Of a stretch of 64,000 bases of DNA, positions 1-64,000 are shown in pieces (the stretch's first letter is position 1; every line of letters starts with the position of its first letter). This DNA is from an uncultured Muribaculaceae bacterium (GTDB lineage Bacteria > Pseudomonadota > Alphaproteobacteria > Rs-D84). A program made the translations under genes and the position numbers. Under the pieces are notes generated by a model. It was not told the DNA's origin, did not search any database, and saw nothing but the letters and a program-made list of their open reading frames with translations. Location: NCBI GenBank assembly GCA_965231035.1, contig OZ246409.1, forward strand, positions 338,075 to 402,074, in the 5' to 3' direction.

Positions 1-52
1 AACTCTGTCTTTCCAACCAAAACTAAAACCACCTTTTTGGTGGTTTGATTTT

Positions 53-129
53 TGGTCGGAGTGGCGGGGTTCGAACCCACGACCTCTGCGTCCCGAACGC
101 AGCACTCTACCAGGCTGAGCTACACTCCG
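53..129 (-). tRNA. tRNA-Pro (anticodon CGG)
   Basis: Reverse complement folds as a cloverleaf. Acceptor stem is CGGAGTG/CACTCCG. Anticodon stem is CTGCG/CGCAG with loop TTCGGGA. T-arm is GGTTCGAAC. 3' ACCA is encoded. Confidence 0.9.
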
Positions 130-210
130 ATGTCGCGGAATTATGCAACCTATACATATTCTTTGCAAGTAATTTATAAAAAATAAATGTGGAGTATTCC
201 CACATTTTTA

Positions 211-705
211 CTATTTCCCAGAATTATTTTGACTTTGTGTTTCCACAATATACCCAAAATTTTTCCTTAGCGAAAAAAAGCCTGACAATGTTCCAAGTTC
301 TTTTTTACGTTTTTTCAATTTATCGATATAAAGGTTATAAATACTTCTTAGTTCTTCCAATTGGGCTATATTATAAGAATGTCGACACATCCTTTTATCA
401 GCATACTCTATCCAACCATCATAGTGAACTTTGGTTTTACATTCACATATTTGTTCATTTTTCTTTAATTCGATTTGCTTAAGCTGGTTTTTACAAAATT
501 CTATTGCACTATTAACATCACTTTTTTCAGATTCAAAAATTATAAATTTAGCAGTCAACGCACCAAATAAAGCGCAAGACAGAACCTTTGCACCCATACA
601 TAAATAGAAACGCGTATTATTTTTTAGAGCTTTTTCAGATGACTTATTTTGCATTTGAAACCTTATTAAGCCTTGGAAGAATAACACACAAATATGTTTT
701 GTCAA
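211..705 (-). CDS. hypothetical protein adjacent to tRNA-Pro
   Basis: 164-aa ORF with no recognisable motifs; AT-rich and K/N-rich. Confidence 0.35.
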   Translation of the reverse strand: MTKHICVLFFQGLIRFQMQNKSSEKALKNNTRFYLCMGAKVLSCALFGALTAKFIIFESEKSDVNSAIEFCKNQLKQIELKKNEQICECKTKVHYDGWIEYADKRMCRHSYNIAQLEELRSIYNLYIDKLKKRKKELGTLSGFFSLRKNFGYIVETQSQNNSGK

Positions 706-766
706 TACATATTCATAATAAAAAACGGGATTCCCTGTTTTTTATTTATTTAATATTATTTTTAGA

Positions 767-868
767 AATTAAATTATGTGAGATGATTTGGAAGTGTTTC
801 ACAAACCCGACGTGTACAAGTGTTACACGAGGGAATGTGAACACAACAAGTGTCCGCAGAATTTAATT
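767..868. repeat. ~100-bp palindromic intergenic element, copy 1 (MITE/REP-like, terminal inverted repeats)
   Basis: About 80% identical to 5515..5617. Termini are aattaaattatgtg ... cgcagaatttaatt, which are inverted repeats. Internal stems include GTGTA/TACAC. Abuts the fabF stop. Confidence 0.6.
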
Positions 869-2118
869 TATATTTTTTTCAAAATCAAACTGGCGTTGGT
901 ACCACCAAAACCAAACGAGTTACTGATTGCAACTTCGACTTTATGTTTTTTAGCTTTATTCGGAACCAAATCAAAATCACCAACCATTTCTTCTGGATCT
1001 TTCAAATTGATTGTTGGTGGAACAATCCCATCGCGAATTGCCAAAACACAGAAAATTGCTTCAACCGCACCGGCCGCACCCAAAAGGTGCCCTGTCATTG
1101 ATTTTGTAGAAGACATACAAATATTACCAGCATCAGCAAACAATGTTTTTACTGCTGTTAATTCACCTATATCACCCAAACCAGTAGATGTTCCATGTGC
1201 GTTTACATAATCTACTTCTTCTGGTTTTATACCAGCATCTTTCAAAGCCGCTTTCATTGCACGCATTCCGCCTTCACCACCCTCGGCTGGAGCTGTAATA
1301 TGATGTGCGTCACCAGACATTCCATATCCTGCAACTTCGGCATAGATTTTTGCACCACGTGCCTTGGCATGTTCATATTCTTCCAAAACCAGAACACCTG
1401 CACCTTCGGCAATTATAAATCCATCGCGTGTTTTATCCCATGGACGAGATGCACCTTCGGGATCATCATTACGAGTTGATAAAGCTTTCATAGCTGAAAA
1501 TCCGGCCATACCTATTTTACCAACTGCACCTTCGGATCCACCACAAATCATAATGTCAGCATCACCGTGCTGAATCAATCTGGCACCTTCGCCAATTGAA
1601 TGAGCACCCGAAGCACAAGCAGTCACAATAGAAATATTTGGACCCTTAAAACCATATTTTATAGAAACCTGCCCGGATGTCATGTTAATAATAGACTTTG
1701 GAATAAAAAACGGACTGATGCTGCGCGGACCATTTGTATAAAGTTCTACACAACTTTCATAAATTGAATTCAAACCGCCAATTCCCCCACCTATTGAAAC
1801 CCCGACACGTTCTTTGTCACCAGTATAGTTATCCAATCCAGCATCTTTAACTGCTTCAACGGCGGCAACAACTCCATAAAGTATTGCTTTATCCATCTTA
1901 CGTTGTTCACGGGGATCAACAGAAATATCTGGGTTATATTGACCCGGTTCAGTACCATGAACTGGGAACCCTCCAATTTGTGAAGCCAGGTCGGACACAT
2001 CAAAAAGGTCTACCTTGCGAACACCGGATTTTCCAGAAATAATATTTTTCCACGCGTATTCCACACCAGTTCCAACCGGAGTAACAACGCCCATACCTGT
2101 AATAACAACTCGTCTCAT
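868..2118 (-). CDS. fabF: 3-oxoacyl-[acyl-carrier-protein] synthase II
   Basis: 416 aa. Thiolase-like KAS motifs (active-site Cys region TACASG, GHLLGAAG, NSFGFGG). Confidence 0.92.
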   Translation of the reverse strand: MRRVVITGMGVVTPVGTGVEYAWKNIISGKSGVRKVDLFDVSDLASQIGGFPVHGTEPGQYNPDISVDPREQRKMDKAILYGVVAAVEAVKDAGLDNYTGDKERVGVSIGGGIGGLNSIYESCVELYTNGPRSISPFFIPKSIINMTSGQVSIKYGFKGPNISIVTACASGAHSIGEGARLIQHGDADIMICGGSEGAVGKIGMAGFSAMKALSTRNDDPEGASRPWDKTRDGFIIAEGAGVLVLEEYEHAKARGAKIYAEVAGYGMSGDAHHITAPAEGGEGGMRAMKAALKDAGIKPEEVDYVNAHGTSTGLGDIGELTAVKTLFADAGNICMSSTKSMTGHLLGAAGAVEAIFCVLAIRDGIVPPTINLKDPEEMVGDFDLVPNKAKKHKVEVAISNSFGFGGTNASLILKKI

Positions 2119-2201
2119 TTTTATTTCCTATATTTTAAAGGGTTCATGACCCAAAATCTTGTTTTATCGTTAAGATAAACACTTGTCATTATAAACATTA
2201 G

Positions 2202-2242
2202 AAAAAAACCGTCAACAACAAAACATTGCTGACGGTTTTTTC
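2202..2242 (-). terminator. intrinsic terminator downstream of acpP (bidirectional appearance)
   Basis: Hairpin CCGTCAACAA...TTGCTGACGG flanked by an A-run and a T-run. Confidence 0.55.
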
Positions 2243-2280
2243 ATATTTTACCATTAAATCTTTACAAATATTATGAAAGA

Positions 2281-2538
2281 TTATTTTGCTGCTGGTTTTG
2301 CGGCTGGCTTTGCATGAGTTTCAATATACTTCACAGCATCACCAACTGTTTGCAATTTACCTGCATCTTCGTCTGGGATTGTGATATTGAATTCTTTTTC
2401 AACTTCCATAACGAATTCTACTACATCCAATGAATCCGCACCCAAATCGTTTACAAACGCGGCCTTTTCTGTAACCTTGGCTTCGTCAACGCCCAGTTTG
2501 TCTGCTACGATTTTTTTTACTCTTTCGAAAGTTGTCAT
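2281..2538 (-). CDS. acpP: acyl carrier protein
   Basis: 85 aa with DLGADSLD phosphopantetheine-attachment motif. Confidence 0.92.
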
Positions 2539-2670
2539 TTCTTATCCTTTGTTTTAGTTAAATTTGTGAGCTCACTTCAGAGCGTCGATAACCCAAACTA
2601 TCATTTTCAAGACCCAGTGTCAAGAAATTATAACAAACAATAACAAGTGATAAAAAATGCTGTCCGAAAA

Positions 2671-3669
2671 TTATTCTACTATATTATCAATCATACGGTT
2701 CATATTTTGTCGGAAATCTTCCCGATTAGAAGCCCAAATCAACTGCTTACTCATAAATTTATAAACATCATCCATTGTCAAATTTTGGATTTTTGCATTA
2801 CCAGCAACCCGTTTCCAAGCCATTCTGGGATCGGTTAAATGATATCCGCCGCGACCCGGGAAAACCCATTTCCCATTCTGAGGCAGGTCCTGTAAAACAA
2901 CAACCGCAGCATCTGACAAAGGGTGATTTTTCCATGTGTAATGGTTAAAATCTAAATCACGCCACTGCATAGAAAACACCTTGGACTTTGGTATAAACCC
3001 GTAAATAAGCATTAAAAAGGCAGATCTTAGCACCTGAGACTTTTCTTTATTTATTGCAATTAAAAGTCTATCAAATCCGGCCCTGGTCAGTGGACGAACA
3101 CGACGTTGTTCTTTTACTTTTTCTATATTTGAAACCGGATTTTCAGAAAGATACCCACTTTCTATTGCAAAGTTGAATATGCTGTGCACCAGTTCTTGCA
3201 TACGGTTTCTGACAACATTACCATCAATTTTATCCAACAATTCTTTGACTGTATCAGTATTTATTTCTTGGATATTTGATTCAAATATTGGTCCCAAGTG
3301 TCTGACCATTGAACGAACCAATTTTGCCAAAGATGTTTCGGTCCGATGAACTTTCTTAGTTAAATAAATATCTGCTACTCTTCTGAAGCTGACTTTTTTA
3401 TGGCGTAGTTTTGGTTTTACACTGGCAGCTCTTAAAACTTCGGGAACCATAATTCTAGCATCAGCAATTTCAACATCTGGGTATTTTCCGATGATAATTC
3501 TGCGGTCATGACCATTTACACGCTTTCTGACAAAAAAGCTTTTTACCCCGCGATTTGTTATGTACATGCGAAGTCTGGGCTCGGCAGAATCCTGAACCAC
3601 GTCAAATCCATTACTGGGGATGGGCAAATTGTCCAAAATATAAGGATTAAACAGAAACTGATGCGCCAT
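2671..3669 (-). CDS. phage-integrase-family protein (P4-type N-terminal arm-binding/DUF4102-like domain); catalytic region appears degenerate or truncated
   Basis: N-terminal region (LRMYITNRGVKSFFVRKR...IIIGKYPDVEIADAR) fits P4-like integrases. The C-terminal core lacks the usual R...HxxR...Y residues and ends early at 332 aa. Confidence 0.5.
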   Translation of the reverse strand: MAHQFLFNPYILDNLPIPSNGFDVVQDSAEPRLRMYITNRGVKSFFVRKRVNGHDRRIIIGKYPDVEIADARIMVPEVLRAASVKPKLRHKKVSFRRVADIYLTKKVHRTETSLAKLVRSMVRHLGPIFESNIQEINTDTVKELLDKIDGNVVRNRMQELVHSIFNFAIESGYLSENPVSNIEKVKEQRRVRPLTRAGFDRLLIAINKEKSQVLRSAFLMLIYGFIPKSKVFSMQWRDLDFNHYTWKNHPLSDAAVVVLQDLPQNGKWVFPGRGGYHLTDPRMAWKRVAGNAKIQNLTMDDVYKFMSKQLIWASNREDFRQNMNRMIDNIVE

Positions 3670-3690
3670 TTACATCTCCTTACTATATAC

Positions 3691-5478
3691 CTAAACTTTC
3701 AAAGCATTTATAAATGCGGTTTGTGGGATTTCGACATTACCGAATGTCCGCAAACGCTTTTTACCCTCTTTCTGCTTTTCTAACAATTTTCTTTTACGCG
3801 TAATATCACCACCATAACATTTGGCTGTAACATCTTTTCTGAACGCAGCGATTGTTTCACGAGCAATAATTTTTCCACCAATTGCCGCCTGGATTGGAAT
3901 CTTGAATTGATGTCTTGGAATCAAATCTTTTAATTTTTCAACAATTTGGCGACCACGTTTTTCCGAAAAAGAACGATGACATAAGAATGATAGAGGTTCG
4001 ACATTCTCTTCATTAACAAGAATAGATACCTTGACCAAATCAGATTCCTGGTACCCCTGCAAAACGTAATCAAAGCTGGCATAGCCACTGGATAAAGATT
4101 TCACACGATCATAAAAATCAAAAACTATTTCCGCCAATGGCAACTGGTAAACCAAAACCACACGGTTTCCAACATAAGAAATATTTTCCTGAACCCCACG
4201 ACGTTCAGAACACAGTGCCATAATTCCACCCATATATTTATCCGGCATCATTATTGTTGCACGAACCCAAGGTTCTTCAATTGATTCAATTAATGTTAAA
4301 TCTGGAATATCGGCTGGATTTTCCAAATCCAGAACTTCACCATTACGCAGGTGCAGCTTATAAAGCACGCTGGGAATTGTATTAATCAGATTCAAATCAA
4401 ATTCACGAGATAATCTTTCGTTTATGATTTCCATATGCAGCAGACCCAAAAAGCCGCAACGCAAACCAAACCCCAGCGCACTGGATTTTTCAACTGTGAA
4501 CACAAACGAAGCATCATTCAATGCCAATTTTTCGGCGCCATCACGCAGATTCGGGTAATCATCTGCCTCTACCGGAAAGAAGCTGGAAAACACAACCGGG
4601 ATGCTGGGTTTGAACCCGGCCAACCTTTCAACTGTTGCACGCGCATCTGTAATTGTATCACCGACCTTGCAGTCATGAATTGTCTTCATACCGGTTATGA
4701 TAAATCCAACTTCACCTGTGGCCAGTTCATCCACATTAACCATCTTGGGTGTAAAGTATCCGATTTTATCAACAATATATTCTGCGCCTGTTGCTATAAA
4801 TTTAATCTTTTGACCGCGTTTCAAACTTCCATCAACAACACGAACCAAAACCACAACCCCCAGATACGAATCGTACCAAGAATCAACCAACAACGCCCGC
4901 GTTGGTGAATCGGCATTTCCCTTTGGGGCTGGTAATTTTTTTACAATTTCTTCTAATAATTCAGGAACGCCCTGACCTGTTTTTCCAGAAACAGACAAAG
5001 CATCCTTTGCATCCAATCCAATAACATCGGCCATTTGATCCTTGGCGGCCTGAACATCACTGGAAGGTAAATCAATTTTATTTATAACCGGCAACATTTC
5101 CAAATTGTTATCCAAAGCCAGATAAGCATTTGCCAATGTTTGTGCCTGGACGCCTTGGGTTGCATCAACCAAAATCAAAGCACCTTCGCATGCGGCCAAA
5201 CTGCGTGAAACCTCGTAAGTAAAATCCACATGACCAGGGGTATCCATCAAGTTTAACTGATAAACTTCACCATTTTTCGCAGTATAATTCAAACGAACAG
5301 TCTGAGCCTTGATTGTAATTCCTCGTTCGCGTTCGATATCCATACTGTCCAGAACCTGGGCCTTCATTTCACGGGATTCCAATCCCCCTGTGAATTCAAT
5401 CAATCTGTCCGACAGTGTCGATTTACCATGATCAATGTGAGCGACTATTGCAAAATTTCTGATATTTGATTGTTTCAT
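3691..5478 (-). CDS. lepA: elongation factor 4 (LepA)
   Basis: 595 aa. GTPase motifs [18 protein letters not shown], plus LepA C-terminal domain. Confidence 0.93.
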
Positions 5479-5514
5479 AAGTGTTTTTAACCCAGTTTAA
5501 ATTTATAAATTATA

Positions 5515-5617
5515 AATTGAATTATGTGAGACGATTGGAGGCGTTTCAGCAGACCCGACGTGTACAAATGCTACACGAGGGTCTGTGAACGCAATCAAGC
5601 GGCCACAGAATTTAATT
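5515..5617. repeat. ~100-bp palindromic intergenic element, copy 2
   Basis: Aligns along its full length with 767..868, with compensatory substitutions in stem regions. Lies upstream of the lepA start. Confidence 0.6.
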
Positions 5618-5685
5618 TATGCGGCAATGATACACCAGTATTTCCACCTTTTCAACCTGATTCTTTATGAATTTTTGAATATTTA

Positions 5686-5713
5686 TTGACAAAAACTAAA
5701 TTAGTAATATAAT
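5686..5713 (+). promoter_or_regulatory. sigma70-like promoter TTGACA-16bp-TATAAT upstream of the 5744 gene cluster
   Basis: Consensus -35 TTGACA (5686-5691) and consensus -10 TATAAT (5708-5713) with a 16-bp spacer. Confidence 0.5.
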
Positions 5714-5743
5714 TATTTCGAATTTAAGAAAAAGGATTTTGTA

Positions 5744-6223
5744 ATGTTGGCGAATGTTACTTATGAAAATGGATTAAACGAATGTAAACCCGGCAACAAT
5801 ATTTGCAGTATTTTACATAAACCAAATCCAGATATTGAAAAATTTATAAATGATGTTGATCGCAGTGGCTCATGCACCAATAAATCAAGAATTGAATATT
5901 TCCTTAACAAGGTTGATTTTGGAAGTTATATACTAGTTCGGTGCGTTAAAAAAGATAAAATTGTTCTTATGACACACGAAGAAATTAAAAAAATCCCAGG
6001 CAATGAAAATCTTGATACATTATCAATTGATTTTTTGAATAAATCAGAGTCTGATCGTGGTGATTTTAAAAGGCTATTATCCTGCAGGAAAATTATTGAT
6101 AATATTATGCAAAATCCGCCAAATGAATGTACAAAATTAGCTTATAAAGAGTTAGGTCTAAGAGTTGACCGTCGTTTAATAGAATTAAAAAATAATCTTA
6201 TAAAATGTGACTATTCAAAATAA
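5744..6223 (+). CDS. hypothetical protein
   Basis: 159-aa ORF behind a consensus promoter; no known motif. Confidence 0.4.
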   Translation: MLANVTYENGLNECKPGNNICSILHKPNPDIEKFINDVDRSGSCTNKSRIEYFLNKVDFGSYILVRCVKKDKIVLMTHEEIKKIPGNENLDTLSIDFLNKSESDRGDFKRLLSCRKIIDNIMQNPPNECTKLAYKELGLRVDRRLIELKNNLIKCDYSK

Positions 6224-6225
6224 AA

Positions 6226-6555
6226 ATGTCAAAAGTCAGTATATTTTACCGTGGTATTGAATTAAACTGCGCAGATTGCGACAATAATTGTCATGCAAAA
6301 AATCATTCTGAACAGGAATCAAGAAAAAAGATTTTTATGACTTTATCAAACTATGGTGGAATGATGCCTTTTCATTGTGAAAAAAATAAAATAATTGTTT
6401 TTATAAAAGTTCACGAAATGCCTTTAAATTCTGATAAAATTGTATTTCGTAAATATTCAGAAAATAAAAAGCCACAATTGATTTGGAAACAAAATTTATC
6501 TGCAAAAAGAAAAATTATAAAGAATCTTTTAGAAGAAAATATTGTTATAAAATAA
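6226..6555 (+). CDS. hypothetical small Cys-motif protein (paralog of 6566..6937)
   Basis: Contains CxxCx3C...AK...GG..P..C, the pattern shared with the next ORF. Confidence 0.45.
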   Translation: MSKVSIFYRGIELNCADCDNNCHAKNHSEQESRKKIFMTLSNYGGMMPFHCEKNKIIVFIKVHEMPLNSDKIVFRKYSENKKPQLIWKQNLSAKRKIIKNLLEENIVIK

Positions 6556-6565
6556 AAGTATTGCT

Positions 6566-6937
6566 ATGAAATTCTTATTTAATAAAAACACTCTAAATAA
6601 CAATGAAAAGAAACCTAATTGCTACTGTGCAAATGGTTGTGTTGCAAAACAAAAAGTGCAACAAAATATCAGAAAATCAAGATTTCTTACTGCAAAAGAT
6701 TTTGGTGGGTATATACCATACTTTTGTCCTTTTTTTGAAAAATTAATTTTTTTAAAGCCTTCGGATTATAAATTTTTTCCAAATAATAAATTCTTACTTT
6801 ATGATAAAAATACCAAAATATACTCTTGGGATAAAGATACCGCTGATCCGTATCGTCAATCTGTCAAAGATGAATTGTCCCCTAAACCATCTGATATTTT
6901 GCAAAATAAAATAATATTTTCAAAAAGATCCAGATAA
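6566..6937 (+). CDS. hypothetical small Cys-motif protein (paralog of 6226..6555)
   Basis: Contains CYCANGCVAK...GGYIPYFC, parallel to CADCDNNCHAK...GGMMPFHC in the previous ORF. Confidence 0.45.
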   Translation: MKFLFNKNTLNNNEKKPNCYCANGCVAKQKVQQNIRKSRFLTAKDFGGYIPYFCPFFEKLIFLKPSDYKFFPNNKFLLYDKNTKIYSWDKDTADPYRQSVKDELSPKPSDILQNKIIFSKRSR

Positions 6938-6985
6938 AAGATTATTGATTTTTTTGTGGTTTTTTGATATAATAAAAACACTTAA

Positions 6986-7012
6986 AAGACGCATTTTTCG
7001 CGTCTTTTTTTA
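6986..7012 (+). terminator. intrinsic terminator
   Basis: Hairpin AGACGCATTTTTCGCGTCT followed by a T-run. Confidence 0.6.
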
Positions 7013-7040
7013 TTATTAAAATTTTATCAAAAGGACAAAA

Positions 7041-7388
7041 ATGAAACCGAGTTTATCTTTCAGAAATAATAATCCTGGAAATTTAAGATTCAGCGAATTT
7101 ACAATCAGGCATGGTGCAACACACGAATCGAATGGGTTTGCGGTTTTTCCAAATTACGAAGTTGGATTTGCAGCGTTATGTGCATTGTTCAAAACAAAAA
7201 GTTATCGTGAACTTGGTCTTTATTATGCAGTACATCGCTATGCCCCGGCATCTGAAAATAACACTGAAAATTATATAAAGTTTATTGAAAACCAAACAGG
7301 TTTTTCGCGTGATGAATTTGTAAAAGACCTGGACATTACAAAGCTGGCACAAGCAATTCAAAAATTCGAAGGATGGATACCAAATTAA
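7041..7388 (+). CDS. hypothetical protein with NNPGNLR motif
   Basis: 115 aa; the N-terminal FRNNNPGNLRF motif recalls phage/plasmid-borne small proteins. Family not identified. Confidence 0.4.
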   Translation: MKPSLSFRNNNPGNLRFSEFTIRHGATHESNGFAVFPNYEVGFAALCALFKTKSYRELGLYYAVHRYAPASENNTENYIKFIENQTGFSRDEFVKDLDITKLAQAIQKFEGWIPN

Positions 7389-7394
7389 TTATCG

Positions 7395-7739
7395 TTAAAT
7401 TTTTTCCAACAATTTATCAATTCTGTCAGCGCGTTCCAATGTGTCGTCATAGCTGAACTTTATATCAGGTACATATTTTTGATTCATACGCGCAGCCAAT
7501 TCGAAACGAACCATCTTGGTTATTTCTTCTAAACGTTTCTGGGTCAAAACCCGGTCAGAATTTCTGGTGTAATAAAATAACTTTACAAACCGTAAACCAC
7601 CATGTGATTCTGAACCAACCAATGAAACCATAGATACAATGGAATCTTCGCTGAAATTATCGCGCAGAATTTCTGCGACCAATATTTGAACTTTGCTGGC
7701 TATTTTTTCGCCACGATTAAAATTTGTTTCTTTTTTCAT
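7395..7739 (-). CDS. rbfA: ribosome-binding factor A
   Basis: 114 aa. IVSMVSL...VPDIKFSYDD pattern matches RbfA. Confidence 0.75.
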   Translation of the reverse strand: MKKETNFNRGEKIASKVQILVAEILRDNFSEDSIVSMVSLVGSESHGGLRFVKLFYYTRNSDRVLTQKRLEEITKMVRFELAARMNQKYVPDIKFSYDDTLERADRIDKLLEKI

Positions 7740-7808
7740 AATAACGATTGTAAATTATTAAATTATAAATTACAATCGGGAAAGTTTAATTTTTAAAAGT
7801 GAATTTAT

Positions 7809-8381
7809 ATGAAATTTTTAAGCAATCTTATGAAGAAATCTGAACACCCTGCTTTTTTTTGGGTGGTTTTTTTTATGACATTTTGTGAATCTGTGTTTTT
7901 GTTTATTCCACCAGAGGTTTTTATTGCTCCACCAATTTTAGCAAATAAAAAACGTGCAATGCCAACAGTAGTGGCGGCATCATTAGGATCTTTGGTTGGC
8001 GGCGCAGTTTCTTATATGATTGGTTTGTGGTTGTTTGATTCTGTTGGCATGTGGTTGATTAATACTTTTTCCAGCATGGATAATTTTGCAATTGCTCAAC
8101 AAATGTTTATAAAGCACGGAATATTTATTATGTTCTTAGCCGCGTTTACACCTGTTCCATATAAATTGTTGGCAATTTGTGCCGGATTCATTGGGTTTCC
8201 AGCAGTTTTATTTTTAGGTGTTTCTGCAGTATTCAGAACTTTGCGTTTTGCAATCACAGGATTTTTAATCTGGCGTTGGCAAGATAAAGCCCGCGCCATA
8301 GCCAAGAAATATTTTTGGCCGTTGATGATATTTGCAATACTGTTTGCTGTATCTGGTATTGGGATAATATTTCTTATTTAA
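7809..8381 (+). CDS. DedA/YqaA-family membrane protein
   Basis: 190 aa, polytopic, with DedA-like N-terminal motif. Confidence 0.5.
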   Translation: MKFLSNLMKKSEHPAFFWVVFFMTFCESVFLFIPPEVFIAPPILANKKRAMPTVVAASLGSLVGGAVSYMIGLWLFDSVGMWLINTFSSMDNFAIAQQMFIKHGIFIMFLAAFTPVPYKLLAICAGFIGFPAVLFLGVSAVFRTLRFAITGFLIWRWQDKARAIAKKYFWPLMIFAILFAVSGIGIIFLI

Positions 8382-8399
8382 TAATTTAAAATTTTAATT

Positions 8400-8909
8400 T
8401 TATTCAACCCAAATGGTTGCATAAGTTGTTGCTGTTTCAGAGCCTATTGGAATTTTCACATTAGATTTTGTAACATTCAATGTATCTGTTCCGACAGATA
8501 CATCAGAAATAACGTAACCAGTTCCAGACGTTGTAACACTGGCCAAACCAGATTCACCCGCAGGACCTTGAATTCCCTGGGGACCTTGGGGACCAATTTC
8601 GCCTTGGGGACCCTGTGCACCAGTTTCACCTTGGGGACCTTGGATACCTTGAATTCCCTGGGAACCTTGGGGACCAGTTTCACCCTGAGGACCCTGTGCA
8701 CCAGTATCTCCGGTATCACCTTTTGGACCCTGAGGACCAGTTTCACCCTGAGGACCTTGAGGTCCAGGAATCAGAGTTACTCCTTCTACAACCCTATCAA
8801 CATAGGTTTTACTTGCAATATTACCCGAAGCATAGCCAACAGTGGTTACTATAATTATAGCAACAAGAGAAACCGAAAAAATGCAATTTTTTTTCGTCAT
8901 ATCAACCAT
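8400..8909 (-). CDS. collagen-like (G-X-Y) repeat protein with N-terminal membrane anchor
   Basis: [28 protein letters not shown]... runs. N-terminal SKTYVD motif shared with the neighbouring paralogs. Confidence 0.7.
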
Positions 8910-8999
8910 ACTGAGGATAAATTTAAAACACTCTTACACGAAATCATAATATTTTTATTTGTGTGAAAAAAGAGTTTTTTTCACACAAAACAAAAAATA

Positions 9000-9857
9000 T
9001 TATCTTTCTACAACTTCCCAAGTATATGCTGTTCCATCAAAAGTCAGAACACACTTGCTGGTTGGATTGGAACATGCACCCGGTGCAGCTGTCGCCAATG
9101 TACCCAGACTTGCTGTATCAGCTTTTAATCCCAATGCTGTATTAATAGCTGTTGATGTCATAGCATCAGTGATACCATATCCAGACAATGTTGTTGCTTT
9201 ATCAGCTTTTGTTCCCAACGATGTATCAACTTCTGTTTTTGTATAAGTTGTTGCCTGATCAGCTTTTGCTGCTAAGGCTGTATTAACATCAGCTGTATTT
9301 GCTTTTGCTGCTAATGCTGTGTTTACATCGGCTGTATTCGCCTTGGTTGCCAAAGAAGTGTCAACTTCTGTCTTGGTATATGTTGTTGCCTTATCAGCCT
9401 TGGCATCTAATGCAGTATTAACAGTTGCGGTTTGTGCATAACCAGTCAAGTCAGCAGATTGCAATGCTGTATCAGCCTTGCCCAAAGAAGTTTGAACATC
9501 TGTTGCCAACTTTGGTTTCGTTACATTACCATCTACGATATCAGCAGTTCCAACAGTACTTTTTGTTGCCAATGCACCCAAACTTGCTGTATCAGCCTTT
9601 GCACCCAATGCTGTATCAACTTCAGTCTTGGTATATGTTGTGGCTTGATTTGCTTTAGCTGCTAAAGATGTATCAACTTCACTTTTTGTATAAGTTGTTG
9701 CCTGATCAGCTTTTGCTGCTATTGCAGTATTAATTGTTGTTGTTTGCGATGTATTTTGAGCATCAACATAGTTCTTACTGGCGATTTCAGCATTCGCTGC
9801 GCTTGCAAAACCTGCTGCAACTAAGATAGCAAACAGACTAGTGGTTATTTTTTTCAT
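9000..9857 (-). CDS. secreted repeat protein (TKAD/TTYTKTEVDT heptad-like repeats), paralog family
   Basis: Signal peptide. SKNYVDAQN motif. Repeated ...AAKADQATTYTKTEVDTSL... units. Conserved C-terminus. Confidence 0.7.
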   Translation of the reverse strand: MKKITTSLFAILVAAGFASAANAEIASKNYVDAQNTSQTTTINTAIAAKADQATTYTKSEVDTSLAAKANQATTYTKTEVDTALGAKADTASLGALATKSTVGTADIVDGNVTKPKLATDVQTSLGKADTALQSADLTGYAQTATVNTALDAKADKATTYTKTEVDTSLATKANTADVNTALAAKANTADVNTALAAKADQATTYTKTEVDTSLGTKADKATTLSGYGITDAMTSTAINTALGLKADTASLGTLATAAPGACSNPTSKCVLTFDGTAYTWEVVER

Positions 9858-9895
9858 ATTTTTATCTCCTTAATTATATCTTGTATGTTTAAACT

Positions 9896-10798
9896 TTATT
9901 GAACTGCAACATCTTCCCAATAAACCGTTCCTGTTGTTTTATTTATGCTTAACACGCATTGTGCTTGTGCGCCTAAACAGTTTGCAGATGGTTTTGGAAC
10001 AGAATATGTTTCAACAGCATTTACAGTTGTATACTTGGTTGTGCTGCCAGTATCTGTTGCGATGTTGTTTGATTTATTAGCAACATCTTCTTTTCCAGAC
10101 AGGTCTGTATTAATACCTGTTACTACACCACCAACATAGCTTTCAACTGCATGTACAGTCGTATACTTACTTGTGCTGCCTGTATCTGTTGTCATGTTAT
10201 CTGACTTATTTGCAACATCTTCCTTAGTTGCCAACGCTGTGTTAACATCTGTTGTGTTTGCTTTTGTTGCTAATCCAGTATCAACATATGTTGTATCTGC
10301 TTTGGTTGCCAATGCTGTGGTTACATCTGTTGTGTTTGCTTTTGTTGCCAATTGACCATCAACATATGTTGTGTCAGCTTTTGTTGCCAAACCTGTGTTA
10401 ACGTCTGCTGTTTTTGCATAATCTGTCAAATCAGCTGATTGCAATGCTGTATCTGCTTTGCCCAAAGTTGTTTGAACATCCAATGACAATTTTGGTTTAG
10501 TTACACTTGCATCATCAATATCAGTTGTTGTAACTGTACTTTTTGTTGCCAATGCACCCAAACTTGCTGTATCAGCCTTTGCACCCAATGCTGTATCAAC
10601 TTCAGTCTTGGTATAAGTATCCGTTTTATCAGCTTTTAAATTCAATGCCGATGTTGTATTTGTAGAAAGCGTTGCATTTTGAGCATCAACGTATCCTTTA
10701 CTGGTCAACTGAGTATCTCCAGGAGCTGCCTGAGCTGTACCAGCGCCAATCAGAATTACTGACATGACACCAAAAAAGACTATTTTTTTGTTTTTCAT
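9896..10798 (-). CDS. secreted repeat protein, paralog of 9000..9857
   Basis: Signal peptide, SKGYVDAQN, ATKADTTYVDTGLATKANTTDV repeats. An ~85-bp DNA tract is identical to the 9000..9857 gene. Confidence 0.7.
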   Translation of the reverse strand: MKNKKIVFFGVMSVILIGAGTAQAAPGDTQLTSKGYVDAQNATLSTNTTSALNLKADKTDTYTKTEVDTALGAKADTASLGALATKSTVTTTDIDDASVTKPKLSLDVQTTLGKADTALQSADLTDYAKTADVNTGLATKADTTYVDGQLATKANTTDVTTALATKADTTYVDTGLATKANTTDVNTALATKEDVANKSDNMTTDTGSTSKYTTVHAVESYVGGVVTGINTDLSGKEDVANKSNNIATDTGSTTKYTTVNAVETYSVPKPSANCLGAQAQCVLSINKTTGTVYWEDVAVQ

Positions 10799-10949
10799 TT
10801 TTTTCTCCGTTTTTGTTTTTTATCCCTTTTTTCTTTTTTAAGAAAACAGGTATATTTTCTTGTGATATTCAAAAATTTTTCAACTTATGCTTATCACTAC
10901 TCCCTTATTTGATTCAGTTGACTAAACAACCAAACCTTATCTACACTTT

Positions 10950-12398
10950 TTAATAAGCTACTTTAAACCAATCTGTTTGTCCGTTATTTACAACCATAAC
11001 ATAGTCAGAACCATCCGCAGGTGCGCCTGTGGTACTTGGAACATCCCCTGGTTGCAAAGCTGTATCCGCCTTGCCCAAAGAAGATTGAACATCTGTTGCC
11101 AACTTTGGTTTTGTAACATTGGCATCATCGATATCATTTGTTGCAACAGTATTCTTCGCAGCCAAAGCACCCAAGCTGGCTGTATCTGCTTTTGTCGACA
11201 AAGAAGTATTTACTTCTGTTTTTGTTGCATAGTTGGACATATCGGCCGATTGCAATGCTGTATCTGCTTTATCCAGAGAAGATTGGACATCCGTCGATAA
11301 TTTTGGTTTAGTAACATTCGCGTCATCAATATCTGTTGTTGCTACTGTATTCTTTGCAGCCAAAGCACCTAAACTCGCTGTGTCTGCCTTGGTTGATAAA
11401 TCTGTTTTTGTAGCATAATTAACTAAATCCGCTGGTTGAACTGCTGTATCTGCTTTGGCCCCTTGGACAGATGTTGCATAATTAGCAGCAGCAGCATTTA
11501 TCGCAGCAATAATTGCTGAATTCATTTCCAGTGTTGTTGAATATCCTGACAAATCAGCACCAGATCCAGGTTCACCCTGTGGACCTTGGGCACCAGTATC
11601 ACCTTTGTCACCCTTTTCGCCTTGAGGACCCTGTAATCCTTGTTCACCCTGTGGGCCTTGTAATCCCTGCTCTCCTTGGAGACCTTGTAAACCTTGTTCA
11701 CCTTGAAGTCCCTGGGCACCATCAGCACCTTTTAAATCTTGCAGGGATACCAAGTTAGTCCATGTACTGGATGCATCGTCATACTTCCATTGAATATGCG
11801 TTCCGTCTGATTGTAATAATATTTTTTCGCCGTTTACATTAACTGCGGATATAACACCATTTGCAATTTCAATCCCCGCACCAGCTGTTAAAATATCTTG
11901 TTTTGAATCTAATAATGTATCAGTTTCTGTTTTTGAATACTGATTATCATTAGCATCTTTTATATTATCTACTCTGGTATCTAAAACATCTATTTGATTT
12001 TGTAAATCTGTGTTATTACCTGTGCTGCCATTTGATGTGCTATAGCTGGGATTTTGAGATCTGATAGAGCTGCCACCACCAACATTTTTTCCACCACTTA
12101 AATATTTTCCAACAGAAAGTCTTGAAGAATAATAGCCAGAAGAATTTCTGGCAACACTTGTATCATTGGAATCAGAAGAAGTACTTGTTGAAGAACTGTC
12201 TGTATCAGTATTTGAATTTACTCTGATAGACGCAGCACGCAAAGAACCCGTACGTGCAGCTGTTGCATCGGAAGCACTGTTATATGTAGTCGCACCACCA
12301 AAAGATCTTATGGACGGAGCAGCATGTACACCACTAAAAGTGGTTGTACAAAAAACGCAAACTATTGATAATAATGATATCTTTACGTTATGTCTCAT
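10950..12398 (-). CDS. secreted chimeric collagen-like plus TKAD-repeat protein, paralog family
   Basis: Signal peptide. GLQGEQGLQGPQGEKGDKGDTG collagen run plus KPKL(A/S)TDVQSSLGKADTALQ repeats. Confidence 0.7.
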   Translation of the reverse strand: MRHNVKISLLSIVCVFCTTTFSGVHAAPSIRSFGGATTYNSASDATAARTGSLRAASIRVNSNTDTDSSSTSTSSDSNDTSVARNSSGYYSSRLSVGKYLSGGKNVGGGSSIRSQNPSYSTSNGSTGNNTDLQNQIDVLDTRVDNIKDANDNQYSKTETDTLLDSKQDILTAGAGIEIANGVISAVNVNGEKILLQSDGTHIQWKYDDASSTWTNLVSLQDLKGADGAQGLQGEQGLQGLQGEQGLQGPQGEQGLQGPQGEKGDKGDTGAQGPQGEPGSGADLSGYSTTLEMNSAIIAAINAAAANYATSVQGAKADTAVQPADLVNYATKTDLSTKADTASLGALAAKNTVATTDIDDANVTKPKLSTDVQSSLDKADTALQSADMSNYATKTEVNTSLSTKADTASLGALAAKNTVATNDIDDANVTKPKLATDVQSSLGKADTALQPGDVPSTTGAPADGSDYVMVVNNGQTDWFKVAY

Positions 12399-12457
12399 TA
12401 ATTCTCTCTACCCTCAACAGTATACCACATTTTTGACCCTCATAAAAGTGCCTATTT

Positions 12458-13168
12458 TTAAAATTCGTATCTTAACCCCAAAGAAAACTGATTATCTAAA
12501 ACCAAACCAATATCTGATTTAAAATAATACTTCTCATAAACATCATCTTTATCAGGATCTGCTTCAAAATATCTGGTATGACTAGTACCGTAAAAACCAG
12601 CAATTCTATAACGCAAATCCAAAATAAATCTGTAATCTAATCTGTGTGAAAGTCCAAAAATCAAGCCACCCATTGGTGATAAAGATGTTTTCTCACGATT
12701 ACCTGGCAGAAAAGCATCCCAATTCCAAACTGTTTTTGGAAATGCCAATCCAGCCGAAGCACCAAGATACAAACCATTTCTGAAATCATACAAAGCACTT
12801 GATAAAACATACGGTGTTGAAAAATTAAATTCGATGCCTTGATCTTGATCTGTGAACGTTCCTGTGTAACCTGCTTCAACTTCACCACGCCAAAAATAAC
12901 TAAAGGATTTACCAATTGTAAAACTGCCACCAAAAGATGGTGAAAAAGAATATTTATCACAAGAGTATTCTTTTTGTGCATCTTTTGTATCATTCGAATT
13001 ATAATTATTTGTCCAACTAAGCATATTCATTTCGGCACGAAAACCCATGTACCATCCGGTTTTTTCTTCGTAAACCCTACGATTATCACCAATTAAATAA
13101 TCTTGAACTGCATCGGCCTGCGAAACAGTAAAAAAACACAATAAAAAAGCGTATAACAATCTCTTCAT
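12458..13168 (-). CDS. outer-membrane beta-barrel protein (OmpA-like barrel/opacity family)
   Basis: Signal peptide, alternating amphipathic strands, C-terminal ...LGLRYEF. Confidence 0.55.
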   Translation of the reverse strand: MKRLLYAFLLCFFTVSQADAVQDYLIGDNRRVYEEKTGWYMGFRAEMNMLSWTNNYNSNDTKDAQKEYSCDKYSFSPSFGGSFTIGKSFSYFWRGEVEAGYTGTFTDQDQGIEFNFSTPYVLSSALYDFRNGLYLGASAGLAFPKTVWNWDAFLPGNREKTSLSPMGGLIFGLSHRLDYRFILDLRYRIAGFYGTSHTRYFEADPDKDDVYEKYYFKSDIGLVLDNQFSLGLRYEF

Positions 13169-13313
13169 AACATTTTGATGTATATACATCATATCACAAA
13201 ACAAAGTACCATCAAAACGCTAAATCCCTAAAATGTTATAACTTGTTAATTTATGACTAAATTTAAGAGCTTGATACTTGACCATAATAAGTTTTTTTAC
13301 TAATATCCATCCC

Positions 13314-14102
13314 ATGGATAATGATACCGCAATATCTTTTGCAAATGTTGGTGCACATTATGATAATGGACGTGAAGTTCTGTCAGATGTTTCTTTTAAT
13401 ATCAGTAAAGGTTCCTTTTATTTTCTTTCTGGGGCATCGGGTGCCGGTAAAACAACTTTATTAAAATTAATCTATCAGCTTCACCGGCAAAGTCGCGGTA
13501 ATATAAAATTATTTGGCAAAACTACAAATGGCTTGTCCAGGGATGACATAACGGATTTGCGTAAAAGAATGGCCATTGTTTTCCAAGAATATTCACTTCT
13601 TTCACATTTATCTGTTTTTGATAATGTTGCTATGCCTTTGCGTGTTCGCGGAATATCTGAAAACAAAATCAAGAAATTGGTTGGTAAAACTTTGGAATGG
13701 GTTGGTCTTGGCAGATACGCTGATTCAAATCCCAAAGAATTAAGTGGGGGTCAACAACAACGCGTTTCTGTTGCGCGTGCAATTATTGTTCAACCTGAAA
13801 TTTTGCTTGCTGACGAACCAACAGGAAATTTGGATGATGAAAATGCATCCAGACTGATGGAATTATTTATTCAAATGAATAAAAATTTCGGAACGACAAT
13901 TATTCTGGCAACACACAGTAGAAAATTGATGGACTCTTATAAATTTCCAACAATAATGGTTGAAAACCACCGTGTAAGTTTTACGGGTAATGATAAAGAA
14001 TCAGAAAATTCTGACAAGAAGGTGTGGAAAGGTCCAAAACCACAAAATTATTTTTCCGAACTGTCCAAACAGTTTGATAACATTGTGAATCCAAAATTAT
14101 GA
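13314..14102 (+). CDS. ftsE: cell-division ABC transporter ATP-binding protein FtsE (with C-terminal extension)
   Basis: Walker A GASGAGKTT and signature LSGGQQQRVSVARA. Directly followed by ftsX. Confidence 0.8.
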   Translation: MDNDTAISFANVGAHYDNGREVLSDVSFNISKGSFYFLSGASGAGKTTLLKLIYQLHRQSRGNIKLFGKTTNGLSRDDITDLRKRMAIVFQEYSLLSHLSVFDNVAMPLRVRGISENKIKKLVGKTLEWVGLGRYADSNPKELSGGQQQRVSVARAIIVQPEILLADEPTGNLDDENASRLMELFIQMNKNFGTTIILATHSRKLMDSYKFPTIMVENHRVSFTGNDKESENSDKKVWKGPKPQNYFSELSKQFDNIVNPKL

Positions 14103-14962
14103 AAATGATAAAGAAGCCACTTGTATTTTCTTTGATACGCGAACAGTCAATATTTATGACCGCGATTATGTCATTGTTAACTTTTATGTCGGTTTTGATT
14201 TTAGGGATTGCTTTATCAATCGGTATTGGTGTTGCACGTTGGAATTCCCAATGGGATTTATTTGCAACTGTCCAAGTTATGTCAGATGAAAATCTTCCTG
14301 CAACACAAAATGTTATTCGTGAAAATGTTTCAAAAATTGCATCTATAAAAGAAATATCCAAAGAAGATATGGAACAAATGCTTCGTCCATGGATGTCCGG
14401 CGGCAGCTCTGAACTTGGAAACTATCTTCCAAAAATGTATGAAATAAAATTCAAAGACAAATCTTATATCACCCCATTTGGCGAAAAAGTTTCTGGTTCA
14501 GCACGTTTCTTGACCCACAGCACAGCACTCAGCAATTCAATCAACGCAGGATGGCGAATGATTGGAATTTCTGGACTTGTTCTGCTTTTGACACTTGGGG
14601 CAATTGCAATTTGTATTTCTTATATTGCGAAAAATACCGCCCTGCTTCACAGACGTGAATTGGAAATATTAAACCAGATTGGCGCACGTGACTCTTTTGT
14701 GGCGAAACAAATGCAAATAATTGTTGGAAAAATTTCTGGTCTGGCTGGATTACTTGGTTTTGCAGCAGCGTTACCGGTTTTGGAATTGATTTTATCAACT
14801 GCAAAAAGTGCCCGTGTTGGATTGATGGCGATGATGGGATTAAATGGTATCAGTTGGATGCTGTTGATTATGATGCCAATCGCAATCGTGATATTTTCAA
14901 TTTACATAACTAAAAAAACAACCCTTAAAATTCTTAATAAAGCAAACGATGAAATTTTTTAA
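14099..14962 (+). CDS. ftsX: cell-division permease-like protein FtsX
   Basis: 287 aa with four TM segments and a large periplasmic loop; overlaps the ftsE stop. Confidence 0.7.
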   Translation: MKMIKKPLVFSLIREQSIFMTAIMSLLTFMSVLILGIALSIGIGVARWNSQWDLFATVQVMSDENLPATQNVIRENVSKIASIKEISKEDMEQMLRPWMSGGSSELGNYLPKMYEIKFKDKSYITPFGEKVSGSARFLTHSTALSNSINAGWRMIGISGLVLLLTLGAIAICISYIAKNTALLHRRELEILNQIGARDSFVAKQMQIIVGKISGLAGLLGFAAALPVLELILSTAKSARVGLMAMMGLNGISWMLLIMMPIAIVIFSIYITKKTTLKILNKANDEIF

Positions 14963-15458
14963 CCCATCTTTATTGATATTGTGTTTGTTCGTCTTGGGCG
15001 GGGCAATATTTAAATCTACAGCTCCAACCAGATGTTCTGTAATACTTCCGAACGATAATATTTTTGTTTTGACTGGTGATTTTCGCAGAATACCATTTGC
15101 GATGCGTCAGATGCGAAAACATCCAACTGCACAGGTTTATGTTATTGGTGCAGGTGCCAGTGGTATAAATATGCCATCAACTGTTGTTATAGAATCTAAA
15201 TCCAGGTCAACTTATCAAAATGCGATGGCAATAAAAAGAATCGTTGAACAAAGGGGTTTGGACAGAATTGTTCTGATAACAACTGTTGATCATTTTAATC
15301 GTGCAAAGTACTTGATAAGAAATGAATTACCTGATATTGATATTGCACCTTGCCCTGTTTCATTAACTGGAATGCCGGCTTCAAAAAGACTTGAAAGATG
15401 GACAACTGAATATGTAAAGTATATCGGTACATTAATCGGGGTAAAAGATAGTAAATAA
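14949..15458 (+). CDS. DUF218 (SanA/YdcF/ElyC-like) protein
   Basis: VLTGDF...YQNAMAIKRIVEQRG...DHFNRAKYL pattern. Confidence 0.55.
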   Translation: MKFFNPSLLILCLFVLGGAIFKSTAPTRCSVILPNDNIFVLTGDFRRIPFAMRQMRKHPTAQVYVIGAGASGINMPSTVVIESKSRSTYQNAMAIKRIVEQRGLDRIVLITTVDHFNRAKYLIRNELPDIDIAPCPVSLTGMPASKRLERWTTEYVKYIGTLIGVKDSK

Positions 15459-15477
15459 ATAAAGGAATATATATATT

Positions 15478-16185
15478 ATGATAAAGACTGTTTTGTTTAA
15501 GTTTTTTTTAGCTATTTGGTTCATTTTATGGTCGCCATTTTTGTTGTTGGGTTTACCTTCACGTAAATTAACCAGATTTTTTGTTTTGGCAGATGCGCGT
15601 GGTGTTTTGTGGCTGGCACACATTATTGTTGGGATAAAATATAATATTCATTATCCCCCACGTGAGGAAAATGGTGTTCCATTTAAACCAAATGAAAACG
15701 ACCGTGTCGATGGCAAGGCTATAATTGCAGCCAAGCATATGTCTATTTTGGAAATTGCTATATTAGCAACACATTTAACAAATTCATTTTTTATAATTAA
15801 ACGTGAATTGATGTGGATACCAATTTATGGTTGGGCTTTTTGGCGTATGGGATTCCAGGGCGTTAACCGTGACAAAGGTGCCACAAATATGCAAAAGCTG
15901 ACCCAGTCGGTTGCAGAAAAAATTATGGATAAACAAATTTTGATTATTTTTCCCGAAGGCACACGCGTAAAACCAGGTCAAAATGTTAAATTGAAACGTG
16001 GGCTGCTATTTATTGCAGAAAGTTTAAAACTTCCTATTTTGCCAGTTGGAACAGATTCGGGTCTTTATTGGCCAAAGAAAGGTAGAATGCATGGTGGAAC
16101 TGCAAACGTTTATTTTGAAAATGTTTTGCCTTGCTCGGCTTCGTTGGAAGAAATCCGTGAAGCAATCAATCGTCACTCGGTTTAA
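15478..16185 (+). CDS. plsC: 1-acyl-sn-glycerol-3-phosphate acyltransferase
   Basis: AAKHMSILE (HX4D-like) and FPEGTR motifs. Confidence 0.75.
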   Translation: MIKTVLFKFFLAIWFILWSPFLLLGLPSRKLTRFFVLADARGVLWLAHIIVGIKYNIHYPPREENGVPFKPNENDRVDGKAIIAAKHMSILEIAILATHLTNSFFIIKRELMWIPIYGWAFWRMGFQGVNRDKGATNMQKLTQSVAEKIMDKQILIIFPEGTRVKPGQNVKLKRGLLFIAESLKLPILPVGTDSGLYWPKKGRMHGGTANVYFENVLPCSASLEEIREAINRHSV

Positions 16186-16260
16186 ATAAAAATAGTCGAT
16201 TATATTTTTTTGTAGTTTTTTATTTACATAAAAACTATAATTAAAAGAATTTGAGGAAAT

Positions 16261-16647
16261 ATGAAAAAAATTCTGTTTGTTTTTTTAATAGTACTTTTGT
16301 CCTTAAACTCAAAATCCTACGGAAATACGTGCATGAATTGTATTCCGAATGGAAACAATACGGATCCATATTTGGATGGTTGTGACGATGCGCTATCACT
16401 GGGTTGTGAAGACTCTGGTGCAGGTGCAGAAATTATTACTTGTCTTAGTTGTTCTAGTGGTTATAGCACAGTTTCTCATAGTTCTGGGTGCGGCACTTAT
16501 TACACATGTTCTACCAGCGGCGGTGGTACACCTTGCACAGGTACTTATACCACGCTGAATGTGGATTTTAGTGATGATGGTCGCGGCAGCGGACACTATG
16601 TAGAACATAGATATTCTACAGCTTGTGATTGTGGTGCAGCTCAATAA
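16261..16647 (+). CDS. secreted cysteine-rich protein
   Basis: Signal peptide; many CxxC / C-x-C spacings; Gly/Ser/Thr-rich. Confidence 0.5.
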   Translation: MKKILFVFLIVLLSLNSKSYGNTCMNCIPNGNNTDPYLDGCDDALSLGCEDSGAGAEIITCLSCSSGYSTVSHSSGCGTYYTCSTSGGGTPCTGTYTTLNVDFSDDGRGSGHYVEHRYSTACDCGAAQ

Positions 16648-16661
16648 AAATAGAAAAAATT

Positions 16662-17021
16662 ATGAAAAAAAAATTACTAATTTCTTTTTTCACAATATTC
16701 ATAATTGCACTTTATTCAAAGGCTGCATCCGCTGCTGTAACATATTGCATTGTTGATACCGTTTATACCTCATGTGATGCTGGATATTATCTTTCTGGCG
16801 GAGTTTGTTCAGTATGTCCCACAGACACTTATAAAGATACCATCTCTGCAGCGGGCTCTTGTACATCATGTCCTTATTTACAAGATGTTCAGGGTCATAC
16901 AAGTGGAACATCTTACACAAACCATGATTCTATTACAGATTGTTTTGTTTTATCTGGTACAACATTTTCAGACACTTCTGGTTCTTATTCATTTACCAGT
17001 AATTGTTATTACAGTAATTAA
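16662..17021 (+). CDS. secreted cysteine-rich protein with TNFR/furin-like Cys spacing
   Basis: Signal peptide. CDAGYYLSGGVCSVCPTDTYKD...CTSCPYLQD repeats. Confidence 0.5.
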   Translation: MKKKLLISFFTIFIIALYSKAASAAVTYCIVDTVYTSCDAGYYLSGGVCSVCPTDTYKDTISAAGSCTSCPYLQDVQGHTSGTSYTNHDSITDCFVLSGTTFSDTSGSYSFTSNCYYSN

Positions 17022-17047
17022 TTAAAAATCCGCCTGCTTGCGAATTT

Positions 17048-17458
17048 TTATTTACACCATCCAAAGCGGTGACCACCATTATATTTTCTTACCAGCTTTT
17101 CTTTTATCATAACATCACTGACATTAACACCTTTGGATGTTTTAACATTGGCATCAATTCGCCCAAGATATTTATCATCTTTGATATCTGTTAATTCAAC
17201 AACAGCGCCCAAAGGTAAAAGTTCTGACAAGCGTTTCTTGGCAATTTTTGCACCCTGGATTTCCGAATCGCATTTTCCATTAATCTCTGGGGCATCAATA
17301 TCCAAAATACGAACCCGAACAGATATTTTTATGTTATCTTCCAATTTTACCTGGGCCCCAAAAGTATCACCATCAAAGATATAATTCACCGTCGCTGGCA
17401 CAGCATAAGAAGCAATTGGAAGAAAAATACCGGTAAAAATTATAGCTAGTTTCTTCAT
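17048..17458 (-). CDS. secreted thermonuclease (staphylococcal-nuclease fold)
   Basis: Signal peptide; DGDTF...RILDIDAPE...GKCD motifs. Confidence 0.7.
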   Translation of the reverse strand: MKKLAIIFTGIFLPIASYAVPATVNYIFDGDTFGAQVKLEDNIKISVRVRILDIDAPEINGKCDSEIQGAKIAKKRLSELLPLGAVVELTDIKDDKYLGRIDANVKTSKGVNVSDVMIKEKLVRKYNGGHRFGWCK

Positions 17459-17466
17459 TGAATTAT

Positions 17467-18792
17467 TTACGGTAAACGTGGGGACCAAGTTGGTTCAACC
17501 CCGTTTATATTCTTTGGCAATGGAATGTCATACAGGTTTTGACCCATTATATCCACACTGCGAATATGACTGACGCGTTCCATATCATCCATTGTTTTTT
17601 CTGTTTCATAATAAACTATACGACGAGACCCAGGTGCCCAGCTGGGGGATTCCATATACCAACCACCTGCCAATATTTTTTCGTTTCGACCGTTTTCATC
17701 CATAATACCAACATAAAATGTATCGTCTGCAATTTTTGTAAATGCAATGAATTGACCATCAGGTGACCAAGCCGGTGTAGCATAACGACCATCACCATAA
17801 GTTATTCTTTTTTGAACCCCAGTTTCCAAATCCAGCATATGTAATTGTTGGCTGCCCGAACGATTCGAGTTAAATGCCATTTTTTTACCATCTGGTGAAT
17901 AAGCCGGACTGGTATCAATTGATTTGCCGAATGTCAGCTGACGCAAAGTTTTCTTGGCTATGTCGTATTCATAAATGTTTGTAATACCTTCTTTGACCAG
18001 TGACAAAGCAACTTTTGTTCCATCAGGTGAAAAACGTGGTGCAAATGTCATTCCGCCGAATCGTCCCAAACGCCTTTGGTCGCCAGTATTCATATCCAGT
18101 GTCCAAACCATTGGATCATTATCGCGATAAGATAAAAATACAACGTTCTGCATGTTCGGCGAAAAGTGTGGAGACATAACAAAAGTCTTGGCATCAGAAA
18201 CATATCTGAATCCATAACCGTCTTGATCCATTATTGCCATACGTTTTACTCTATCGTCGACTGGTCCTGTTTCGGCAATAAATATTATCTGGGTGTCAAA
18301 ATATCCAACCTCACCCGTTAATCTTTCATAAATTGCATCAGCCATAATGTGTGCCATACGACGTGCAGCTTTTTTCGAAGAAACCAAACTTTGTGCTTCG
18401 ATTTGTTCTTTGCCGTTTACATCCCAAACATAGAAATCTATTTTATAGCGATTATTTTTCTCGGCTACCATTTTAACCTGGACCAGAACCTGGGTTTTTA
18501 TGGCCATCCAGCTTTGGAAATTTGGTAATTGATTCATCTTGGCAAATTCTTGGAACGCATCGTGACCGACGATTCGGAACATCCCAGTAGATTTTAAATC
18601 CTTTTCCAATACATCACGTACCATTGCGGCATCTTTGGAATTAACACGACCATCAGTTTCAAAACGCTGAACCGCAATTGAAATTGGATCAACACCACCA
18701 GCAATAATATCAACCTTGATTTCGGCATTTGCTAATGACACAAAAAAACATCCGCCCAAGACAACAAAAAACTTTAAAAATTTATTAAACAT
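17467..18792 (-). CDS. tolB: Tol-Pal system beta-propeller protein TolB
   Basis: Signal peptide, N-terminal TolB domain, repeated SPDG(K/T)...AF WD-like blades. Confidence 0.85.
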   Translation of the reverse strand: MFNKFLKFFVVLGGCFFVSLANAEIKVDIIAGGVDPISIAVQRFETDGRVNSKDAAMVRDVLEKDLKSTGMFRIVGHDAFQEFAKMNQLPNFQSWMAIKTQVLVQVKMVAEKNNRYKIDFYVWDVNGKEQIEAQSLVSSKKAARRMAHIMADAIYERLTGEVGYFDTQIIFIAETGPVDDRVKRMAIMDQDGYGFRYVSDAKTFVMSPHFSPNMQNVVFLSYRDNDPMVWTLDMNTGDQRRLGRFGGMTFAPRFSPDGTKVALSLVKEGITNIYEYDIAKKTLRQLTFGKSIDTSPAYSPDGKKMAFNSNRSGSQQLHMLDLETGVQKRITYGDGRYATPAWSPDGQFIAFTKIADDTFYVGIMDENGRNEKILAGGWYMESPSWAPGSRRIVYYETEKTMDDMERVSHIRSVDIMGQNLYDIPLPKNINGVEPTWSPRLP

Positions 18793-18954
18793 AACCCTTA
18801 TTCCTTTCCACAACATTGTGCATAAATTCAGATATTTGATTTTATATAGCTTTGTAAGAAAAAGCAAGGATTGCCGTCATCAAGATTCAAAAAACTAAAA
18901 CAAATTTCCAAGATTCAAATAAATAAAATTTAAAATTTTGTCGATATACAAACA

Positions 18955-19080
18955 CCTATACAAATGCCTTTACATCCGTGATTACAAGTGCAATTACAAA
19001 TGTATTGACATCTGTATTTACAGTGATATAGTCAACTGTAATTACACTTGTATTTATAAGTGTATTTATAATTGTATATG
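18955..19080. repeat. degenerate 12-bp tandem repeat array (TATTTACANNTG-like, about 9-10 units)
   Basis: Units: tgattacaagtg, caattacaaatg, tattgacatctg, tatttacagtga, tatagtcaactg, taattacacttg, tatttataagtg, tatttataattg. Confidence 0.6.
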
Positions 19081-19090
19081 GGGGTCTGGT

Positions 19091-19315
19091 ATGCCTAATG
19101 TTATGCAACAGTTGTTCGTTATGAACATAGAATCATTGTTAAAAGAATATGCGGCGTATCGTGCTTTTAATAAATCAGATTGTGTTATAAATATGCGAAT
19201 TCCACGACCAATTCTGGAACATATAAAAGAACTGGCCGACCAACAACATGTCCCCTATCAATCGCTAATATCATCTGTTCTCTTTTCCTTGGCAAATATA
19301 GAAGATAAAAAATAA
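19091..19315 (+). CDS. BrnA/CopG-like (DUF4415-type) antitoxin-like protein, orphan
   Basis: C-terminal RIPRPILEHIKELADQQHVPYQSLISSVL resembles the BrnA pattern. No brnT-like gene upstream. Confidence 0.4.
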   Translation: MPNVMQQLFVMNIESLLKEYAAYRAFNKSDCVINMRIPRPILEHIKELADQQHVPYQSLISSVLFSLANIEDKK

Positions 19316-19344
19316 AAACTGTATAATGTAGAAACTAAAATATA

Positions 19345-19377
19345 TTAAAAAACTCCCAAACGGGAGTTTTTATTTTT
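19345..19377 (+). terminator. bidirectional intrinsic terminator
   Basis: Hairpin CTCCCAAACGGGAG flanked by an A-run and a T-run. Confidence 0.6.
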
Positions 19378-19927
19378 GTTTATAAATATATAACCAATGT
19401 TGAATTCTGCCATCGTGATAAATTTTAACTTTATTTGTTGGTTTAATATTTGGCAAAGGAAAATCAACAGAAAATAACGTCTTAAATCTGGACAAATATT
19501 TTTCAACATTTCGCATTTCTGGTGTTAATAAGTAAGATATTCCAATATCAAAGTTTTTACCTGTTTTATCCAAATACTTGAAAGCATCTCCAAAAACAAT
19601 TTTTATATTCTTTAAAAATTTTGTGTTAATTAATGATTTCAGATATGGCGTTGGCATCATTTCTATTCCAGTTATACTTGCATTTGGGAACTGTTTTGCC
19701 ACAGCACAAACCATATTACCCCAGCCACTACCTATATCTAATACCGTTTTTACATCTGGAAAGTCTTTTTTTATTTGTGCCACTACTGCTGCTGTCTTTT
19801 TTTTACCAGCAGAAACGGCTGGTGCTCTTCTTGTAGCAACAGTTATAACTTGTTCAATCCCCATCAGAAAAAGGGTTACTGAAACTGTAATAAACAGAAA
19901 AATATAAAGGTAAACCAAAAAAAACAT
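19370..19927 (-). CDS. class I SAM-dependent methyltransferase (membrane-anchored)
   Basis: N-terminal TM; VLDIGSGWG motif I. Confidence 0.6.
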   Translation of the reverse strand: MFFLVYLYIFLFITVSVTLFLMGIEQVITVATRRAPAVSAGKKKTAAVVAQIKKDFPDVKTVLDIGSGWGNMVCAVAKQFPNASITGIEMMPTPYLKSLINTKFLKNIKIVFGDAFKYLDKTGKNFDIGISYLLTPEMRNVEKYLSRFKTLFSVDFPLPNIKPTNKVKIYHDGRIQHWLYIYKQK

Positions 19928-19940
19928 TTTTAGAACTTCA

Positions 19941-19972
19941 ATGTTTAAAAAACCGTGCTTTGCACGGTTTTA
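19941..19972 (-). terminator. intrinsic terminator
   Basis: Hairpin CCGTGCTTTGCACGG with a T-run on the minus strand. Confidence 0.55.
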
Positions 19973-19978
19973 ATTACT

Positions 19979-20296
19979 TTACCAACCTACCAACGCACAA
20001 TTAGCTATATTAGGTAAGAAGTTAAGAACAATTCCGATACCAAACAATAATGTAAAACCGACCAAAAGACCTGTACCTTTTTTCTTTAAATCGTCCATTT
20101 TGGCTTCACCAGCTGTTATGTACCCCCAAGCCCAACCAGCAATCATAAAGCCGGCACCAACGAAAGCCAAAGTACGAAGTGTTTTAAAAACACCCTGCAT
20201 GCTGGCAATTAATGCGCAAACATCACCAGTTGCTGCATTGGCCGCGCCCATTCCGGCAAAAATTGCAACTAAACTAAAAAATAAACTTTTTTTCAT
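19979..20296 (-). CDS. small membrane protein with TrbC/VirB2-pilin-like topology
   Basis: Signal peptide followed by two hydrophobic helices in about 105 aa. Strong AAGGAG RBS. Confidence 0.3.
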   Translation of the reverse strand: MKKSLFFSLVAIFAGMGAANAATGDVCALIASMQGVFKTLRTLAFVGAGFMIAGWAWGYITAGEAKMDDLKKKGTGLLVGFTLLFGIGIVLNFLPNIANCALVGW

Positions 20297-20429
20297 ATAA
20301 AAACTCCTTGTTATTTGATGTGATTGTACCATTATTTTAGTTATATTTCAAGGCAAGATACTTAAAAACTGTAAATAAAAATCCCTTAAATTTATGATAT
20401 AATCAAAATGTAATATATGGGAGATTTTT

Positions 20430-21377
20430 ATGAAATTTTCAGATTTTGGGCTGGTGAACTCGAAAAATATGTTTGTGGACGCGATGAAACGCAAGTTTGC
20501 AGTACCTGCTTTTAATTTTTACAATATGGAAACTCTGAAATCCATTATTGCCGCCGCCGATGAATGCCACAGTCCTGTTATTTTGGGCGTGTCCGAATCC
20601 GCCCTTAAATATATGGATGATGATTTGTTGATGGGTATGATTTACGGTTTAAAGTTAAAATCAAAAAACATCGTTTTGCACCTGGATCACGGACACAGTT
20701 TTGAATCTTGCAAACATGCAATTGATATCGGATTTTCCAGCGTGATGTTCGACGGCAGTGAATTGCCCTTTGCCGAAAATGTTAAACAAACCAAACGCGT
20801 TGTAAATTATGCAAAAAAGTTTAATGTATCAGTAGAGGCTGAATTGGGAACATTATCCGGAATCGAAGACGAAAACACAAAATCAGAAAATCACAGTTAT
20901 ACCGATCCCAGGGACGTTATAAAATTTGTTTCTGAAACAGGATGTGATTCTTTGGCAATTGCAATTGGAACCAGTCATGGTGCATACAAAAGAAAAAGTC
21001 CGAATGAAAAACTGCGTTTTGATATTCTGAAAGAAGTATCTAAGAAACTTTCAAAGTTTCCTTTGGTACTACATGGTGCTTCGACAATCCCGCAAAATTT
21101 TGTAAAAAACATAAATAAAAATGGTGGAAAATTATGTCATCCACTTGGTATCCCAGAGGCCCAGATAAAAAAAGCCGTCAAAATGAATATCTGCAAAGTT
21201 AATGTGGACAGTGACGCCCGTTTGGCTTTTACCGCCGCAGTTCGTGAAAGTTTAAATAAAAATCCAGAAAACTTTGACCCCAGAAAATATCTGACCACCG
21301 CCATGGAAAATATGAAAAAGATTTATATTCATGAAATTAAAAATGTTATGAATTCTGAAAATAAATCAAAAAAATAA
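20430..21377 (+). CDS. fba: class II fructose-bisphosphate aldolase
   Basis: HLDHGHS...MFDGS motifs; 315 aa. Confidence 0.85.
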   Translation: MKFSDFGLVNSKNMFVDAMKRKFAVPAFNFYNMETLKSIIAAADECHSPVILGVSESALKYMDDDLLMGMIYGLKLKSKNIVLHLDHGHSFESCKHAIDIGFSSVMFDGSELPFAENVKQTKRVVNYAKKFNVSVEAELGTLSGIEDENTKSENHSYTDPRDVIKFVSETGCDSLAIAIGTSHGAYKRKSPNEKLRFDILKEVSKKLSKFPLVLHGASTIPQNFVKNINKNGGKLCHPLGIPEAQIKKAVKMNICKVNVDSDARLAFTAAVRESLNKNPENFDPRKYLTTAMENMKKIYIHEIKNVMNSENKSKK

Positions 21378-21403
21378 CCGCCAAATGGCGGTTTAAAATT
21401 TTT
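21378..21403 (+). terminator. intrinsic terminator after fba
   Basis: Hairpin CCGCCAAATGGCGG followed by TTTAAAATTTTT. Confidence 0.55.
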
Positions 21404-21501
21404 GAAATAAATTAGAATGATGCAGGTGCGAAGCATTTGATATAGGGAGTGTAAAATGTTACATGACCGAAATCAAATGCCAGCAGATGCGTTATTATAA
21501 T

Positions 21502-22071
21502 TTATTTTGACCTTTCGACATATTCCAAGGTTTCCGTATTAACCACAATTTTTTCACCCTGTTCAACGAAAACCGGAACTTGGACGCGAACACCGTTATC
21601 CAATATTGCAGGTTTACCACCGGAACCAGAAACTGTCTGACCACGCAAAGCTGGTTCGGTTTCAACAATAGTTGCAATAACTGTTTTTGGCAATGTGATT
21701 GAAATCGGCTGACCTTCTACAAAGTTTGTCTTAACCATCATTTCAGGCTTCAAGAACTTTACCTGTTCGCCCAAAGAATCTTCTGGCATTGTGAATTGTT
21801 CGTAATCTGACATATTCATAAAATAAGAATTTGTTCCGTCCGAATACAAATATTGACAGTCCATATCTTCAACCAACAACTTTTCAACTTTATCTTCGGC
21901 ACGCCAACGATCGCCACCCTTATTCCCAGTGTCAATATCACGCAAGTCGGCTTGAACAAACGCGCCGCCTTTACCTGGTTTTACCTTGGTAATAGATGTA
22001 ACTGTGTATCTTTTGCCGTTGTGAGAAATTGCCCAACCAACACGCATATCGTTTGCTGTATGTGATGCCAT
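21502..22071 (-). CDS. efp: elongation factor P
   Basis: 189 aa with KPGKGGAF loop and three EF-P domains. Confidence 0.9.
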   Translation of the reverse strand: MASHTANDMRVGWAISHNGKRYTVTSITKVKPGKGGAFVQADLRDIDTGNKGGDRWRAEDKVEKLLVEDMDCQYLYSDGTNSYFMNMSDYEQFTMPEDSLGEQVKFLKPEMMVKTNFVEGQPISITLPKTVIATIVETEPALRGQTVSGSGGKPAILDNGVRVQVPVFVEQGEKIVVNTETLEYVERSK

Positions 22072-22129
22072 TTTTAAACCTCTTATTAACTAACCGTCAG
22101 ATTATACAATAAAAACCCAAATTTGCAAG

Positions 22130-22675
22130 CTATGCTTTACCTTCGCATTTTTTTGCCCGATATCTGTCGATGCTTTCCATTATAACTTTGTCTGCACGTT
22201 CACGATCTGCCCATCCAATAATCTTAGACCATTTGTTTGGTTCCAAATCTTTATAGTGGTGGAAAAAGTATTCTATTTTTGCACGCAGGATTTCTGGCAA
22301 TTCTTCAATAAAAGAAATATTTGTGTAATATGGGTCAATTTTATCGCGTGGAACACAGATTATTTTTTCATCCCCACCTGCTTGGTCTTCCATCAGCAAA
22401 ACGCCGATTGGTCTGACTTCAATCAAAACACCTGGGCGCAGTGGAGCATTACAAACAACAACACAATCCAATGGATCACCATCGTCACCAAGTGTTCCTG
22501 GAAAATAACCGTAATTCGCGGGATAAGCAACCGGAGTGTGCAGAATTCTGTCCACTTTCAGCAATCCGCTGGCTTTATCAATTTCATATTTTACAATACC
22601 ATTTTCAGGCACTTCTATAATAGCGTTCATTCTTTTTGGTGGCATATCGCCCGGTGATATATTTTCCATAACCAT
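22130..22675 (-). CDS. ppa: inorganic pyrophosphatase (family I)
   Basis: DGDPLDCVV...EVRPIG motifs. Confidence 0.9.
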   Translation of the reverse strand: MVMENISPGDMPPKRMNAIIEVPENGIVKYEIDKASGLLKVDRILHTPVAYPANYGYFPGTLGDDGDPLDCVVVCNAPLRPGVLIEVRPIGVLLMEDQAGGDEKIICVPRDKIDPYYTNISFIEELPEILRAKIEYFFHHYKDLEPNKWSKIIGWADRERADKVIMESIDRYRAKKCEGKA

Positions 22676-22744
22676 AATTATTCCTTGTTTTGTGCGGCAA
22701 ATGATAACATAGAAAAATCAAATTGCAATACTGATTATGAAAAT

Positions 22745-22780
22745 TCTATTAAAAAACCGCCAATTTGGCGGTTTTATTTT
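22745..22780 (-). terminator. intrinsic terminator after dnaN
   Basis: Hairpin CCGCCAATTTGGCGG with flanking A-run and T-run. Confidence 0.55.
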
Positions 22781-23897
22781 ACATTTTCAAAGGCATCAAG
22801 ATGAATAACGAATCCGTCTTTTTGTCTGTTGATTTAATAATTGTTGGTGACATAGAATCCTGCATTTCCATTTGGAATTTATCACCTTCGATTTGACCAG
22901 CAATATCCAACAAGAATTTAACACTGAATAAAATTGTGAATGAATTATCACCATTGTATTCGATATCCAGTTCTTGGGTTGCAGTTCCGGCCTCGGCGCT
23001 GGATGCATTGATAACCAGTTTGTTCATTGAAAAACTTAACTGAACCGATTTTGTTTTATCAACGCTGGCAACAGAAACCAAGTCAACTGCGGAAATAAAT
23101 TGTTTTCTGTCAAATATTGCAATTTTGTCATTGCCCTTTGGAATAACAACACGATAGTTTGGATACTGTGCGTCAACCAATTTGCTTGTCAAGATTGCAG
23201 TACCTACTGTAAATCTGGCCTTGGTATCTGACAATTCAACATGAACGTCGTCAACGGTTGCATCTTCTAATAATTTTGACAATTCACCAATAACGCGGCG
23301 TGGCAAAATAACAGATGGCATTTCCAAACTTCCCGATGGAGCTGACATATGACACAAAGCCATACGCTGTGCGTCTGTTGCAACAGCAGTCAGCATTTTT
23401 GCTTTGCCTTCTTCAGCAATGTGGAAATAGATACCACCCAAATGATAACGAACATCATCAACAGGGATTGCAAACTTTGTTGTATTAATCAAATTTGCCA
23501 AATCACCAGTTGTCATTTGGAATTTTGTTGTCAGGTTGCTGCCTGCCATTGCTGGGAAATTTTCAGCTGGCAAAGTTGGCAAACGGAAAACTGCACGACC
23601 ACTGGAAACAACCAATTGGTCACCAGATTGTTTAAAATTGATTTCTGCATCATCAGGCAACTTACGAACGATATCGTACAGCATCTGAACTGGAACTGTG
23701 ATTTTACCAGGCAAAGTGATATCGGCTGTGACGTGTTCAACCAATTCCAAATCTACGTTGGTTGCGGACAGAATCATATCATCTGCAACTTCGATTTTTA
23801 CGTTCATCAAAATAGGCAAAGTTGCACGCTTTTCAACAATAGATTGCATATGTCCCAAAGCACGTATCAAAACCTGGCGAAATACTGAAAATTCCAT
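22779..23897 (-). CDS. dnaN: DNA polymerase III beta sliding clamp
   Basis: 372 aa with the three-domain clamp pattern. Confidence 0.88.
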   Translation of the reverse strand: MEFSVFRQVLIRALGHMQSIVEKRATLPILMNVKIEVADDMILSATNVDLELVEHVTADITLPGKITVPVQMLYDIVRKLPDDAEINFKQSGDQLVVSSGRAVFRLPTLPAENFPAMAGSNLTTKFQMTTGDLANLINTTKFAIPVDDVRYHLGGIYFHIAEEGKAKMLTAVATDAQRMALCHMSAPSGSLEMPSVILPRRVIGELSKLLEDATVDDVHVELSDTKARFTVGTAILTSKLVDAQYPNYRVVIPKGNDKIAIFDRKQFISAVDLVSVASVDKTKSVQLSFSMNKLVINASSAEAGTATQELDIEYNGDNSFTILFSVKFLLDIAGQIEGDKFQMEMQDSMSPTIIKSTDKKTDSLFILMPLKM

Positions 23898-24040
23898 TTC
23901 TTGCTCCTGTTAATCAAATAAATTCATTTCATCAGCCAGATTTTAGCAAAAAATGCCGATTCGGAGCAAGGGTAAAAACAAGCCCTTTTTTGGCACTTTA
24001 CAATCATATAAAAAATAAATCCGCCCTGTTTGGGCGGTTT

Positions 24041-24808
24041 TTATTTTTTCATTAATCTTTCAATTTTTGATTTCAACTTTTTTAAATCGTCATATTTTTT
24101 TATTGCACCATGCTCGGCAATTGAAATGTCACCTGTTTCTTCGGATACAACCAGCGCAACGGACTTTGACACCTCTGAAATTCCTATTGCTGCCCGGTGC
24201 CTGGTTCCGTATTTCCACTTTAACTCATCTTTGGACAAAGGTAAAATTGCACCTGCGGATAAAATCTTATTATTTTCTACGATAACAGCACCATCATGCA
24301 GTGGCGTTTTATTAAAAAATATTGTCAGTAACAATTCGCTTGAAATTTCAGCATCCATAATTGTTCCTTTTTTTTCTATGGCTGCTTCATCCAATTCGTT
24401 TTGAAAGACAATCAATGCACCTGTTCTTTTAATAGACATATATTCCACAGCACTTACTATACTGTCTACAGATTTAGAAATTTTATCTTTGTCTGCATGG
24501 TTGGCACGTAAAGATATTGAATTAAATACCCCACGAAAATTTCCCATCATCGCCAAAAGTTTTCTTAATTCTGGCTGGAAAATAACTATTAAACTTAAAG
24601 AAAGGAACAATGATGTCCAACGCAAAAAACCTCCTAGTAAAGTTAAATGTAAACGATTAAACACAAAACTGGCAATCCAAAGTGCCCCCAGACCAAATAA
24701 ACCGTGTATTAATTTTTCCGAGGATGTATTTTTTATGAAAAGTCTGTAGAAAAACAAAAGTATTAACACAATAACAACCAGTTGAACAAGAATAACCCAA
24801 TTAAACAA
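24041..24808 (-). CDS. cdaA: diadenylate cyclase (c-di-AMP synthase), membrane-anchored CdaA type
   Basis: Three N-terminal TMs; DAC domain motifs DGAVIV, GTRHRAA, SEETG. Confidence 0.85.
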   Translation of the reverse strand: MFNWVILVQLVVIVLILLFFYRLFIKNTSSEKLIHGLFGLGALWIASFVFNRLHLTLLGGFLRWTSLFLSLSLIVIFQPELRKLLAMMGNFRGVFNSISLRANHADKDKISKSVDSIVSAVEYMSIKRTGALIVFQNELDEAAIEKKGTIMDAEISSELLLTIFFNKTPLHDGAVIVENNKILSAGAILPLSKDELKWKYGTRHRAAIGISEVSKSVALVVSEETGDISIAEHGAIKKYDDLKKLKSKIERLMKK

Positions 24809-24827
24809 TTTTTTACCCCCTTATAAT

Positions 24828-26912
24828 CTATTTTATAAATTTACCAACCAACTGAGACATCGGTTGATTTAACCAGTCAGGATCGCCTTTTTTTGCTGGC
24901 GCACCCTGTTCCATAGCAGTCTGACAAGGATGTTCGTCCGACAGCCAGTTTTCCAACAATCCGCCGGCCAACAATCCAACCCCTGCACCCGCAACCAGTC
25001 CTATACCACCAGTAAACGGTGCCAACATCAGACCAATTCCTGTGGCAGATGCAAACTTCCCCGCAACTGCCGCACGGTTTATTTTTACATCAGGTTCTGC
25101 CAAATTTCCAGAAAATTCTACAGAGTTTATAACATTACCAGTTATAGATAATTTCAAACCACGAACAGGCACAGTTGTCATAGAAGCTTTTAAATTTTCT
25201 TCACCCAAATTTAAATTTCCTGCCATTCTGACATTAATAGCATTTGTTTCAACAGCCACACCATTATTTGTTTCCGCTATTCCGTTTCGAACTTTTAAAT
25301 TTATTGCTGCACAAGATATTTTTACCTGGTCATATTTCTTTTTAGATCTGAACATATCTTGGATATTATGACGAAGGTTTGTTAAAAAATCTTCCCCATA
25401 TAAATCTGAAATAATTGTAGCATTCATGTATCCTGGGGCAACCGAGTAAATATGAATTGGACCTGTAACTGTTGACATTAATCCAGACAAATCATATCCG
25501 TGTGCTTCAAAATAAAATTCAAAATTTGCGGGTAATTCTGAAATACTGTCCATTTCTCGAACTTGTTCAAGTATTTCTCCGACATATATTCTTTCGCCCA
25601 ATGCGGTTGCACGTGCTATCAGCCTGTCATTTTTATCAACACTCAATTCTGTAACAACATGAACATTACCCTCGGCATATTTAGCTGCAAAATCCAAATG
25701 TGCCTCGGCATTTTTTAAATTTCCTGCAACTTTTATATCATGAACCTCCATCTCGCGATATATTTTAAAATTATCAATATTAACTTCAAGGTTTATATTG
25801 TATTTTTTTAACAACTCGCCATATAAAGGTGTATCCCTGAATACATTCAAATTACGACGGGTTGGTCTAATCCATTTATTCTCTGATTTACTTTGGTGTC
25901 CGTATAACTCTGGGAAAAGTTCTTTTAAGTCAAAATTTTTTGAATTTATACTTGCAGATATTGATGGCACAGAACCTACCCAATCGAACTTTCCGGATAT
26001 TCCAACATCACTGTTATTAAAACGAATATAAGATTTTCGCAAAACAAAACTTTTATTTTCTACTCCACCTGAAATATCAACATTCAAAGGCGGCGTTTCA
26101 GGAAGATTTACATTAAAAATATTTCCCAATAATTTCATATTTGGAATATTTCCTTTTAATATAAAATCTATTGGCATTTTGCTGGTACCTTCCAGCGCAA
26201 CATTTGCTATCAAGGCTTGTCCATCTACTGAAAAAGCCAATCTTATTGGATAAACTTTGCGTTCTTGATTAAATTCTGAAAAAGATATTATGAATGGATA
26301 TATTTCCGAATCGGAACTTATCCAACCGCTGTATTCCATAGAATCATTGCCAGAGCTGGAGCTGATATAAAAACCATCCAAAGAATAAACAGAATCTTTT
26401 GAATGTATAACCGCATTTCGTACTTCTATTGAATCTAATCCCAAATCAGAATTAAAAGGATATTTACTGTTTGTTTGACTTACAACTTCATTATTTTTTT
26501 GTTTCTTTTTCTTTACGGCAGTTTTCTCATATTGTTCGTCTTGCTTTATAAATAAAGATGCATCATAAATTTTTATTTTGCTAACCGTAGGTTTCCCACG
26601 AAGCAATGAAAACAGATTCAAAGTTACATCTATTCTTCTTGCCGAAAACTTATTTTTACCACTCTCAACAGGTTTTAATGTTACACTAACATCATCCAGT
26701 CTGACTTTTGGACGAAGCGAGAATTTCCAAGAAATACCACCCTTGATTTCCACAGGTAAATCTGTTGCTTCACGCAAACCTGTTACCAGTTCACCGCGCA
26801 AAGTTTCCAAATCAACCTGGGACAAAGCAATAAACAATGCAACAATCAAGCCTATTACAAACATAGCCACAATTCTTGCAATTCTATAAAATCTTTTATA
26901 TCTATAAAACAT
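24828..26912 (-). CDS. AsmA-family large periplasmic protein
   Basis: N-terminal TM anchor, about 690 aa, Gly-rich C-terminal helix. Confidence 0.45.
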   Translation of the reverse strand: MFYRYKRFYRIARIVAMFVIGLIVALFIALSQVDLETLRGELVTGLREATDLPVEIKGGISWKFSLRPKVRLDDVSVTLKPVESGKNKFSARRIDVTLNLFSLLRGKPTVSKIKIYDASLFIKQDEQYEKTAVKKKKQKNNEVVSQTNSKYPFNSDLGLDSIEVRNAVIHSKDSVYSLDGFYISSSSGNDSMEYSGWISSDSEIYPFIISFSEFNQERKVYPIRLAFSVDGQALIANVALEGTSKMPIDFILKGNIPNMKLLGNIFNVNLPETPPLNVDISGGVENKSFVLRKSYIRFNNSDVGISGKFDWVGSVPSISASINSKNFDLKELFPELYGHQSKSENKWIRPTRRNLNVFRDTPLYGELLKKYNINLEVNIDNFKIYREMEVHDIKVAGNLKNAEAHLDFAAKYAEGNVHVVTELSVDKNDRLIARATALGERIYVGEILEQVREMDSISELPANFEFYFEAHGYDLSGLMSTVTGPIHIYSVAPGYMNATIISDLYGEDFLTNLRHNIQDMFRSKKKYDQVKISCAAINLKVRNGIAETNNGVAVETNAINVRMAGNLNLGEENLKASMTTVPVRGLKLSITGNVINSVEFSGNLAEPDVKINRAAVAGKFASATGIGLMLAPFTGGIGLVAGAGVGLLAGGLLENWLSDEHPCQTAMEQGAPAKKGDPDWLNQPMSQLVGKFIK

Positions 26913-26928
26913 TTGCTTCTTTATATTT

Positions 26929-27900
26929 TTAATCAGGTATTTTAAATTCCAAAAACTTAATCACTGGTCGCATAAACTCTGGTAATTCTGCACGAATTGT
27001 CATTATCTTTCCCGTCCTTGGATGGCGAAATGATAGCTTGTATGCGAATAAAAACAAGTTTTTTGTTGCAAGCAATGAATTTAATGTGTCGTCTATCTTT
27101 TTATGATTACGCCCATAAACAGTATCACCAACAATTGGTGCCCCCAATGAAAATGCACTGTGTATTCTTAGTTGGTGCGTGCGACCTGTTCTGGGAAAAA
27201 AAGAAACCCAAGATAATATTCCTGACATTTCTGATATGACTTTGTATTCCGTAATAGCACGATATGGTTTTACACCGTCTGGTAATTTTTCATCGTTTTC
27301 GACAATACCACCCTTGATCATCAAATTATCGATAACCCCAGATTTTGGTGACACACCGCCAATCAATAATGCCAAGTATTCTTTTTGTGCAGTCTTATCT
27401 TGAAACTCGGTCGCCAAAATTTGTGCAGCCTTTTGATTTTTTGCAACAATCAAAACACCACTGGTTTCCTTGTCCAATCTGTGCACTAAAGAAATTTTAT
27501 CGTACGGAAATAACTCGGCTGCCATTTTATCAACAGACTTCGATATTCCTGTACCACCTTGGACCGCCAAACCTGCAGGCTTGTTAAAGACAACAACATC
27601 TTCGTCATTGTGAATTATGCACCTGCGCAACTTTTCCAAATCTTCCAAAGAAAACCTGTTACCACTTTCGGTCTTTTTAATTTTCTCTTGGGTATATTGA
27701 ACAAAAGTTGGCGGAACACGAACCACATCACCAGCACGCAGAATTTCTTGTCCACGACAACGCGAAGAATTAATCCTGATTTGACCACCACGACAAAGTT
27801 TATAGAATTCAGACGTCGAAAGTCCTGGATAGTGACGCAGGAACCATCTCAACAATCTTGTGCCATCTTCTGTTTTATAAACTTCGACTGGTTTTTGCAT
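26929..27900 (-). CDS. 23S rRNA pseudouridine synthase, RluA family (RluC/RluD-like)
   Basis: S4-like N-terminus; HRLDKETSGVLIVAKN catalytic motif. Confidence 0.85.
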   Translation of the reverse strand: MQKPVEVYKTEDGTRLLRWFLRHYPGLSTSEFYKLCRGGQIRINSSRCRGQEILRAGDVVRVPPTFVQYTQEKIKKTESGNRFSLEDLEKLRRCIIHNDEDVVVFNKPAGLAVQGGTGISKSVDKMAAELFPYDKISLVHRLDKETSGVLIVAKNQKAAQILATEFQDKTAQKEYLALLIGGVSPKSGVIDNLMIKGGIVENDEKLPDGVKPYRAITEYKVISEMSGILSWVSFFPRTGRTHQLRIHSAFSLGAPIVGDTVYGRNHKKIDDTLNSLLATKNLFLFAYKLSFRHPRTGKIMTIRAELPEFMRPVIKFLEFKIPD

Positions 27901-27964
27901 ACTAGGAATTTATACAAAACACAGACATAATACCAGCAAAATTTACATCTGTGATTGCTTTTAG

Positions 27965-28429
27965 TTATTCGCCGTAAACTAAGGTTACTACATTTGTTCC
28001 ATTATCGCTGGTACAAACACCACTAGCACCGCCCTTTTTACCATCAGAAATTTGATATCCAACTGTATCAGACCATGCTTTGGCTGTAAAATATTCACAA
28101 TCAGATTTTGACAGACCATTAATTGTTAAAACAAATTGTCTGGAATTAGACGGATTAGCCGCCAAAGCATAATTTCCACCATAAGGGTTCTTTTGTGACA
28201 TTCCAATTGCACCCCAAATTGTTGTATTATTTATATTGGAAAAATCATCATATTCCGCCAACAGCTGGCGAACACCTGTTACAATTTGTGCGACTTCGTC
28301 ACTTACGGTTGATCTTTTTTGGCTTCTCATTGCCGTAGAAATCATTGTCACTGCACCAACAGTTATTAACCCCATAATTGCCAAAACACCCAGCATTTCA
28401 ACCATTGAACGTCCAGACTCTTGCCTCAT
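27965..28429 (-). CDS. type IV pilin/pseudopilin-like protein
   Basis: Prepilin leader GRSMVEMLGVLAIMGLI with E at +5, followed by a hydrophobic helix. Confidence 0.6.
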   Translation of the reverse strand: MRQESGRSMVEMLGVLAIMGLITVGAVTMISTAMRSQKRSTVSDEVAQIVTGVRQLLAEYDDFSNINNTTIWGAIGMSQKNPYGGNYALAANPSNSRQFVLTINGLSKSDCEYFTAKAWSDTVGYQISDGKKGGASGVCTSDNGTNVVTLVYGE

Positions 28430-28485
28430 AATAAAATCCTTTTTATTTTTTGCTATTACTTGGGTTTTATTCTATCATAAAAACC

Positions 28486-29898
28486 ATGAATGTTCAATTT
28501 TCTAATCTTATTGAAAATAGTCCTATGTCGCCCGGTGTGTATAAAATGTACGATGCTGATGGTAACTTGTTGTATATAGGCAAAGCAAAGAATATTTCCG
28601 CCAGATTAAAACAGTATTTGGATATTTCAAAACTGGAATTGCATAAACAAATTATGCGAACACTGGTCAGAAAAGTTAGTTGGGAAACAACAAAAACCGA
28701 ATCGGATGCACTGATACTGGAAGAACAGTTAATCAAATCAGAAAAGCCCAGATACAACATCATGATGACTGATGGAAAAATGTATCCGATGTTGGCTTTG
28801 ACCAATTCTGAGTTTCCCAGATTATTAAAATTCCGTGGCAAAATATCCCAGAAACGCGATGTATATGGACCATACCCATCTGTATCGGCACTGAATGAAA
28901 CAATTAAAACAATTCAAAAAGTTTGTCAGTTAAGAACCTGTACTGATACTTTTATGAAGAACCGCACCCGCCCTTGTTTATTATATCAAATCGGCAGATG
29001 TTCTGGACCATGTGTCATTTCGCAAAAATCTTATAATGAAAATGTTCAACTGGCACGAAGAATTTTAACTGGTGACAGCGAACCAATTATTGCTGATTTA
29101 TCCATTCAGATGAAAAAATTTTCTGATGAAATGGATTTTGAATCCGCAGCAATTTATCGCGATAAAATTTCGGCATTGACCCATACGGCTGTACGTGGAA
29201 TCAAATCGAAAAAAAGTGATATGGGCATAAATTGGTACGAATCGGTTTCGGATTTGGAAAAATGGCTGGGGTTAAAAATTGAACAGGCTTGTGTTTTCGA
29301 TAATTCGCATTTGTTTGGCAAAACGCCTGTTGGCAGTATGATTGTCTTTGGTCATGATGGATTTGTAAAATCCGATTACAGACACTTTAAATTAAAAGAT
29401 GCAGCACGTGCCGGAAATGATATAGCAATGATGCAGGAATTTATTAGTCGTGCAGTTGCACATAAAAATAATACAAGTTTAATAATTGTTGATGGCGGAA
29501 TGGCACAGTGGAATATTGCACATAAAACTGCACCCGATATTTCAATTCTGGGCGTGACCAAGGGCGAAGTTCGAAATGGTGACGAACATTTTATAATGCC
29601 AAATGGGAAAACCAATCGTGATTTAAAAAAAGATTCTAAATTATTTTTATTACTGCGTGCTGTAAGGGACGAAGCACACCATTTTGCGATTTCATTTCAT
29701 CGCGCGCAATACGCAAAAAAAATGACCGCCAGCAGATTGGACGAAATTGAAGGAATCGGCGCAGCACGCAAACGTGCACTTTTGCACCATTTTGGTTCGG
29801 TAAAACAAATTGTGGACGCAAATTTGGATGCATTAGTACGGGTCCCAGGACTTGGAAAATCGGCTGCCGAAAAAATATATTCATATTTTCATGGATAA
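28486..29898 (+). CDS. uvrC: excinuclease ABC subunit C
   Basis: GIY-YIG N-terminus (GVYKMYD...LLYIGKAKN), RNaseH-like and HhH C-terminus. pgsA lies downstream as in the canonical arrangement. Confidence 0.85.
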   Translation: MNVQFSNLIENSPMSPGVYKMYDADGNLLYIGKAKNISARLKQYLDISKLELHKQIMRTLVRKVSWETTKTESDALILEEQLIKSEKPRYNIMMTDGKMYPMLALTNSEFPRLLKFRGKISQKRDVYGPYPSVSALNETIKTIQKVCQLRTCTDTFMKNRTRPCLLYQIGRCSGPCVISQKSYNENVQLARRILTGDSEPIIADLSIQMKKFSDEMDFESAAIYRDKISALTHTAVRGIKSKKSDMGINWYESVSDLEKWLGLKIEQACVFDNSHLFGKTPVGSMIVFGHDGFVKSDYRHFKLKDAARAGNDIAMMQEFISRAVAHKNNTSLIIVDGGMAQWNIAHKTAPDISILGVTKGEVRNGDEHFIMPNGKTNRDLKKDSKLFLLLRAVRDEAHHFAISFHRAQYAKKMTASRLDEIEGIGAARKRALLHHFGSVKQIVDANLDALVRVPGLGKSAAEKIYSYFHG

Positions 29899-29935
29899 AG
29901 ACTATAATTAACCCGTTAACAACAGGAGAACCATA

Positions 29936-30535
29936 ATGAAAAAATTTGTAAACTTTTTATCTGCATTCAGAATATTTGCGGCATTCGCACTTATTCCAAC
30001 AATCATGTTCCAGATGTTCTGGCTGACATTCGTAATGTATGTTTTGGCAGCGGTTTCTGATTTCTTTGACGGTTATTTGGCAAAGAAATACAAAGTCACC
30101 AGCAAAATCGGTGGTGTCTTAGATCATATTGGGGACAAGTTGTTGGTTGTAAACACGATGATACTTTTGACTATTATGATGCCAGTATGGTTTGTTCTGA
30201 TTCCTGTAATTTTGATGGTTGCACGTGAATTGTATATCAGCGGTCTGCGTGAATTTTTGGGAACACAGAAAATTGAAATGCCAGTACCAGCAGGCAGATT
30301 TTCAATGGGCAAAATCAAGACAACATTGCAAATGGTTGCGATTGGTGCATTTCTTTTGATGTTTGCTTTGGGTGCCAGCCTGACCCCAAATATGACCAGC
30401 AGAATTTTGATGTATGCAATATACTTTTTGCCATTTATTGGTGTTGGATTGTTGTGGTTATCTTTGTTGGCAAGCTTATGGTCAGCAACAGAATACACAA
30501 AAACATTTATTGAAAAGTTCAAAAAGATAAAATAA
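29936..30535 (+). CDS. pgsA: CDP-diacylglycerol--glycerol-3-phosphate 3-phosphatidyltransferase
   Basis: DFFDGYLAK...DHIGDKLL CDP-alcohol phosphatidyltransferase motif. Confidence 0.8.
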   Translation: MKKFVNFLSAFRIFAAFALIPTIMFQMFWLTFVMYVLAAVSDFFDGYLAKKYKVTSKIGGVLDHIGDKLLVVNTMILLTIMMPVWFVLIPVILMVARELYISGLREFLGTQKIEMPVPAGRFSMGKIKTTLQMVAIGAFLLMFALGASLTPNMTSRILMYAIYFLPFIGVGLLWLSLLASLWSATEYTKTFIEKFKKIK

Positions 30536-30562
30536 AAAATCCCGCGATTGCGGGATTTTTTA
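30531..30562 (+). terminator. bidirectional intrinsic terminator between pgsA and dnaJ
   Basis: Hairpin TCCCGCGATTGCGGGA flanked by an A-run and a T-run. Confidence 0.6.
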
Positions 30563-31684
30563 AAACCAATTTTTCTTATCTGGTTTTGATTCGGCAAATT
30601 CTGTTAATACTTTCTTTTGCTTTTCATTCAGTTTGGTTGGAACTTGCATATTTATTTCTAAATATAAATCACCCACGCTGCCACTGCGTCTGCCAATCGG
30701 CATACCATGCCCACGAACGCGTAATTTTTCACCGATTTGTGTCCCACTTGGAACTTTGACCGATAATTTTTTTCCATCGATTGTTTCAATTTCAACCTCG
30801 CCCCCCAGCGCAAGAGTTGTGAAAGGAACATTTTCACGTATCAATAAATCACTGCCCAACCTTGTAAACCTCTTGTCTGGACGAACACGAATATCTAAAT
30901 AGAAATCGCCAGCGGGTGCACCCATCATTCCTGCCTCGCCCTGACCTGCCAGACGTAAACGTGTTCCGTCTTCGACACCGGCTGGGATTTCAACATCAAT
31001 TGTTCTTTGTTTATGGACTGTGCCTGTACCATCACACGCAGAACATTTCTTTTTTATTTTGTGACCCAGTCCATTACAATCCGGACATGGTGTTTCCATT
31101 GCGAAAAATCCCCGTTGGGAATGAACAGTACCTGTTCCATGACATCTTTCACAAACAGGTGCAGCTTTACCATCATCAGTTCCATGACCATTACATTTTT
31201 CACATTTTACATTGCTGGAAAATTTAACAGTATGTGTTTTTCCGAGATAAGCATCACGTAAGTCAATTACGACTTCGTCCAACAAATCGCGACCCGCATT
31301 TGCGTGTTGTTGTCCACCAGCACCACCAAATCCATCAAATCCAAAACCACGCATAGCCTCGCGGATAATATCTTCCATACCTGCGCCGCCGCCCATATCA
31401 AAATGAAAACCACCATTGCCAAAAGGATTTCCACCTGTACCAGCACTTGCCCCATTACCGCCCGCAAAGGCCGCTTCGCCGAATCGGTCATACGCAGCGC
31501 GCTTTTGTGGATCGCGCAGGACATCAAAAGCATTATTTATTTCTTTGAATTTTTCTTCTGCTGCCTTGTCACCGTGATTTTTATCAGGGTGATACTTCAT
31601 AACCAGTTTATGGTAAGCCTTTTTTATATCAGCATCCGATGCATCGCGTACAACACCTAAAACTTCATAAGGATTTTTATTCAT
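30560..31684 (-). CDS. dnaJ: molecular chaperone DnaJ
   Basis: J-domain (YHPDKN); four CxxCxGxG zinc-finger repeats. Confidence 0.92.
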
Positions 31685-31780
31685 AACAACTACCTAAAAT
31701 TATCTAAAAATATTTCTTGATGGTAGTTATATAATAATTAGCACCAAATAATCAAGGGGCGATTTTCGCCCCTTTTGATT

Positions 31781-32386
31781 TTAATTACGTATATTTTCTG
31801 CTATTGTTCTAGCAAAACTTAACAAACTTTCCGTTATTATTGGTTTATAGGGTCTTGCTGTTGATATTGTTTTTGCATCATTTGAAATAATAACCGGTGT
31901 TAAACTTTCATCTTTGGCTATTTGAACAGTTTTAATGTCCGAAGCTAATGCAACTACATTTGCCCTGGGGTATTCAAATCTGAAATCTGAAAACAAGTCG
32001 GAAAGAGAAGTCTTTTCATCTGACACAATTTTATATTCATGAACAATATAATCTTTCAGCATATAATTATAATCAGGGATTTTTTTTGCATCTTTTTCTT
32101 CGGTGTATGCAATTAACTTAATTGTTCCCCTTCCAAAACCAGACAAAATATTTAAAGCTTCTTGTGAACCACAGATAAAATATTTTGCAGAATTAATGTT
32201 TTCAAGATAGCTTTTTAAAAAACCAATTTTATTAAGGTGCAATAACACTCTTGTCTTAAAAGCGCCGTATTTTTTAACAAGTTGATATTTCTGGGAAAAT
32301 TTAGAATCAAAAAAAATAATTTTTGATGGGTCAAACAGAATTATCGTCCTCATATGATAGTCTATACCATCAACCGGTTTTGGCAT
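31781..32386 (-). CDS. hypothetical protein
   Basis: 201 aa with no confident family assignment. Confidence 0.35.
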   Translation of the reverse strand: MPKPVDGIDYHMRTIILFDPSKIIFFDSKFSQKYQLVKKYGAFKTRVLLHLNKIGFLKSYLENINSAKYFICGSQEALNILSGFGRGTIKLIAYTEEKDAKKIPDYNYMLKDYIVHEYKIVSDEKTSLSDLFSDFRFEYPRANVVALASDIKTVQIAKDESLTPVIISNDAKTISTARPYKPIITESLLSFARTIAENIRN

Positions 32387-32492
32387 TTTTTACCTCTTTA
32401 TTCAATATTATTAGACAAATTATAATTTATGTCAATTAGAAATTTAAATTTCATACTTGCTTGAAATCAAATAATGTTTTAATAATTAGGCC

Positions 32493-34472
32493 ATGGTTGA
32501 AAAAATTAATCACTCCTATGACGCATCAGATATACAAGTACTCGAAGGTCTGGAACCAGTTCGCCTTCGTCCTGGTATGTATATCGGTGGTACTGATGAA
32601 AAAGCATGGCACCACCTGCCTATTGAAATTCTGGACAACTCGATTGACGAGGCTGTCGCTGGTTTTGCTAAAAAAATCACGGTAAATCTGATAGATAGTA
32701 AAACTATTGAGATTACAGACGATGGTCGTGGTATTCCTGTCGATGAACATCCAAAGTATCCTGGCAAATCGGCTTTGGAAATTATTTTTACATCACTTCA
32801 TTCCGGTGGAAAGTTTAACAACAATGTTTATAAAACCAGTGGTGGGTTGCACGGTGTGGGCAGTTCCGTTGTAAATGCACTGTCTTCGGAAATGGTTGTT
32901 TTGGTTTCACGTGATGGATTTGTTTGGAAACAAACTTTTTCCCGCGGTAAAACCACCAGCCCAATTACCAAGAGTGAAGCAACAAAAAATCATGGAACAT
33001 CTATTCGATTCACATTAGATGATCAAATATTCGGCAGTGGTGCAACATTTAAACCTTTGAAAATTTATCGTATGGCACGTGCCAAGGCTTTCTTGTCCAG
33101 TGGTGTTCGTGTTGAATGGAAATGTAATCCAAGTCTTTTGACCGAAGATATGAATATCAACCCAGAAACAACATTCTATTATCCAAATGGTGTGGCTGAT
33201 TTCTTAGAAGAAAAAACAAATTCTAAACCACACATTTTGCCAAAGATTTTTAGTGGCAGTGTTGATTTTCCAGATGATTCTGGTCATGTTGAATGGGCAT
33301 TAACATTTTTAACAGATGAAAACGGTGCCGCATCTGATGATGGATTCTTTGCCAGCTATTGCAATACAATTTCAACAATTGACGGTGGAACACATGAATC
33401 TGGATTCAAATCTGCAATAACACGCGGTTTGAAAAACTATGGCGAAAAAATAAACAATAAAGCAGCGGCAAATATTATCGGTGAAGATGTTTTCGATTCG
33501 GCTGCCGCGATTGTTTCAGTATTTTATAAATCTCCACAATTTTTGGGACAAACGAAAGAAAAACTTTCAAATCCGGAAATAGCCAGATTTACAGAAAATG
33601 CGTTGCGTGATCCCTGGGAAATTTTCTTGGCATCAGATCCAAAAACTGCAAATGCAATTTTAGATTTTGTAATTAATTTAGCAAATGCACGTATAAAAAC
33701 GAAACAGGTCAAAGATATCGCACGTAAAACACCAACTAAGCGTGCACGTATGCCACATAAACTGGCAGATTGTTCTAAACACGGTATTGCTGGAACTGAA
33801 TTGTTCTTGGTCGAAGGTGAATCAGCCGGTGGAACCGCCAAACAAGCACGCGATAGAAACACCCAGGCAATTATGCCGTTACGTGGTAAAGTTTTAAATG
33901 TTCTGTCTAATTCTGACGAACGTTTCAAAGATAACAAAGAATTGAATGAATTAATTGATATTATCGGTGCTGGAACTGCGCGGGATTGGGATGAATCAAA
34001 ACTGCGTTATGAAAAAATTGTCATAATGACCGATGCGGATGTTGATGGCAGTCATATTGCATCTTTGCTGATGGGATTTTTCTATCAATTTATGCCTCAA
34101 TTGATTCATGATGGACATTTATATTTATCTTGTCCTCCTCTTTATAAGATAACTCATGGGGCAGATTCAATTTATGTTGACACCGATGAAGAATTGGAAG
34201 AGTTGAAGAATACTAAATATAAAAATAAAAAAATTGAAATATCTCGATTCAAAGGTCTTGGTGAAATGATGCCAAATCAGTTAAAAGAAACGACAATGTC
34301 ACCAAAAACTCGCCGATTGATAAGGGTTGTATTACCATCAAAAAACGAAGAAGGATTCGAAGATACTGAAAAAACAAAAGTTTTGGTTTCCGAATTGTTG
34401 GGTAAAAAACCAGAATTCCGTTTCAAGTTCATAACAGAACACGCAAAGTTTGTAAAAGATTTGTTTGTTTAA
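32493..34472 (+). CDS. parE: type IIA topoisomerase ATPase subunit, ParE-like (topoisomerase IV subunit B) by length
   Basis: 659 aa with GHKL ATPase, TOPRIM (EGDSAGG) and C-terminal domain. Shorter than a typical GyrB. Confidence 0.8.
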   Translation: MVEKINHSYDASDIQVLEGLEPVRLRPGMYIGGTDEKAWHHLPIEILDNSIDEAVAGFAKKITVNLIDSKTIEITDDGRGIPVDEHPKYPGKSALEIIFTSLHSGGKFNNNVYKTSGGLHGVGSSVVNALSSEMVVLVSRDGFVWKQTFSRGKTTSPITKSEATKNHGTSIRFTLDDQIFGSGATFKPLKIYRMARAKAFLSSGVRVEWKCNPSLLTEDMNINPETTFYYPNGVADFLEEKTNSKPHILPKIFSGSVDFPDDSGHVEWALTFLTDENGAASDDGFFASYCNTISTIDGGTHESGFKSAITRGLKNYGEKINNKAAANIIGEDVFDSAAAIVSVFYKSPQFLGQTKEKLSNPEIARFTENALRDPWEIFLASDPKTANAILDFVINLANARIKTKQVKDIARKTPTKRARMPHKLADCSKHGIAGTELFLVEGESAGGTAKQARDRNTQAIMPLRGKVLNVLSNSDERFKDNKELNELIDIIGAGTARDWDESKLRYEKIVIMTDADVDGSHIASLLMGFFYQFMPQLIHDGHLYLSCPPLYKITHGADSIYVDTDEELEELKNTKYKNKKIEISRFKGLGEMMPNQLKETTMSPKTRRLIRVVLPSKNEEGFEDTEKTKVLVSELLGKKPEFRFKFITEHAKFVKDLFV

Positions 34473-34498
34473 AAAACCGCCACTTGGCGGTTTTTTTA
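34470..34498 (+). terminator. intrinsic terminator after parE
   Basis: Hairpin CCGCCACTTGGCGG followed by TTTTTTT. Confidence 0.6.
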
Positions 34499-35770
34499 TT
34501 TAATTCCAACTGTGAATTCATCATCCCAGCCTGCGACAACTTGGCCACCGACTGTACAACTGATATCTTCAAATCCATTTTCAGTTTGATTCTTTTTGAT
34601 AATGCTGCTGGTTATTAACCCACCTGCAGTTCCCAACACTACACCAGCAACAGAATCTGATACCAAGCGTGCCTTGTTAAAATTGCCTTCTTTGTCAGTC
34701 CAGACACTTTTTTTACTAAAATTCGACATAACACCGTTTATATCATTCGCAAAAGACTTAATTTTACTTTCTGAATTAGTAACACCCGTAGTTTTTTCAT
34801 CCTCGTACTTTTTAATCAGAAGTTTAAGTTTTAATATATCGTTATCAAGATTGAATTGAGCAATATTGTTAGAATTTTCTTTACATTCATCCAATATTTT
34901 TTCAATCAATGAAGATATATCTTTATCATTAGAATATTGTATAGCCTCACTTTGTAGCCAATCTATTGTCTCATTTCTGCATTGTGCCGACTTTTTAACA
35001 CACTGAGAACCATTCCAAAATAATTCACCAGATTTACCACAATCACAAGTATTTTTAGTGATATTCCAAGAACCCCCTGCATTTATACACTTCCTTTTGA
35101 TAGCTTCTAACTTAGAGTTATCTTCCTGTTGTTTTTTATTTTTCGCTGCGTCATTTAAACTTTTATCATCACACCAAATTAAGGTAGTTATATTATTACT
35201 TATGTTAATTTGTTTTTGAACAGCACCTTTTGGACATTTGTTACTACATTGGTCAGAAGATGTTAAATAAAAGTTATCATGACTACCATAACGACTTTCC
35301 GGACAACCATTATAGTAAGTAAAATCCATATTAACATCATTTGTTGTTTTTGGTTCACCATCTTGAGAAACAGCAAAAGGTAACAAGGATTTTGGAGTAA
35401 TATTATAATCTGCTGATGGTGATAAGAAATTACTTGTGTTAAATTGTAATCCAAAGGTATCGTTCGTTACCCAACTTCCATTTTTACATACAACTACAAT
35501 ATTTGCAGCAACAGGAAAAGAAGAACCATTTTTGATATTATAAGCCACCGCACCCATCTTAGTTGCAACATCCTGCAAATTTTGCGTATTATATCTTGCA
35601 CAGAAAACTACCACTTTTTGACCAAAATTATCAACTACATAACCATCATTCTGATTTTGATCTTTTACAATTGTTGGTTTGGAAGGTAATTGTATAATAA
35701 AATTTGCATTTGCAACTTCTATAATACCGAGCAACGCTAAAAAAACTGAAAAAAATGCTAATTTTCTCAT
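34496..35770 (-). CDS. large secreted Cys-rich, Asn-rich hypothetical protein
   Basis: Signal peptide (MRKLAFFSVFLALLGIIEVANA), GGAGA RBS, multiple Cys pairs. Confidence 0.5.
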   Translation of the reverse strand: MRKLAFFSVFLALLGIIEVANANFIIQLPSKPTIVKDQNQNDGYVVDNFGQKVVVFCARYNTQNLQDVATKMGAVAYNIKNGSSFPVAANIVVVCKNGSWVTNDTFGLQFNTSNFLSPSADYNITPKSLLPFAVSQDGEPKTTNDVNMDFTYYNGCPESRYGSHDNFYLTSSDQCSNKCPKGAVQKQINISNNITTLIWCDDKSLNDAAKNKKQQEDNSKLEAIKRKCINAGGSWNITKNTCDCGKSGELFWNGSQCVKKSAQCRNETIDWLQSEAIQYSNDKDISSLIEKILDECKENSNNIAQFNLDNDILKLKLLIKKYEDEKTTGVTNSESKIKSFANDINGVMSNFSKKSVWTDKEGNFNKARLVSDSVAGVVLGTAGGLITSSIIKKNQTENGFEDISCTVGGQVVAGWDDEFTVGIK

Positions 35771-35846
35771 CACAAAATCTCCATGTTGATAGTATAATTG
35801 TATCATAAATTCAATGGAATAAAAAGAGATAATTAGATATTTGATT

Positions 35847-37124
35847 TTATCTGCATTCTTCAATCATTTGATCGATTTGTGCGCCCAGAATCAAGTCAGA
35901 TGTACGTGCCTTGTCAATTTGGGACATTGCGTATAAAACTGTCGCATGGTCACGATCACCACAAACACGACCAATTTCAGTCAAAGAAAGTTTTGTGGCC
36001 GATTTCAATGCCACCATCATTATTTGACGAGTGCGAACCAAAGTGCGATTACGACCATTTCCACAAACAGCATCGTAAGATACACCCAACTTTTCACACA
36101 TAGATTTTACCATAGAAAGTGGGGTTTTATTTTTTTGCAATGTGTCAGACAACAACTTTTCAGCAATTTCAATTGTAACGCGTTCGTTCATCAATTCAGA
36201 ATATGTTTTTATTTTTTTGGCAACGCCATTAATTAAATGCCCATCACCTGCAATTCTAGAAGATAATAATTCAGCAACATCTAAACCAACACCATTACGA
36301 ACCAACATTGTTTTTTTGACATTTTTATTTTGTGCTGAAATATCTGCAACCAAACCAGATGCCAACAAAGATTGTAAACGACGATCAAAACCAGTTAAAT
36401 TTGCAGGTGCAGCATTTGCAGTCAGAACAATATTTTTATGTGTGCCACGCAAATCCATAATCAAATTTAAAAATTCTTCTGTTGTAGCATTCTTGCCAGC
36501 CAAAACATGAACATCATCCAAGATAAAAGTATCACAATTACGACAAAAATCCTTGAAAGCGAAAACTGAACGTTCTGAAATTGCACGTGCAAATTCAGAA
36601 ACAAACTGAGACCCAGTCATCATCAGTGTGCGACCCTTGGCTTCTGCATTTATACAGTCCGCCAGCAGGCTTTTGCCACAGCCGGTCGGACCATATAAAA
36701 ACAACGGAGAAAATGATGCAGAACCAGATGCAAGCTTTTTACAAGCCGATAAAACAAATGAATTTTCGTCTGAATTTATAAAATTATCAAAAGCAACTGA
36801 TGGTGATGAAACAGTTACAGGAATAAAAGATTTTTTTTCACTGTTGTCATTTGCAGAAAAGGTTACGCTGCCTGATGAAACACCTGTTCCAATATAAAGA
36901 GATAAATTAAAATCCGCGGCTACGGATTGTAAAATATTTAAATAAACACTTTTTAAAAAGTCAGCTGAAAATTGATTTGGTGCAATCAAAGAAAGAGTTG
37001 TATCGGAAACGTCAAATTTTAACGGTGAAATCCAAGAACTGAAACTTGCAGAATCCATCTTCGATGCTATTGACATTTTTACAGATTCCACATCAGTCAT
37101 CAGTTTCTTTGCCATTACCTGCAT
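35847..37124 (-). CDS. dnaA: chromosomal replication initiator DnaA
   Basis: AAA+ Walker A GPTGCGKS; C-terminal domain IV (LTEIGRVCG.RDHATVL). Confidence 0.85.
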   Translation of the reverse strand: MQVMAKKLMTDVESVKMSIASKMDSASFSSWISPLKFDVSDTTLSLIAPNQFSADFLKSVYLNILQSVAADFNLSLYIGTGVSSGSVTFSANDNSEKKSFIPVTVSSPSVAFDNFINSDENSFVLSACKKLASGSASFSPLFLYGPTGCGKSLLADCINAEAKGRTLMMTGSQFVSEFARAISERSVFAFKDFCRNCDTFILDDVHVLAGKNATTEEFLNLIMDLRGTHKNIVLTANAAPANLTGFDRRLQSLLASGLVADISAQNKNVKKTMLVRNGVGLDVAELLSSRIAGDGHLINGVAKKIKTYSELMNERVTIEIAEKLLSDTLQKNKTPLSMVKSMCEKLGVSYDAVCGNGRNRTLVRTRQIMMVALKSATKLSLTEIGRVCGDRDHATVLYAMSQIDKARTSDLILGAQIDQMIEECR

Positions 37125-37428
37125 GCCGTTTCTCCTTTCCTTCCTGCGAATAGTTTTTGACTATTCAAAAGAGTTCCTCTGCCGCACAAAATATAAAAAC
37201 CACCCAGATAAACTTATAAATTAATTTATAATCTAGTTTTTCTAAATTGATTCTTTATATTTTTGAGATTGATTTCTCAACCGCTTGGATACGACAGTTA
37301 AGTTATAAGATAATTTTTGATTTGCAACTTTTTCTTAAAGTTTTTTTTTACATTTATTTTTTGACACCGATTCGGTTTTTAACCAGATTTCTGCATCCTG
37401 TATAGACATTGTATTGACAACAAAAGTA

Positions 37429-38448
37429 CTATATTTTTACGTACCCACCATCTTGTTTTCTTATCAAACCTTGTAATTCCAAGATTACTAATTCAGTTTT
37501 AATTTCCGAAATGTTTTTTTTGACAAGTTCTGCCAATACAGATTCCGACACTGGAACAATTCCTAATTTATCCAAAAGGTTATTTTCGACCTCTTTTTTA
37601 TCTAAATTTTTTTTGGCTTTTTTATCATCTGAATATTCAAAAAAATCTTTTTCACCAGTACATAATTTTGCAAAACCTTTTTGAATCAACTCATTTGGTC
37701 CAGCAGACCGAGAGTCTGAAGGATGCGAAGGTATTGCAAACAGCTGTTTTCCGTACTCCAAAGCGAATCGTGCGGTTGTCATACTGCCCGATTTAAGATC
37801 AGCTTCGCCTAATATTAACTTATCACAAAGCCCTGCAATCCAACGATTTCTTTGAACAAAGTTACTTGCTGTTGGTTGTATTCCAACTGGCATTTCACTT
37901 ATTACCGCACCATGTTCTATTATTTCGTAATACAACGATTCGTTTTCCAATGGCCATATATAATCAACACCACCTGCCAATACTGCAATCGTTTCCGAAT
38001 CGCCGTTTACACGCAAAGCACCCATATGTGCTGCTGTGTCAGTTCCAATGGCCATACCAGATACAACTGCATAATTATTTTTTGCAAAAGATTCTGCCAG
38101 GTCAGACATAAATTTTATACCTGCACCTGTTGCATGACGTGTTCCAACCATTGACACCAATTGTTTTTTGAAAACAGAAACATTTCCACGAACACTTATA
38201 ACTGGGGGATGATTTTTTATTTCAAATAAGCTTTTCGGATAATCAGAATCTTCATCAGATAAATATTTTATTCCTAATTTTTCCGAAGTTTCAATTTCTC
38301 TTTTTACAGAGTCTTTTAATTTTTCATCCCAAGATAAAGATTCAAAAACGGTTTTTACACTTCCAAATTTATGGATTAGTTCATTATACTTTGCTGGTCC
38401 AATACCAGGGGTTCTTAATATTAATAATTTCTTAAATATTTCTTCCAT
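37429..38448 (-). CDS. dprA: DNA processing protein DprA/Smf
   Basis: Rossmann-like core (VVSGMAIGTDTAAH) and C-terminal winged helix. Confidence 0.8.
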   Translation of the reverse strand: MEEIFKKLLILRTPGIGPAKYNELIHKFGSVKTVFESLSWDEKLKDSVKREIETSEKLGIKYLSDEDSDYPKSLFEIKNHPPVISVRGNVSVFKKQLVSMVGTRHATGAGIKFMSDLAESFAKNNYAVVSGMAIGTDTAAHMGALRVNGDSETIAVLAGGVDYIWPLENESLYYEIIEHGAVISEMPVGIQPTASNFVQRNRWIAGLCDKLILGEADLKSGSMTTARFALEYGKQLFAIPSHPSDSRSAGPNELIQKGFAKLCTGEKDFFEYSDDKKAKKNLDKKEVENNLLDKLGIVPVSESVLAELVKKNISEIKTELVILELQGLIRKQDGGYVKI

Positions 38449-38499
38449 AGCATTTTATTATAAAGTGTTTGCCAATATCTTAAAAGTTAAATTATTATA

Positions 38500-38530
38500 A
38501 AAAAATCGCACAAAAAACTGTGCGATTTTA
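38500..38530 (-). terminator. intrinsic terminator
   Basis: Hairpin TCGCACAAAAAACTGTGCGA with a T-run on the minus strand. Confidence 0.5.
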
Positions 38531-38550
38531 ATAAATACTTTTGATTTTTA

Positions 38551-39402
38551 TTATTTTTTCGTTTCTGTCGTTGCTGTAGAGGTTATTGTTTTTGTAGACT
38601 CTGCATCCAACTTGATGATTACGGACAACCAACTTGCATAATCTATATTTTTGCATTCTTCTGGCTTTTTAGATTGATCAACCGATGTCCAAACATCGTT
38701 TTCACATTCTTTTTGCAAATCTTGCAAACTGGTCTTAAATTTTTCGTATTGTTTACTATCATCTTTTTTCAAAGCCAACAACTGTGAACGTTTCAAATCT
38801 TCATCTTTAAGATTTTTATATTTCTGTCCTTCAACTTTGCCGCCAATCATTTGATTTCCAAATAATTCCATAGCACCAACACCAACACCTGCGCCACCAA
38901 CAACACCTGCAACTGTTCCCCATGTTCTGGCGGATTTTTTTGCATCTAAAATACGATTTTTTATTTTGCTGCTGTCTGCCCAACTGCCACAAACTATACT
39001 TTGTCCCATTGGATAATAAACTGGTGCAATATCAGATACATTGATTTTTGAATCAGAAGATTTTAATGTTACACGAACAAAACAAATATTATTATCTGCA
39101 TTTTCTGTATCTTCAACCATAGAATTATAATTGGATGTATCACTGTACTTAGAAGCCCAAACAAATGTATTTCCAACACCAATATTATTACTCATACAGG
39201 CTTGTTTTTTTTGATCTGTTGCCGTTGTTGTTGCTGTTGTAGTTGTTGTAGTTGTTGCACGAACTTGGTTCTGTGCAGCAGCAGTTGCACGTTGTGCACT
39301 GCCCCACTGAGCTGCCTGACTACGACGATCTGTTGATGGCGCAGCTGCAAAAGCAGACGAAGCAACAAAAGCAATTGTCAAAAAAGAAATTAATTTTTTC
39401 AT
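38551..39402 (-). CDS. secreted hypothetical protein with poly-Thr tract
   Basis: Signal peptide; TTTTTTTATTTAT low-complexity tract. Confidence 0.45.
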   Translation of the reverse strand: MKKLISFLTIAFVASSAFAAAPSTDRRSQAAQWGSAQRATAAAQNQVRATTTTTTTATTTATDQKKQACMSNNIGVGNTFVWASKYSDTSNYNSMVEDTENADNNICFVRVTLKSSDSKINVSDIAPVYYPMGQSIVCGSWADSSKIKNRILDAKKSARTWGTVAGVVGGAGVGVGAMELFGNQMIGGKVEGQKYKNLKDEDLKRSQLLALKKDDSKQYEKFKTSLQDLQKECENDVWTSVDQSKKPEECKNIDYASWLSVIIKLDAESTKTITSTATTETKK

Positions 39403-39502
39403 ATCACATCCCTATTCTATGATGGTTCCATTGTATCACAAAATGACCCAATAATAAAGTAAAAATAAATAAATTATAAAAAACCGTGCGATGCACGGTT
39501 AA

Positions 39503-40090
39503 TTATTTTTTCCACTTCCATTCGACTTTGGATTCTGTTCCATTAATAAGTCTTTTTATATTTTCTTTATGACGCCATAAACAAAGTACCGATATTGCTA
39601 TGAATACAAGTCCAACGTTAAAACTGATTGCAAAACCCAAAAATGGTATTACCAAGAATCCTACAATCGCACCTGCTGATGAATATCCTGTTAAAAATGC
39701 AATCATCAGCCATTCTATACCACATACTACAAATGATACTGGGCTGATTGCCAACAAAACACCAAACATTGATGAATTTCCTTTTCCACCCTTAAAGCCC
39801 AACCATATCGGATAGCAATGACCAACAATAGAAAAGAATCCCATCAGTGCCGCAAAGGTTTCACCAACCATTAAATATCCTAAAATAACAGCAACTATTG
39901 ATTTTGCCATATCCAGCAACCAAACCAATCCTGCCAGCTTTAATCCCCCAACACGCATTGCATTTGTCGCGCCAATGTTACCACTGCCAACTTTTCTTAA
40001 ATCACCTTTGCCTGCCGCTTTGGTTATCAATAACCCAAAAGGTATGCTGCCCAAAAGATACGCTATAATTATTCCAAGTATGTAGATCAT
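39503..40090 (-). CDS. plsY: glycerol-3-phosphate acyltransferase PlsY
   Basis: GSGNIGATNAMR motif; polytopic; 195 aa. Confidence 0.85.
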   Translation of the reverse strand: MIYILGIIIAYLLGSIPFGLLITKAAGKGDLRKVGSGNIGATNAMRVGGLKLAGLVWLLDMAKSIVAVILGYLMVGETFAALMGFFSIVGHCYPIWLGFKGGKGNSSMFGVLLAISPVSFVVCGIEWLMIAFLTGYSSAGAIVGFLVIPFLGFAISFNVGLVFIAISVLCLWRHKENIKRLINGTESKVEWKWKK

Positions 40091-40163
40091 TTTATTTTCC
40101 CTTGATTTTGTGTTCTATTTCTATAAAATATCAAAATGTATAAATAAATAAAAGGAAAATAAA

Positions 40164-40424
40164 GTGGCAAACCATAAGTCAGCAAAAAAAAGAGTTTTGG
40201 TAACAGCAAAAAAGAATGCTGTTAATACTGCACGTCGTTCTTCTGTTAAAACAGCTACAAAGAAAGCTTTGAAAACAATCGAATCCGGCGATAAAAAAGT
40301 AGCAATCGAAGCAGTACGTAATGCAGAATCAAAAATTATGAAAGCTGCATGCAAAACTATGCCAAAGAAACGTGCCAGTCGTAAGGTTTCACGTTTGGTA
40401 AAAAACTTAAACAAAACAAAATAA
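40164..40424 (+). CDS. rpsT: 30S ribosomal protein S20
   Basis: MANHKSAKKR... basic 86-aa protein. Confidence 0.9.
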   Translation: MANHKSAKKRVLVTAKKNAVNTARRSSVKTATKKALKTIESGDKKVAIEAVRNAESKIMKAACKTMPKKRASRKVSRLVKNLNKTK

Positions 40425-40442
40425 TTGTTTTTTTTAAATTAA

Positions 40443-40478
40443 TAAAAAACATCGGGATTAATTTCCCGATGTTTTTTG
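40443..40478 (+). terminator. intrinsic terminator after rpsT
   Basis: Hairpin CATCGGGATTAATTTCCCGATG followed by TTTTTT. Confidence 0.65.
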
Positions 40479-40496
40479 TTTGTATTATAATTCTAA

Positions 40497-42137
40497 TTAA
40501 TTCAATGGTGCACCCCAATTTTGTTGAATTTTGTGTTCAACATCCATCGGGCTTACCAGAACTTGTGGTGTCAAGATAACAACCAAAACATCGCGTTGAC
40601 TTTCTGTTTCACGAGAACCCGACAACGCCATAAAGTTTGGATCTCCGATACCATATCTGGTGTCATTATTGGTCTGCTTTTCAAATCCGCTTAATACCAA
40701 CATCTGACCAGATTCCATTATAACTTCCTGCATAAAGCTGCGTTCTTCAACTTCTGGCAATTGCAAAGTTACTTCGCCGATTGTCTGGGTTGACATCTTG
40801 ATTAATTCACGAACAGACATTTTGAACAACAATAAGATTTTTCCGTTTTCCAAAACATTTGGTAACAGCTGCATTGAAAATCCTGTTTCCAAATCATCTT
40901 GATCAACAGTGCTGGATTCAACAGTCGTAAAGTTACGTGATTCAAAACGTTTAATATATCCAGTTGTCTTTGTATTGCTTACTGGGGCAACACGGTTGCT
41001 GCGGGTTGTCACACCAACGTTTGTGACCAATGATACTTTACCCTGTTTTGCCAAAGCGCTTATCAAAGCATTACTTCCTGCGGCACCAGCCAATGCACCA
41101 TTTTTAATTTGGTCAGCTGTGTATGCACCAGCAGTTTCTGTTCCACTAACATCATGCGTAGCACCTGTCAAAGAAGAAACCGTATTAGACAAAACCGCAA
41201 TATTCATAGAACTTGCTTCTGTTGTAGATAAATTATTCTTTGGGTTCGCAACAATGTTTAATCCCGAAGCAGAATTTATAGCAGCAGCCAGATTCAACCC
41301 AAATGCAGAATTATTTGCAATTGAAACTTGCAGAACTTTGACATCAATTGTTACCAACTGAGACAAACGTTTATTCTGTTTAGCTATATAGTCACCAACT
41401 CTGTTTTGAACCGATGGAGGTGCAGTAACAGTAATAGTTCCTAAACTTTTTGCTACTGTAAAGTTAGCATTGTCAGTTTTTCCAACAATAGAAGATATTG
41501 TTTTTTCTACTTCATCCCATTCTTTCATATTTGATTGCAACTCGACCTGATTACCATCATCTGTTTTAATAGAAGATTGATAAGAAACATCTGTTCCCAA
41601 AGCATATAATGTAAATGTTTTTGTTTCTGTTTCATAGAAAACAATCGAATCGTTTTCATAATACCAGAGCAAATCTAAATCTGTTGCAACCTGAGATAAC
41701 AAGCCAGAAAGCTTTCCTGTATAAGCAATATTAACTGTCTTTTTTAATTTGTCAGGATTAATTTGACTATCTATTTTTACAGGTATCCCTGTTACAGAAT
41801 TAATATTGTTTGCCAATACCTGTAAAGATACAGGTTCATTCATCATTATTGTTACACCAGTATCTGTTTCAAATTTCGAAGGCAAATTATTTCTGTGTTC
41901 CAAAACATTTGATTTATCACCCAACCATACACCTTCGGACATTGAAACGGTGTCACCACTGTCAACCTTGGCGCGTGGATTTTTTGCCATTTCAAATGCG
42001 TCATAAGCATTTACAAAATTCTGATCAACTTCTGCAGCGACTTGTTTTGATTCTTTTGCAGCACATCCCAACAACAAAGGTGCCAGAAAAAACACAAAAA
42101 GAAAAACCCGCCCAAAAGTCATAGATGTTTTTTTCAT
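40497..42137 (-). CDS. lipoprotein secretin (TcpC/BfpB/PilN-like type IVb pilus or related secretin)
   Basis: Lipobox LLLGC. C-terminal secretin domain ending ...VLVVILTPQVL. Confidence 0.65.
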   Translation of the reverse strand: MKKTSMTFGRVFLFVFFLAPLLLGCAAKESKQVAAEVDQNFVNAYDAFEMAKNPRAKVDSGDTVSMSEGVWLGDKSNVLEHRNNLPSKFETDTGVTIMMNEPVSLQVLANNINSVTGIPVKIDSQINPDKLKKTVNIAYTGKLSGLLSQVATDLDLLWYYENDSIVFYETETKTFTLYALGTDVSYQSSIKTDDGNQVELQSNMKEWDEVEKTISSIVGKTDNANFTVAKSLGTITVTAPPSVQNRVGDYIAKQNKRLSQLVTIDVKVLQVSIANNSAFGLNLAAAINSASGLNIVANPKNNLSTTEASSMNIAVLSNTVSSLTGATHDVSGTETAGAYTADQIKNGALAGAAGSNALISALAKQGKVSLVTNVGVTTRSNRVAPVSNTKTTGYIKRFESRNFTTVESSTVDQDDLETGFSMQLLPNVLENGKILLLFKMSVRELIKMSTQTIGEVTLQLPEVEERSFMQEVIMESGQMLVLSGFEKQTNNDTRYGIGDPNFMALSGSRETESQRDVLVVILTPQVLVSPMDVEHKIQQNWGAPLN

Positions 42138-42173
42138 ATTTAAATCCTCTCCTGAATCTTTTTGTATTCTTAA

Positions 42174-43055
42174 TTATTCTTCTATTGTTGAAACTACCAG
42201 CACACGATTTCCCTTATAGAATTTTGCATAAGGAATTGGATTTGCACGGCTGAAATTACGAACCAATGCGGATGCTACATCAACAAAACGACCTTTGAAA
42301 ACTGCACTTGCTTCGACTGGATATTCCCTAGATGTTGCCCAAACAAAATCCCAACCTTCTTTGTTGCACCAATCTTGTAAAACATCATGCAAAGTTTGGC
42401 CACTGGCAACAACCCAACTACGAACCTGGTCATGAACACCTTTTGGTGCTTCGGCATCGGCCGATTGATCAACCGCAATTTCATCTGTGTTAGATGCTTT
42501 ACTTTCTTCTGTTTTATCAACAGAACCAGAAGCCAGAGTTAAATTATTCTTGCCACATTTTTTATGTGCATTACGTGACATTGCTAAAACTGCACCACCA
42601 TCATCTTCCAGCATTTCACGATGCATCAAAGGCATATCTGCCTGGGTATTGCATTCATCGTCAAAACCTGCTGGAACTTGGGATCCGTGCAACATATTCG
42701 CACCGCCAGACCAGCTGGATGAATCACCACCACGACCACCCATCATAATATTATTTTCAACAACTAAGTCTGAACCAATCTTGGAAACAATTTTAATATT
42801 ATCTGACTTTGCACCACCAACACAGTCTGCGGTTTTTGGATCACAAGAAACACTTACGTCTGCATCAGAACCAACAATTGGCCAGGCTGGAACTTCTACA
42901 ATTTGCTTTTGTTCCGATACTTGATTTACCGGTTCAACTGGCTCGCTTGCCTTGTAAGTAACTTCCGAAGTTACAATTTGTGGGATATTTTCTGCTGCAA
43001 AGCAATAAGTAGAAGCGGTTGCAAACAAAGCTGTTATCAAAATCTTACGGAACAT
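42174..43055 (-). CDS. TcpQ/PilL-like secretin-associated periplasmic protein
   Basis: Signal peptide. C-terminal pattern (W..EGWDFVW...FKGRF...A...L...NPIPY.K.Y.GNRVLVV) fits the TcpQ family. Directly upstream of the secretin. Confidence 0.45.
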   Translation of the reverse strand: MFRKILITALFATASTYCFAAENIPQIVTSEVTYKASEPVEPVNQVSEQKQIVEVPAWPIVGSDADVSVSCDPKTADCVGGAKSDNIKIVSKIGSDLVVENNIMMGGRGGDSSSWSGGANMLHGSQVPAGFDDECNTQADMPLMHREMLEDDGGAVLAMSRNAHKKCGKNNLTLASGSVDKTEESKASNTDEIAVDQSADAEAPKGVHDQVRSWVVASGQTLHDVLQDWCNKEGWDFVWATSREYPVEASAVFKGRFVDVASALVRNFSRANPIPYAKFYKGNRVLVVSTIEE

Positions 43056-43192
43056 GAAAGCTTCCTTTCCTAAAAGTTTCATTTTTTTATAGACTTATTA
43101 TAACAAGTTGCTTGAATCGGCGCAAGGATTAAAAAATCGCACGAATCGAGAAAAAGTGTTATAGTAGAACTGTAATTTTTCAGGAGTGACTT

Positions 43193-43738
43193 ATGAACAG
43201 TCTTTTTGGGTCTTTTTCTTTTATATCAGAAATTTTTCTAGTATTGGGTGTTATTACTATCCTTATTTTAGTTTTTACTATGAATTCCAAGATTAATAAT
43301 TTAATCAAAGCCATGTCACATCAATATAATTTGATGATTAAAATGCAATCCATTTTGAAAAGCAAGCATGCAACAAATATTGTCGCTGAAAATGCGGAAA
43401 TGATTTACCAAGATTTATTGCAAAACCTTATTCCAGTTATGGCAGCTGTCGATATAATGCCCAGAAATACTGCTGAACACCCACTTTGGCGTGCTTTGGG
43501 GGGAATAATGGACGAATATGCAAAAAACCCTTTTGCACTTGAAAAATTACGCCGCGCTATTAAATTAGATTCAGAAATTGCACGTAACATTGATAATTAT
43601 CTGAATCGTGCAGATGGATTTTTACGCCACCTGACAATGACTGAACCAGATGGAATTTTGGCCTCGACATTTACAAATGGTTTACTGGGGCAATCTATGA
43701 CCTTTTTTACCCAGGCAAAACAGTTGGCTGCCGAGTAA
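43193..43738 (+). CDS. hypothetical membrane-anchored protein
   Basis: N-terminal TM; 181 aa. Confidence 0.35.
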   Translation: MNSLFGSFSFISEIFLVLGVITILILVFTMNSKINNLIKAMSHQYNLMIKMQSILKSKHATNIVAENAEMIYQDLLQNLIPVMAAVDIMPRNTAEHPLWRALGGIMDEYAKNPFALEKLRRAIKLDSEIARNIDNYLNRADGFLRHLTMTEPDGILASTFTNGLLGQSMTFFTQAKQLAAE

Positions 43739-43751
43739 TAATAAATAAAAA

Positions 43752-45080
43752 ATGAAAGAACTTTCAAGGGATCTTGTAAAGGAAATATCCCAAAAGCGTC
43801 ATGAACCAGAATGGTTGTTGGATTGGCGCTTGACTGCTTTTGATGCATGGATCAAGATGACCGAACCACACTGGGCAGAAATAAAATACGACCCAATTGA
43901 TTATAACTCTCTTAATTATTACAACGAACCAAAACCGGTTGATAATTCTGATTTGAAATCTGTTTATGAAAATATGGGTCTGCCAGAATCCGAGCAAAAG
44001 GCTTTGTTGGGTATGGCAACAGATACAGTTATTGACAGTCGGTCTGTTCACACTTCTTATTCCGAAGATTTAGAAAAACTTGGAATAATATTTTTACCTT
44101 TTTCCGAAGCAGTTGAAAAACATCCCGAACTGGTCAAAAAATATCTGGGATCTGTTGTTCCACCAAACGACAACTTTTTTGCAGCATTGAACGCCGCAGT
44201 ATTTTCAGATGGTACTTTTGTTTATATTCCAAAAAACACAAAATGTCCAATTGACCTGGCCAGCTATTTCAGAATTGAAACCGCAAAAATTGGCCAATTT
44301 GAAAGAACTTTGATTGTTGCTGATACTGGATCCGAAGTTTCTTATTTGGAGGGTTGCAGCGCCCCACGTCGCCCAAACCATCAATTACACAGTGGTGTAG
44401 TCGAAGTTGTCGCATTGGATAACTCGACAGTAAAATATGCAACGGTTCAAAATTGGTTTGCAGGCGAATATAAGAAAAATAAAAATCAAGGTGGAATCTT
44501 AAATTTCGTAACAAAACGTGGAAAATGTTTTAACGGTGCACGTCTGGATTGGACCCAGGTTGAAATAGGATCTGCGATGACATGGAAATACCCATCTACT
44601 ATATTGATGGGTGATAATTCTTCCAGTGATTTTTATTCTTTAACAATTACGCGTGGTGCACAACAGGCAGACACCGGAACAAAAATGATTCATTTGGGAA
44701 ACAACACAAAATCAAATATTGTTTCATACGGTGTTGCATTGGAAGATTCTGTGCAGACTTTCCGCAGCTTGGTTCATTTTTCTGGCATTGGTGGCAAGAA
44801 CGCATGTAAGTGTGACAGCAGAATTATAGGTAACAGTGCAGTTGCAAATACAATTCCCAGAATTGTTCATAATAATTGCGAAAACGAACAAAGCCACGAA
44901 GCAACCACTGGTGCGATTGATGCGGCCTCCCTGCTTTATTTGACCCAAGGTGGAATAGAAGAAGACGAAGCAACTGCACTTATAATCAGTGGATTGGCAA
45001 ACCCGATTATTTCACGCCTGCCAATGGAGTTTTTGGTAGAATCAAAACAACTTATAAAAATGGCATTATCAAAAGAGTAA
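43752..45080 (+). CDS. sufB: Fe-S cluster assembly protein SufB
   Basis: 442 aa with SufB/SufD beta-helix core. Confidence 0.8.
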   Translation: MKELSRDLVKEISQKRHEPEWLLDWRLTAFDAWIKMTEPHWAEIKYDPIDYNSLNYYNEPKPVDNSDLKSVYENMGLPESEQKALLGMATDTVIDSRSVHTSYSEDLEKLGIIFLPFSEAVEKHPELVKKYLGSVVPPNDNFFAALNAAVFSDGTFVYIPKNTKCPIDLASYFRIETAKIGQFERTLIVADTGSEVSYLEGCSAPRRPNHQLHSGVVEVVALDNSTVKYATVQNWFAGEYKKNKNQGGILNFVTKRGKCFNGARLDWTQVEIGSAMTWKYPSTILMGDNSSSDFYSLTITRGAQQADTGTKMIHLGNNTKSNIVSYGVALEDSVQTFRSLVHFSGIGGKNACKCDSRIIGNSAVANTIPRIVHNNCENEQSHEATTGAIDAASLLYLTQGGIEEDEATALIISGLANPIISRLPMEFLVESKQLIKMALSKE

Positions 45081-45083
45081 GAA

Positions 45084-45761
45084 ATGTTATTAGAAATAAA
45101 AAATTTATCCGTATTATTGGGCGACAAGAAATTGTTAAACAATATTAATATGTCTGTTTCAGACGGTGCCAGACACCTGTTGACTGGTCATAACGGCAGT
45201 GGCAAATCTACACTGGTACAAACAGTTGCTGGGAACCCTGAATATAAAATAGACAATGGAAAAATAATTTTTGACGGTCGTGACATAACAAATGAAAACG
45301 CAACCACACGTGCACTTTTGGGTATATTTTTGGGTGCACAAAATGTTCCCGAAATTCCGGGTCTGACTGTTATGAGCTTTTTGAAACATTCTGCGGCAGC
45401 ACATCGACATTTTCAAACCGGTAAAGAACTTTCCATGGGTGAATTTCTGACAAACTTGGAAACTATGCGGGAAAAATTAGATATTCCAAAAACATGGTTG
45501 AATCGCAGCATAAACGTTGGATTTTCAGGTGGTGAACGTAAAAAGCTAATGTTACTGCGACTGATGATTACAGAACCAAAACTGGCCATATTGGATGAAC
45601 CAGATTCTGGTGCAGATAAATCCGTTCAAAAGCTTATCGTGGACGTAATAAAAGAAATGAAAAAGACAACATTCCTATTTATCAGCCACCAAGATAAATT
45701 CACAGAAATGGTAAATCCATCAGAAACAACTACTTTGTCATCTGGTGAACTTGTGATATAA
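45084..45761 (+). CDS. sufC: Fe-S cluster assembly ATPase SufC
   Basis: Walker A GHNGSGKST; signature VGFSGGERKK; D-loop DEPDSG. Confidence 0.8.
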   Translation: MLLEIKNLSVLLGDKKLLNNINMSVSDGARHLLTGHNGSGKSTLVQTVAGNPEYKIDNGKIIFDGRDITNENATTRALLGIFLGAQNVPEIPGLTVMSFLKHSAAAHRHFQTGKELSMGEFLTNLETMREKLDIPKTWLNRSINVGFSGGERKKLMLLRLMITEPKLAILDEPDSGADKSVQKLIVDVIKEMKKTTFLFISHQDKFTEMVNPSETTTLSSGELVI

Positions 45762-45792
45762 TATAAATGTAAATAAACCAAAGGATTTCAAG

Positions 45793-46731
45793 ATGGTAAA
45801 GAAAATTGTCGACTCAACAAAATCAAAACTGGCATCATGGTTTTTCAAAGAACCTGTTAAATTCGCATTCTTGTCATTTGGATTGATTTTTGGTGTTTCT
45901 GTTATTTACCTTTTAGCACGCGGAATTTTCGGTGCCGGATTTGGAATACCTCCTTTGTTTTTCCTAACACTTGTACTTGTTTCTTTGTTTTTTGCCGCTT
46001 ATAAACTTATTAGTTGGTTGCCAAAAGACAAACTAGACAGACACAGTTTTGTTGCTGTTGATAACGGATTATCAATGATATACTTTATCGTGTTTGTTGG
46101 ATTCACATTATTAATAGCAAACAGCACACAATCTCTTATATTTTATGCAATGTGGTTACAGCATTCTTCTATGGTGTTATTCTTTATCACTGCTATTTTG
46201 GGAATCTTGGGATATCTGTATGTATTTGGTCTGTTGATTGCAAACCTGTACGCCACTTATAACCGCGCAGTAACAATGGGTGTACCAAAATGGAAAGTTC
46301 TTCTTTCTTTGCCTTTTACATTCACTATTTTCTGGGCAACAGGATATTTATTACCAGAAGAAAAAAAATCAACCCCTGTGATAGAAATCAAAACAAAATG
46401 GTATGCCAGATTTACAAATTGGGTTGTCGCAAAGCCTATTAATTCTTTGATTGTATTTCTGTTCACTGCAATATTTTTTGGATTGATGTTTGAATCTTAT
46501 TCTACTGGATTAACAATTTTCCTGACTGCAATATTTGGCATATGGTTATTGTTCCAAGGGGTCAGCAAATTCCGCAAATCTATTGGTGGGGCATTTTCAA
46601 CTTTTGTTGCAGTTTTGAATATTGTTGTTGTTCTTGGAATTATTGGTTATATGACTTTCCAAGTAAGTACACAACCAATTCAAATCCAGCAAGAAACTGT
46701 CCAGGTTACAACAACAAAGCCAACTAAATAG
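45793..46731 (+). CDS. polytopic membrane protein (hypothetical) in the position where sufD is expected
   Basis: 312 aa with about 8 TM helices; no SufD similarity. Confidence 0.4.
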   Translation: MVKKIVDSTKSKLASWFFKEPVKFAFLSFGLIFGVSVIYLLARGIFGAGFGIPPLFFLTLVLVSLFFAAYKLISWLPKDKLDRHSFVAVDNGLSMIYFIVFVGFTLLIANSTQSLIFYAMWLQHSSMVLFFITAILGILGYLYVFGLLIANLYATYNRAVTMGVPKWKVLLSLPFTFTIFWATGYLLPEEKKSTPVIEIKTKWYARFTNWVVAKPINSLIVFLFTAIFFGLMFESYSTGLTIFLTAIFGIWLLFQGVSKFRKSIGGAFSTFVAVLNIVVVLGIIGYMTFQVSTQPIQIQQETVQVTTTKPTK

Positions 46732-46764
46732 TTTTTTGGGAATAATTTTACTAAGGATTAAGAG

Positions 46765-47808
46765 ATGAACGGTCTTGTTTTATTCATTGGTGCTGTGTTT
46801 ATTTTATGGTTGGGTAGAACCATTTTTATACCGATTTTAGTTGCAGCATTCATATGGTATTTAATAAATTCTATTTCAGCATATTACAGAAAGGCCATGC
46901 CATGCAAAAAATTGGACATAAAGAAGACTCCAAAATTTTGTATAGTTTTTGATTGGATTTCAAAAATACTAGCCATTGTAAGTTTTGGCGGTTTAACATA
47001 TTTGTTCATTACACAAATCCGACCTATGTTCTCAGAATTAATTGTCGCACTACCTGAAATCCAGCAAAAATTATTAACCCTGGGCGATTATATCTTTGGA
47101 TTCTTTGGGTTTTCTTTCAACCCAGAAACATTGCCAAATATGTCGAATATAGTAACCAGCCTAAGCTCTTCTGCGGCAAGTTTAGTTACAACACTTGGTA
47201 TGGTTTTGGTTTATATATTCTTTATGTTTGTTGAACAAAGCACATTTGCAAAAAAATTTGATTCTTTGTTTCCAAACAAAACTCAATCTAAAAAAATGCG
47301 TTATATTCTGACCAGCATTGACGAGAATATGAAAAAATATATGTTTATGAAAACATTTATTTCCGCCTTTACTGGAATATTATCTTATTTCTGTCTGCGC
47401 CATATCGGTCTGGAATTTGCAGGTGTTTGGGCGTTTGTGGTTTTCGTTATGAATTATATTCCAACAATTGGTGCAATTGTGGCATGTTCGCTGCCTATTT
47501 TATATTCTTTGATAACTGCAGACACTATGAATTTACCAATCCTGACTGCGGGTGGTTTAATCGGATTACAAATTGTTTTGGGAAACATCTTGGAACCAAA
47601 GCTGACTGGAAAAACATTGAACCTTTCCACATTAGCAATTTTGATAAACTTGGTTTTCTGGGGAATGCTGTGGGGTGTTGGCGGAATGTTCTTCAGCGTA
47701 CCTCTATTAGTGGCAACATTTATTATTACTGCACAATTTGATTCAACCAGATGGATTGCTGTATTGCTTTCTGCAAATGGCGAAATCCCAGATAAACGTG
47801 ATGAATAA
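46765..47808 (+). CDS. AI-2E family transporter (PerM/UPF0118)
   Basis: 347 aa with 7-8 TMs and AI-2E-like conserved C-terminal half. Confidence 0.6.
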   Translation: MNGLVLFIGAVFILWLGRTIFIPILVAAFIWYLINSISAYYRKAMPCKKLDIKKTPKFCIVFDWISKILAIVSFGGLTYLFITQIRPMFSELIVALPEIQQKLLTLGDYIFGFFGFSFNPETLPNMSNIVTSLSSSAASLVTTLGMVLVYIFFMFVEQSTFAKKFDSLFPNKTQSKKMRYILTSIDENMKKYMFMKTFISAFTGILSYFCLRHIGLEFAGVWAFVVFVMNYIPTIGAIVACSLPILYSLITADTMNLPILTAGGLIGLQIVLGNILEPKLTGKTLNLSTLAILINLVFWGMLWGVGGMFFSVPLLVATFIITAQFDSTRWIAVLLSANGEIPDKRDE

Positions 47809-47835
47809 AAAATCCGCAAAAATGCGGATTTTTTA
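47806..47835 (+). terminator. bidirectional intrinsic terminator
   Basis: Hairpin TCCGCAAAAATGCGGA followed by TTTTTT. Confidence 0.6.
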
Positions 47836-48498
47836 TTACTTTGGATTATATCCAAAAATATCACGTTCACCCCAATCCATATCAATCGAGCAACGGGTTG
47901 GTAAAAATTCAAAACATTTTTTTGCCAAATCAAATCTGTTTTTATCACGCAATTCGTCGGTCAGATAATCTTTCAGCATATGCAAATATAAAACATCTGT
48001 GGCGGCATATTTTTGCTGGTTCTTGGTCAATTTTTTGGTCCAGTCTGAACAAGTCTCGGACCCGTCCATTTCAATTTTAAATAACTCACGCAATACATTG
48101 TGAAGTGCATGACTTTTTTTCGGACGTGCCAGCAAGACACCAATTTTTGTGCAAAAAACAGGCATTGTCCACACGCCTAATCTTTTATAAATCATCAGTA
48201 TATCCATTCTGGCATAATGAAATATTTTTGTAATTTTTGGATTAGATAAAACCTTTTTCAAATTTGGGTATTCTTGGTTATCACGAATTTGTACCAGATA
48301 AAAATCATCACTGTCGCGGGCGCGTAACTGCACCAAACATAAATGATCACCCTTGACATCCAATCCAGTCAATTCTGTATCAACGGCCAAATCAGTGGTA
48401 TTAGACAAATCCACAACTTGCGCATCCGACAAATCATTTTGTAAATAAATTATGTTCATTTTATTTTCTTTTTTATTTATTCCTTCTGGCCAGTGCAA
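47836..48498 (-). CDS. 3'-5' exonuclease, RNase D-like DEDDy domain protein (start uncertain)
   Basis: Exo I (DTELTGL) and Exo III (YAATD) motifs. Confidence 0.6.
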   Translation of the reverse strand: MHWPEGINKKENKMNIIYLQNDLSDAQVVDLSNTTDLAVDTELTGLDVKGDHLCLVQLRARDSDDFYLVQIRDNQEYPNLKKVLSNPKITKIFHYARMDILMIYKRLGVWTMPVFCTKIGVLLARPKKSHALHNVLRELFKIEMDGSETCSDWTKKLTKNQQKYAATDVLYLHMLKDYLTDELRDKNRFDLAKKCFEFLPTRCSIDMDWGERDIFGYNPK

Positions 48499-48928
48499 TT
48501 GCGTTTTCCAAAATTATTCTGGCTGATTCAGAATCCAATTTTTGTTTCAGTTTTTTATCGCCACGCAAATTTTCTTCGGCTTCAAAACTGGTTAAATTTT
48601 CTTCTGTGAAAAAAATCGGTAAATTTAATTTATCGGATAAACTTTGTGCGAATTCCCTGACCTGTTTTGTTGTGTCCGATTCAGAACCATCAGATCTGAT
48701 TGGTAACCCAATTACAACTGCAACGATTTTTTCTTCACCTGCTGTCTTTACAATTTTTTCTACCAAAGACTCTTTACCAACCACAATCTGGGGTCTGGTA
48801 AAGATAAATTCTTGTTTTTCGTCCGAAACCGCCAATCCAACCCGACGCGCACCCCAATCAATTCCCAACAGTCGACCTATGCTTGGAAAGTCCTTGAAAT
48901 CTGATGAAATCATTGTATAATTCGTCAT
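48473..48928 (-). CDS. ruvX: putative pre-16S rRNA nuclease / Holliday-junction-resolvase-like YqgF (RuvX)
   Basis: LLGIDWGARRVGLAVSD RNaseH-fold start. The tracked ORF is over-extended upstream across gatC. Confidence 0.75.
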   Translation of the reverse strand: MTNYTMISSDFKDFPSIGRLLGIDWGARRVGLAVSDEKQEFIFTRPQIVVGKESLVEKIVKTAGEEKIVAVVIGLPIRSDGSESDTTKQVREFAQSLSDKLNLPIFFTEENLTSFEAEENLRGDKKLKQKLDSESARIILENAIALARRNK

Positions 48929-48950
48929 ACTTTTAATAATAGGACCAACA

Positions 48951-49244
48951 ATGTCATTTAGCAAGCAACAATTGCAGAAATTTGCCCATCTTATCCGCAT
49001 AGAAATTCCTGATGAAAAACTGGAAGCGATGAAAATTGATTCAGTGATTGAATGGCTGGATAAATTACAAAAAATTGATACCCATGGTGTTGAACCTATG
49101 TTGTCACCGGTTGAACATTCTTTGCCACGCCGCGAAGATGTCGTCACACAGGAAAACATTCGTGATTTGTTGTTAAAGAATGCCCCAGATGACGCTGGCA
49201 AACGCACAGGATACTTTGCCGTTCCAAAAGTTATGGATGAATAA
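48951..49244 (+). CDS. gatC: Glu-tRNA(Gln) amidotransferase subunit C
   Basis: 97 aa; overlaps and precedes gatA. Confidence 0.8.
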   Translation: MSFSKQQLQKFAHLIRIEIPDEKLEAMKIDSVIEWLDKLQKIDTHGVEPMLSPVEHSLPRREDVVTQENIRDLLLKNAPDDAGKRTGYFAVPKVMDE

Positions 49245-49245
49245 A

Positions 49246-50715
49246 ATGAAAAATTTAACTGACCTGACAATTACCGAAGCTTTACATAAATTAAAATCGC
49301 GTGAAATTACTGCGACCGAACTGACACGTGCCTATTTGGACCGAATTGAAAAATTTGGCGACAAATTAAACTGTTATATTACTTTGACACCTGAACGTGC
49401 CTTGGCTGATGCGGCTGAATCTGATAAACGTTATGATGCTGGTAATCCACTGCCACTGGATGGAATTCCAATTGGAATGAAGGATTTATTTGCCACACGT
49501 GGTATTCGTACAACAGCTGCCTCAAAAATATTGGAAAATTTTGTTCCAGAATATGAATCGACTGTTTCACAAAAATTTATTGATGCCGGTACTGTGTTAT
49601 TAGGAAAAACAAATCTGGATGAATTTGCAATGGGTACTTTCAGCAAGACCAGTTTTTTCGGGGCCCCAGTCAGTCCATATCAAATTGAAAATAAATTAAC
49701 CGCCGGTGGATCATCCGGTGGTACAACCAGCGCAGTTGCCGCAGGACTTGCAATTGGTGGAACCGGAACAGATACCGGTGGATCAATTCGTTTTCCTGCT
49801 GCAATCACTGGATTAGTCGGAATGAAACCGACATATGGACTATGTTCACGTTGGGGCTGTGTCGCATTTGCAAGCAGTCTGGACACACCGGGTCCAATCG
49901 CAAGAACTGTTGATGACACAGCATTATTATTGTCAGCAATGGCTGGATATGATGAAAAAGATTCAACATCGGCAAATGCTGGATTTTATGTAAAAGATGA
50001 ATTACCGAAAGGCGGATTAAATAAGTTAAAAATCGGCGTAATCAAAGAATTTGATTCTGTTGAAATATCCGCTGACATGAAAAAATTATTTGATGAACGA
50101 ATTGAAGATTTGAAAAAATCAGGTGCAGAAATTGTATCGGTTTCAATTCCAAACATTTTGGACGCTTTGGCGGCTTATTACATTATTGCCCCGGCCGAGG
50201 CATCATCTAACCTGGCACGATATGACGGTATGCGTTATGGATTGCGGGTTCCCGGCAAAGATTTAATAGATACCTATAAGAAAACCCGTGCGGCTGGATT
50301 TGGCGAAGAAGTCCAACGCCGCATGATTGTTGGTACCGCCGTGCTGTCATCCGAAAGTTACGAGGTTTACTTTATGCAGGCGGCTCGTGTTCGCAGACTG
50401 ATTGCGGACGCATTCAATCGTGCATTTGAACAATGTGACTTGATTGTATGTCCTTCTAGTGCCGGAACTGCCCTGCCTTTGGATTCAGATTTAACACCAT
50501 TGGAATATTATGCTTTGGATTTGTTCACAGTTGCAATGAATCTGGCTGGAATTCCAGCATGCAGTGTTCCATGCGGATTGGCGAAAAATGGTCTGCCATT
50601 GGGAATGCAGGTCGTAGGAAACAAATTTGACGATATGCGCGTATTGCAATTGGCAAAACATATTGAAGAATTTGCAAGTCTAGATAACAGACCAAGCAAG
50701 GTTATGGGAAAATAA
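49246..50715 (+). CDS. gatA: Glu-tRNA(Gln) amidotransferase subunit A
   Basis: Amidase signature GGSSGGTTSAVAAG...GTDTGGSIR. Confidence 0.9.
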   Translation: MKNLTDLTITEALHKLKSREITATELTRAYLDRIEKFGDKLNCYITLTPERALADAAESDKRYDAGNPLPLDGIPIGMKDLFATRGIRTTAASKILENFVPEYESTVSQKFIDAGTVLLGKTNLDEFAMGTFSKTSFFGAPVSPYQIENKLTAGGSSGGTTSAVAAGLAIGGTGTDTGGSIRFPAAITGLVGMKPTYGLCSRWGCVAFASSLDTPGPIARTVDDTALLLSAMAGYDEKDSTSANAGFYVKDELPKGGLNKLKIGVIKEFDSVEISADMKKLFDERIEDLKKSGAEIVSVSIPNILDALAAYYIIAPAEASSNLARYDGMRYGLRVPGKDLIDTYKKTRAAGFGEEVQRRMIVGTAVLSSESYEVYFMQAARVRRLIADAFNRAFEQCDLIVCPSSAGTALPLDSDLTPLEYYALDLFTVAMNLAGIPACSVPCGLAKNGLPLGMQVVGNKFDDMRVLQLAKHIEEFASLDNRPSKVMGK

Positions 50716-50745
50716 AAAAACCGCCAAGGATGGCGATTTAAGGTC

Positions 50746-50821
50746 TGGTGGCTGGGAACGGAATCGAACCGCTGACACAGGGATTTTCAGTCCCTTGCTC
50801 TACCAACTGAGCTACCCAGCC
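50746..50821 (-). tRNA. tRNA-Phe (anticodon GAA)
   Basis: Reverse complement: GGCTGGG acceptor, GTAGCTCAGTTGGTAGAGC D-arm, anticodon loop CTGAAAA, GGTTCGATTCC T-arm, CCA encoded. Confidence 0.9.
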
Positions 50822-50878
50822 GAAAACAGAACGGATTTGATAATAAAGCACAGGATTATAAAAATCAAGGAAAAATGA

Positions 50879-51391
50879 ATGCCAAGTATGTCAAAAATTA
50901 TTTATCATGGAAGTGCGACAAAATTATCAAAGGGTGACATTATGCACCCATGCAAGTCTTTTGATTCAGATTTAAAGTGCGAGATATCTGCTGTTTTTGC
51001 TACACCAGATTTTGATTATGCCAAGAAATTTGCAATTACCAGTTTGTTAAAAGGACATGGTATGTTGTGGATTAATAATAACAAGATAATTTTTCAAAAC
51101 CTCAAACATAATATAAATCCTATGTTTTTTGTATTTGAAATCAACAGTGACGGGTTCCAATTAGACACTCGTGAAGAATATTTTTACGAAGGCGAAAAAG
51201 AAATATTAAATGTTCATGAATTCAATTTATTAACGGAAGCTGAAAAATCACATCTGGAAATATACGAATTCAATGAATTTGATGTATCCATTGATAAAAA
51301 CCTGACTATGCCAGAACGTATAAAAAACTTTGACAACATGTTAGAAAAGAAACAATATCACAAAGTTGATATAACTAGTTTAATAGGATAA
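50879..51391 (+). CDS. hypothetical protein (insert between gatA and gatB); speculative H-Y-E-type ADP-ribosyltransferase-like motifs
   Basis: 170 aa. N-terminal IIYHGS, later DFDYAKKF and EEYFYEGEKE, which is weak and spacing-only resemblance. Confidence 0.35.
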   Translation: MPSMSKIIYHGSATKLSKGDIMHPCKSFDSDLKCEISAVFATPDFDYAKKFAITSLLKGHGMLWINNNKIIFQNLKHNINPMFFVFEINSDGFQLDTREEYFYEGEKEILNVHEFNLLTEAEKSHLEIYEFNEFDVSIDKNLTMPERIKNFDNMLEKKQYHKVDITSLIG

Positions 51392-51408
51392 AAAAAAAGA
51401 ATTATAAA

Positions 51409-52125
51409 ATGTTTGGCAAAAATTTGTTTAAATTTTACCTAGATGAATTGGGCGAATATAGAACTTTACTTGGCATGCTTGGTGGTCAAGATGCCAGCAA
51501 TACTGTTAATCGTGCAGACCAATATGGAATCCCCGCTGACATAGCATCAAAGGTAAAATATGGAAAAGATTGCCCAGAACTTAAATTCTTTTTACATCAA
51601 AAATATAAAGAATTCAGTGCAGAATTAAAACAATCTTTAAAATTTCATAAAAAGTTTTGGAAAAAAAATAGTCCTTTTTATAAAGAAAAAATTGAAAGAA
51701 TCTTAGGGCACAAAATGCCAACTTACTCGATCAGGCTTAACATACAAACAGGCGGTATCAGTAATTGGTCTGGTACAAATATTTCAATTAACGCTTTTGA
51801 ATATCTTCAAAGATTCAAAACTGGACATATGATTCGGGATATTATTTGGGAAAGTATGCTTTCGCAAACTTTTATTGATATACGTAAAAAGCATTCAAAA
51901 AAAGTCATTAACGATTTTAATGTTTGGGGAATTTCTGAATTGACAGCAACCATTGGAATTTATCAAACAGATATTTCCCCAACAAGCGTTTGGGATATTG
52001 GATATAAAGAACTTGTTCTTTATCAGAATAAAATTCGCGAACTTTATCGAAATCGTAAAAACTTTGAAGATTATTTAGATAAAGTTGTAGAATATTTTAA
52101 GAAAAATCCATTAGAAGGAAAATAA
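51409..52125 (+). CDS. hypothetical protein (second gene of the gatA-gatB insert)
   Basis: 238 aa, K-rich, no recognised domain. Confidence 0.35.
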   Translation: MFGKNLFKFYLDELGEYRTLLGMLGGQDASNTVNRADQYGIPADIASKVKYGKDCPELKFFLHQKYKEFSAELKQSLKFHKKFWKKNSPFYKEKIERILGHKMPTYSIRLNIQTGGISNWSGTNISINAFEYLQRFKTGHMIRDIIWESMLSQTFIDIRKKHSKKVINDFNVWGISELTATIGIYQTDISPTSVWDIGYKELVLYQNKIRELYRNRKNFEDYLDKVVEYFKKNPLEGK

Positions 52126-52128
52126 GTT

Positions 52129-53649
52129 ATGACATACACAATACACGGAAAGACTGGTGAATGGGAACTGGTTATTGGATTAGAAACCCATATAGAGGTT
52201 ACAAGCCGCAGCAAATTATTCAGCGGAGCTTCTGCTGACTATAACCCATCGGTTCCTGCCAATACTCAGGTATCTTTTGTGGATGCCGCTATGCCCGGAA
52301 TGTTGCCGGTTTTAAATGAATTTTGTGTAGAACAAGCGATTCGTATGGGATTGGGTCTGAATGCCCAGATTTCTAAACGCAGCAAGTTTGCACGTAAACA
52401 ATATTTTTATCCTGACCTACCCCAAGGATACCAGATTTCACAACCAGCCGAAGAACCGCCAATTGTCGGCCGCGGTCATATTGAAATTATTGGCGATGAT
52501 GGTAATCCAAAAAAGATTTTTATAGAACGTGCACACTTGGAACAAGATGCTGGAAAATTAAAACATGATGCACATCCAACCAAATCAATGGCTGATTACA
52601 ATCGTACTGGTGTTGCATTGCTGGAAATTGTTACTTTCCTGGATACAAAAAACCCAGAAAATAATTCATATATAACCAGTCCCGATGAAGCAGAAAAATA
52701 CCTGCGTGAAATTCGTGACATTGCACGCGCCTTGGGTGTATCAAATGCAAATATGGAAGAAGGTTCAATGCGCGCGGACGTTAATGTTTCTGTACGTCGC
52801 GTTGGTGAAAAAAAGTTTGGTACCCGCACCGAAACTAAAAATATGGTGTCTTTTAAATTTATTAAAACAGCTATTGAATTTGAGGCACGTCGTCAAATAG
52901 AAATCCTGGAATCAGGCGGTACTGTTTCCCAAGATACTATGCATTATAACCAAGATTCCGGTACAACATCTGTAATGCGCAGCAAAGAAGATGCTTTGGA
53001 TTATCGTTATTTTCCAGATCCGGATTTATTGCCATTAATTATTACTGATGAAACAATTGAACGCATACGTGGCACTTTACCCGAATTACCATCTGCACGT
53101 CGTGCACGTTACATTGGCGAACTAGGATTATCAGAATATGATTCGGCTCGTTTAACCGAAAGCGTAGAAATTTCCAAATGGTTTGAATCTGCCCTGGGGA
53201 ATAAACCAGAACGTGCCAAGGCAATCGCAAACTGGATGATTTCAGAACTTTTTGCACACCCGGAAAACTTTGTTTTGGACGAATCGGAACAACGTGATGA
53301 ATCTATGCGGATAATTACCCCTTCAGATTTGGCAGAATTGGTAGATATGATTTCCGACGGCGATATAAACGGAAAAATGGCCAAAGACATATTTATCAAA
53401 ATGTTGGATGGCGAATCTGGGTCACCAAAACAAATCGCTGATAAGTTCGGATTAAAACAAATGTCAGATACAAGTGCAATTGTTGCTGCGGTGAATGATG
53501 TCATCGCCAAAAATTCATCCCAGGTTGAACAATATAAAGCTGGAAAAATAGGATTAATTGGATTCTTTGTGGGTGCCGTTATGAAGACAACAAATGGTGC
53601 CGCAAATCCCGAAACTGTGAATAAAATTCTGAGAGAGAAGTTAGGCTAA
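52129..53649 (+). CDS. gatB: Glu-tRNA(Gln) amidotransferase subunit B
   Basis: 506 aa; GatB N-terminal catalytic and C-terminal YqeY-like domains. Confidence 0.9.
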   Translation: MTYTIHGKTGEWELVIGLETHIEVTSRSKLFSGASADYNPSVPANTQVSFVDAAMPGMLPVLNEFCVEQAIRMGLGLNAQISKRSKFARKQYFYPDLPQGYQISQPAEEPPIVGRGHIEIIGDDGNPKKIFIERAHLEQDAGKLKHDAHPTKSMADYNRTGVALLEIVTFLDTKNPENNSYITSPDEAEKYLREIRDIARALGVSNANMEEGSMRADVNVSVRRVGEKKFGTRTETKNMVSFKFIKTAIEFEARRQIEILESGGTVSQDTMHYNQDSGTTSVMRSKEDALDYRYFPDPDLLPLIITDETIERIRGTLPELPSARRARYIGELGLSEYDSARLTESVEISKWFESALGNKPERAKAIANWMISELFAHPENFVLDESEQRDESMRIITPSDLAELVDMISDGDINGKMAKDIFIKMLDGESGSPKQIADKFGLKQMSDTSAIVAAVNDVIAKNSSQVEQYKAGKIGLIGFFVGAVMKTTNGAANPETVNKILREKLG

Positions 53650-53662
53650 AAAAGGATAAAAA

Positions 53663-53962
53663 ATGCCAGATATAACCTGTCCTTATACTTTTGATAAAAA
53701 TCAGCCGGACTTACAAAAGTTTTTCTCGGCTCAGCTTTGTGAAGATTGTGGTAAAGAACCAAATAAAGGCCAAGATTGCTGGAAGGTTCAAAATGCATTG
53801 TTAAATGGTAAAACAAGACATTATAAAGAGGCAATTAGAAACAACGGTTGGTATAATAACTATTCTGGTGAAAAAGTCTTTATTGAATTAAAAGAAGCAA
53901 AAGAAGCCATAAATAGAATCAAAAAACTCCTAGAAATTACAGAAAATATACACAAGAAATAA
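53663..53962 (+). CDS. small Cys4 (zinc-ribbon-like) hypothetical protein
   Basis: C6...C26xxC29...C39 spacing; 99 aa. Confidence 0.35.
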   Translation: MPDITCPYTFDKNQPDLQKFFSAQLCEDCGKEPNKGQDCWKVQNALLNGKTRHYKEAIRNNGWYNNYSGEKVFIELKEAKEAINRIKKLLEITENIHKK

Positions 53963-53963
53963 T

Positions 53964-54239
53964 ATGAACATTTCTGAAATACAAAATTCTGACGTACAAC
54001 CTGCACTTTCTAGTGTGACTATTTTTTTGATACTACTTCTTTCTAGCGGGGCTTTTACAATTAAAAAATCCCAGAAAAAACCTTTATATACCAGATTAAA
54101 CCCAGATTGGGTGTTTTATGGTTTTGCTAACATCAATAAATTTTACTTAACAGCGCCAGAGTACAAGCAAAATATGGGAAACTGTTATAAATCGCTTAAT
54201 AAATTTGTACCAAAATTAAAATTTCGAGAGAGATGTTAA
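53964..54239 (+). CDS. small membrane hypothetical protein
   Basis: 91 aa with one TM. Confidence 0.3.
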   Translation: MNISEIQNSDVQPALSSVTIFLILLLSSGAFTIKKSQKKPLYTRLNPDWVFYGFANINKFYLTAPEYKQNMGNCYKSLNKFVPKLKFRERC

Positions 54240-54305
54240 AAAAAATTATTAAAAAATTAACTGTGTAAAATCAGTTCTGATAATTAGTTAAAATATGGAT
54301 ATATA

Positions 54306-55115
54306 ATGATTGATAAAAAAAATGATTTACAGGCCGAAGGAGAAAATTTCCTTAAATGGGATTTTTTTAAAAACCCTTCTGTTATTTCTGATTTAATAAA
54401 CCCTGTTCAAAAAACAGTAAAAAAATTAATAAAAAAATCAAAAAAAGATCTTAGGATTATCGACCTTGGTACAGGTACAGGAATTATTATAAAAAATATA
54501 AAACAAAAAATAGAATCTCAAGAAAATAATAAGTTATATAACTTAATTTTTTATGGGGTTGATTGCTTAGATGAGCTTATTAAAAAAAATCAAGAGGAAG
54601 CACCTGATATAAAATGGATATGTTCTGATAATAAAAATTTACCATTTCGTGACCAATCTTTTGATATTGTAGTTATGCGAAACACTCTTCATTATGAAGA
54701 AAACTATGAAAATCAAAAAAAAGTTATATGTGAAGCATATAGAATATTAAAATATTCCGGATATATTATAGATTTTCAATCTTGTTTCCCTACCCTTTTG
54801 GAGACAAACCTGATTCGGAATATATATAGTGTACTGCCAAAAGCTATAAAAATGCAGACAATTTCAGAATTTAAAACATTACATAAAACAATCTTCGGTA
54901 ATGTGAAATTATTATCAAATCCAAATTCTAGAAATTTATTAGTTAGTAAAGATTTATTGACTAAAAGATATATGACAAAATTAGAGCAGTTGGAAATTAT
55001 ACGTAACAAGATTTTAGATATTCCAGAAAAAAATAGGCCAAACTTCCATATTTCTGAAAAAGATTTTTGGTTCACAATCCCGCAAAGAATAGTTAAATGT
55101 CAAAAAATAAAATAA
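54306..55115 (+). CDS. class I SAM-dependent methyltransferase (very AT-rich)
   Basis: IIDLGTGTGII motif I; DIVVMRNTLHY motif. Confidence 0.6.
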   Translation: MIDKKNDLQAEGENFLKWDFFKNPSVISDLINPVQKTVKKLIKKSKKDLRIIDLGTGTGIIIKNIKQKIESQENNKLYNLIFYGVDCLDELIKKNQEEAPDIKWICSDNKNLPFRDQSFDIVVMRNTLHYEENYENQKKVICEAYRILKYSGYIIDFQSCFPTLLETNLIRNIYSVLPKAIKMQTISEFKTLHKTIFGNVKLLSNPNSRNLLVSKDLLTKRYMTKLEQLEIIRNKILDIPEKNRPNFHISEKDFWFTIPQRIVKCQKIK

Positions 55116-56404
55116 TGAAAAAATTTTTTATCCAAACTTTTGGCTGCCAAATGAATGTCTATGACGGACAGCGTATCGCAAATATGTTGCAAACAAACGG
55201 CTGGCAGAAAATAGATGATATGCCAAACGCCGATTTAATTATTTTAAACACCTGCAGTGTTCGTGAAAAGGCATCAAACAAAGTATTCAGTGCATTGGGT
55301 CGCATACGCGATTCAAAAAAACCAAATGCCATATTTGGAATTGTTGGTTGTGTCGCACGCGAATCGGGTGCGGATGCTTTTCGTCGTATTCCAGATTTAA
55401 ATTTTGTTTTGGGACCACAGAGTTATCATAAATTGCCAGAAATTTTGGAAAATCCGGATTTAAAGCTGCTTAATATTGACCTTGGTGGCTTGGAAAAATT
55501 CGATGAATTGCCACAAATGAATAAATCCGATGCAGTTGCATATATTCCAATCCAAGAAGGTTGTAACCACTGTTGCACTTATTGCATTGTTCCATACACA
55601 CGTGGACGCGAACTTTCACGCCCATTTGACGACATTATGCAAGATGTTGAGATCGCGGCAAACACTGGTGCAATTGAAATTTGCTTTCTGGGACAGAATG
55701 TTAATGGCTATAAATTCGAAAATTACAGACTTTCGGACCTGATTCGTTTAACAGCAAAGCTAAATTCCATCAAACGAATCAGATTTACATCCAGTTACCC
55801 AACAGAAATGACAGAAGATTTGATAAAATTGTTCGGATCCGAGCCTAAATTACTGCCTTTTTTGAATTTGCCTATACAAAGTGGGTCTTCTGATGTATTG
55901 ACAAGAATGAATCGTCTATATTCCTTAAATCTATATATAGATATAGTTAATAAATTAAAAGAAATTCGACCTGATATTCAAGTATCAAGCGATTTTATTG
56001 TTGGGTTCCCGGGTGAGACCGATTCGGATTTTGAACAAACAATGGACATAGTAAAGCGAATCAGATACATAAATTCGTATTCTTTTAAATATTCACCCCG
56101 TCCCCATACACTGGCAGCAACAATGCCGAACCAAGTTCCTGAAAATATAAAACGCGAGCGGCTGAAAATATTGGATGGATATTTGAACGATATTCAACGC
56201 GAATTTAACGAATCTTGTATTGGTAAGACTTTTGAATGCCTGTGCGAAGGCCCAGATAAAAGCGGTAAACATTTGGTATTCCGTACCCCATACATGCAGC
56301 AATGCATTGTTGCTAAACCAGATCATAATGTTCCTGAACTGGCTGAAATAAAAATTACCGCAGGAAACAAATCTTCTCTGCGTGGGGAATTTGTTAAAAA
56401 ATAA
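55097..56404 (+). CDS. miaB: tRNA-i6A37 methylthiotransferase MiaB
   Basis: MTTase N-domain FGCQMN, radical-SAM CNHCCTYC, TRAM C-terminus. Confidence 0.88.
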   Translation: MSKNKIMKKFFIQTFGCQMNVYDGQRIANMLQTNGWQKIDDMPNADLIILNTCSVREKASNKVFSALGRIRDSKKPNAIFGIVGCVARESGADAFRRIPDLNFVLGPQSYHKLPEILENPDLKLLNIDLGGLEKFDELPQMNKSDAVAYIPIQEGCNHCCTYCIVPYTRGRELSRPFDDIMQDVEIAANTGAIEICFLGQNVNGYKFENYRLSDLIRLTAKLNSIKRIRFTSSYPTEMTEDLIKLFGSEPKLLPFLNLPIQSGSSDVLTRMNRLYSLNLYIDIVNKLKEIRPDIQVSSDFIVGFPGETDSDFEQTMDIVKRIRYINSYSFKYSPRPHTLAATMPNQVPENIKRERLKILDGYLNDIQREFNESCIGKTFECLCEGPDKSGKHLVFRTPYMQQCIVAKPDHNVPELAEIKITAGNKSSLRGEFVKK

Positions 56405-57944
56405 AATTTAGTTCGACACTGATTTTCTGGCTGGTTCTGTATTTATCATGATTCACAGAATAAGATAAGTTTGCACCTGCCATGTCTTCAATGGACCAAA
56501 AGTTCACTCTGGCGCCAAAGGTCTGAATATTATTTGTCTGTAATATCCCAAATAATTGATAATCATTTTTTATACCCAACATTTCATAACTACGTCCAAT
56601 CATTCCGCCGCCCCGCCCTGATATTTTCGAATCGGATTGGTGCAAAACTTTCTGGTAATCCCCACCAATTCCAATAAATGGTGAAAAATAAAAATCTGAT
56701 AAAAAGTCAAACTTTATGCCCGAATCAACAGTTCCATAAACCGAAGATCCATTTGGGTTATAAACAACTTTGTCACCATCAAAAATCATATCTGTTCCAA
56801 ATGAAGCGAAAGTTGCTCCAACGACCGATTTTAACCACAAATTGTCATTTTTGATATACCCACGAATATTTCCTCCATACAAAAAGCCTGAAAAGTTGTT
56901 AATATCGTTATTATTTTCAAACTTACCAGCATATACAGACAAAACGAAGTCTTGGTCTGTTATTAATGTTGAAAAAGACATTTTTCCACCGTATAAGCCC
57001 AATCCGTCCGAAGAAGAAATGTAAAGTGCTTCGAAACCATTAGATGCAGAATCATTAAATGTGTTTGGATTATTCGTTTCGAAATTATTAAATGTCTTTA
57101 TTGGGTCTATTAAATTTATAGGATTAAATAACACCGACCGTCTCATAAGTTCATAAAGCCCTGCGGTACTGCTCTCTCGGTCCATTGCCTGCACCAAAGA
57201 ATTATAGTGCGAACTGATTCGTAAATTATTAATCATAATTCCACGTGATTTACCTAAAACTTTTTGATAATCGGTTTCGCGGTCAATACTAAGATAAATA
57301 TTATCATCTTTGCGAATTGTAGTAGCTGTGTATAAACTTTCTAAACCTTCAACATCAACACTTATAACCCCGCTGCCTGAAACATTGGCAAGCAGTAAAC
57401 TTCCGTCTGAAGCATATCTATTGTCTAATTTTAATCTATTTTCACCAATTAATTCTATTTGTGGTGAAACTAAAATGCTTTTATCAAGGTAAATATAAGC
57501 ATTACTGAGTGTTAACTTACCTGCGCCGCCTGATATAGACAATATTTCAGAAAACTTAATATTGTCACTGTTATTAATCAGAATTGAATACTTATAATTA
57601 TTTGTTGATAACTTAGAAATATCAGAATTTGATCTTATAACCTGGGTTAAAGTTGAATTATTTCCAACATTTATTTTTCCTGAAATACTTCCACTGTTTT
57701 CCAAAACTAAATTACACCCATCGGTTATATCAATTTCTCCGTTAATTCTACCCATATTATAAAAGTTCAAGGAATTATTTATATACAGGTTTTTTACATA
57801 AATAGAACCATTATTGCCAACAATTGTATCCTTGAAAATGTTATATTTTACCCCGGTTACTGGGCCATCAATAAAATCCGGCTCTTCTGAAAAGGCCGGC
57901 AATATTATGAGTACCATAATTAAAAATACAATTATTTTTCTCAT
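56394..57944 (-). CDS. autotransporter-like outer membrane protein (passenger plus C-terminal beta-barrel)
   Basis: Signal peptide; C-terminal ~280 aa of alternating strands ending ...VELNFIF. Confidence 0.4.
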   Translation of the reverse strand: MRKIIVFLIMVLIILPAFSEEPDFIDGPVTGVKYNIFKDTIVGNNGSIYVKNLYINNSLNFYNMGRINGEIDITDGCNLVLENSGSISGKINVGNNSTLTQVIRSNSDISKLSTNNYKYSILINNSDNIKFSEILSISGGAGKLTLSNAYIYLDKSILVSPQIELIGENRLKLDNRYASDGSLLLANVSGSGVISVDVEGLESLYTATTIRKDDNIYLSIDRETDYQKVLGKSRGIMINNLRISSHYNSLVQAMDRESSTAGLYELMRRSVLFNPINLIDPIKTFNNFETNNPNTFNDSASNGFEALYISSSDGLGLYGGKMSFSTLITDQDFVLSVYAGKFENNNDINNFSGFLYGGNIRGYIKNDNLWLKSVVGATFASFGTDMIFDGDKVVYNPNGSSVYGTVDSGIKFDFLSDFYFSPFIGIGGDYQKVLHQSDSKISGRGGGMIGRSYEMLGIKNDYQLFGILQTNNIQTFGARVNFWSIEDMAGANLSYSVNHDKYRTSQKISVELNFIF

Positions 57945-58052
57945 CTCCGAAAAAATCCTAGCAAATATGACTTTGTTCTTAAAGGATTTTTTTCATAAAC
58001 TTGAAAAGCTATTAAATAGCTCTACAATGTTCAATGAACCAAGGAGATTGAC

Positions 58053-58490
58053 ATGAATATTCTAAAAAAAGTTCATCAAACATTTTCCACCAAGAAAGAT
58101 ATAGATATTGTTATATCTTATATCAAAGCTTCCTTAAAATTCAATTTAGACTGTGCTAGGTTCCAGCAAGCAACAAAAATGGAAATCCATTCTGATGACA
58201 AATTGCTAAACCAGTCAGAACAACTTATAAATTTGGTGATAAAAGATATAGAAGAAATCAAGAAATTCACCAACGCAGCAAAAGAAAGTTTAAAGAAAAC
58301 AAAAAATTCTGGTTCCGAACTTTCCCCTGACGAAATTTTTACAATAGATATGTCAGCAATCAGGGATATTAAAAAAGTAGGTTTAACAAGAAAACTTAGC
58401 GATGACGAAAGAAAGTTGATTAAAAGTGCCACAAATAGATTTAACCAGGTTTATGCTGAACAAATAAAAGGTCTGAAATCCAAGGACTAA
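58053..58490 (+). CDS. hypothetical protein
   Basis: 145 aa, charged/helical. Confidence 0.35.
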   Translation: MNILKKVHQTFSTKKDIDIVISYIKASLKFNLDCARFQQATKMEIHSDDKLLNQSEQLINLVIKDIEEIKKFTNAAKESLKKTKNSGSELSPDEIFTIDMSAIRDIKKVGLTRKLSDDERKLIKSATNRFNQVYAEQIKGLKSKD

Positions 58491-58582
58491 AAAACATAAC
58501 ACCCGGAATAATAAGCAAAAAAGCTTGCTTTTGTTAGATAAATATATATAATCAGCAGGTCTTTTTAGTTATATTATGACCC

Positions 58583-58658
58583 GGGTGCGTAGCTCAGTTG
58601 GTAGAGCAACTGACTCTTAATCAGTGGGTCTGGGGTTCGAATCCCCACGCGCCCACCA
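58583..58658 (+). tRNA. tRNA-Lys (anticodon CTT)
   Basis: GGGTGCG acceptor, TAGCTCAGTTGGTAGAGC D-arm, anticodon loop CTCTTAA, GGTTCGAATCC T-arm, ACCA. Confidence 0.9.
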
Positions 58659-58699
58659 GTGGTTTAAGTAATTGAAATTACTTAATAATTTAGTTAAAT

Positions 58700-58727
58700 T
58701 TATCCCGCAAAACTGCGGGATTTTTTA
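58700..58727 (+). terminator. intrinsic terminator after tRNA-Lys
   Basis: Hairpin TCCCGCAAAACTGCGGGA followed by TTTTTT. Confidence 0.6.
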
Positions 58728-58851
58728 TTGATTTTGACTATGGTATGGATACGTATCAAGTAAATATACCAGATATATCCCCAAATCTATCCACTGCCCA
58801 TATTCTGATAGTCACACTTGGTAATATTATTTATAAATAATATAAAGATTA

Positions 58852-59421
58852 TTAATTATTAACAAATTCAGATTTTAATTTTGAGAATACCATTGTATCT
58901 CCAATTCTTCCATCTGGATAGGGAAAGTCCTGTCTTAAAATACCATCAAGGTTATAACCCAATCTTTTAGGTATATTTTGACTGCTTATATTGTTCGTGT
59001 CACAATGGATTTCAATTTTGTTCCAACCATCAATTTCGAACACTGCTTTTTCTAAAATTTTCACAGCATTTGTCATTATACCATTACCGCCAAACTTTTT
59101 ATCCAACCAGTATCCAATCTCAACTTTTCTTTTACTTTCTTCTCGTTTTACAAAGCCTATTGATCCTATAACTTTATTATCTTTAAATATTAAGTATGTC
59201 CACTCTTTGTTATAAACGTGTGATAGACCATCATATTCATCTGTTACAGAATTTGTTCTTGCAACCCAAGGTAGCCAATATCCAAGATATTCACGATTTC
59301 TTTCTACAATTTCAAAAACTTCTTTTGCAAGTTCAAAAGTTGGTTTAATACGACGTAATTCTATACCGTATTCATCTAATGTTTCTGGGAAATCTTTCAT
59401 AGTTTTACCTTTTTGTATCAA
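58852..59421 (-). CDS. GNAT-family N-acetyltransferase (RimL/RimJ-like)
   Basis: GNAT fold pattern (IGSIGFVKRE...GYWLDKKFGGNGIMT). Confidence 0.6.
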   Translation of the reverse strand: MIQKGKTMKDFPETLDEYGIELRRIKPTFELAKEVFEIVERNREYLGYWLPWVARTNSVTDEYDGLSHVYNKEWTYLIFKDNKVIGSIGFVKREESKRKVEIGYWLDKKFGGNGIMTNAVKILEKAVFEIDGWNKIEIHCDTNNISSQNIPKRLGYNLDGILRQDFPYPDGRIGDTMVFSKLKSEFVNN

Positions 59422-59432
59422 GTATAAAACTA

Positions 59433-61058
59433 TTATTTATAAAATTCAATCTCTTGCTCACTGAACTTTTCGTACTTACTTGCTATATCAAACAATGTTT
59501 GCAGGTTTATGGTGGCTGGTGCGTTGCCAGACATAATCGTGTTTATAATCTTTGGTGACATATAACAAAGATTTAAATACTTATAAACCGTTCGATGGTC
59601 GCGACCCATTTTGGTGGCAAGTTTTCGGACGGACATTCCATTCTCAATTTCACGTTTATACTTCCAGGCGTATGCCAATGCTCGTACCAGTGTGTTATTA
59701 TTTTCTGATTTGGTCATTATTAATTTTTCACCACATTGGTGTTTATAGATAATTGAACTGGTACTGGCGATACTTATTTCTGTTTCAATCACAATATATT
59801 TTTCATCATCTGTTAAATAGCAATTTTCCATTTGATTATTAAATGCATTCATATAATTTTTATCTGTAAATATATCCAAATACTTCAAATCATCAGAGTT
59901 TATAAAAATCGTGATTTTATGGTCTTGATAAATAATCTTATCAATCATTGGGTTTATAATTGCCTCCGTATATTTAATCTGCTTAAACATCAGACGCTTT
60001 TCAGATGGCAGAAAGTTCATATCAGAATCTAAAAACTGCCGCACAGTGTCAGATACTATTTTATCAATATGTCCCATTGGAATAGAATGCTTGCCAGCGC
60101 GATAATATTTGTATTGTTTTATACCTTTACGCCCAGATGAATTCTTGAACACCGTACCCGAAGTTGTTTGTATTTTATTATTTAATAAAGATGGTGCTCT
60201 TTTACAAACTGCATCACCACGATTATTATTATTTTTTAATTTTTCTTGAACATTATTAAATAATTCTATATCAAGTATTTCAGGATGTTCGCCTTCAAAA
60301 ATATCACCACTGGATTTATTTGGTAATTTACCAAGAAATATAGGATTGGTCAGAAACCTTTGTAAAATTGATACGCCCATAATGTTGCCACCAATAGTTT
60401 TTCCTTTTTCTGTAATCCATTTTTTACCATAAATCCCTTGTTCAATTAAACGTAATCTGCAATCAGACAAAGATGATGATTCCAGATAGGTTTCAAATAT
60501 TTTCCGCACTATTGGAATCTCTGACTCATTCGGTACCAGCTTGTGAAACTTTATATCGTACCCCATTGGTGGCTTACCACCGACCCACATCCCCTTGGAC
60601 TTGGTTGCGCGTATTTTATCGCGTATACGTTCGCCAGCAACCTCACGTTCAAACTCTGCAAACGACAGTAACATATTCAGCGTTAATTTACCCATGGCGC
60701 TATTGGTGTCAAAACTTTGTGTGATACTGACAAGATTACAATTATGTTTATCAAACTCTTTCATCATACTTTTAAAGTCAAAAATACTGCGCGACAATCG
60801 GTCAATTTTATAAACCAGAACGCAGTCAATTCTGCCACTACGAATATCAGTCAGCATTTCTTGTAAAGCGGGTCGCACCATTGTTCCACCAGAAATCGCG
60901 GCATCACTGTAAGTTTTAATATATTCCCAACCTTGGAACGTCTGGGACATAATGTATGCCTTAGCGGCTTGTTCCTGGTTGTCCAATGAATTAAATTCCT
61001 GATCCAGGCCATGCTCGCTGGACTTACGCACATAAATTGCACATCTTACATTTGCCAT
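59433..61058 (-). CDS. large serine recombinase (resolvase/invertase N-domain plus recombinase domain plus C-terminal HTH)
   Basis: AIYVRKSSE nucleophile region, IDRLSRS motif, about 540 aa. Confidence 0.85.
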   Translation of the reverse strand: MANVRCAIYVRKSSEHGLDQEFNSLDNQEQAAKAYIMSQTFQGWEYIKTYSDAAISGGTMVRPALQEMLTDIRSGRIDCVLVYKIDRLSRSIFDFKSMMKEFDKHNCNLVSITQSFDTNSAMGKLTLNMLLSFAEFEREVAGERIRDKIRATKSKGMWVGGKPPMGYDIKFHKLVPNESEIPIVRKIFETYLESSSLSDCRLRLIEQGIYGKKWITEKGKTIGGNIMGVSILQRFLTNPIFLGKLPNKSSGDIFEGEHPEILDIELFNNVQEKLKNNNNRGDAVCKRAPSLLNNKIQTTSGTVFKNSSGRKGIKQYKYYRAGKHSIPMGHIDKIVSDTVRQFLDSDMNFLPSEKRLMFKQIKYTEAIINPMIDKIIYQDHKITIFINSDDLKYLDIFTDKNYMNAFNNQMENCYLTDDEKYIVIETEISIASTSSIIYKHQCGEKLIMTKSENNNTLVRALAYAWKYKREIENGMSVRKLATKMGRDHRTVYKYLNLCYMSPKIINTIMSGNAPATINLQTLFDIASKYEKFSEQEIEFYK

Positions 61059-61173
61059 ATTTATCCTTTTGATTATGCCCATTTACGCTCTGTTGGGACG
61101 CGAAGTCAAGTCGTTAAAACACTTGATTTATAAGGTTTTGTAAGCATTAGTATGTATGTAAAAGAGGCAAGAT

Positions 61174-61497
61174 ATGGATAAAAAGCAACAGCAATATATG
61201 GCACAATGTAAAGTTACAGGTTATAAGATAGAACAAAAGCATTTAAGTAAATTGAATAAGTATTTAAAAGACCCAGATGGTTGTATCGAGCGTTCAATTA
61301 AAACAAAATATTATATAAAACCAGGCACAAGAATTACGAAAAAATACAAAGGAAAAGAATACATTGTGACAGTGATTTCAGAAAACAAATTTATGTATAA
61401 AATGGATACTTTTGAAACACTATCAGCAGTAGCTGTCGCAATAACCGGCCATAAAGTTTCCGGTTATGAATTCTTTGGTTTTTATAATAAGCATTAA
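61174..61497 (+). CDS. DUF2924-like small protein commonly paired with serine recombinases
   Basis: C-terminal TLSAVAVAITGHKVSGYEFFGF matches the DUF2924 signature. Confidence 0.5.
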   Translation: MDKKQQQYMAQCKVTGYKIEQKHLSKLNKYLKDPDGCIERSIKTKYYIKPGTRITKKYKGKEYIVTVISENKFMYKMDTFETLSAVAVAITGHKVSGYEFFGFYNKH

Positions 61498-61564
61498 AGT
61501 AGCTGAAACATATTGAATTTATAAATATTTTAAAGTAAAATGTGCCAAGAAATAAGGATGTTTT

Positions 61565-61933
61565 ATGAGCGCAGAAAATATAAATTTTACAGGCAATGAT
61601 AAATTTTTAGAATTTATAGTAGAAATTTGGCGCCTTCCAAAATTATTCAAAAAGCTTATTGCAAAACAAGATTATAGCGAGCAACAAAAATACGTAAGTC
61701 AATTCAACTGGTTTAATAAAAAAGCTCTCGATTTTTTACAAAGTGAAGGACTCTCTTTTCCGGAATATGAAGATATGCCTTTTGATGTGGGTATGCCACT
61801 AACACCAATCAACATAGGCGATTTTAGTTCGGAAGATGAGTTGGTAATTGAACAAATACTGGAACCTGTTATTATGAAAGGTGACAAAATTATCAAAGCT
61901 GGCACAGCAATTCTAAAAAAGGCAGAGAAATGA
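61565..61933 (+). CDS. small GrpE-like protein (putative nucleotide-exchange partner of the downstream Hsp70)
   Basis: C-terminal ...FDVGMPL...LEPVIMKGDKIIKAGTAILKK resembles the GrpE beta-domain pattern (MQKGY.L.GR.IR.A.V.V.K). ORF stop overlaps the Hsp70 start. Confidence 0.35.
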   Translation: MSAENINFTGNDKFLEFIVEIWRLPKLFKKLIAKQDYSEQQKYVSQFNWFNKKALDFLQSEGLSFPEYEDMPFDVGMPLTPINIGDFSSEDELVIEQILEPVIMKGDKIIKAGTAILKKAEK

Positions 61934-64000
61934 AAAATTTTATCGGAATAGATTTAGGAACAACAAACAGTGCGATATGTTCGTATGACGGTGAACACGT
62001 GCGTATTTACAAAAGCCCTGATCAGACCGATGTGACACCATCGGCAATTTACATTGATAAGCGTGGTAATAAGTATGTTGGAAAGCGTGCTTATGATTAT
62101 ATACCAAACGATCCTGATAACGTGGCTGTAAGGTTCAAAAGGCTGATGGGGACAAACACCCCAATAGAAATACCGAACCTAGGCAAGACAATGCTGCCAG
62201 AAGAATGCTCTGCCGAAATCTTAAAAGTTTTATTTAATTATCTGCCAGATGAACTACAAAAAGATCCCGATATAGGCACGATTATAACCACCCCAGCGGC
62301 GTTCAATCAGATGCAGAAAGAGGCAACCCTGCAAGCAGCAAACATGGCTGGTATCGGGAAAGTTGCGCTTATGCAAGAACCTGTAGCGGCAATCATGAGC
62401 GTTATGAAAACGCGCCCTGAAGATGGGATTTTTCTAGTTTATGACTTAGGCGGCGGCACATTGGATGTCGCTGTAGCGGAAAGTATCAATGGTCATGTAA
62501 ATTTACAGAGTCATGGCGGTATAGCAATGTGTGGCGGGCGTGATTTGGATCGTCTATTGGTGGAAAATGTTGTTTATCCATGGCTTAGATCGAACTTTGA
62601 TTTATCTTCTGAATTTTGGAATGATCCGAAATATAAATCGTTGGTACGTTTGGTTGCATATGCAACAGAACGCGCAAAAATAGATTTGTCTGCAAAAGAG
62701 GACGCAACAATCAGTCTATCAGAAAATGAGGTGCGTATAAAAGATGATAAGAATGCTGATATATATTTGGACATCCCTGTAGATCGTAAAACTTATAACG
62801 GACTGATTTCAGAACGAATAGATGAAACAATCAAAGCGGTTCGTGAAACCTTAGATAAGGCAGGATTGAAACCCGATGATGTAGTGCGGATTGTTTTTGT
62901 AGGTGGCCCGACTTGCTATAAACCGTTACGTGACAAAGTGTCTTCCGAACTAGGGATTCCAGCAAACACAGACGTAAACCCTATGACTGCAGTTGCTGAA
63001 GGTGCAGCTATATTTGCAGAATCAATAGAATGGTCTTCACAGGATCGGTCGCGCAAAAACATGCGTGGCTCTGTCGAAGCACAAGGCGTTGTAAATGTAA
63101 AATTTGATTTTATCGCAAGAACTCCAGATGTAAAAACTAAGTTGGTAGTCAAACTGCCGGAAAAGACAAAAGGTAAATTTGAATTTCAGATTGATTCCAC
63201 CGACTCTGGGTGGTCATCGGGTAAATTATCATTGAAAGACGGGGTGACTATAGACTTAGTGCTGTCGAAGTTTGGCGAAAACAATTTTAAGGCATTTTTA
63301 TTTAACGAAATCGGCGAAAGTATTGCACTTGATCCGAATAAAATTGTGATCACACGAACTGCTGCAACAATCGACTCTATTCCGGCATCACATTCTGTCG
63401 GTATTGAAGTGTTGGATAAACTTGGCGGAACACCGATGTTGGATTATATGGTACGTTCTGGCGATACTTTGCCAAAACGCGGCAAGATGCAATTCAAGGC
63501 GGCTAACACATTGAAATCTGGTGATACAGGCTCATTGAATTTCAAAATATGGGAAGGTGACATTGTGTCACCGATACTGGACAATCGTCTTGTTGGGGTT
63601 ATGAAAATCACAGGAAAAGATTTTGACGATGGGGTTATCCCTGCAGGTGCTGACATAGACCTATCATATGAAATGTCTGACGATGGAAACATACGTCTTG
63701 AAATAACGATACCAAGTATTCGTGGCTCGTTCAACTCTGGTCGAAACTTCTATTCGCGCCAAGAAGGACAACGTGACTATTCTGAAGCACCAGAGGCAAT
63801 TAAAGAAGACGCAGAGTCTACAAAATTACGTGCTGATGAAATGGCGACACATATAAGCGATCCCGAATTAGATAAGACAAGACAAAAACTAGATGAGGCA
63901 TCATCGATATCCTCAGACGAAGTAGATCCAGAAAAGACAAAAGAAGCCGAAGAAAAAGTATTCCAAGCAAAAAAAGATCTTGCCGTTATTCGCAAAAAAC
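61930..64000 (+). CDS. stand-alone Hsp70-family ATPase (partial, runs off window end)
   Basis: IGIDLGTTNSAI phosphate-1 motif, DLGGGTLDV phosphate-2, GGPTCYKP adenosine motif. Not in the ORF track because no stop occurs in the window. Confidence 0.85.
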   Translation, partial: MKNFIGIDLGTTNSAICSYDGEHVRIYKSPDQTDVTPSAIYIDKRGNKYVGKRAYDYIPNDPDNVAVRFKRLMGTNTPIEIPNLGKTMLPEECSAEILKVLFNYLPDELQKDPDIGTIITTPAAFNQMQKEATLQAANMAGIGKVALMQEPVAAIMSVMKTRPEDGIFLVYDLGGGTLDVAVAESINGHVNLQSHGGIAMCGGRDLDRLLVENVVYPWLRSNFDLSSEFWNDPKYKSLVRLVAYATERAKIDLSAKEDATISLSENEVRIKDDKNADIYLDIPVDRKTYNGLISERIDETIKAVRETLDKAGLKPDDVVRIVFVGGPTCYKPLRDKVSSELGIPANTDVNPMTAVAEGAAIFAESIEWSSQDRSRKNMRGSVEAQGVVNVKFDFIARTPDVKTKLVVKLPEKTKGKFEFQIDSTDSGWSSGKLSLKDGVTIDLVLSKFGENNFKAFLFNEIGESIALDPNKIVITRTAATIDSIPASHSVGIEVLDKLGGTPMLDYMVRSGDTLPKRGKMQFKAANTLKSGDTGSLNFKIWEGDIVSPILDNRLVGVMKITGKDFDDGVIPAGADIDLSYEMSDDGNIRLEITIPSIRGSFNSGRNFYSRQEGQRDYSEAPEAIKEDAESTKLRADEMATHISDPELDKTRQKLDEASSISSDEVDPEKTKEAEEKVFQAKKDLAVIRKK

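Follow-up and report, generated by a model that had tools for sequence, protein, structure and literature searches.

The window (the whole 64,000-nucleotide stretch analysed here, from an uncultured Muribaculaceae bacterium) ends with the left 5.3 kb of an integrative element 9.5 kb in length, which abuts the 3' end of a tRNA-Lys gene. The operon on this mobile element encodes a self-contained, previously undescribed Hsp70 machine. A literature search found no description of this cassette. The whole account, in which a tRNA-Lys integrative element carries a private Hsp70 machine operon, most likely for conflict or defence, seems to us probable, and we hold it with moderate confidence. It agrees with the preliminary description of this DNA, which had suggested an accessory, mobile-element-borne module of an Hsp70 and its putative exchange factor.

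The window breaks off within the Hsp70-like gene, which had been expected to continue further. The public contig L006, whose positions 1-7993 correspond to window positions 56008-64000 at 100% identity, was used as an extension, and on it we located the rest of this gene, its neighbours and the far boundary of the element (Table 1). The operon consists of four tightly packed genes (gaps in the operon region of -4, 3, 1, and 17 nt), coding for a GrpE-like protein, an 831-aa Hsp70-like ATPase, a Cdc48/VAT-type AAA+ ATPase and a 583-aa tail-anchored protein; downstream of it, a terminator was found only past the repeats. The gene order first described after tRNA-Lys (GNAT, recombinase, DUF2924, 122-aa protein, Hsp70) holds for every feature at its coordinates. 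Both genes of the proposed GrpE-like/Hsp70 pair are likewise real, but they are not a pair: they form the first half of a four-gene operon, to which most relatives add a fifth, membrane partner.

Table 1. Features of the element and its target; positions are those of the window unless the contig L006 is named.
Feature	Position	Strand	Evidence or remark
tRNA-Lys(CTT), integration target, intact	58583..58658	+	ARAGORN; Rfam tRNA 73.9 bits
attL core CCACCAG (last tRNA bases plus one)	58653..58659	+	
Terminator-like hairpin ATCCCGC..GCGGGAT, then T-run	58702..58721	+	element-borne
Left-end motif TGACTATGGTAT	58735..58746	+	part of imperfect inverted repeat
GNAT acetyltransferase	58852..59421	-	PF13302 1.1e-20
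Large serine recombinase, 549 aa	59433..61082	-	Resolvase (PF00239) 6.7e-38, Recombinase (PF07508) 2e-10 (Pfam)
DUF2924 protein, 107 aa	61174..61497	+	PF11149 1.4e-16, 61.5 bits vs cutoff 31.2
Truncated GrpE-like protein, 122 aa	61565..61933	+	predicted structure and fold search
Hsp70-like ATPase, first 690 of 831 codons	61930..64000	+	PF00012 2.1e-53
End of Hsp70-like gene	64425 (projected)		outside window
AAA+ ATPase gene	L006 8422-9843		outside window
583-aa tail-anchored protein gene	L006 9845-11596		outside window
DUF6804 gene	L006 11614-11907		outside window
Four TTCCCTG repeats	L006 11938-12095		outside window
attR core CCACCAG	L006 12141-12147 (projected 68148-68154)		outside window

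The element is 9,495 bp long and is delimited by two copies of CCACCAG, one at the tRNA-Lys 3' end and the other at the boundary that had been placed outside the window. Between attL (cacgcgcCCACCAGtgg) and attR (tacgccaCCACCAGaaa), seven bases are exact and about 12 of 14 are identical; a search for a longer repeat of the tRNA-Lys end found none, and the exact att core is short (7 nt). An attR-like copy of the tRNA-Lys 3' end had been predicted and is present in this short form, and the same arrangement is found in two related elements, L181 and L008, both in tRNA-Val genes; in L008, the motif occurs at the two end sites only (plus strand of the 14.6-kb locus). The terminator reported directly after tRNA-Lys(CTT) proved to be a hairpin of the element itself, as its sequence GCGGGATTTTT stands at the matching relative place in the left ends of L006, L181, and L008, and native tRNA terminators sit just beyond attR. 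This hairpin would terminate the tRNA transcript, the native terminator having been left past the far end. The motif TGACTATGGTAT has an identical position in the same three left ends and is a candidate site for the recombinase or an accessory protein. An empty site was sought in relatives and none was found; the flanking 145-aa protein is without detectable relatives, and the closest PPDK loci (71-82% identity) lack synteny.

The large serine recombinase (541 aa if started at the second ATG) has an N-terminal resolvase catalytic domain and a recombinase domain; its Pfam matches include no zinc-ribbon family, just weak helix-turn-helix matches at residues 471-519. It resembles the SCC Ccr recombinases and XisF in these two domains and in the short core repeat at the element ends, but scores far under the CcrB and XisF equivalog cutoffs and differs in that no zinc ribbon was detected. 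Targeting of the tRNA CCA end is more typical of tyrosine integrases than of large serine recombinases. Its identity to other cassette-linked recombinases is 62% (L008), 59% (L181), and 42% (L009/L091), and a DUF2924 gene accompanies the recombinase in all these loci, as it does in Wolbachia phage WO; in L182, a DUF2924 gene adjoins the cassette and the locus sequence stops before any recombinase. The assignment of the 107-aa protein to DUF2924 is confirmed by the profile search. This family matches in part the RAMA DNA-binding domain (PMC11342252), and the protein is probably a DNA-binding accessory of the recombinase. Integration at the tRNA-Lys CCA end would have been carried out by the recombinase, probably with the help of this protein. 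The GNAT acetyltransferase is RimL-like, yet under the equivalog cutoff (NF007539, 65.9 bits against 184); missing from the related elements L181, L008, and L009, it is variable cargo.

The recombinase and the DUF2924 protein diverged in step with the cassette, in keeping with the recombinase-linked module originally described. This co-divergence could also mean that the cassette serves the element, either as an addiction module that stabilises it or by remodelling a protein needed for replication or transfer, or the synaptic complex of the recombinase; indeed, the elements of the window's clade are small and have the cassette as their sole conserved cargo, and chaperones of the DnaK type do remodel replication proteins of plasmids and phages (PMC8215388). 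However, about 75 of the 82 loci have no such recombinase near the cassette, their hosts being chromosomes, plasmids and other kinds of transposon. Because of these loci we regard the cassette as independent of this element type, and service to the element as very improbable.

The Hsp70-like ATPase matches PF00012 along residues 5-364 only (profile positions 2-373 of 599), and hhalign aligns it to the DnaK nucleotide-binding domain (residues 1-377) with an E-value of 1.5e-41 and 31% identity to E. coli DnaK. This actin-fold domain keeps the phosphate-binding and catalytic motifs GIDLGTTNS, QEP, and DLGGGT and is predicted to be active. In the rest of the protein, sequence comparison reveals no canonical substrate-binding domain: a profile of the C-terminal half found nothing in the PDB, and hhalign gave a weak colinear match between residues 503-562 and DnaK 407-461 (P 0.047). 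The canonical dnaJ of the host lies elsewhere, as had been noted (30560-31684), and no dnaK is next to it. The identity to DnaK could be that of an ordinary housekeeping grpE-dnaK operon situated beside the tRNA by chance, and the order grpE to dnaK does occur in many bacteria. This explanation is already refuted and we give it practically no weight: the DnaK equivalog models score 194 and 189 bits (cutoffs 648 and 822) and the HscA model 177 bits (cutoff 709), the C-terminal half of the 831-aa protein is non-canonical, the 122-aa GrpE-like protein lacks the long helix, and the genes sit inside an element with defined ends. These DnaK scores, and the fact that no more than 174 of 185,579 species genomes (<0.1%) have the cassette, bear out the earlier view of an accessory, rather than housekeeping, Hsp70.

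The similarity of the 122-aa protein to GrpE is structural. It had been described as having a C-terminus resembling the GrpE beta-domain, and structure prediction and fold search uphold this, with a helical hairpin (half of a four-helix bundle) followed by a small beta-domain, whereas the Pfam search proposed with that description gave no PF01025 match at E<=1. Profile searches of the PDB did not match GrpE either, relatives of the protein show sub-threshold PF01025 matches in 16 of 123 cases (best E 0.0012), and hhalign against E. coli GrpE gives P 0.021; as a negative control, a viral fold library searched with the fold yielded no match. The long N-terminal alpha-helix, the dimeric stalk of GrpE, is absent. 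The overlap of its stop with the Hsp70 start, also part of the preliminary description, amounts to 4 nt (ATGA) and is retained in 58 of 63 related loci, so that the GrpE-like protein is likely translationally coupled to its Hsp70-like partner, for which it may act as the nucleotide-exchange factor. Other lineages carry the GrpE-like domain as a fusion, either to N-terminal regions containing several hydrophobic stretches that look transmembrane or, in two lineages, to EVE and HSDR_N domains.

The AAA+ ATPase (PF00004, 5e-29) has VAT (3.5e-52), Cdc48 (9e-48), and p97 as its closest solved relatives, and its sequence shows GKPGTGKT, IIIDEME, and RTGRFD (Walker A, Walker B, and the second region of homology). 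It forms a single ring, in which a ClpB-type middle domain was not recognised. Its identification as IetA (of IetAS) was rejected, as the two share the AAA domain only (NF042959, 85.6 bits against a cutoff of 510). The 583-aa protein belongs to no Pfam family and ends in a hydrophobic tail; we consider it an adaptor or co-chaperone, presumably anchored in the membrane by this C-terminal helix. A J-domain identity was also rejected: its conserved N-terminus has no HPD, none of 60 members matches Pfam DnaJ, hhalign of the N-terminus against J-domains is not significant (0.055 to 0.29), and hhalign of the family against DjlB and DjlC found nothing. By eye, the spacing A-x3-L-x2-P-x2-R in this protein resembles the end of J-domain helix III. 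Most relatives have, as a further part of the cassette, genes for membrane proteins with a conserved N-terminal tag, KGF[SA]GLSxLVSDV, and a periplasmic peptidoglycan-binding domain; the partners c3 and c8, for example, combine a single transmembrane helix with PG_binding_1 domains in the periplasm. These tagged proteins are the likeliest clients or effectors of the Hsp70 machine, and in the window's clade the tail anchor of the 583-aa protein takes their place.

Over the 82 loci, the AAA+ ATPase, the 583-aa family and the tagged membrane proteins are the only conserved partners, and in 62 of them all four genes are full length and in the same order. The tail anchor, the c3 and c8 partners and the fusions of the GrpE-like domain to apparently transmembrane regions would suit a machine for quality control or assembly of the envelope, extracting or inserting particular inner-membrane proteins in the way Cdc48 or Msp1 does and playing no part in conflicts. 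Nevertheless, the cassette is spread patchily across many phyla and is carried by plasmids and integrative elements; this rarity and carriage fit accessory conflict genes better than envelope housekeeping. Defence genes are, moreover, frequent neighbours, and we find such an envelope machine distinctly improbable.

Indeed, the cassette often adjoins Hachiman, BREX, Zorya, Lamassu or restriction genes. HamA/HamB lie next to it in four loci and HsdR in others, PglZ and BrxL adjoin it in Marinobacter, and on the Polaromonas plasmid pPNAP01 it is located between zorA and brxD; on an Aeromonas IncP plasmid, Tn7-like tnsD/tnsE genes immediately precede it. Among 54 non-redundant large neighbours, the strong PADLOC matches comprise PDC-S68, PDC-S37, Hhe, HmaC, HamB, PglZ, LmuB, and RT-Toprim, and weaker matches (to 1e-30) concern MkoA/C. 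The cassette itself matched no PADLOC system, the GrpE-like, Hsp70-like and 583-aa proteins having no significant match, and its version in the window encodes no nuclease or other obvious killing effector. Judging solely from the genomic neighbourhood and the domain fusions, the cassette most likely serves in conflicts with phages or other mobile DNA, or in defence against them.

Housekeeping rather than defence genes flank the cassette in the window genome and in L183, which would also suit a mobile module for proteostasis or stress tolerance, that is, an accessory disaggregase or refolding machine against heat, metals or other proteotoxic stress. Every recognisable part belongs to a chaperone family (Hsp70 nucleotide-binding domain, GrpE fold, Cdc48/VAT-type AAA+), and disaggregases classically pair an Hsp70 with an AAA+ ring. 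The module would be comparable to the transmissible stress-tolerance loci with ClpK/ClpG and small heat-shock proteins. However, no small heat-shock proteins or proteases accompany the cassette, its AAA+ protein lacks a second ring and a recognisable ClpB-type middle domain, its obligatory partners are membrane and peptidoglycan-binding proteins with an N-terminal tag, and the recurrent siting in defence islands next to BREX, Hachiman, and Zorya, as well as the EVE and HSDR_N fusions, also count against this possibility. E. coli HscC, which affects cadmium tolerance together with the tail-anchored DjlB/DjlC, is a further point in its favour (PMC8215388), and overall we judge it unlikely, if still worth considering.

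Under the preferred reading of a role in conflict or defence, the Hsp70-like protein would bind a client at the inner membrane, the presumed site of action. The AAA+ ring would then receive this client and unfold or extract it, a hand-over modelled on those of Hsp70-ClpB and Hsp70-Cdc48. More tentatively, the cassette could be a new type of bacterial immune system, in which the Hsp70-like protein and the mini-GrpE hold or survey the tagged membrane proteins (or act through the 583-aa protein in the window's clade) until infection, for instance through a phage protein that competes as client, releases or triggers the hand-over to the Cdc48-type ring, with a change in the envelope and arrest of the phage as the outcome; we incline somewhat against this fuller proposal. 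If it is true, the known functional classes of bacterial Hsp70 (DnaK, HscA, and HscC) would be joined by a fourth, one that has an exchange factor of its own.

Several known systems share parts of this design. The cassette resembles DnaK-DnaJ-GrpE/ClpB in its Hsp70 ATPase domain, whose catalytic motifs are complete, and in the overlapping GrpE-fold gene directly upstream, and since an AAA+ ring is encoded in the same operon, the working logic is expected to be that of DnaK-GrpE-ClpB (ATP cycle, exchange factor, hand-over to an unfoldase). In contrast, its GrpE-like protein has 122 instead of 197 aa and remains under the Pfam threshold, the C-terminal half of its Hsp70 is without significant similarity to the DnaK substrate-binding domain, an HPD J-domain protein is missing, the AAA+ is a single Cdc48/VAT-type ring, and, as a set, the genes are both mobile and rare. 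E. coli HscC, with DjlB and DjlC, is similarly a specialised, non-essential Hsp70 with an inner-membrane partner anchored by a C-terminal helix (PMC8215388), but HscC has 556 aa, is thought to need no exchange factor and has no AAA+ partner, and DjlB and DjlC have true HPD J-domains, unlike the 583-aa protein. Accessory Hsp70s with their own GrpE are also found in the predicted conflict operons of the GAP1-N2 systems, together with DnaJ-fused FNIII modules (Kaur et al., 2020, PMC7159879). These systems, mainly from actinobacteria and firmicutes, are built around TRAFAC GTPases and, in some cases, tubulin homologues (PMC7159879), whereas the conserved components of the cassette (82 loci) include no GTPase gene, the AAA+ ATPase and the 583-aa family being the core partners. 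Finally, CnuD of the CoCoNuT type III McrBC systems is comparable as an Hsp70-like NBD/SBD protein in defence loci, many of which are associated with BREX and type I restriction (Bell et al., 2024, PMC11090510). The Walker-type motifs of CnuD are degenerate, and the protein is coupled to McrB/McrC homologues and HEPN RNases (PMC11090510); in contrast, McrBC genes are not among the conserved components of the cassette, whose Hsp70 motifs are intact and accompanied by a GrpE-like factor.

The region behind tRNA-Lys(CTT) that joins a chaperone gene set to a recombinase is a compact, tRNA-targeted serine-recombinase element, and its conserved cargo is an undescribed cassette of an Hsp70, a mini-GrpE, an AAA+ protein and a membrane adaptor, widespread in defence islands. 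The gene layout that the preliminary description gave after this tRNA is present as stated according to the ORF list, the tRNA scan and the reading of the sequence (see the table), including the 107-aa protein, whose DUF2924 score is well above the Pfam cutoff, and the ATGA at 61930 in which the stop of the 122-aa gene overlaps the Hsp70 start; this 4-nt overlap recurs in 58 of 63 related loci. The tRNA was the sole match in an Rfam scan. Public contigs encoding the same 122-aa protein were obtained by exact-sequence look-up. The contig locus that extends the window (L006) matches window 56008-64000 with 100% identity across 7,993 bases, and therefore window coordinates equal L006 coordinates plus 56007. 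In this continuation, the Hsp70-like gene (831 aa) is followed after 3 nt by the gene of a 473-aa AAA protein and, after 1 nt, by that of a 583-aa protein without a Pfam family and with a C-terminal hydrophobic tail; a DUF6804 membrane protein is encoded 17 nt further on. The earlier reading of a mobile Hsp70 plus GrpE-like module is supported, and is extended by the AAA+ protein, the membrane adaptor and the location of the far end.

Features after tRNA-Lys in the window, and tagged membrane ORFs in related loci (L numbers; coordinates are those of each locus)
Feature	Position	Strand	Basis
tRNA-Lys(CTT)	58583-58658		tRNA scan
Hairpin and T-run	58702-58721		sequence reading
GNAT gene	58852-59421	minus	ORF list, Pfam
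Serine recombinase, 549 aa	59433-61082	minus	ORF list; Pfam Resolvase and Recombinase
DUF2924 gene, 107 aa	61174-61497		Pfam, 61.5 bits (cutoff 31.2)
122-aa gene	61565-61933		ORF list
Hsp70-family gene	from 61930, within the ATGA closing the 122-aa gene; continues past the window end		Pfam NBD match
Tagged membrane ORFs	L004 11667-12680; L036 7853-9571 and 12811-13863; L014 11654-12406; about 80 more in L010-L087		

The 122-aa protein has no match in Pfam, NCBIfam or PADLOC, and PDB searches with two family sequence profiles did not recover GrpE. A word-indexed search found seven close relatives, and the profile of these seven retrieved 581 cluster representatives, 290 of them below 1e-10, from a library of 1.84 billion proteins. 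The model built from the seven-sequence alignment reached a pLDDT of 46 and that from a 123-sequence alignment a pLDDT of 93 (pTM 0.80); the latter has two helices (residues 12-32, then 37-60) and, after them, a small beta-domain. When this model was compared with the PDB using Foldseek, the top 11 matches were all GrpE, from six organisms (probability 0.8 to 1.0), and the best non-GrpE match had a probability of 0.12. PF01025 was also the commonest sub-threshold Pfam match in the family (16 of 123 members, with four for the runner-up), and hhalign placed residues 42-120 on E. coli GrpE 118-195 (P 0.021). Because of the model and of the Foldseek, sub-threshold PF01025 and hhalign results, the protein has the GrpE fold without its long N-terminal helix, and its sequence is too diverged for the Pfam GrpE model. 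The resemblance to the GrpE beta-domain proposed previously stands for the fold, not for a Pfam match, and nucleotide-exchange activity may be expected of this protein. In other lineages (family members P0147, P0159, P0171, P0174, P0175, P0180, P0207, P0250, P0235, P0177 and P0129) the GrpE-like domain has further parts attached: some proteins carry several hydrophobic segments at the N-terminus that appear to span the membrane, one has an EVE domain (1e-8) and another HSDR_N (2.8e-15), and in one the domain is tandemly duplicated.

Three types of bacterial Hsp70s have been named, DnaK, HscA and HscC, and the specialised ones are argued to have dropped exchange factors (PMC8215388). The Hsp70-like protein of the cassette fails membership of any of them on score and architecture. 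It scores far short of the DnaK and HscA equivalog cutoffs, and its Hsp70 Pfam match is confined to profile positions 2-373 of 599. The nucleotide-binding domain aligns with DnaK 1-377 (E 1.5e-41, 31% identity) and keeps the catalytic motifs intact. Over the C-terminal 467 residues, likeness to the DnaK beta-sandwich is colinear but no more than marginal (P 0.047), and profile searches of this half gave no PDB match, so that a DnaK-type substrate-binding domain cannot be demonstrated there from sequence. The cassette has the same working logic as a DnaK-GrpE cycle with an AAA+ partner. It represents a widespread fourth Hsp70 lineage in which a much reduced GrpE and the AAA+ protein have been retained, in a unit that moves on mobile DNA. 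The Hsp70-like gene is fragmented in L033, L069 and L099 (Aeromonas caviae pKAM471_1), suggesting that the cassette is frameshifted or decaying in some hosts.

The module of the AAA protein belongs to the classical clade, its nearest solved relatives being VAT, Cdc48 and p97 (3.5e-52), and its likeness to the defence ATPase IetA (85.6 bits, cutoff 510) is generic. The N-terminus of the 583-aa protein, NPFYILGATPRD...LTTPRKR, looks J-like by eye; a J-domain reading is not supported, as the similarity is not significant and HPD is absent. The tail-anchored partner also recalls the DjlB/DjlC proteins of HscC, but no homology to them was found. In 7 of 60 members there are weak Pfam matches to a helix-hairpin-helix-like motif, WLPGIGPKRA. 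In two loci this family forms paralogue pairs (L025 7592-11659; L068 9953-16055), one member of each pair being much longer (775 and 943 aa). The canonical dnaJ of the host lies elsewhere, at 30.5 kb, as previously indicated; it has no adjacent dnaK (window 30560-32386), and the 201-aa ORF upstream of it (31781-32386, minus strand) has no Pfam match.

Within the clade of the window, the cassette accompanies the recombinase and DUF2924 genes; this holds for L008 (a Muribaculaceae MAG), L009 (a Clostridia MAG), L091 (an IMG/VR contig) and L181 (a JGI contig), and recombinase identity tracks cassette identity (62% with L008, 59% with L181 and 42% with L009/L091). DUF2924 matches the RAMA DNA-binding domain in part (PMC11342252), and in Wolbachia phage WO it precedes a recombinase (PMC10299305). 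The recombinase C-terminus (window 59433-59680, residues ~471-519) gives weak helix-turn-helix matches in place of the usual zinc-ribbon domain. L091 shares the recombinase and DUF2924 layout of the Clostridia locus and has a second, partial recombinase.

The element ends were derived by comparing L006, L181 and L008, in which each element sits after a tRNA (Lys-CTT, Val-TAC and Val-TAC, respectively). At the left end, the tRNA 3' end CCACCA(A/G) is followed 45-55 nt on by a hairpin, ATCCCGC..GCGGGATTTTTT, and then by the motif TGACTATGGTAT. The right end carries four TTCCCTG repeats arranged as two pairs (L006 11938-12095, which would be 67945-68102 in window numbering; L181 8646-8804; L008 11901-12061), which are probably binding sites of the recombinase or of the DUF2924 protein, and a second CCACCA(A/G) lies 50-73 nt past the last repeat. 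The other boundary does lie beyond the window, as anticipated, marked by this short repeat only; the 21.6-kb locus contains no extended copy of the end of tRNA-Lys. On the plus strand of that locus TTCCCTG is limited to these four copies, and reverse-complement copies occur in L091; in L008 the CCACCA(A/G) heptamer has no further plus-strand copy in the 14.6-kb locus. A candidate native tRNA terminator directly follows the second CCACCA(A/G) in L006 and L008. The elements thus delimited measure 9,495, 8,736 and 9,614 bp (L006, L181 and L008). Of the three elements only that of L006 contains GNAT, which is therefore variable cargo; a 173-aa ORF and the PPDK gene are outside. Neither a generic repeat search nor base composition distinguished the ends or the island, respectively. 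A search of the metagenome collection gave no relatives of the 145-aa flanking protein, and the nearest PPDK loci share neither the synteny nor the tRNA; since no unoccupied integration site was found, the ends rest on the three-way comparison. We propose ...tacgccaCCACCAGtggtttaagtaattg... as the predicted circular junction and ...cacgcgcCCACCAGaaaataaaaacc... as the predicted unoccupied site. With its 9.5 kb, defined ends and tRNA CCA-end target, this compact element offers a tidy model for large-serine-recombinase integration, and the cassette itself (~6 kb) is small enough for direct cloning.

Relatives of the 583-aa protein were found in 174 of 185,579 genomes (degenerate-pattern scan, one genome per species). 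These genomes include alpha-, beta-, gamma- and deltaproteobacteria, Acidobacteriota, Bacteroidota, Clostridia, Verrucomicrobiota, Ignavibacteria, Latescibacterota, Gemmatimonadota, Actinomycetota and Nitrospira. ORFs were called in 82 loci, followed by profile searches: 62 loci have the complete set of four full-length genes, with order and orientation unchanged, and the others mostly have too little upstream sequence. In intact loci the Hsp70-like protein has 828-834 aa (829-832 in nearly all). The structure of the cassette and its genomic context can be read directly from these loci.

Their neighbourhood has the usual signature of defence or conflict systems, as an association only. PglZ and BrxL adjoin the cassette in Marinobacter segnicrescens, HamA/HamB lie beside it in four loci and HsdR in others, and zorA and brxD flank it on the Polaromonas plasmid pPNAP01. 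Many of the 54 non-redundant large proteins encoded within 8 kb of the cassette have strong, near-full-length PADLOC matches (PDC-S68, PDC-S37, Hhe, HmaC, HamB, PglZ, LmuB and RT-Toprim), and MkoA/C matches are weaker (to 1e-30). On an Aeromonas caviae IncP plasmid it sits immediately downstream of tnsD/tnsE. Carriers of the cassette number five plasmids and eight IMG/VR contigs classed as viral (L091-L098); it also occurs in Comamonas testosteroni NFYY023 (CP044131.1, 725967-747556) and Aeromonas simiae CIP 107798. A phage origin found no support, as 50,697 GenBank phage records contain no homologue of the 583-aa protein and a viral structure library gave zero matches to the GrpE-like model. 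From this association we infer a role in defence, the main rival being that the cassette functions in stress tolerance. Under a defence role, anti-phage immunity would gain chaperone cycles as a new principle of sensing or of effector action, beside the recently described case of a bacterial NLR-related protein that senses phages by way of DnaJ (PMC12169576).

No PADLOC model matches the cassette, whose proteins RefSeq labels "hypothetical", "Hsp70 family protein", "ATP-binding protein" or "peptidoglycan-binding domain-containing protein", and we found no description of it in the literature; Hsp70 is unmentioned in a BREX survey. GTPase-centred conflict systems have been predicted to include an accessory Hsp70 together with GrpE (PMC7159879), and CoCoNuT McrBC systems the Hsp70-like CnuD (PMC11090510). 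In contrast to these, the cassette lacks both a GTPase and McrBC, and it retains intact ATPase motifs.

When the neighbours were clustered, 68 loci proved to have a fifth component, consisting of membrane proteins of variable length with the conserved N-terminal motif KGF[SA]GLSxL[VA]S[DE]V (KGFSGLSSLVSDV as a peptide), a single transmembrane helix and, in most cases, PG_binding_1 on the periplasmic side. A second family (c8) bears the same tag, and three loci apparently without the component have it in unclustered ORFs. What lies in the periplasm differs between them (PG_binding_1, Cys-rich repeats and others), and there are up to three tagged proteins per locus. The tag has charged residues on either side of a hydrophobic core and in this resembles peptides bound by Hsp70. 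The cassette may hand over clients at the membrane. The clade of the window is without tagged partners, and a tail anchor on the 583-aa protein takes their place; in two of its members (L006 and L009/L091) DUF6804 lies downstream of the cassette. Finally, a 516-aa ORF before the tRNA (window 56394-57944, minus strand), which has no Pfam match, begins like a signal peptide and ends in NFIF, and looks like an autotransporter or outer-membrane protein.

Follow-up and report, generated by a model that had tools for sequence, protein, structure and literature searches.

Organization of the Locus

The right-hand end of the 64-kb window (the whole stretch of DNA that was analysed) carries a 122-aa ORF followed by the gene for a specialised, DnaK-derived Hsp70. 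The ORF, which encodes a GrpE-like small protein, occupies positions 61,565–61,933 of the forward strand, from an ATG start to a TGA stop at 61,931–61,933. Its translation ends in ...LEPVIMKGDKIIKAGTAILKKAEK, an exact match to the C-terminus quoted in the original prediction for a 122-aa ORF. A Shine-Dalgarno-like AAGGA motif can be read from the sequence at 61,554–61,558 (forward strand), 6 nt 5′ of the ATG, and upstream of it lies a sigma-70-like site (61,513–61,541), of a kind whose count is no higher than chance. The Hsp70 gene (61,930–64,000, forward strand), assigned by Pfam HSP70 and by alignment to E. coli DnaK, starts with an ATG at 61,930; as first described, it overlaps the small ORF by 4 nt. 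This ATGA start/stop overlap (61,930–61,933, forward strand) has the form of a translational-coupling junction and recurs across loci. The window copy of the Hsp70 gene runs off the end at codon 690, and the full-length protein of 831 aa was taken from the identical contig L001.

The upstream flank belongs to a mobile element. A DUF2924 protein of 107 aa (61,174–61,497, forward strand; Pfam DUF2924, E 1.4e-16) is encoded between the small ORF and a large serine recombinase of 549 aa (59,433–61,082, reverse strand), the recombinase of the carrying element, identified as an ORF and by Pfam Resolvase and Recombinase matches to the identical L001 gene. The DUF2924 gene is part of the mobile element with the serine recombinase and not of the chaperone module. 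Both also occur in L004 (Muribaculaceae). In L005, a 120-aa ORF takes a similar place ahead of the module; the DUF2924 gene is absent at other loci. A tRNA-Lys(CTT) gene detected by ARAGORN (58,583–58,658, forward strand) lies just left of the GNAT/recombinase/Hsp70 block and is a possible island boundary.

Conservation and Linkage to Hsp70

Homologue counts mark the small ORF as a genuine and conserved gene. In a search space of 1.84 billion proteins represented by clusters at 50% identity, a profile of close homologues recovered 581 cluster representatives at E ≤ 1e-3 and 290 at E ≤ 1e-10. Stand-alone members are mostly 113–130 aa long, and the family, which comprises at least 581 such clusters, is annotated as “hypothetical” everywhere and lacks a curated model. 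Single-sequence scans of the 122-aa protein against Pfam, NCBIfam and PADLOC returned nothing meaningful. A tblastn search with the small protein found no match in 50,697 phage genomes; thus, it is not a phage-encoded co-chaperone of cultured phages.

In all 15 loci examined, the GrpE-like gene stands directly 5′ of a gene for an Hsp70 of ~825–840 aa, and the small proteins share 26–100% identity with that of the window. Conservation of the small ORF beside the Hsp70, on which the original prediction had been made to depend, persists down to 26–32% identity. The ATGA overlap is found in ten of these loci, plus the frameshifted L019, and the others show gaps of −1 to +18 nt. Examples of orthologous pairs are Polaromonas WP_011797926/927 and Vibrio WP_089138972/973. 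A related-locus search from the close-homologue alignment returned two close loci only. No canonical grpE gene was found in the 64-kb window or the fetched loci. To our knowledge, Hsp70s are the only client class of GrpE. With a GrpE-like gene directly 5′ of the gene for an Hsp70 of ~830 aa, a specialised bacterial Hsp70 therefore appears to carry its own nucleotide-exchange factor. The module is patchily distributed across phyla and horizontally transferred.

Predicted Fold of the Small Protein

GrpE acts as nucleotide-exchange factor for DnaK in bacteria and for mortalin in mitochondria. Its stalk, a long N-terminal paired helix, serves as thermosensor and substrate-release arm and contacts the interdomain linker and SBD of DnaK. 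For the small protein, a GrpE-like fold was predicted with high confidence. The model consists of helices at residues 9–32 and 37–60, equivalents of the helices of the GrpE four-helix bundle, and a C-terminal beta-domain at residues ~72–119; it thus contains the GrpE head fold, that is, the helical hairpin of the bundle together with the beta-domain. The claim of a GrpE-like C-terminal beta-domain is supported by the predicted fold and by profile comparison, which aligns the hairpin. Two independent structure-comparison programs recovered GrpE as the only fold family, with a clear gap to the rest. TM-scores to GrpE chains were ~0.45–0.53 with high rmsd, so that the likeness is one of architecture and domains, not of rigid superposition, and identity to the GrpE structures was 8–16%.

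The stalk is absent: there are just 8 residues ahead of the first helix, and the hhalign alignment begins at E. coli GrpE residue 83. The predicted model thus supports the description of the small protein as a “headpiece-only” GrpE, with two bundle helices and the beta-domain and without the N-terminal stalk. In P0009, P0013, P0021 and P0050, two or three GrpE-like domains occur in tandem in one chain, an arrangement that gives a hint of dimerisation.

Sequence Evidence for a Proposed Kinship with GrpE

A profile comparison with GrpE had been proposed as a check, and its outcome was divided. A 101-sequence family profile compared by hhalign with a 7-sequence GrpE profile gave a collinear alignment at P 2.3e-4 (query residues 19–95 on E. 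coli GrpE 83–173), with a probability of only 44%; in Pfam, the likeness stayed below threshold. For four of the GrpE profile sequences, the only validation was a strong PF01025 score (98–178 bits), and the matches listed in a database search with E. coli GrpE were all enterobacterial, at ≥ 88% identity. Against enterobacterial GrpE, hhalign aligned the C-terminal part (43–120 on 119–195) at E 0.035.

The window protein itself drew no GrpE match from Pfam or NCBIfam, even with a limit of E ≤ 1. Among Pfam families, GrpE is matched by the most family members (8 of 101), all of them below threshold and the best at E 0.0018. P0127, for example, scored 12.7 bits against a GrpE cutoff of 25.8, and neither the window protein nor any of the 101 members reached the PF01025 gathering score. 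The GrpE HMM nevertheless gave P ≤ 1e-3 in 20 of 101 members and P ≤ 1e-2 in 51, as against 0–1 and 0–5 in five shuffles and 2 and 7 in the reversed sequences; the signal in the family is about 20-fold above the shuffles. The 12 strongest matches listed all fall in the C-terminal half of GrpE (HMM positions ~93–188 of 191). Searches of the family profiles against PDB sequences yielded no GrpE at E ≤ 10, and the best match was 9c1m, an unrelated “ATP-binding protein” (E 0.017).

The profile comparisons place the C-terminal ...GDKIIKAGTAILKKA on E. coli GrpE ...NGRTIRAAMVTVAKA, the beta-hairpin flagged at the outset. In the hhalign alignments, L31-I32-x3-D36 corresponds to GrpE L95-L96-x3-D100, F73-D74 to L149-D150, and, within the hairpin, K108 to R183, K111 to R186 and L117 to V192. 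GrpE P151 and H154, the latter an invariant His of GrpE in E. coli numbering, are not conserved here, their region being occupied by V75/G76 and P78. The sequence signal in these comparisons is weak but real, and stays below the level that proves homology from sequence alone.

The Linked Hsp70

In the Hsp70, a ~110-aa beta-rich insertion separates an intact ATPase NBD from the linker, and the protein also has an SBD-beta-like region and a long, helical extension at its C-terminus; its Pfam HSP70 match (E 2e-53) covers residues 5–364 only. All six family members aligned to DnaK keep equivalents of its ATPase residues D8, K70, E171, D194, G196–198, T199 and D201, and DnaK residues ~75–106 are missing. 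The “GrpE signature” segment of subdomain IIB (DnaK 290–295) is divergent in sequence, with four extra residues just ahead of it in the Hsp70 family and no deletion at DnaK 288–300. In DnaK, the cleft is bridged by the salt bridges K55–E267 and R56–E264 and a hydrophobic patch, V59–L257. Only E267 of the bridging residues is retained here: K55 is replaced by Y, R56 by D and E264 by a non-acidic residue. As K55, R56 and E264 are not kept, the intrinsic ADP-release rate of this Hsp70, and hence its need for an exchange factor, is not predictable. The closest solved NBDs are those of GrpE clients, namely G. kaustophilus DnaK (4ANI; 1e-50), followed by other DnaKs and mortalin, with BiP and Hsc70 lower (~1e-29).

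Further Components of the Module

The chaperone pair had been described as a self-contained module, which proved too narrow: it belongs to a system of three to four genes, which also encodes a conserved partner and, often, an AAA ATPase of the Cdc48-like kind. The conserved third protein is ~370–600 aa long. Its N-terminus, predicted as four short helices, is possibly J-like; hhalign gave a weak match to the J-domain (P 3.4e-4, probability 38%). The HPD tripeptide is lacking, with the consensus ...EEkSLxLD... in its place, Pfam DnaJ matched none of 74 family members, and the third protein had no match among PDB sequences. Its predicted C-terminal helix looks hydrophobic enough to span a membrane, which recalls the membrane-anchored DjlB and DjlC.

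The AAA ATPase, often present in the operon, is missing from some loci (L009, L010), whereas Vibrio rumoiensis and Polaromonas pPNAP01 carry a four-gene operon. It is a single-domain classical AAA protein that comes nearest to VAT/Cdc48 D1/D2 (E 3.5e-52), and its ~230-aa N-domain is unique. Its matches to the PADLOC IetA (E 4e-27) and TRIP13 models involve only the generic AAA domain, residues 224–447. PADLOC-DB v2 models produced no significant match to the small protein, the Hsp70 or the third protein.

Genomic Neighbourhoods

Several defence systems are encoded close to copies of the module. Zorya type I adjoins it (ZorA 8e-212, ZorC 1e-223), and a type IIG RM gene (9e-147), Gabija (GajB 6e-241, plus GajA- and GajB-like genes) and type III CRISPR-Cas genes lie near it. 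In a Tn7-like element, the module is the first cargo after tnsE. In some relatives, the GrpE-like domain forms the C-terminal part of larger proteins, namely an EVE fusion (L017/L018) and an HSDR_N fusion (L010); domains of the EVE and HSDR_N types are common in restriction and defence proteins. This genomic company of defence systems and mobile elements suggests that the module may act in conflicts with phages or other mobile elements.

Proposed Function and Alternative Explanations

On the whole, the product of the 122-aa ORF is probably a divergent GrpE-fold protein that has no stalk and serves as a dedicated cofactor of the downstream Hsp70, a reading to which we give a probability of roughly 60%. 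The two genes would be translated together, and the small protein would dimerise via its helical hairpin. One protomer may then bind the NBD of the cognate Hsp70 in its ADP-loaded form and open the cleft; the retained beta-domain corresponds to the part of GrpE that is wedged against NBD lobes IB/IIB. Release of ADP would be speeded and the chaperone cycle reset. The pair is envisaged to act inside a mobile module composed of the GrpE-like protein, the 830-aa Hsp70, the ~370–600-aa partner and often the Cdc48/VAT-like AAA protein.

For the module as a whole, we tentatively suggest, at less than even odds, an undescribed and widespread Hsp70-centred system against phages and other mobile elements, with the small protein as its exchange-factor subunit and the chaperone cycle as its immune mechanism. 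Beside the stalk-less GrpE and the 830-aa DnaK derivative, its parts might include a partner, probably anchored in the membrane, that has two PH-like domains and a degenerate J-like N-terminus, with the Cdc48-like AAA protein as an optional addition. Such a system could, for example, recognise or unfold phage assemblies or release a membrane effector. Nucleotide exchange may conceivably be its regulated, sensor-coupled step, as the fusions of EVE and HSDR_N to the GrpE-like domain suggest.

The same chaperone-like parts (Hsp70, GrpE-like protein and Cdc48/VAT-like AAA) would also suit an accessory stress-proteostasis machine, a mobile KJE-plus-unfoldase kit against heat, metals or aggregation in which the small protein would still be the exchange factor. 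E. coli HscC, with its dedicated JDP DjlC and probably also DjlB, offers a precedent for an Hsp70 specialised for stress (PMC8215388), one Aeromonas copy lies near mer genes, and no module protein apart from the AAA matches PADLOC models. We regard this alternative as rather unlikely in view of the recurrent neighbours (Zorya type I, type IIG RM, Gabija and type III CRISPR-Cas), the Tn7-like cargo, the EVE/HSDR_N fusions and the patchy, horizontally transferred distribution.

Less probable still is that the small protein is a GrpE-fold regulator rather than an exchange catalyst, binding the cognate NBD as a clamp, inhibitor or sensor-coupling adaptor. It might, for example, keep the Hsp70 free of nucleotide and inactive pending a signal, or link the chaperone to a sensor domain. 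Signal coupling would fit the EVE and HSDR_N fusions, the lack of the stalk by which GrpE links exchange with substrate release, and the loss of the cleft salt bridges that make DnaK GrpE-dependent. However, the part that has been kept is exactly the GrpE region that touches the NBD and prises its cleft open, the C-terminal hairpin has basic residues in line with GrpE R183/R186, and most family members are stand-alone proteins of ~115–130 aa without a sensor domain. Because GrpE forms a stable complex with nucleotide-free DnaK, the roles of inhibitor and exchange factor are not mutually exclusive. Finally, a chance or convergent likeness of an unrelated helical-hairpin-plus-beta protein, such as a scaffold or antitoxin-like partner, would agree with the missing curated-family match, the PDB profile searches without GrpE and the low identity to GrpE structures, but is very improbable given that GrpE alone tops two structure-comparison methods with a clear gap, that the ~20-fold excess over shuffles comes with aligned motifs and with the 12 strongest matches listed in one GrpE region, and that the Hsp70 linkage holds at every locus examined.

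Comparison with Known Systems

Seen as a dedicated exchange factor, the small protein is best compared with GrpE itself (PF01025; 1DKG, 4ANI, 8GB3, 9BLS). The small protein is predicted to share the head architecture, a pair of four-helix-bundle helices with a small beta-domain after them, and in both cases the gene stands beside that of the Hsp70. There is also some likeness in the LLxxxD and (F/L)D motifs and in the basic C-terminal hairpin, G-x-(K/R)-x-I-(K/R)-x-(A/G)-x-V/I-x-V/L. Unlike GrpE, the small protein is ~70 residues shorter, lacks the stalk and the disordered N-terminal tail, and is sub-threshold in Pfam/NCBIfam. Moreover, it is mobile and paired with a non-canonical 830-aa Hsp70, whereas GrpE is a housekeeping protein that serves DnaK.

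The pairs HscC + DjlB/DjlC and HscA + HscB are likewise specialised, horizontally spread Hsp70s with dedicated partners (Mayer 2021, PMC8215388), and the 76–101 deletion in HscC resembles the loss of DnaK residues ~75–106 here. The GrpE signature segment is deleted in HscA and absent from HscC, and neither is thought to use GrpE (PMC8215388). In contrast, the Hsp70 described here retains the segment and has a linked GrpE-like gene; it is also larger, at ~830 aa with a beta-rich insertion and long helical tail as compared with 550–620 aa.

Sets of HSP70, GrpE and DnaJ-fusion genes have been reported in GAP1-N2 GTPase-centric conflict systems (Kaur, Burroughs, Iyer & Aravind 2020, PMC7159879). 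These are a precedent for the joint recruitment of Hsp70 and GrpE, with a J-domain-fused protein, into a predicted conflict system. They differ in being defined by GAP1-N2 GTPases and FNIII-repeat proteins, mostly from actinobacteria and firmicutes, with a recognisable GrpE (PMC7159879), whereas the GrpE-like family here is truncated and unannotated and the extra ATPase is a Cdc48-like AAA protein. No GTPase or FNIII Pfam families were found among the operon genes of L001, L006, L009, L010, L016, L017 and the annotated plasmid loci.

As in the DnaK–ClpB bichaperone disaggregase, an Hsp70 cycle, here with a putative exchange factor and perhaps a J-like targeting protein, and a ring-type AAA+ unfoldase candidate occur together, in this case in one operon; the AAA protein, however, is VAT/Cdc48-like rather than ClpB, is not present at every locus, and its coupling with the Hsp70 is putative. 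The match of the operon AAA to IetA profiles recalls IetAS, which was rejected: the operon is without an IetS-like protease, and the likeness is confined to the generic AAA domain. Also rejected were the Hsp70-like CnuD proteins of CoCoNuT systems (PMC11090510), whose Walker motifs are degenerate and which occur alongside McrBC homologues; neither trait was seen here.

Significance and Occurrence

Current reviews recognise three bacterial Hsp70 types, among which only DnaK uses GrpE (PMC8215388), and many other DnaK derivatives are unexplored “dark matter” (PMC13580251). The literature searched contained no description of the module. Its Hsp70 would represent a fourth type, large and mobile, with its own minimal GrpE. 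Provided that it proves to have exchange activity, the small protein would be the smallest natural GrpE and would show which parts of GrpE are sufficient for exchange, apart from thermosensing and substrate release. Its recurrent placement by Zorya, Gabija, RM and CRISPR systems and in Tn7 cargo makes the module a testable candidate for a chaperone-based immune system. Cultured carriers hold it on plasmids; they are Polaromonas naphthalenivorans CJ2, Vibrio rumoiensis, Aeromonas caviae and Sinorhizobium.

Gene arrangement and conservation

The original prediction placed a 122-aa ORF in 4-nt overlap with the start of an Hsp70 gene, and the ORF, its C-terminus and the overlap were all borne out. 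The ORF (61565-61933, + strand) comprises 122 codons and starts with an ATG that an AAGGA motif precedes by 6 nt; its product ends in ...LEPVIMKGDKIIKAGTAILKKAEK. The two ORFs meet in an ATGA junction, with the TGA of the small ORF at 61931-61933 and the ATG of the Hsp70 ORF at 61930-61932. The latter ORF, a Pfam HSP70 match, runs from 61930 to the window end (+ strand, first 690 codons), and an identical metagenomic contig (L001) supplies the full gene of 831 codons. A word search returned seven close homologues of the small ORF (57-82% identity over the full alignment), and with a profile of these seven, 581 cluster representatives (50% identity clusters) were recovered at E ≤ 1e-3, of which 290 reached E ≤ 1e-10. 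The small ORF is a genuine gene; RefSeq labels the small proteins at the compared loci "hypothetical protein" throughout.

The small gene is tied to the Hsp70 gene in every locus examined. The loci came from metagenomes and genomes (L001; L004, a Muribaculaceae MAG; L005, a Puniceicoccales MAG; L006/L007, the complete genome CP134604; L008; L009; L010; L016; L017/L018; L019) and from plasmids of cultured bacteria (Polaromonas naphthalenivorans CJ2 pPNAP01, Aeromonas caviae pKAM471_1, Vibrio rumoiensis plasmid 2, Aminobacter sp. MSH1 pAM01 and Sinorhizobium meliloti pSymA). An "Hsp70 family protein" gene of ~825-840 aa lies directly 3' of the small gene in 15/15 loci, an order that persists while small-protein identity drops to 26-32%. 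The ATGA overlap recurs in 10 of the 15, and the other junctions range from -1 to +18 nt. The L008 contig holds just the first 44 codons of the Hsp70 gene. In three loci (L011, L016 and L019) this gene is called in fragments, probably due to frameshifts; L019 has the ATGA junction too, but its Hsp70 is frameshifted.

GrpE likeness of the small protein

Single-sequence scans of the small protein against Pfam, NCBIfam and PADLOC gave no match, and GrpE was absent among the PDB sequence matches in profile-versus-sequence searches with its family. The sensitive tests (structure, curated model and profiles) agree on a likeness to GrpE. From a 101-sequence alignment, AlphaFold2 gave a confident model (pLDDT 92.4, pTM 0.80) in which helices 9-32 and 37-60 are followed by a small beta-domain. 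When this model was compared with the whole PDB using Foldseek, GrpE chains occupied ranks 1-12, below which the probability was under 0.11; a GrpE-like fold is thus predicted. In individual scans of the 101 members, Pfam GrpE was the commonest family match (8/101, best E 0.0018), all eight below threshold. With a GrpE HMM, 20/101 members scored at P ≤ 1e-3 and 51/101 at ≤ 1e-2, versus 0-1 and 0-5 in five shuffled sets and 2 and 7 for reversed sequences; all 12 strongest matches listed fall in the C-terminal half of the model.

Profile comparison by hhalign, with a small GrpE profile, gave P 2.3e-4 and a probability of 44%, and residues 19-95 of the query run collinearly along 83-173 of E. coli GrpE. 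This profile contained three enterobacterial GrpEs, among them P0162 of E. albertii (97% identity with the E. coli protein), and sequences from B. subtilis, M. tuberculosis, T. thermophilus and human GRPEL1; the last four each match PF01025 at 98-178 bits. Against enterobacterial GrpE only, the aligned stretch is C-terminal (43-120 on 119-195). Residues L31-I32-x3-D36 align on the GrpE LLPxxD motif (L95, L96, D100), F73-D74 on L149-D150, and the terminal hairpin GDKIIKAGTAIL on NGRTIRAAMVTV. Because K108/K111/L117 of this hairpin align with GrpE R183/R186/V192, the remark that the C-terminus has the pattern of the GrpE beta-domain was accurate.

The most fitting description of the small protein is a "headpiece-only" GrpE. 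It lacks the long N-terminal paired helix, or stalk, of GrpE, since the match begins at E. coli GrpE residue 83 and only eight residues precede the first helix. It shares the head fold, as predicted from the model, but fails the curated sequence threshold and has no stalk; therefore, it is a divergent variant of GrpE rather than a canonical member.

The partner Hsp70

The Pfam HSP70 match of the downstream ORF covers the nucleotide-binding domain (NBD) only (residues 5-364, E 2e-53). Its family was aligned to E. coli DnaK. The catalytic residues are kept (DnaK D8, K70, E171, D194, G196-198, T199 and D201), and DnaK ~75-106 is missing, which resembles the 76-101 deletion of HscC and many non-proteobacterial DnaKs (PMC8215388). 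The subdomain-IIB segment 290-295, the "GrpE signature", is retained, unlike in HscA, where it is deleted, and HscC, where it is absent; neither is thought to use GrpE (PMC8215388). Between NBD and linker, the family carries a ~110-residue beta-rich insertion; it also has an SBD-beta-like region and a helical tail of ~250 residues. Among solved structures, GrpE clients come closest: G. kaustophilus DnaK in the 4ANI GrpE complex ranks first (1e-50), other DnaKs and mortalin follow (~1e-36 to 1e-39), and BiP and Hsc70 rank later (~1e-29). The cleft salt-bridge residues of DnaK, K55, R56 and E264, are not conserved in the alignment to DnaK, which argues against a DnaK-like dependence on exchange.

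Proposed mechanism and alternatives

Taken jointly, these data support the earlier interpretation of a GrpE-like partner of an accessory Hsp70. The small protein probably works like GrpE as an exchange factor. We put at about 60% the full reading, in which it would be co-translated with its Hsp70, dimerise via its helical hairpin and, through beta-domain and bundle, bind lobes IB/IIB of the ADP-bound NBD in the manner of GrpE, thereby speeding ADP release. Chains with two or three tandem GrpE-like domains, such as P0009 (L016 8001-9053), P0013, P0021 and P0050, are consistent with a dimeric working unit, as expected if it resembles GrpE in this respect.

The main rival, which we consider unlikely, holds that the GrpE-type binding mode serves as a clamp or sensor-coupling adaptor rather than a catalyst. 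The missing stalk would fit it, as would larger proteins of some relatives in which the GrpE-like domain is C-terminal to an EVE domain (PF01878; L017 1696-2925) or an HSDR_N domain (PF04313; L010 8001-9590). The L017 operon also has GYF_2-domain proteins, and together with the fusions these suggest that nucleic-acid or modification sensing may be coupled to the Hsp70 cycle. A small protein not homologous to GrpE is very improbable.

Further genes of the operon

Past the Hsp70 gene, L001 encodes a 473-aa AAA ATPase (5813-7234), a 583-aa protein without a Pfam match (7236-8987, just past the window end) and a DUF6804 protein. The ATPase, present in L001, L004, L005, L006, L011, L012, L015, L016 and L017 and absent from L009 and L010, has one AAA domain of the classical type, with VAT/Cdc48 as its nearest relative (3.5e-52), preceded by an N-terminal domain of ~230 residues without a family match. 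It is the sole operon protein matching PADLOC models (IetA, TRIP13), and the IetA match is confined to the AAA domain.

The product of the fourth gene, the third conserved protein, measures 370-600 aa in other loci. In about 100 homologues, its nearly invariant N-terminus reads NPFYILGAtPRDNRqkIxELAeEkSLxLDxxxxxxARxxLTxPRKRLxAEIAWLPG; in NCBI's annotation of the same MAG (P0278) the gene start is set 52 codons too far downstream (531 instead of 583 aa), which cuts off this most conserved part. The motif resembles J-domain helices I-IV, and hhalign against J-domains gave P 3.4e-4. Since the HPD tripeptide is missing, no member matches Pfam DnaJ and PDB sequences gave no match, the "J-like" identity is only a lead. 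The P0279 model shows four short J-domain-resembling N-terminal helices without HPD. Next come WLPGxGPKR, which resembles a helix-hairpin-helix motif, an extended helical region, a pair of PH-like beta-domains and, at the C-terminus, a hydrophobic, probably transmembrane helix; other subfamilies end in a soluble ...DNIHVLEAAIRMFWKRGG... tail.

Genomic context and precedents

Defense genes neighbor several operons: Zorya type I in Polaromonas (ZorA 8e-212, ZorC 1e-223), a type IIG restriction-methylase (9e-147) and Gabija GajB (6e-241) in Sinorhizobium, GajA- and GajB-like genes in Aminobacter, and a type III CRISPR-Cas cluster in L019. In Aeromonas (L011, 888-14841), a Tn7-like transposon (tnsABCDE) carries the operon as its first cargo past tnsE. 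In the window, it follows a block (58852-61497) that lies immediately right of tRNA-Lys(CTT) (58583-58658) and consists of a GNAT acetyltransferase gene (-), a large serine recombinase gene (549 aa, -) and the accompanying DUF2924 gene (+). The L004 operon (64-77% identical) is preceded by a DUF2924-like ORF and a 546-aa ORF of recombinase-like size, which implies whole-element transfer between phyla. A search of 50,697 phage genomes turned up no copy of the small protein.

These neighborhoods and this mobility suggest a candidate defense or conflict role; a mobile stress-proteostasis kit is a serious alternative. A putative immune system based on a chaperone cycle with regulated nucleotide exchange is a tentative, somewhat doubtful proposal. 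Only DnaK is reported to use GrpE, HscA and HscC needing no exchange factor (PMC8215388), and other DnaK derivatives have been called unexplored (PMC13580251). The nearest precedent is the GAP1-N2 GTPase neighborhoods, which combine Hsp70 and GrpE within a conflict system (PMC7159879) but, unlike the present module, are defined by GTPase and FNIII components and carry a recognizable GrpE. The Hsp70-centered mobile module is probably new; no description was found in the full-text literature searched, an absence there rather than proof.

The L011 transposon sits on an IncP plasmid also carrying mer genes. Its Hsp70 annotation is split in two (545 + 200 aa), which probably reflects a frameshift or a pseudogene, and a peptidoglycan-binding-domain protein stands in for the fourth gene or extends it; a similar gene lies 3' of the operon in Vibrio (L015) and L006. 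Elsewhere in the window, tRNA-Phe(GAA) (50746-50821, - strand) is unrelated to the GrpE-like/Hsp70 finding, and 54000-54999 has 26% G+C versus 31-42% in adjoining kilobases.
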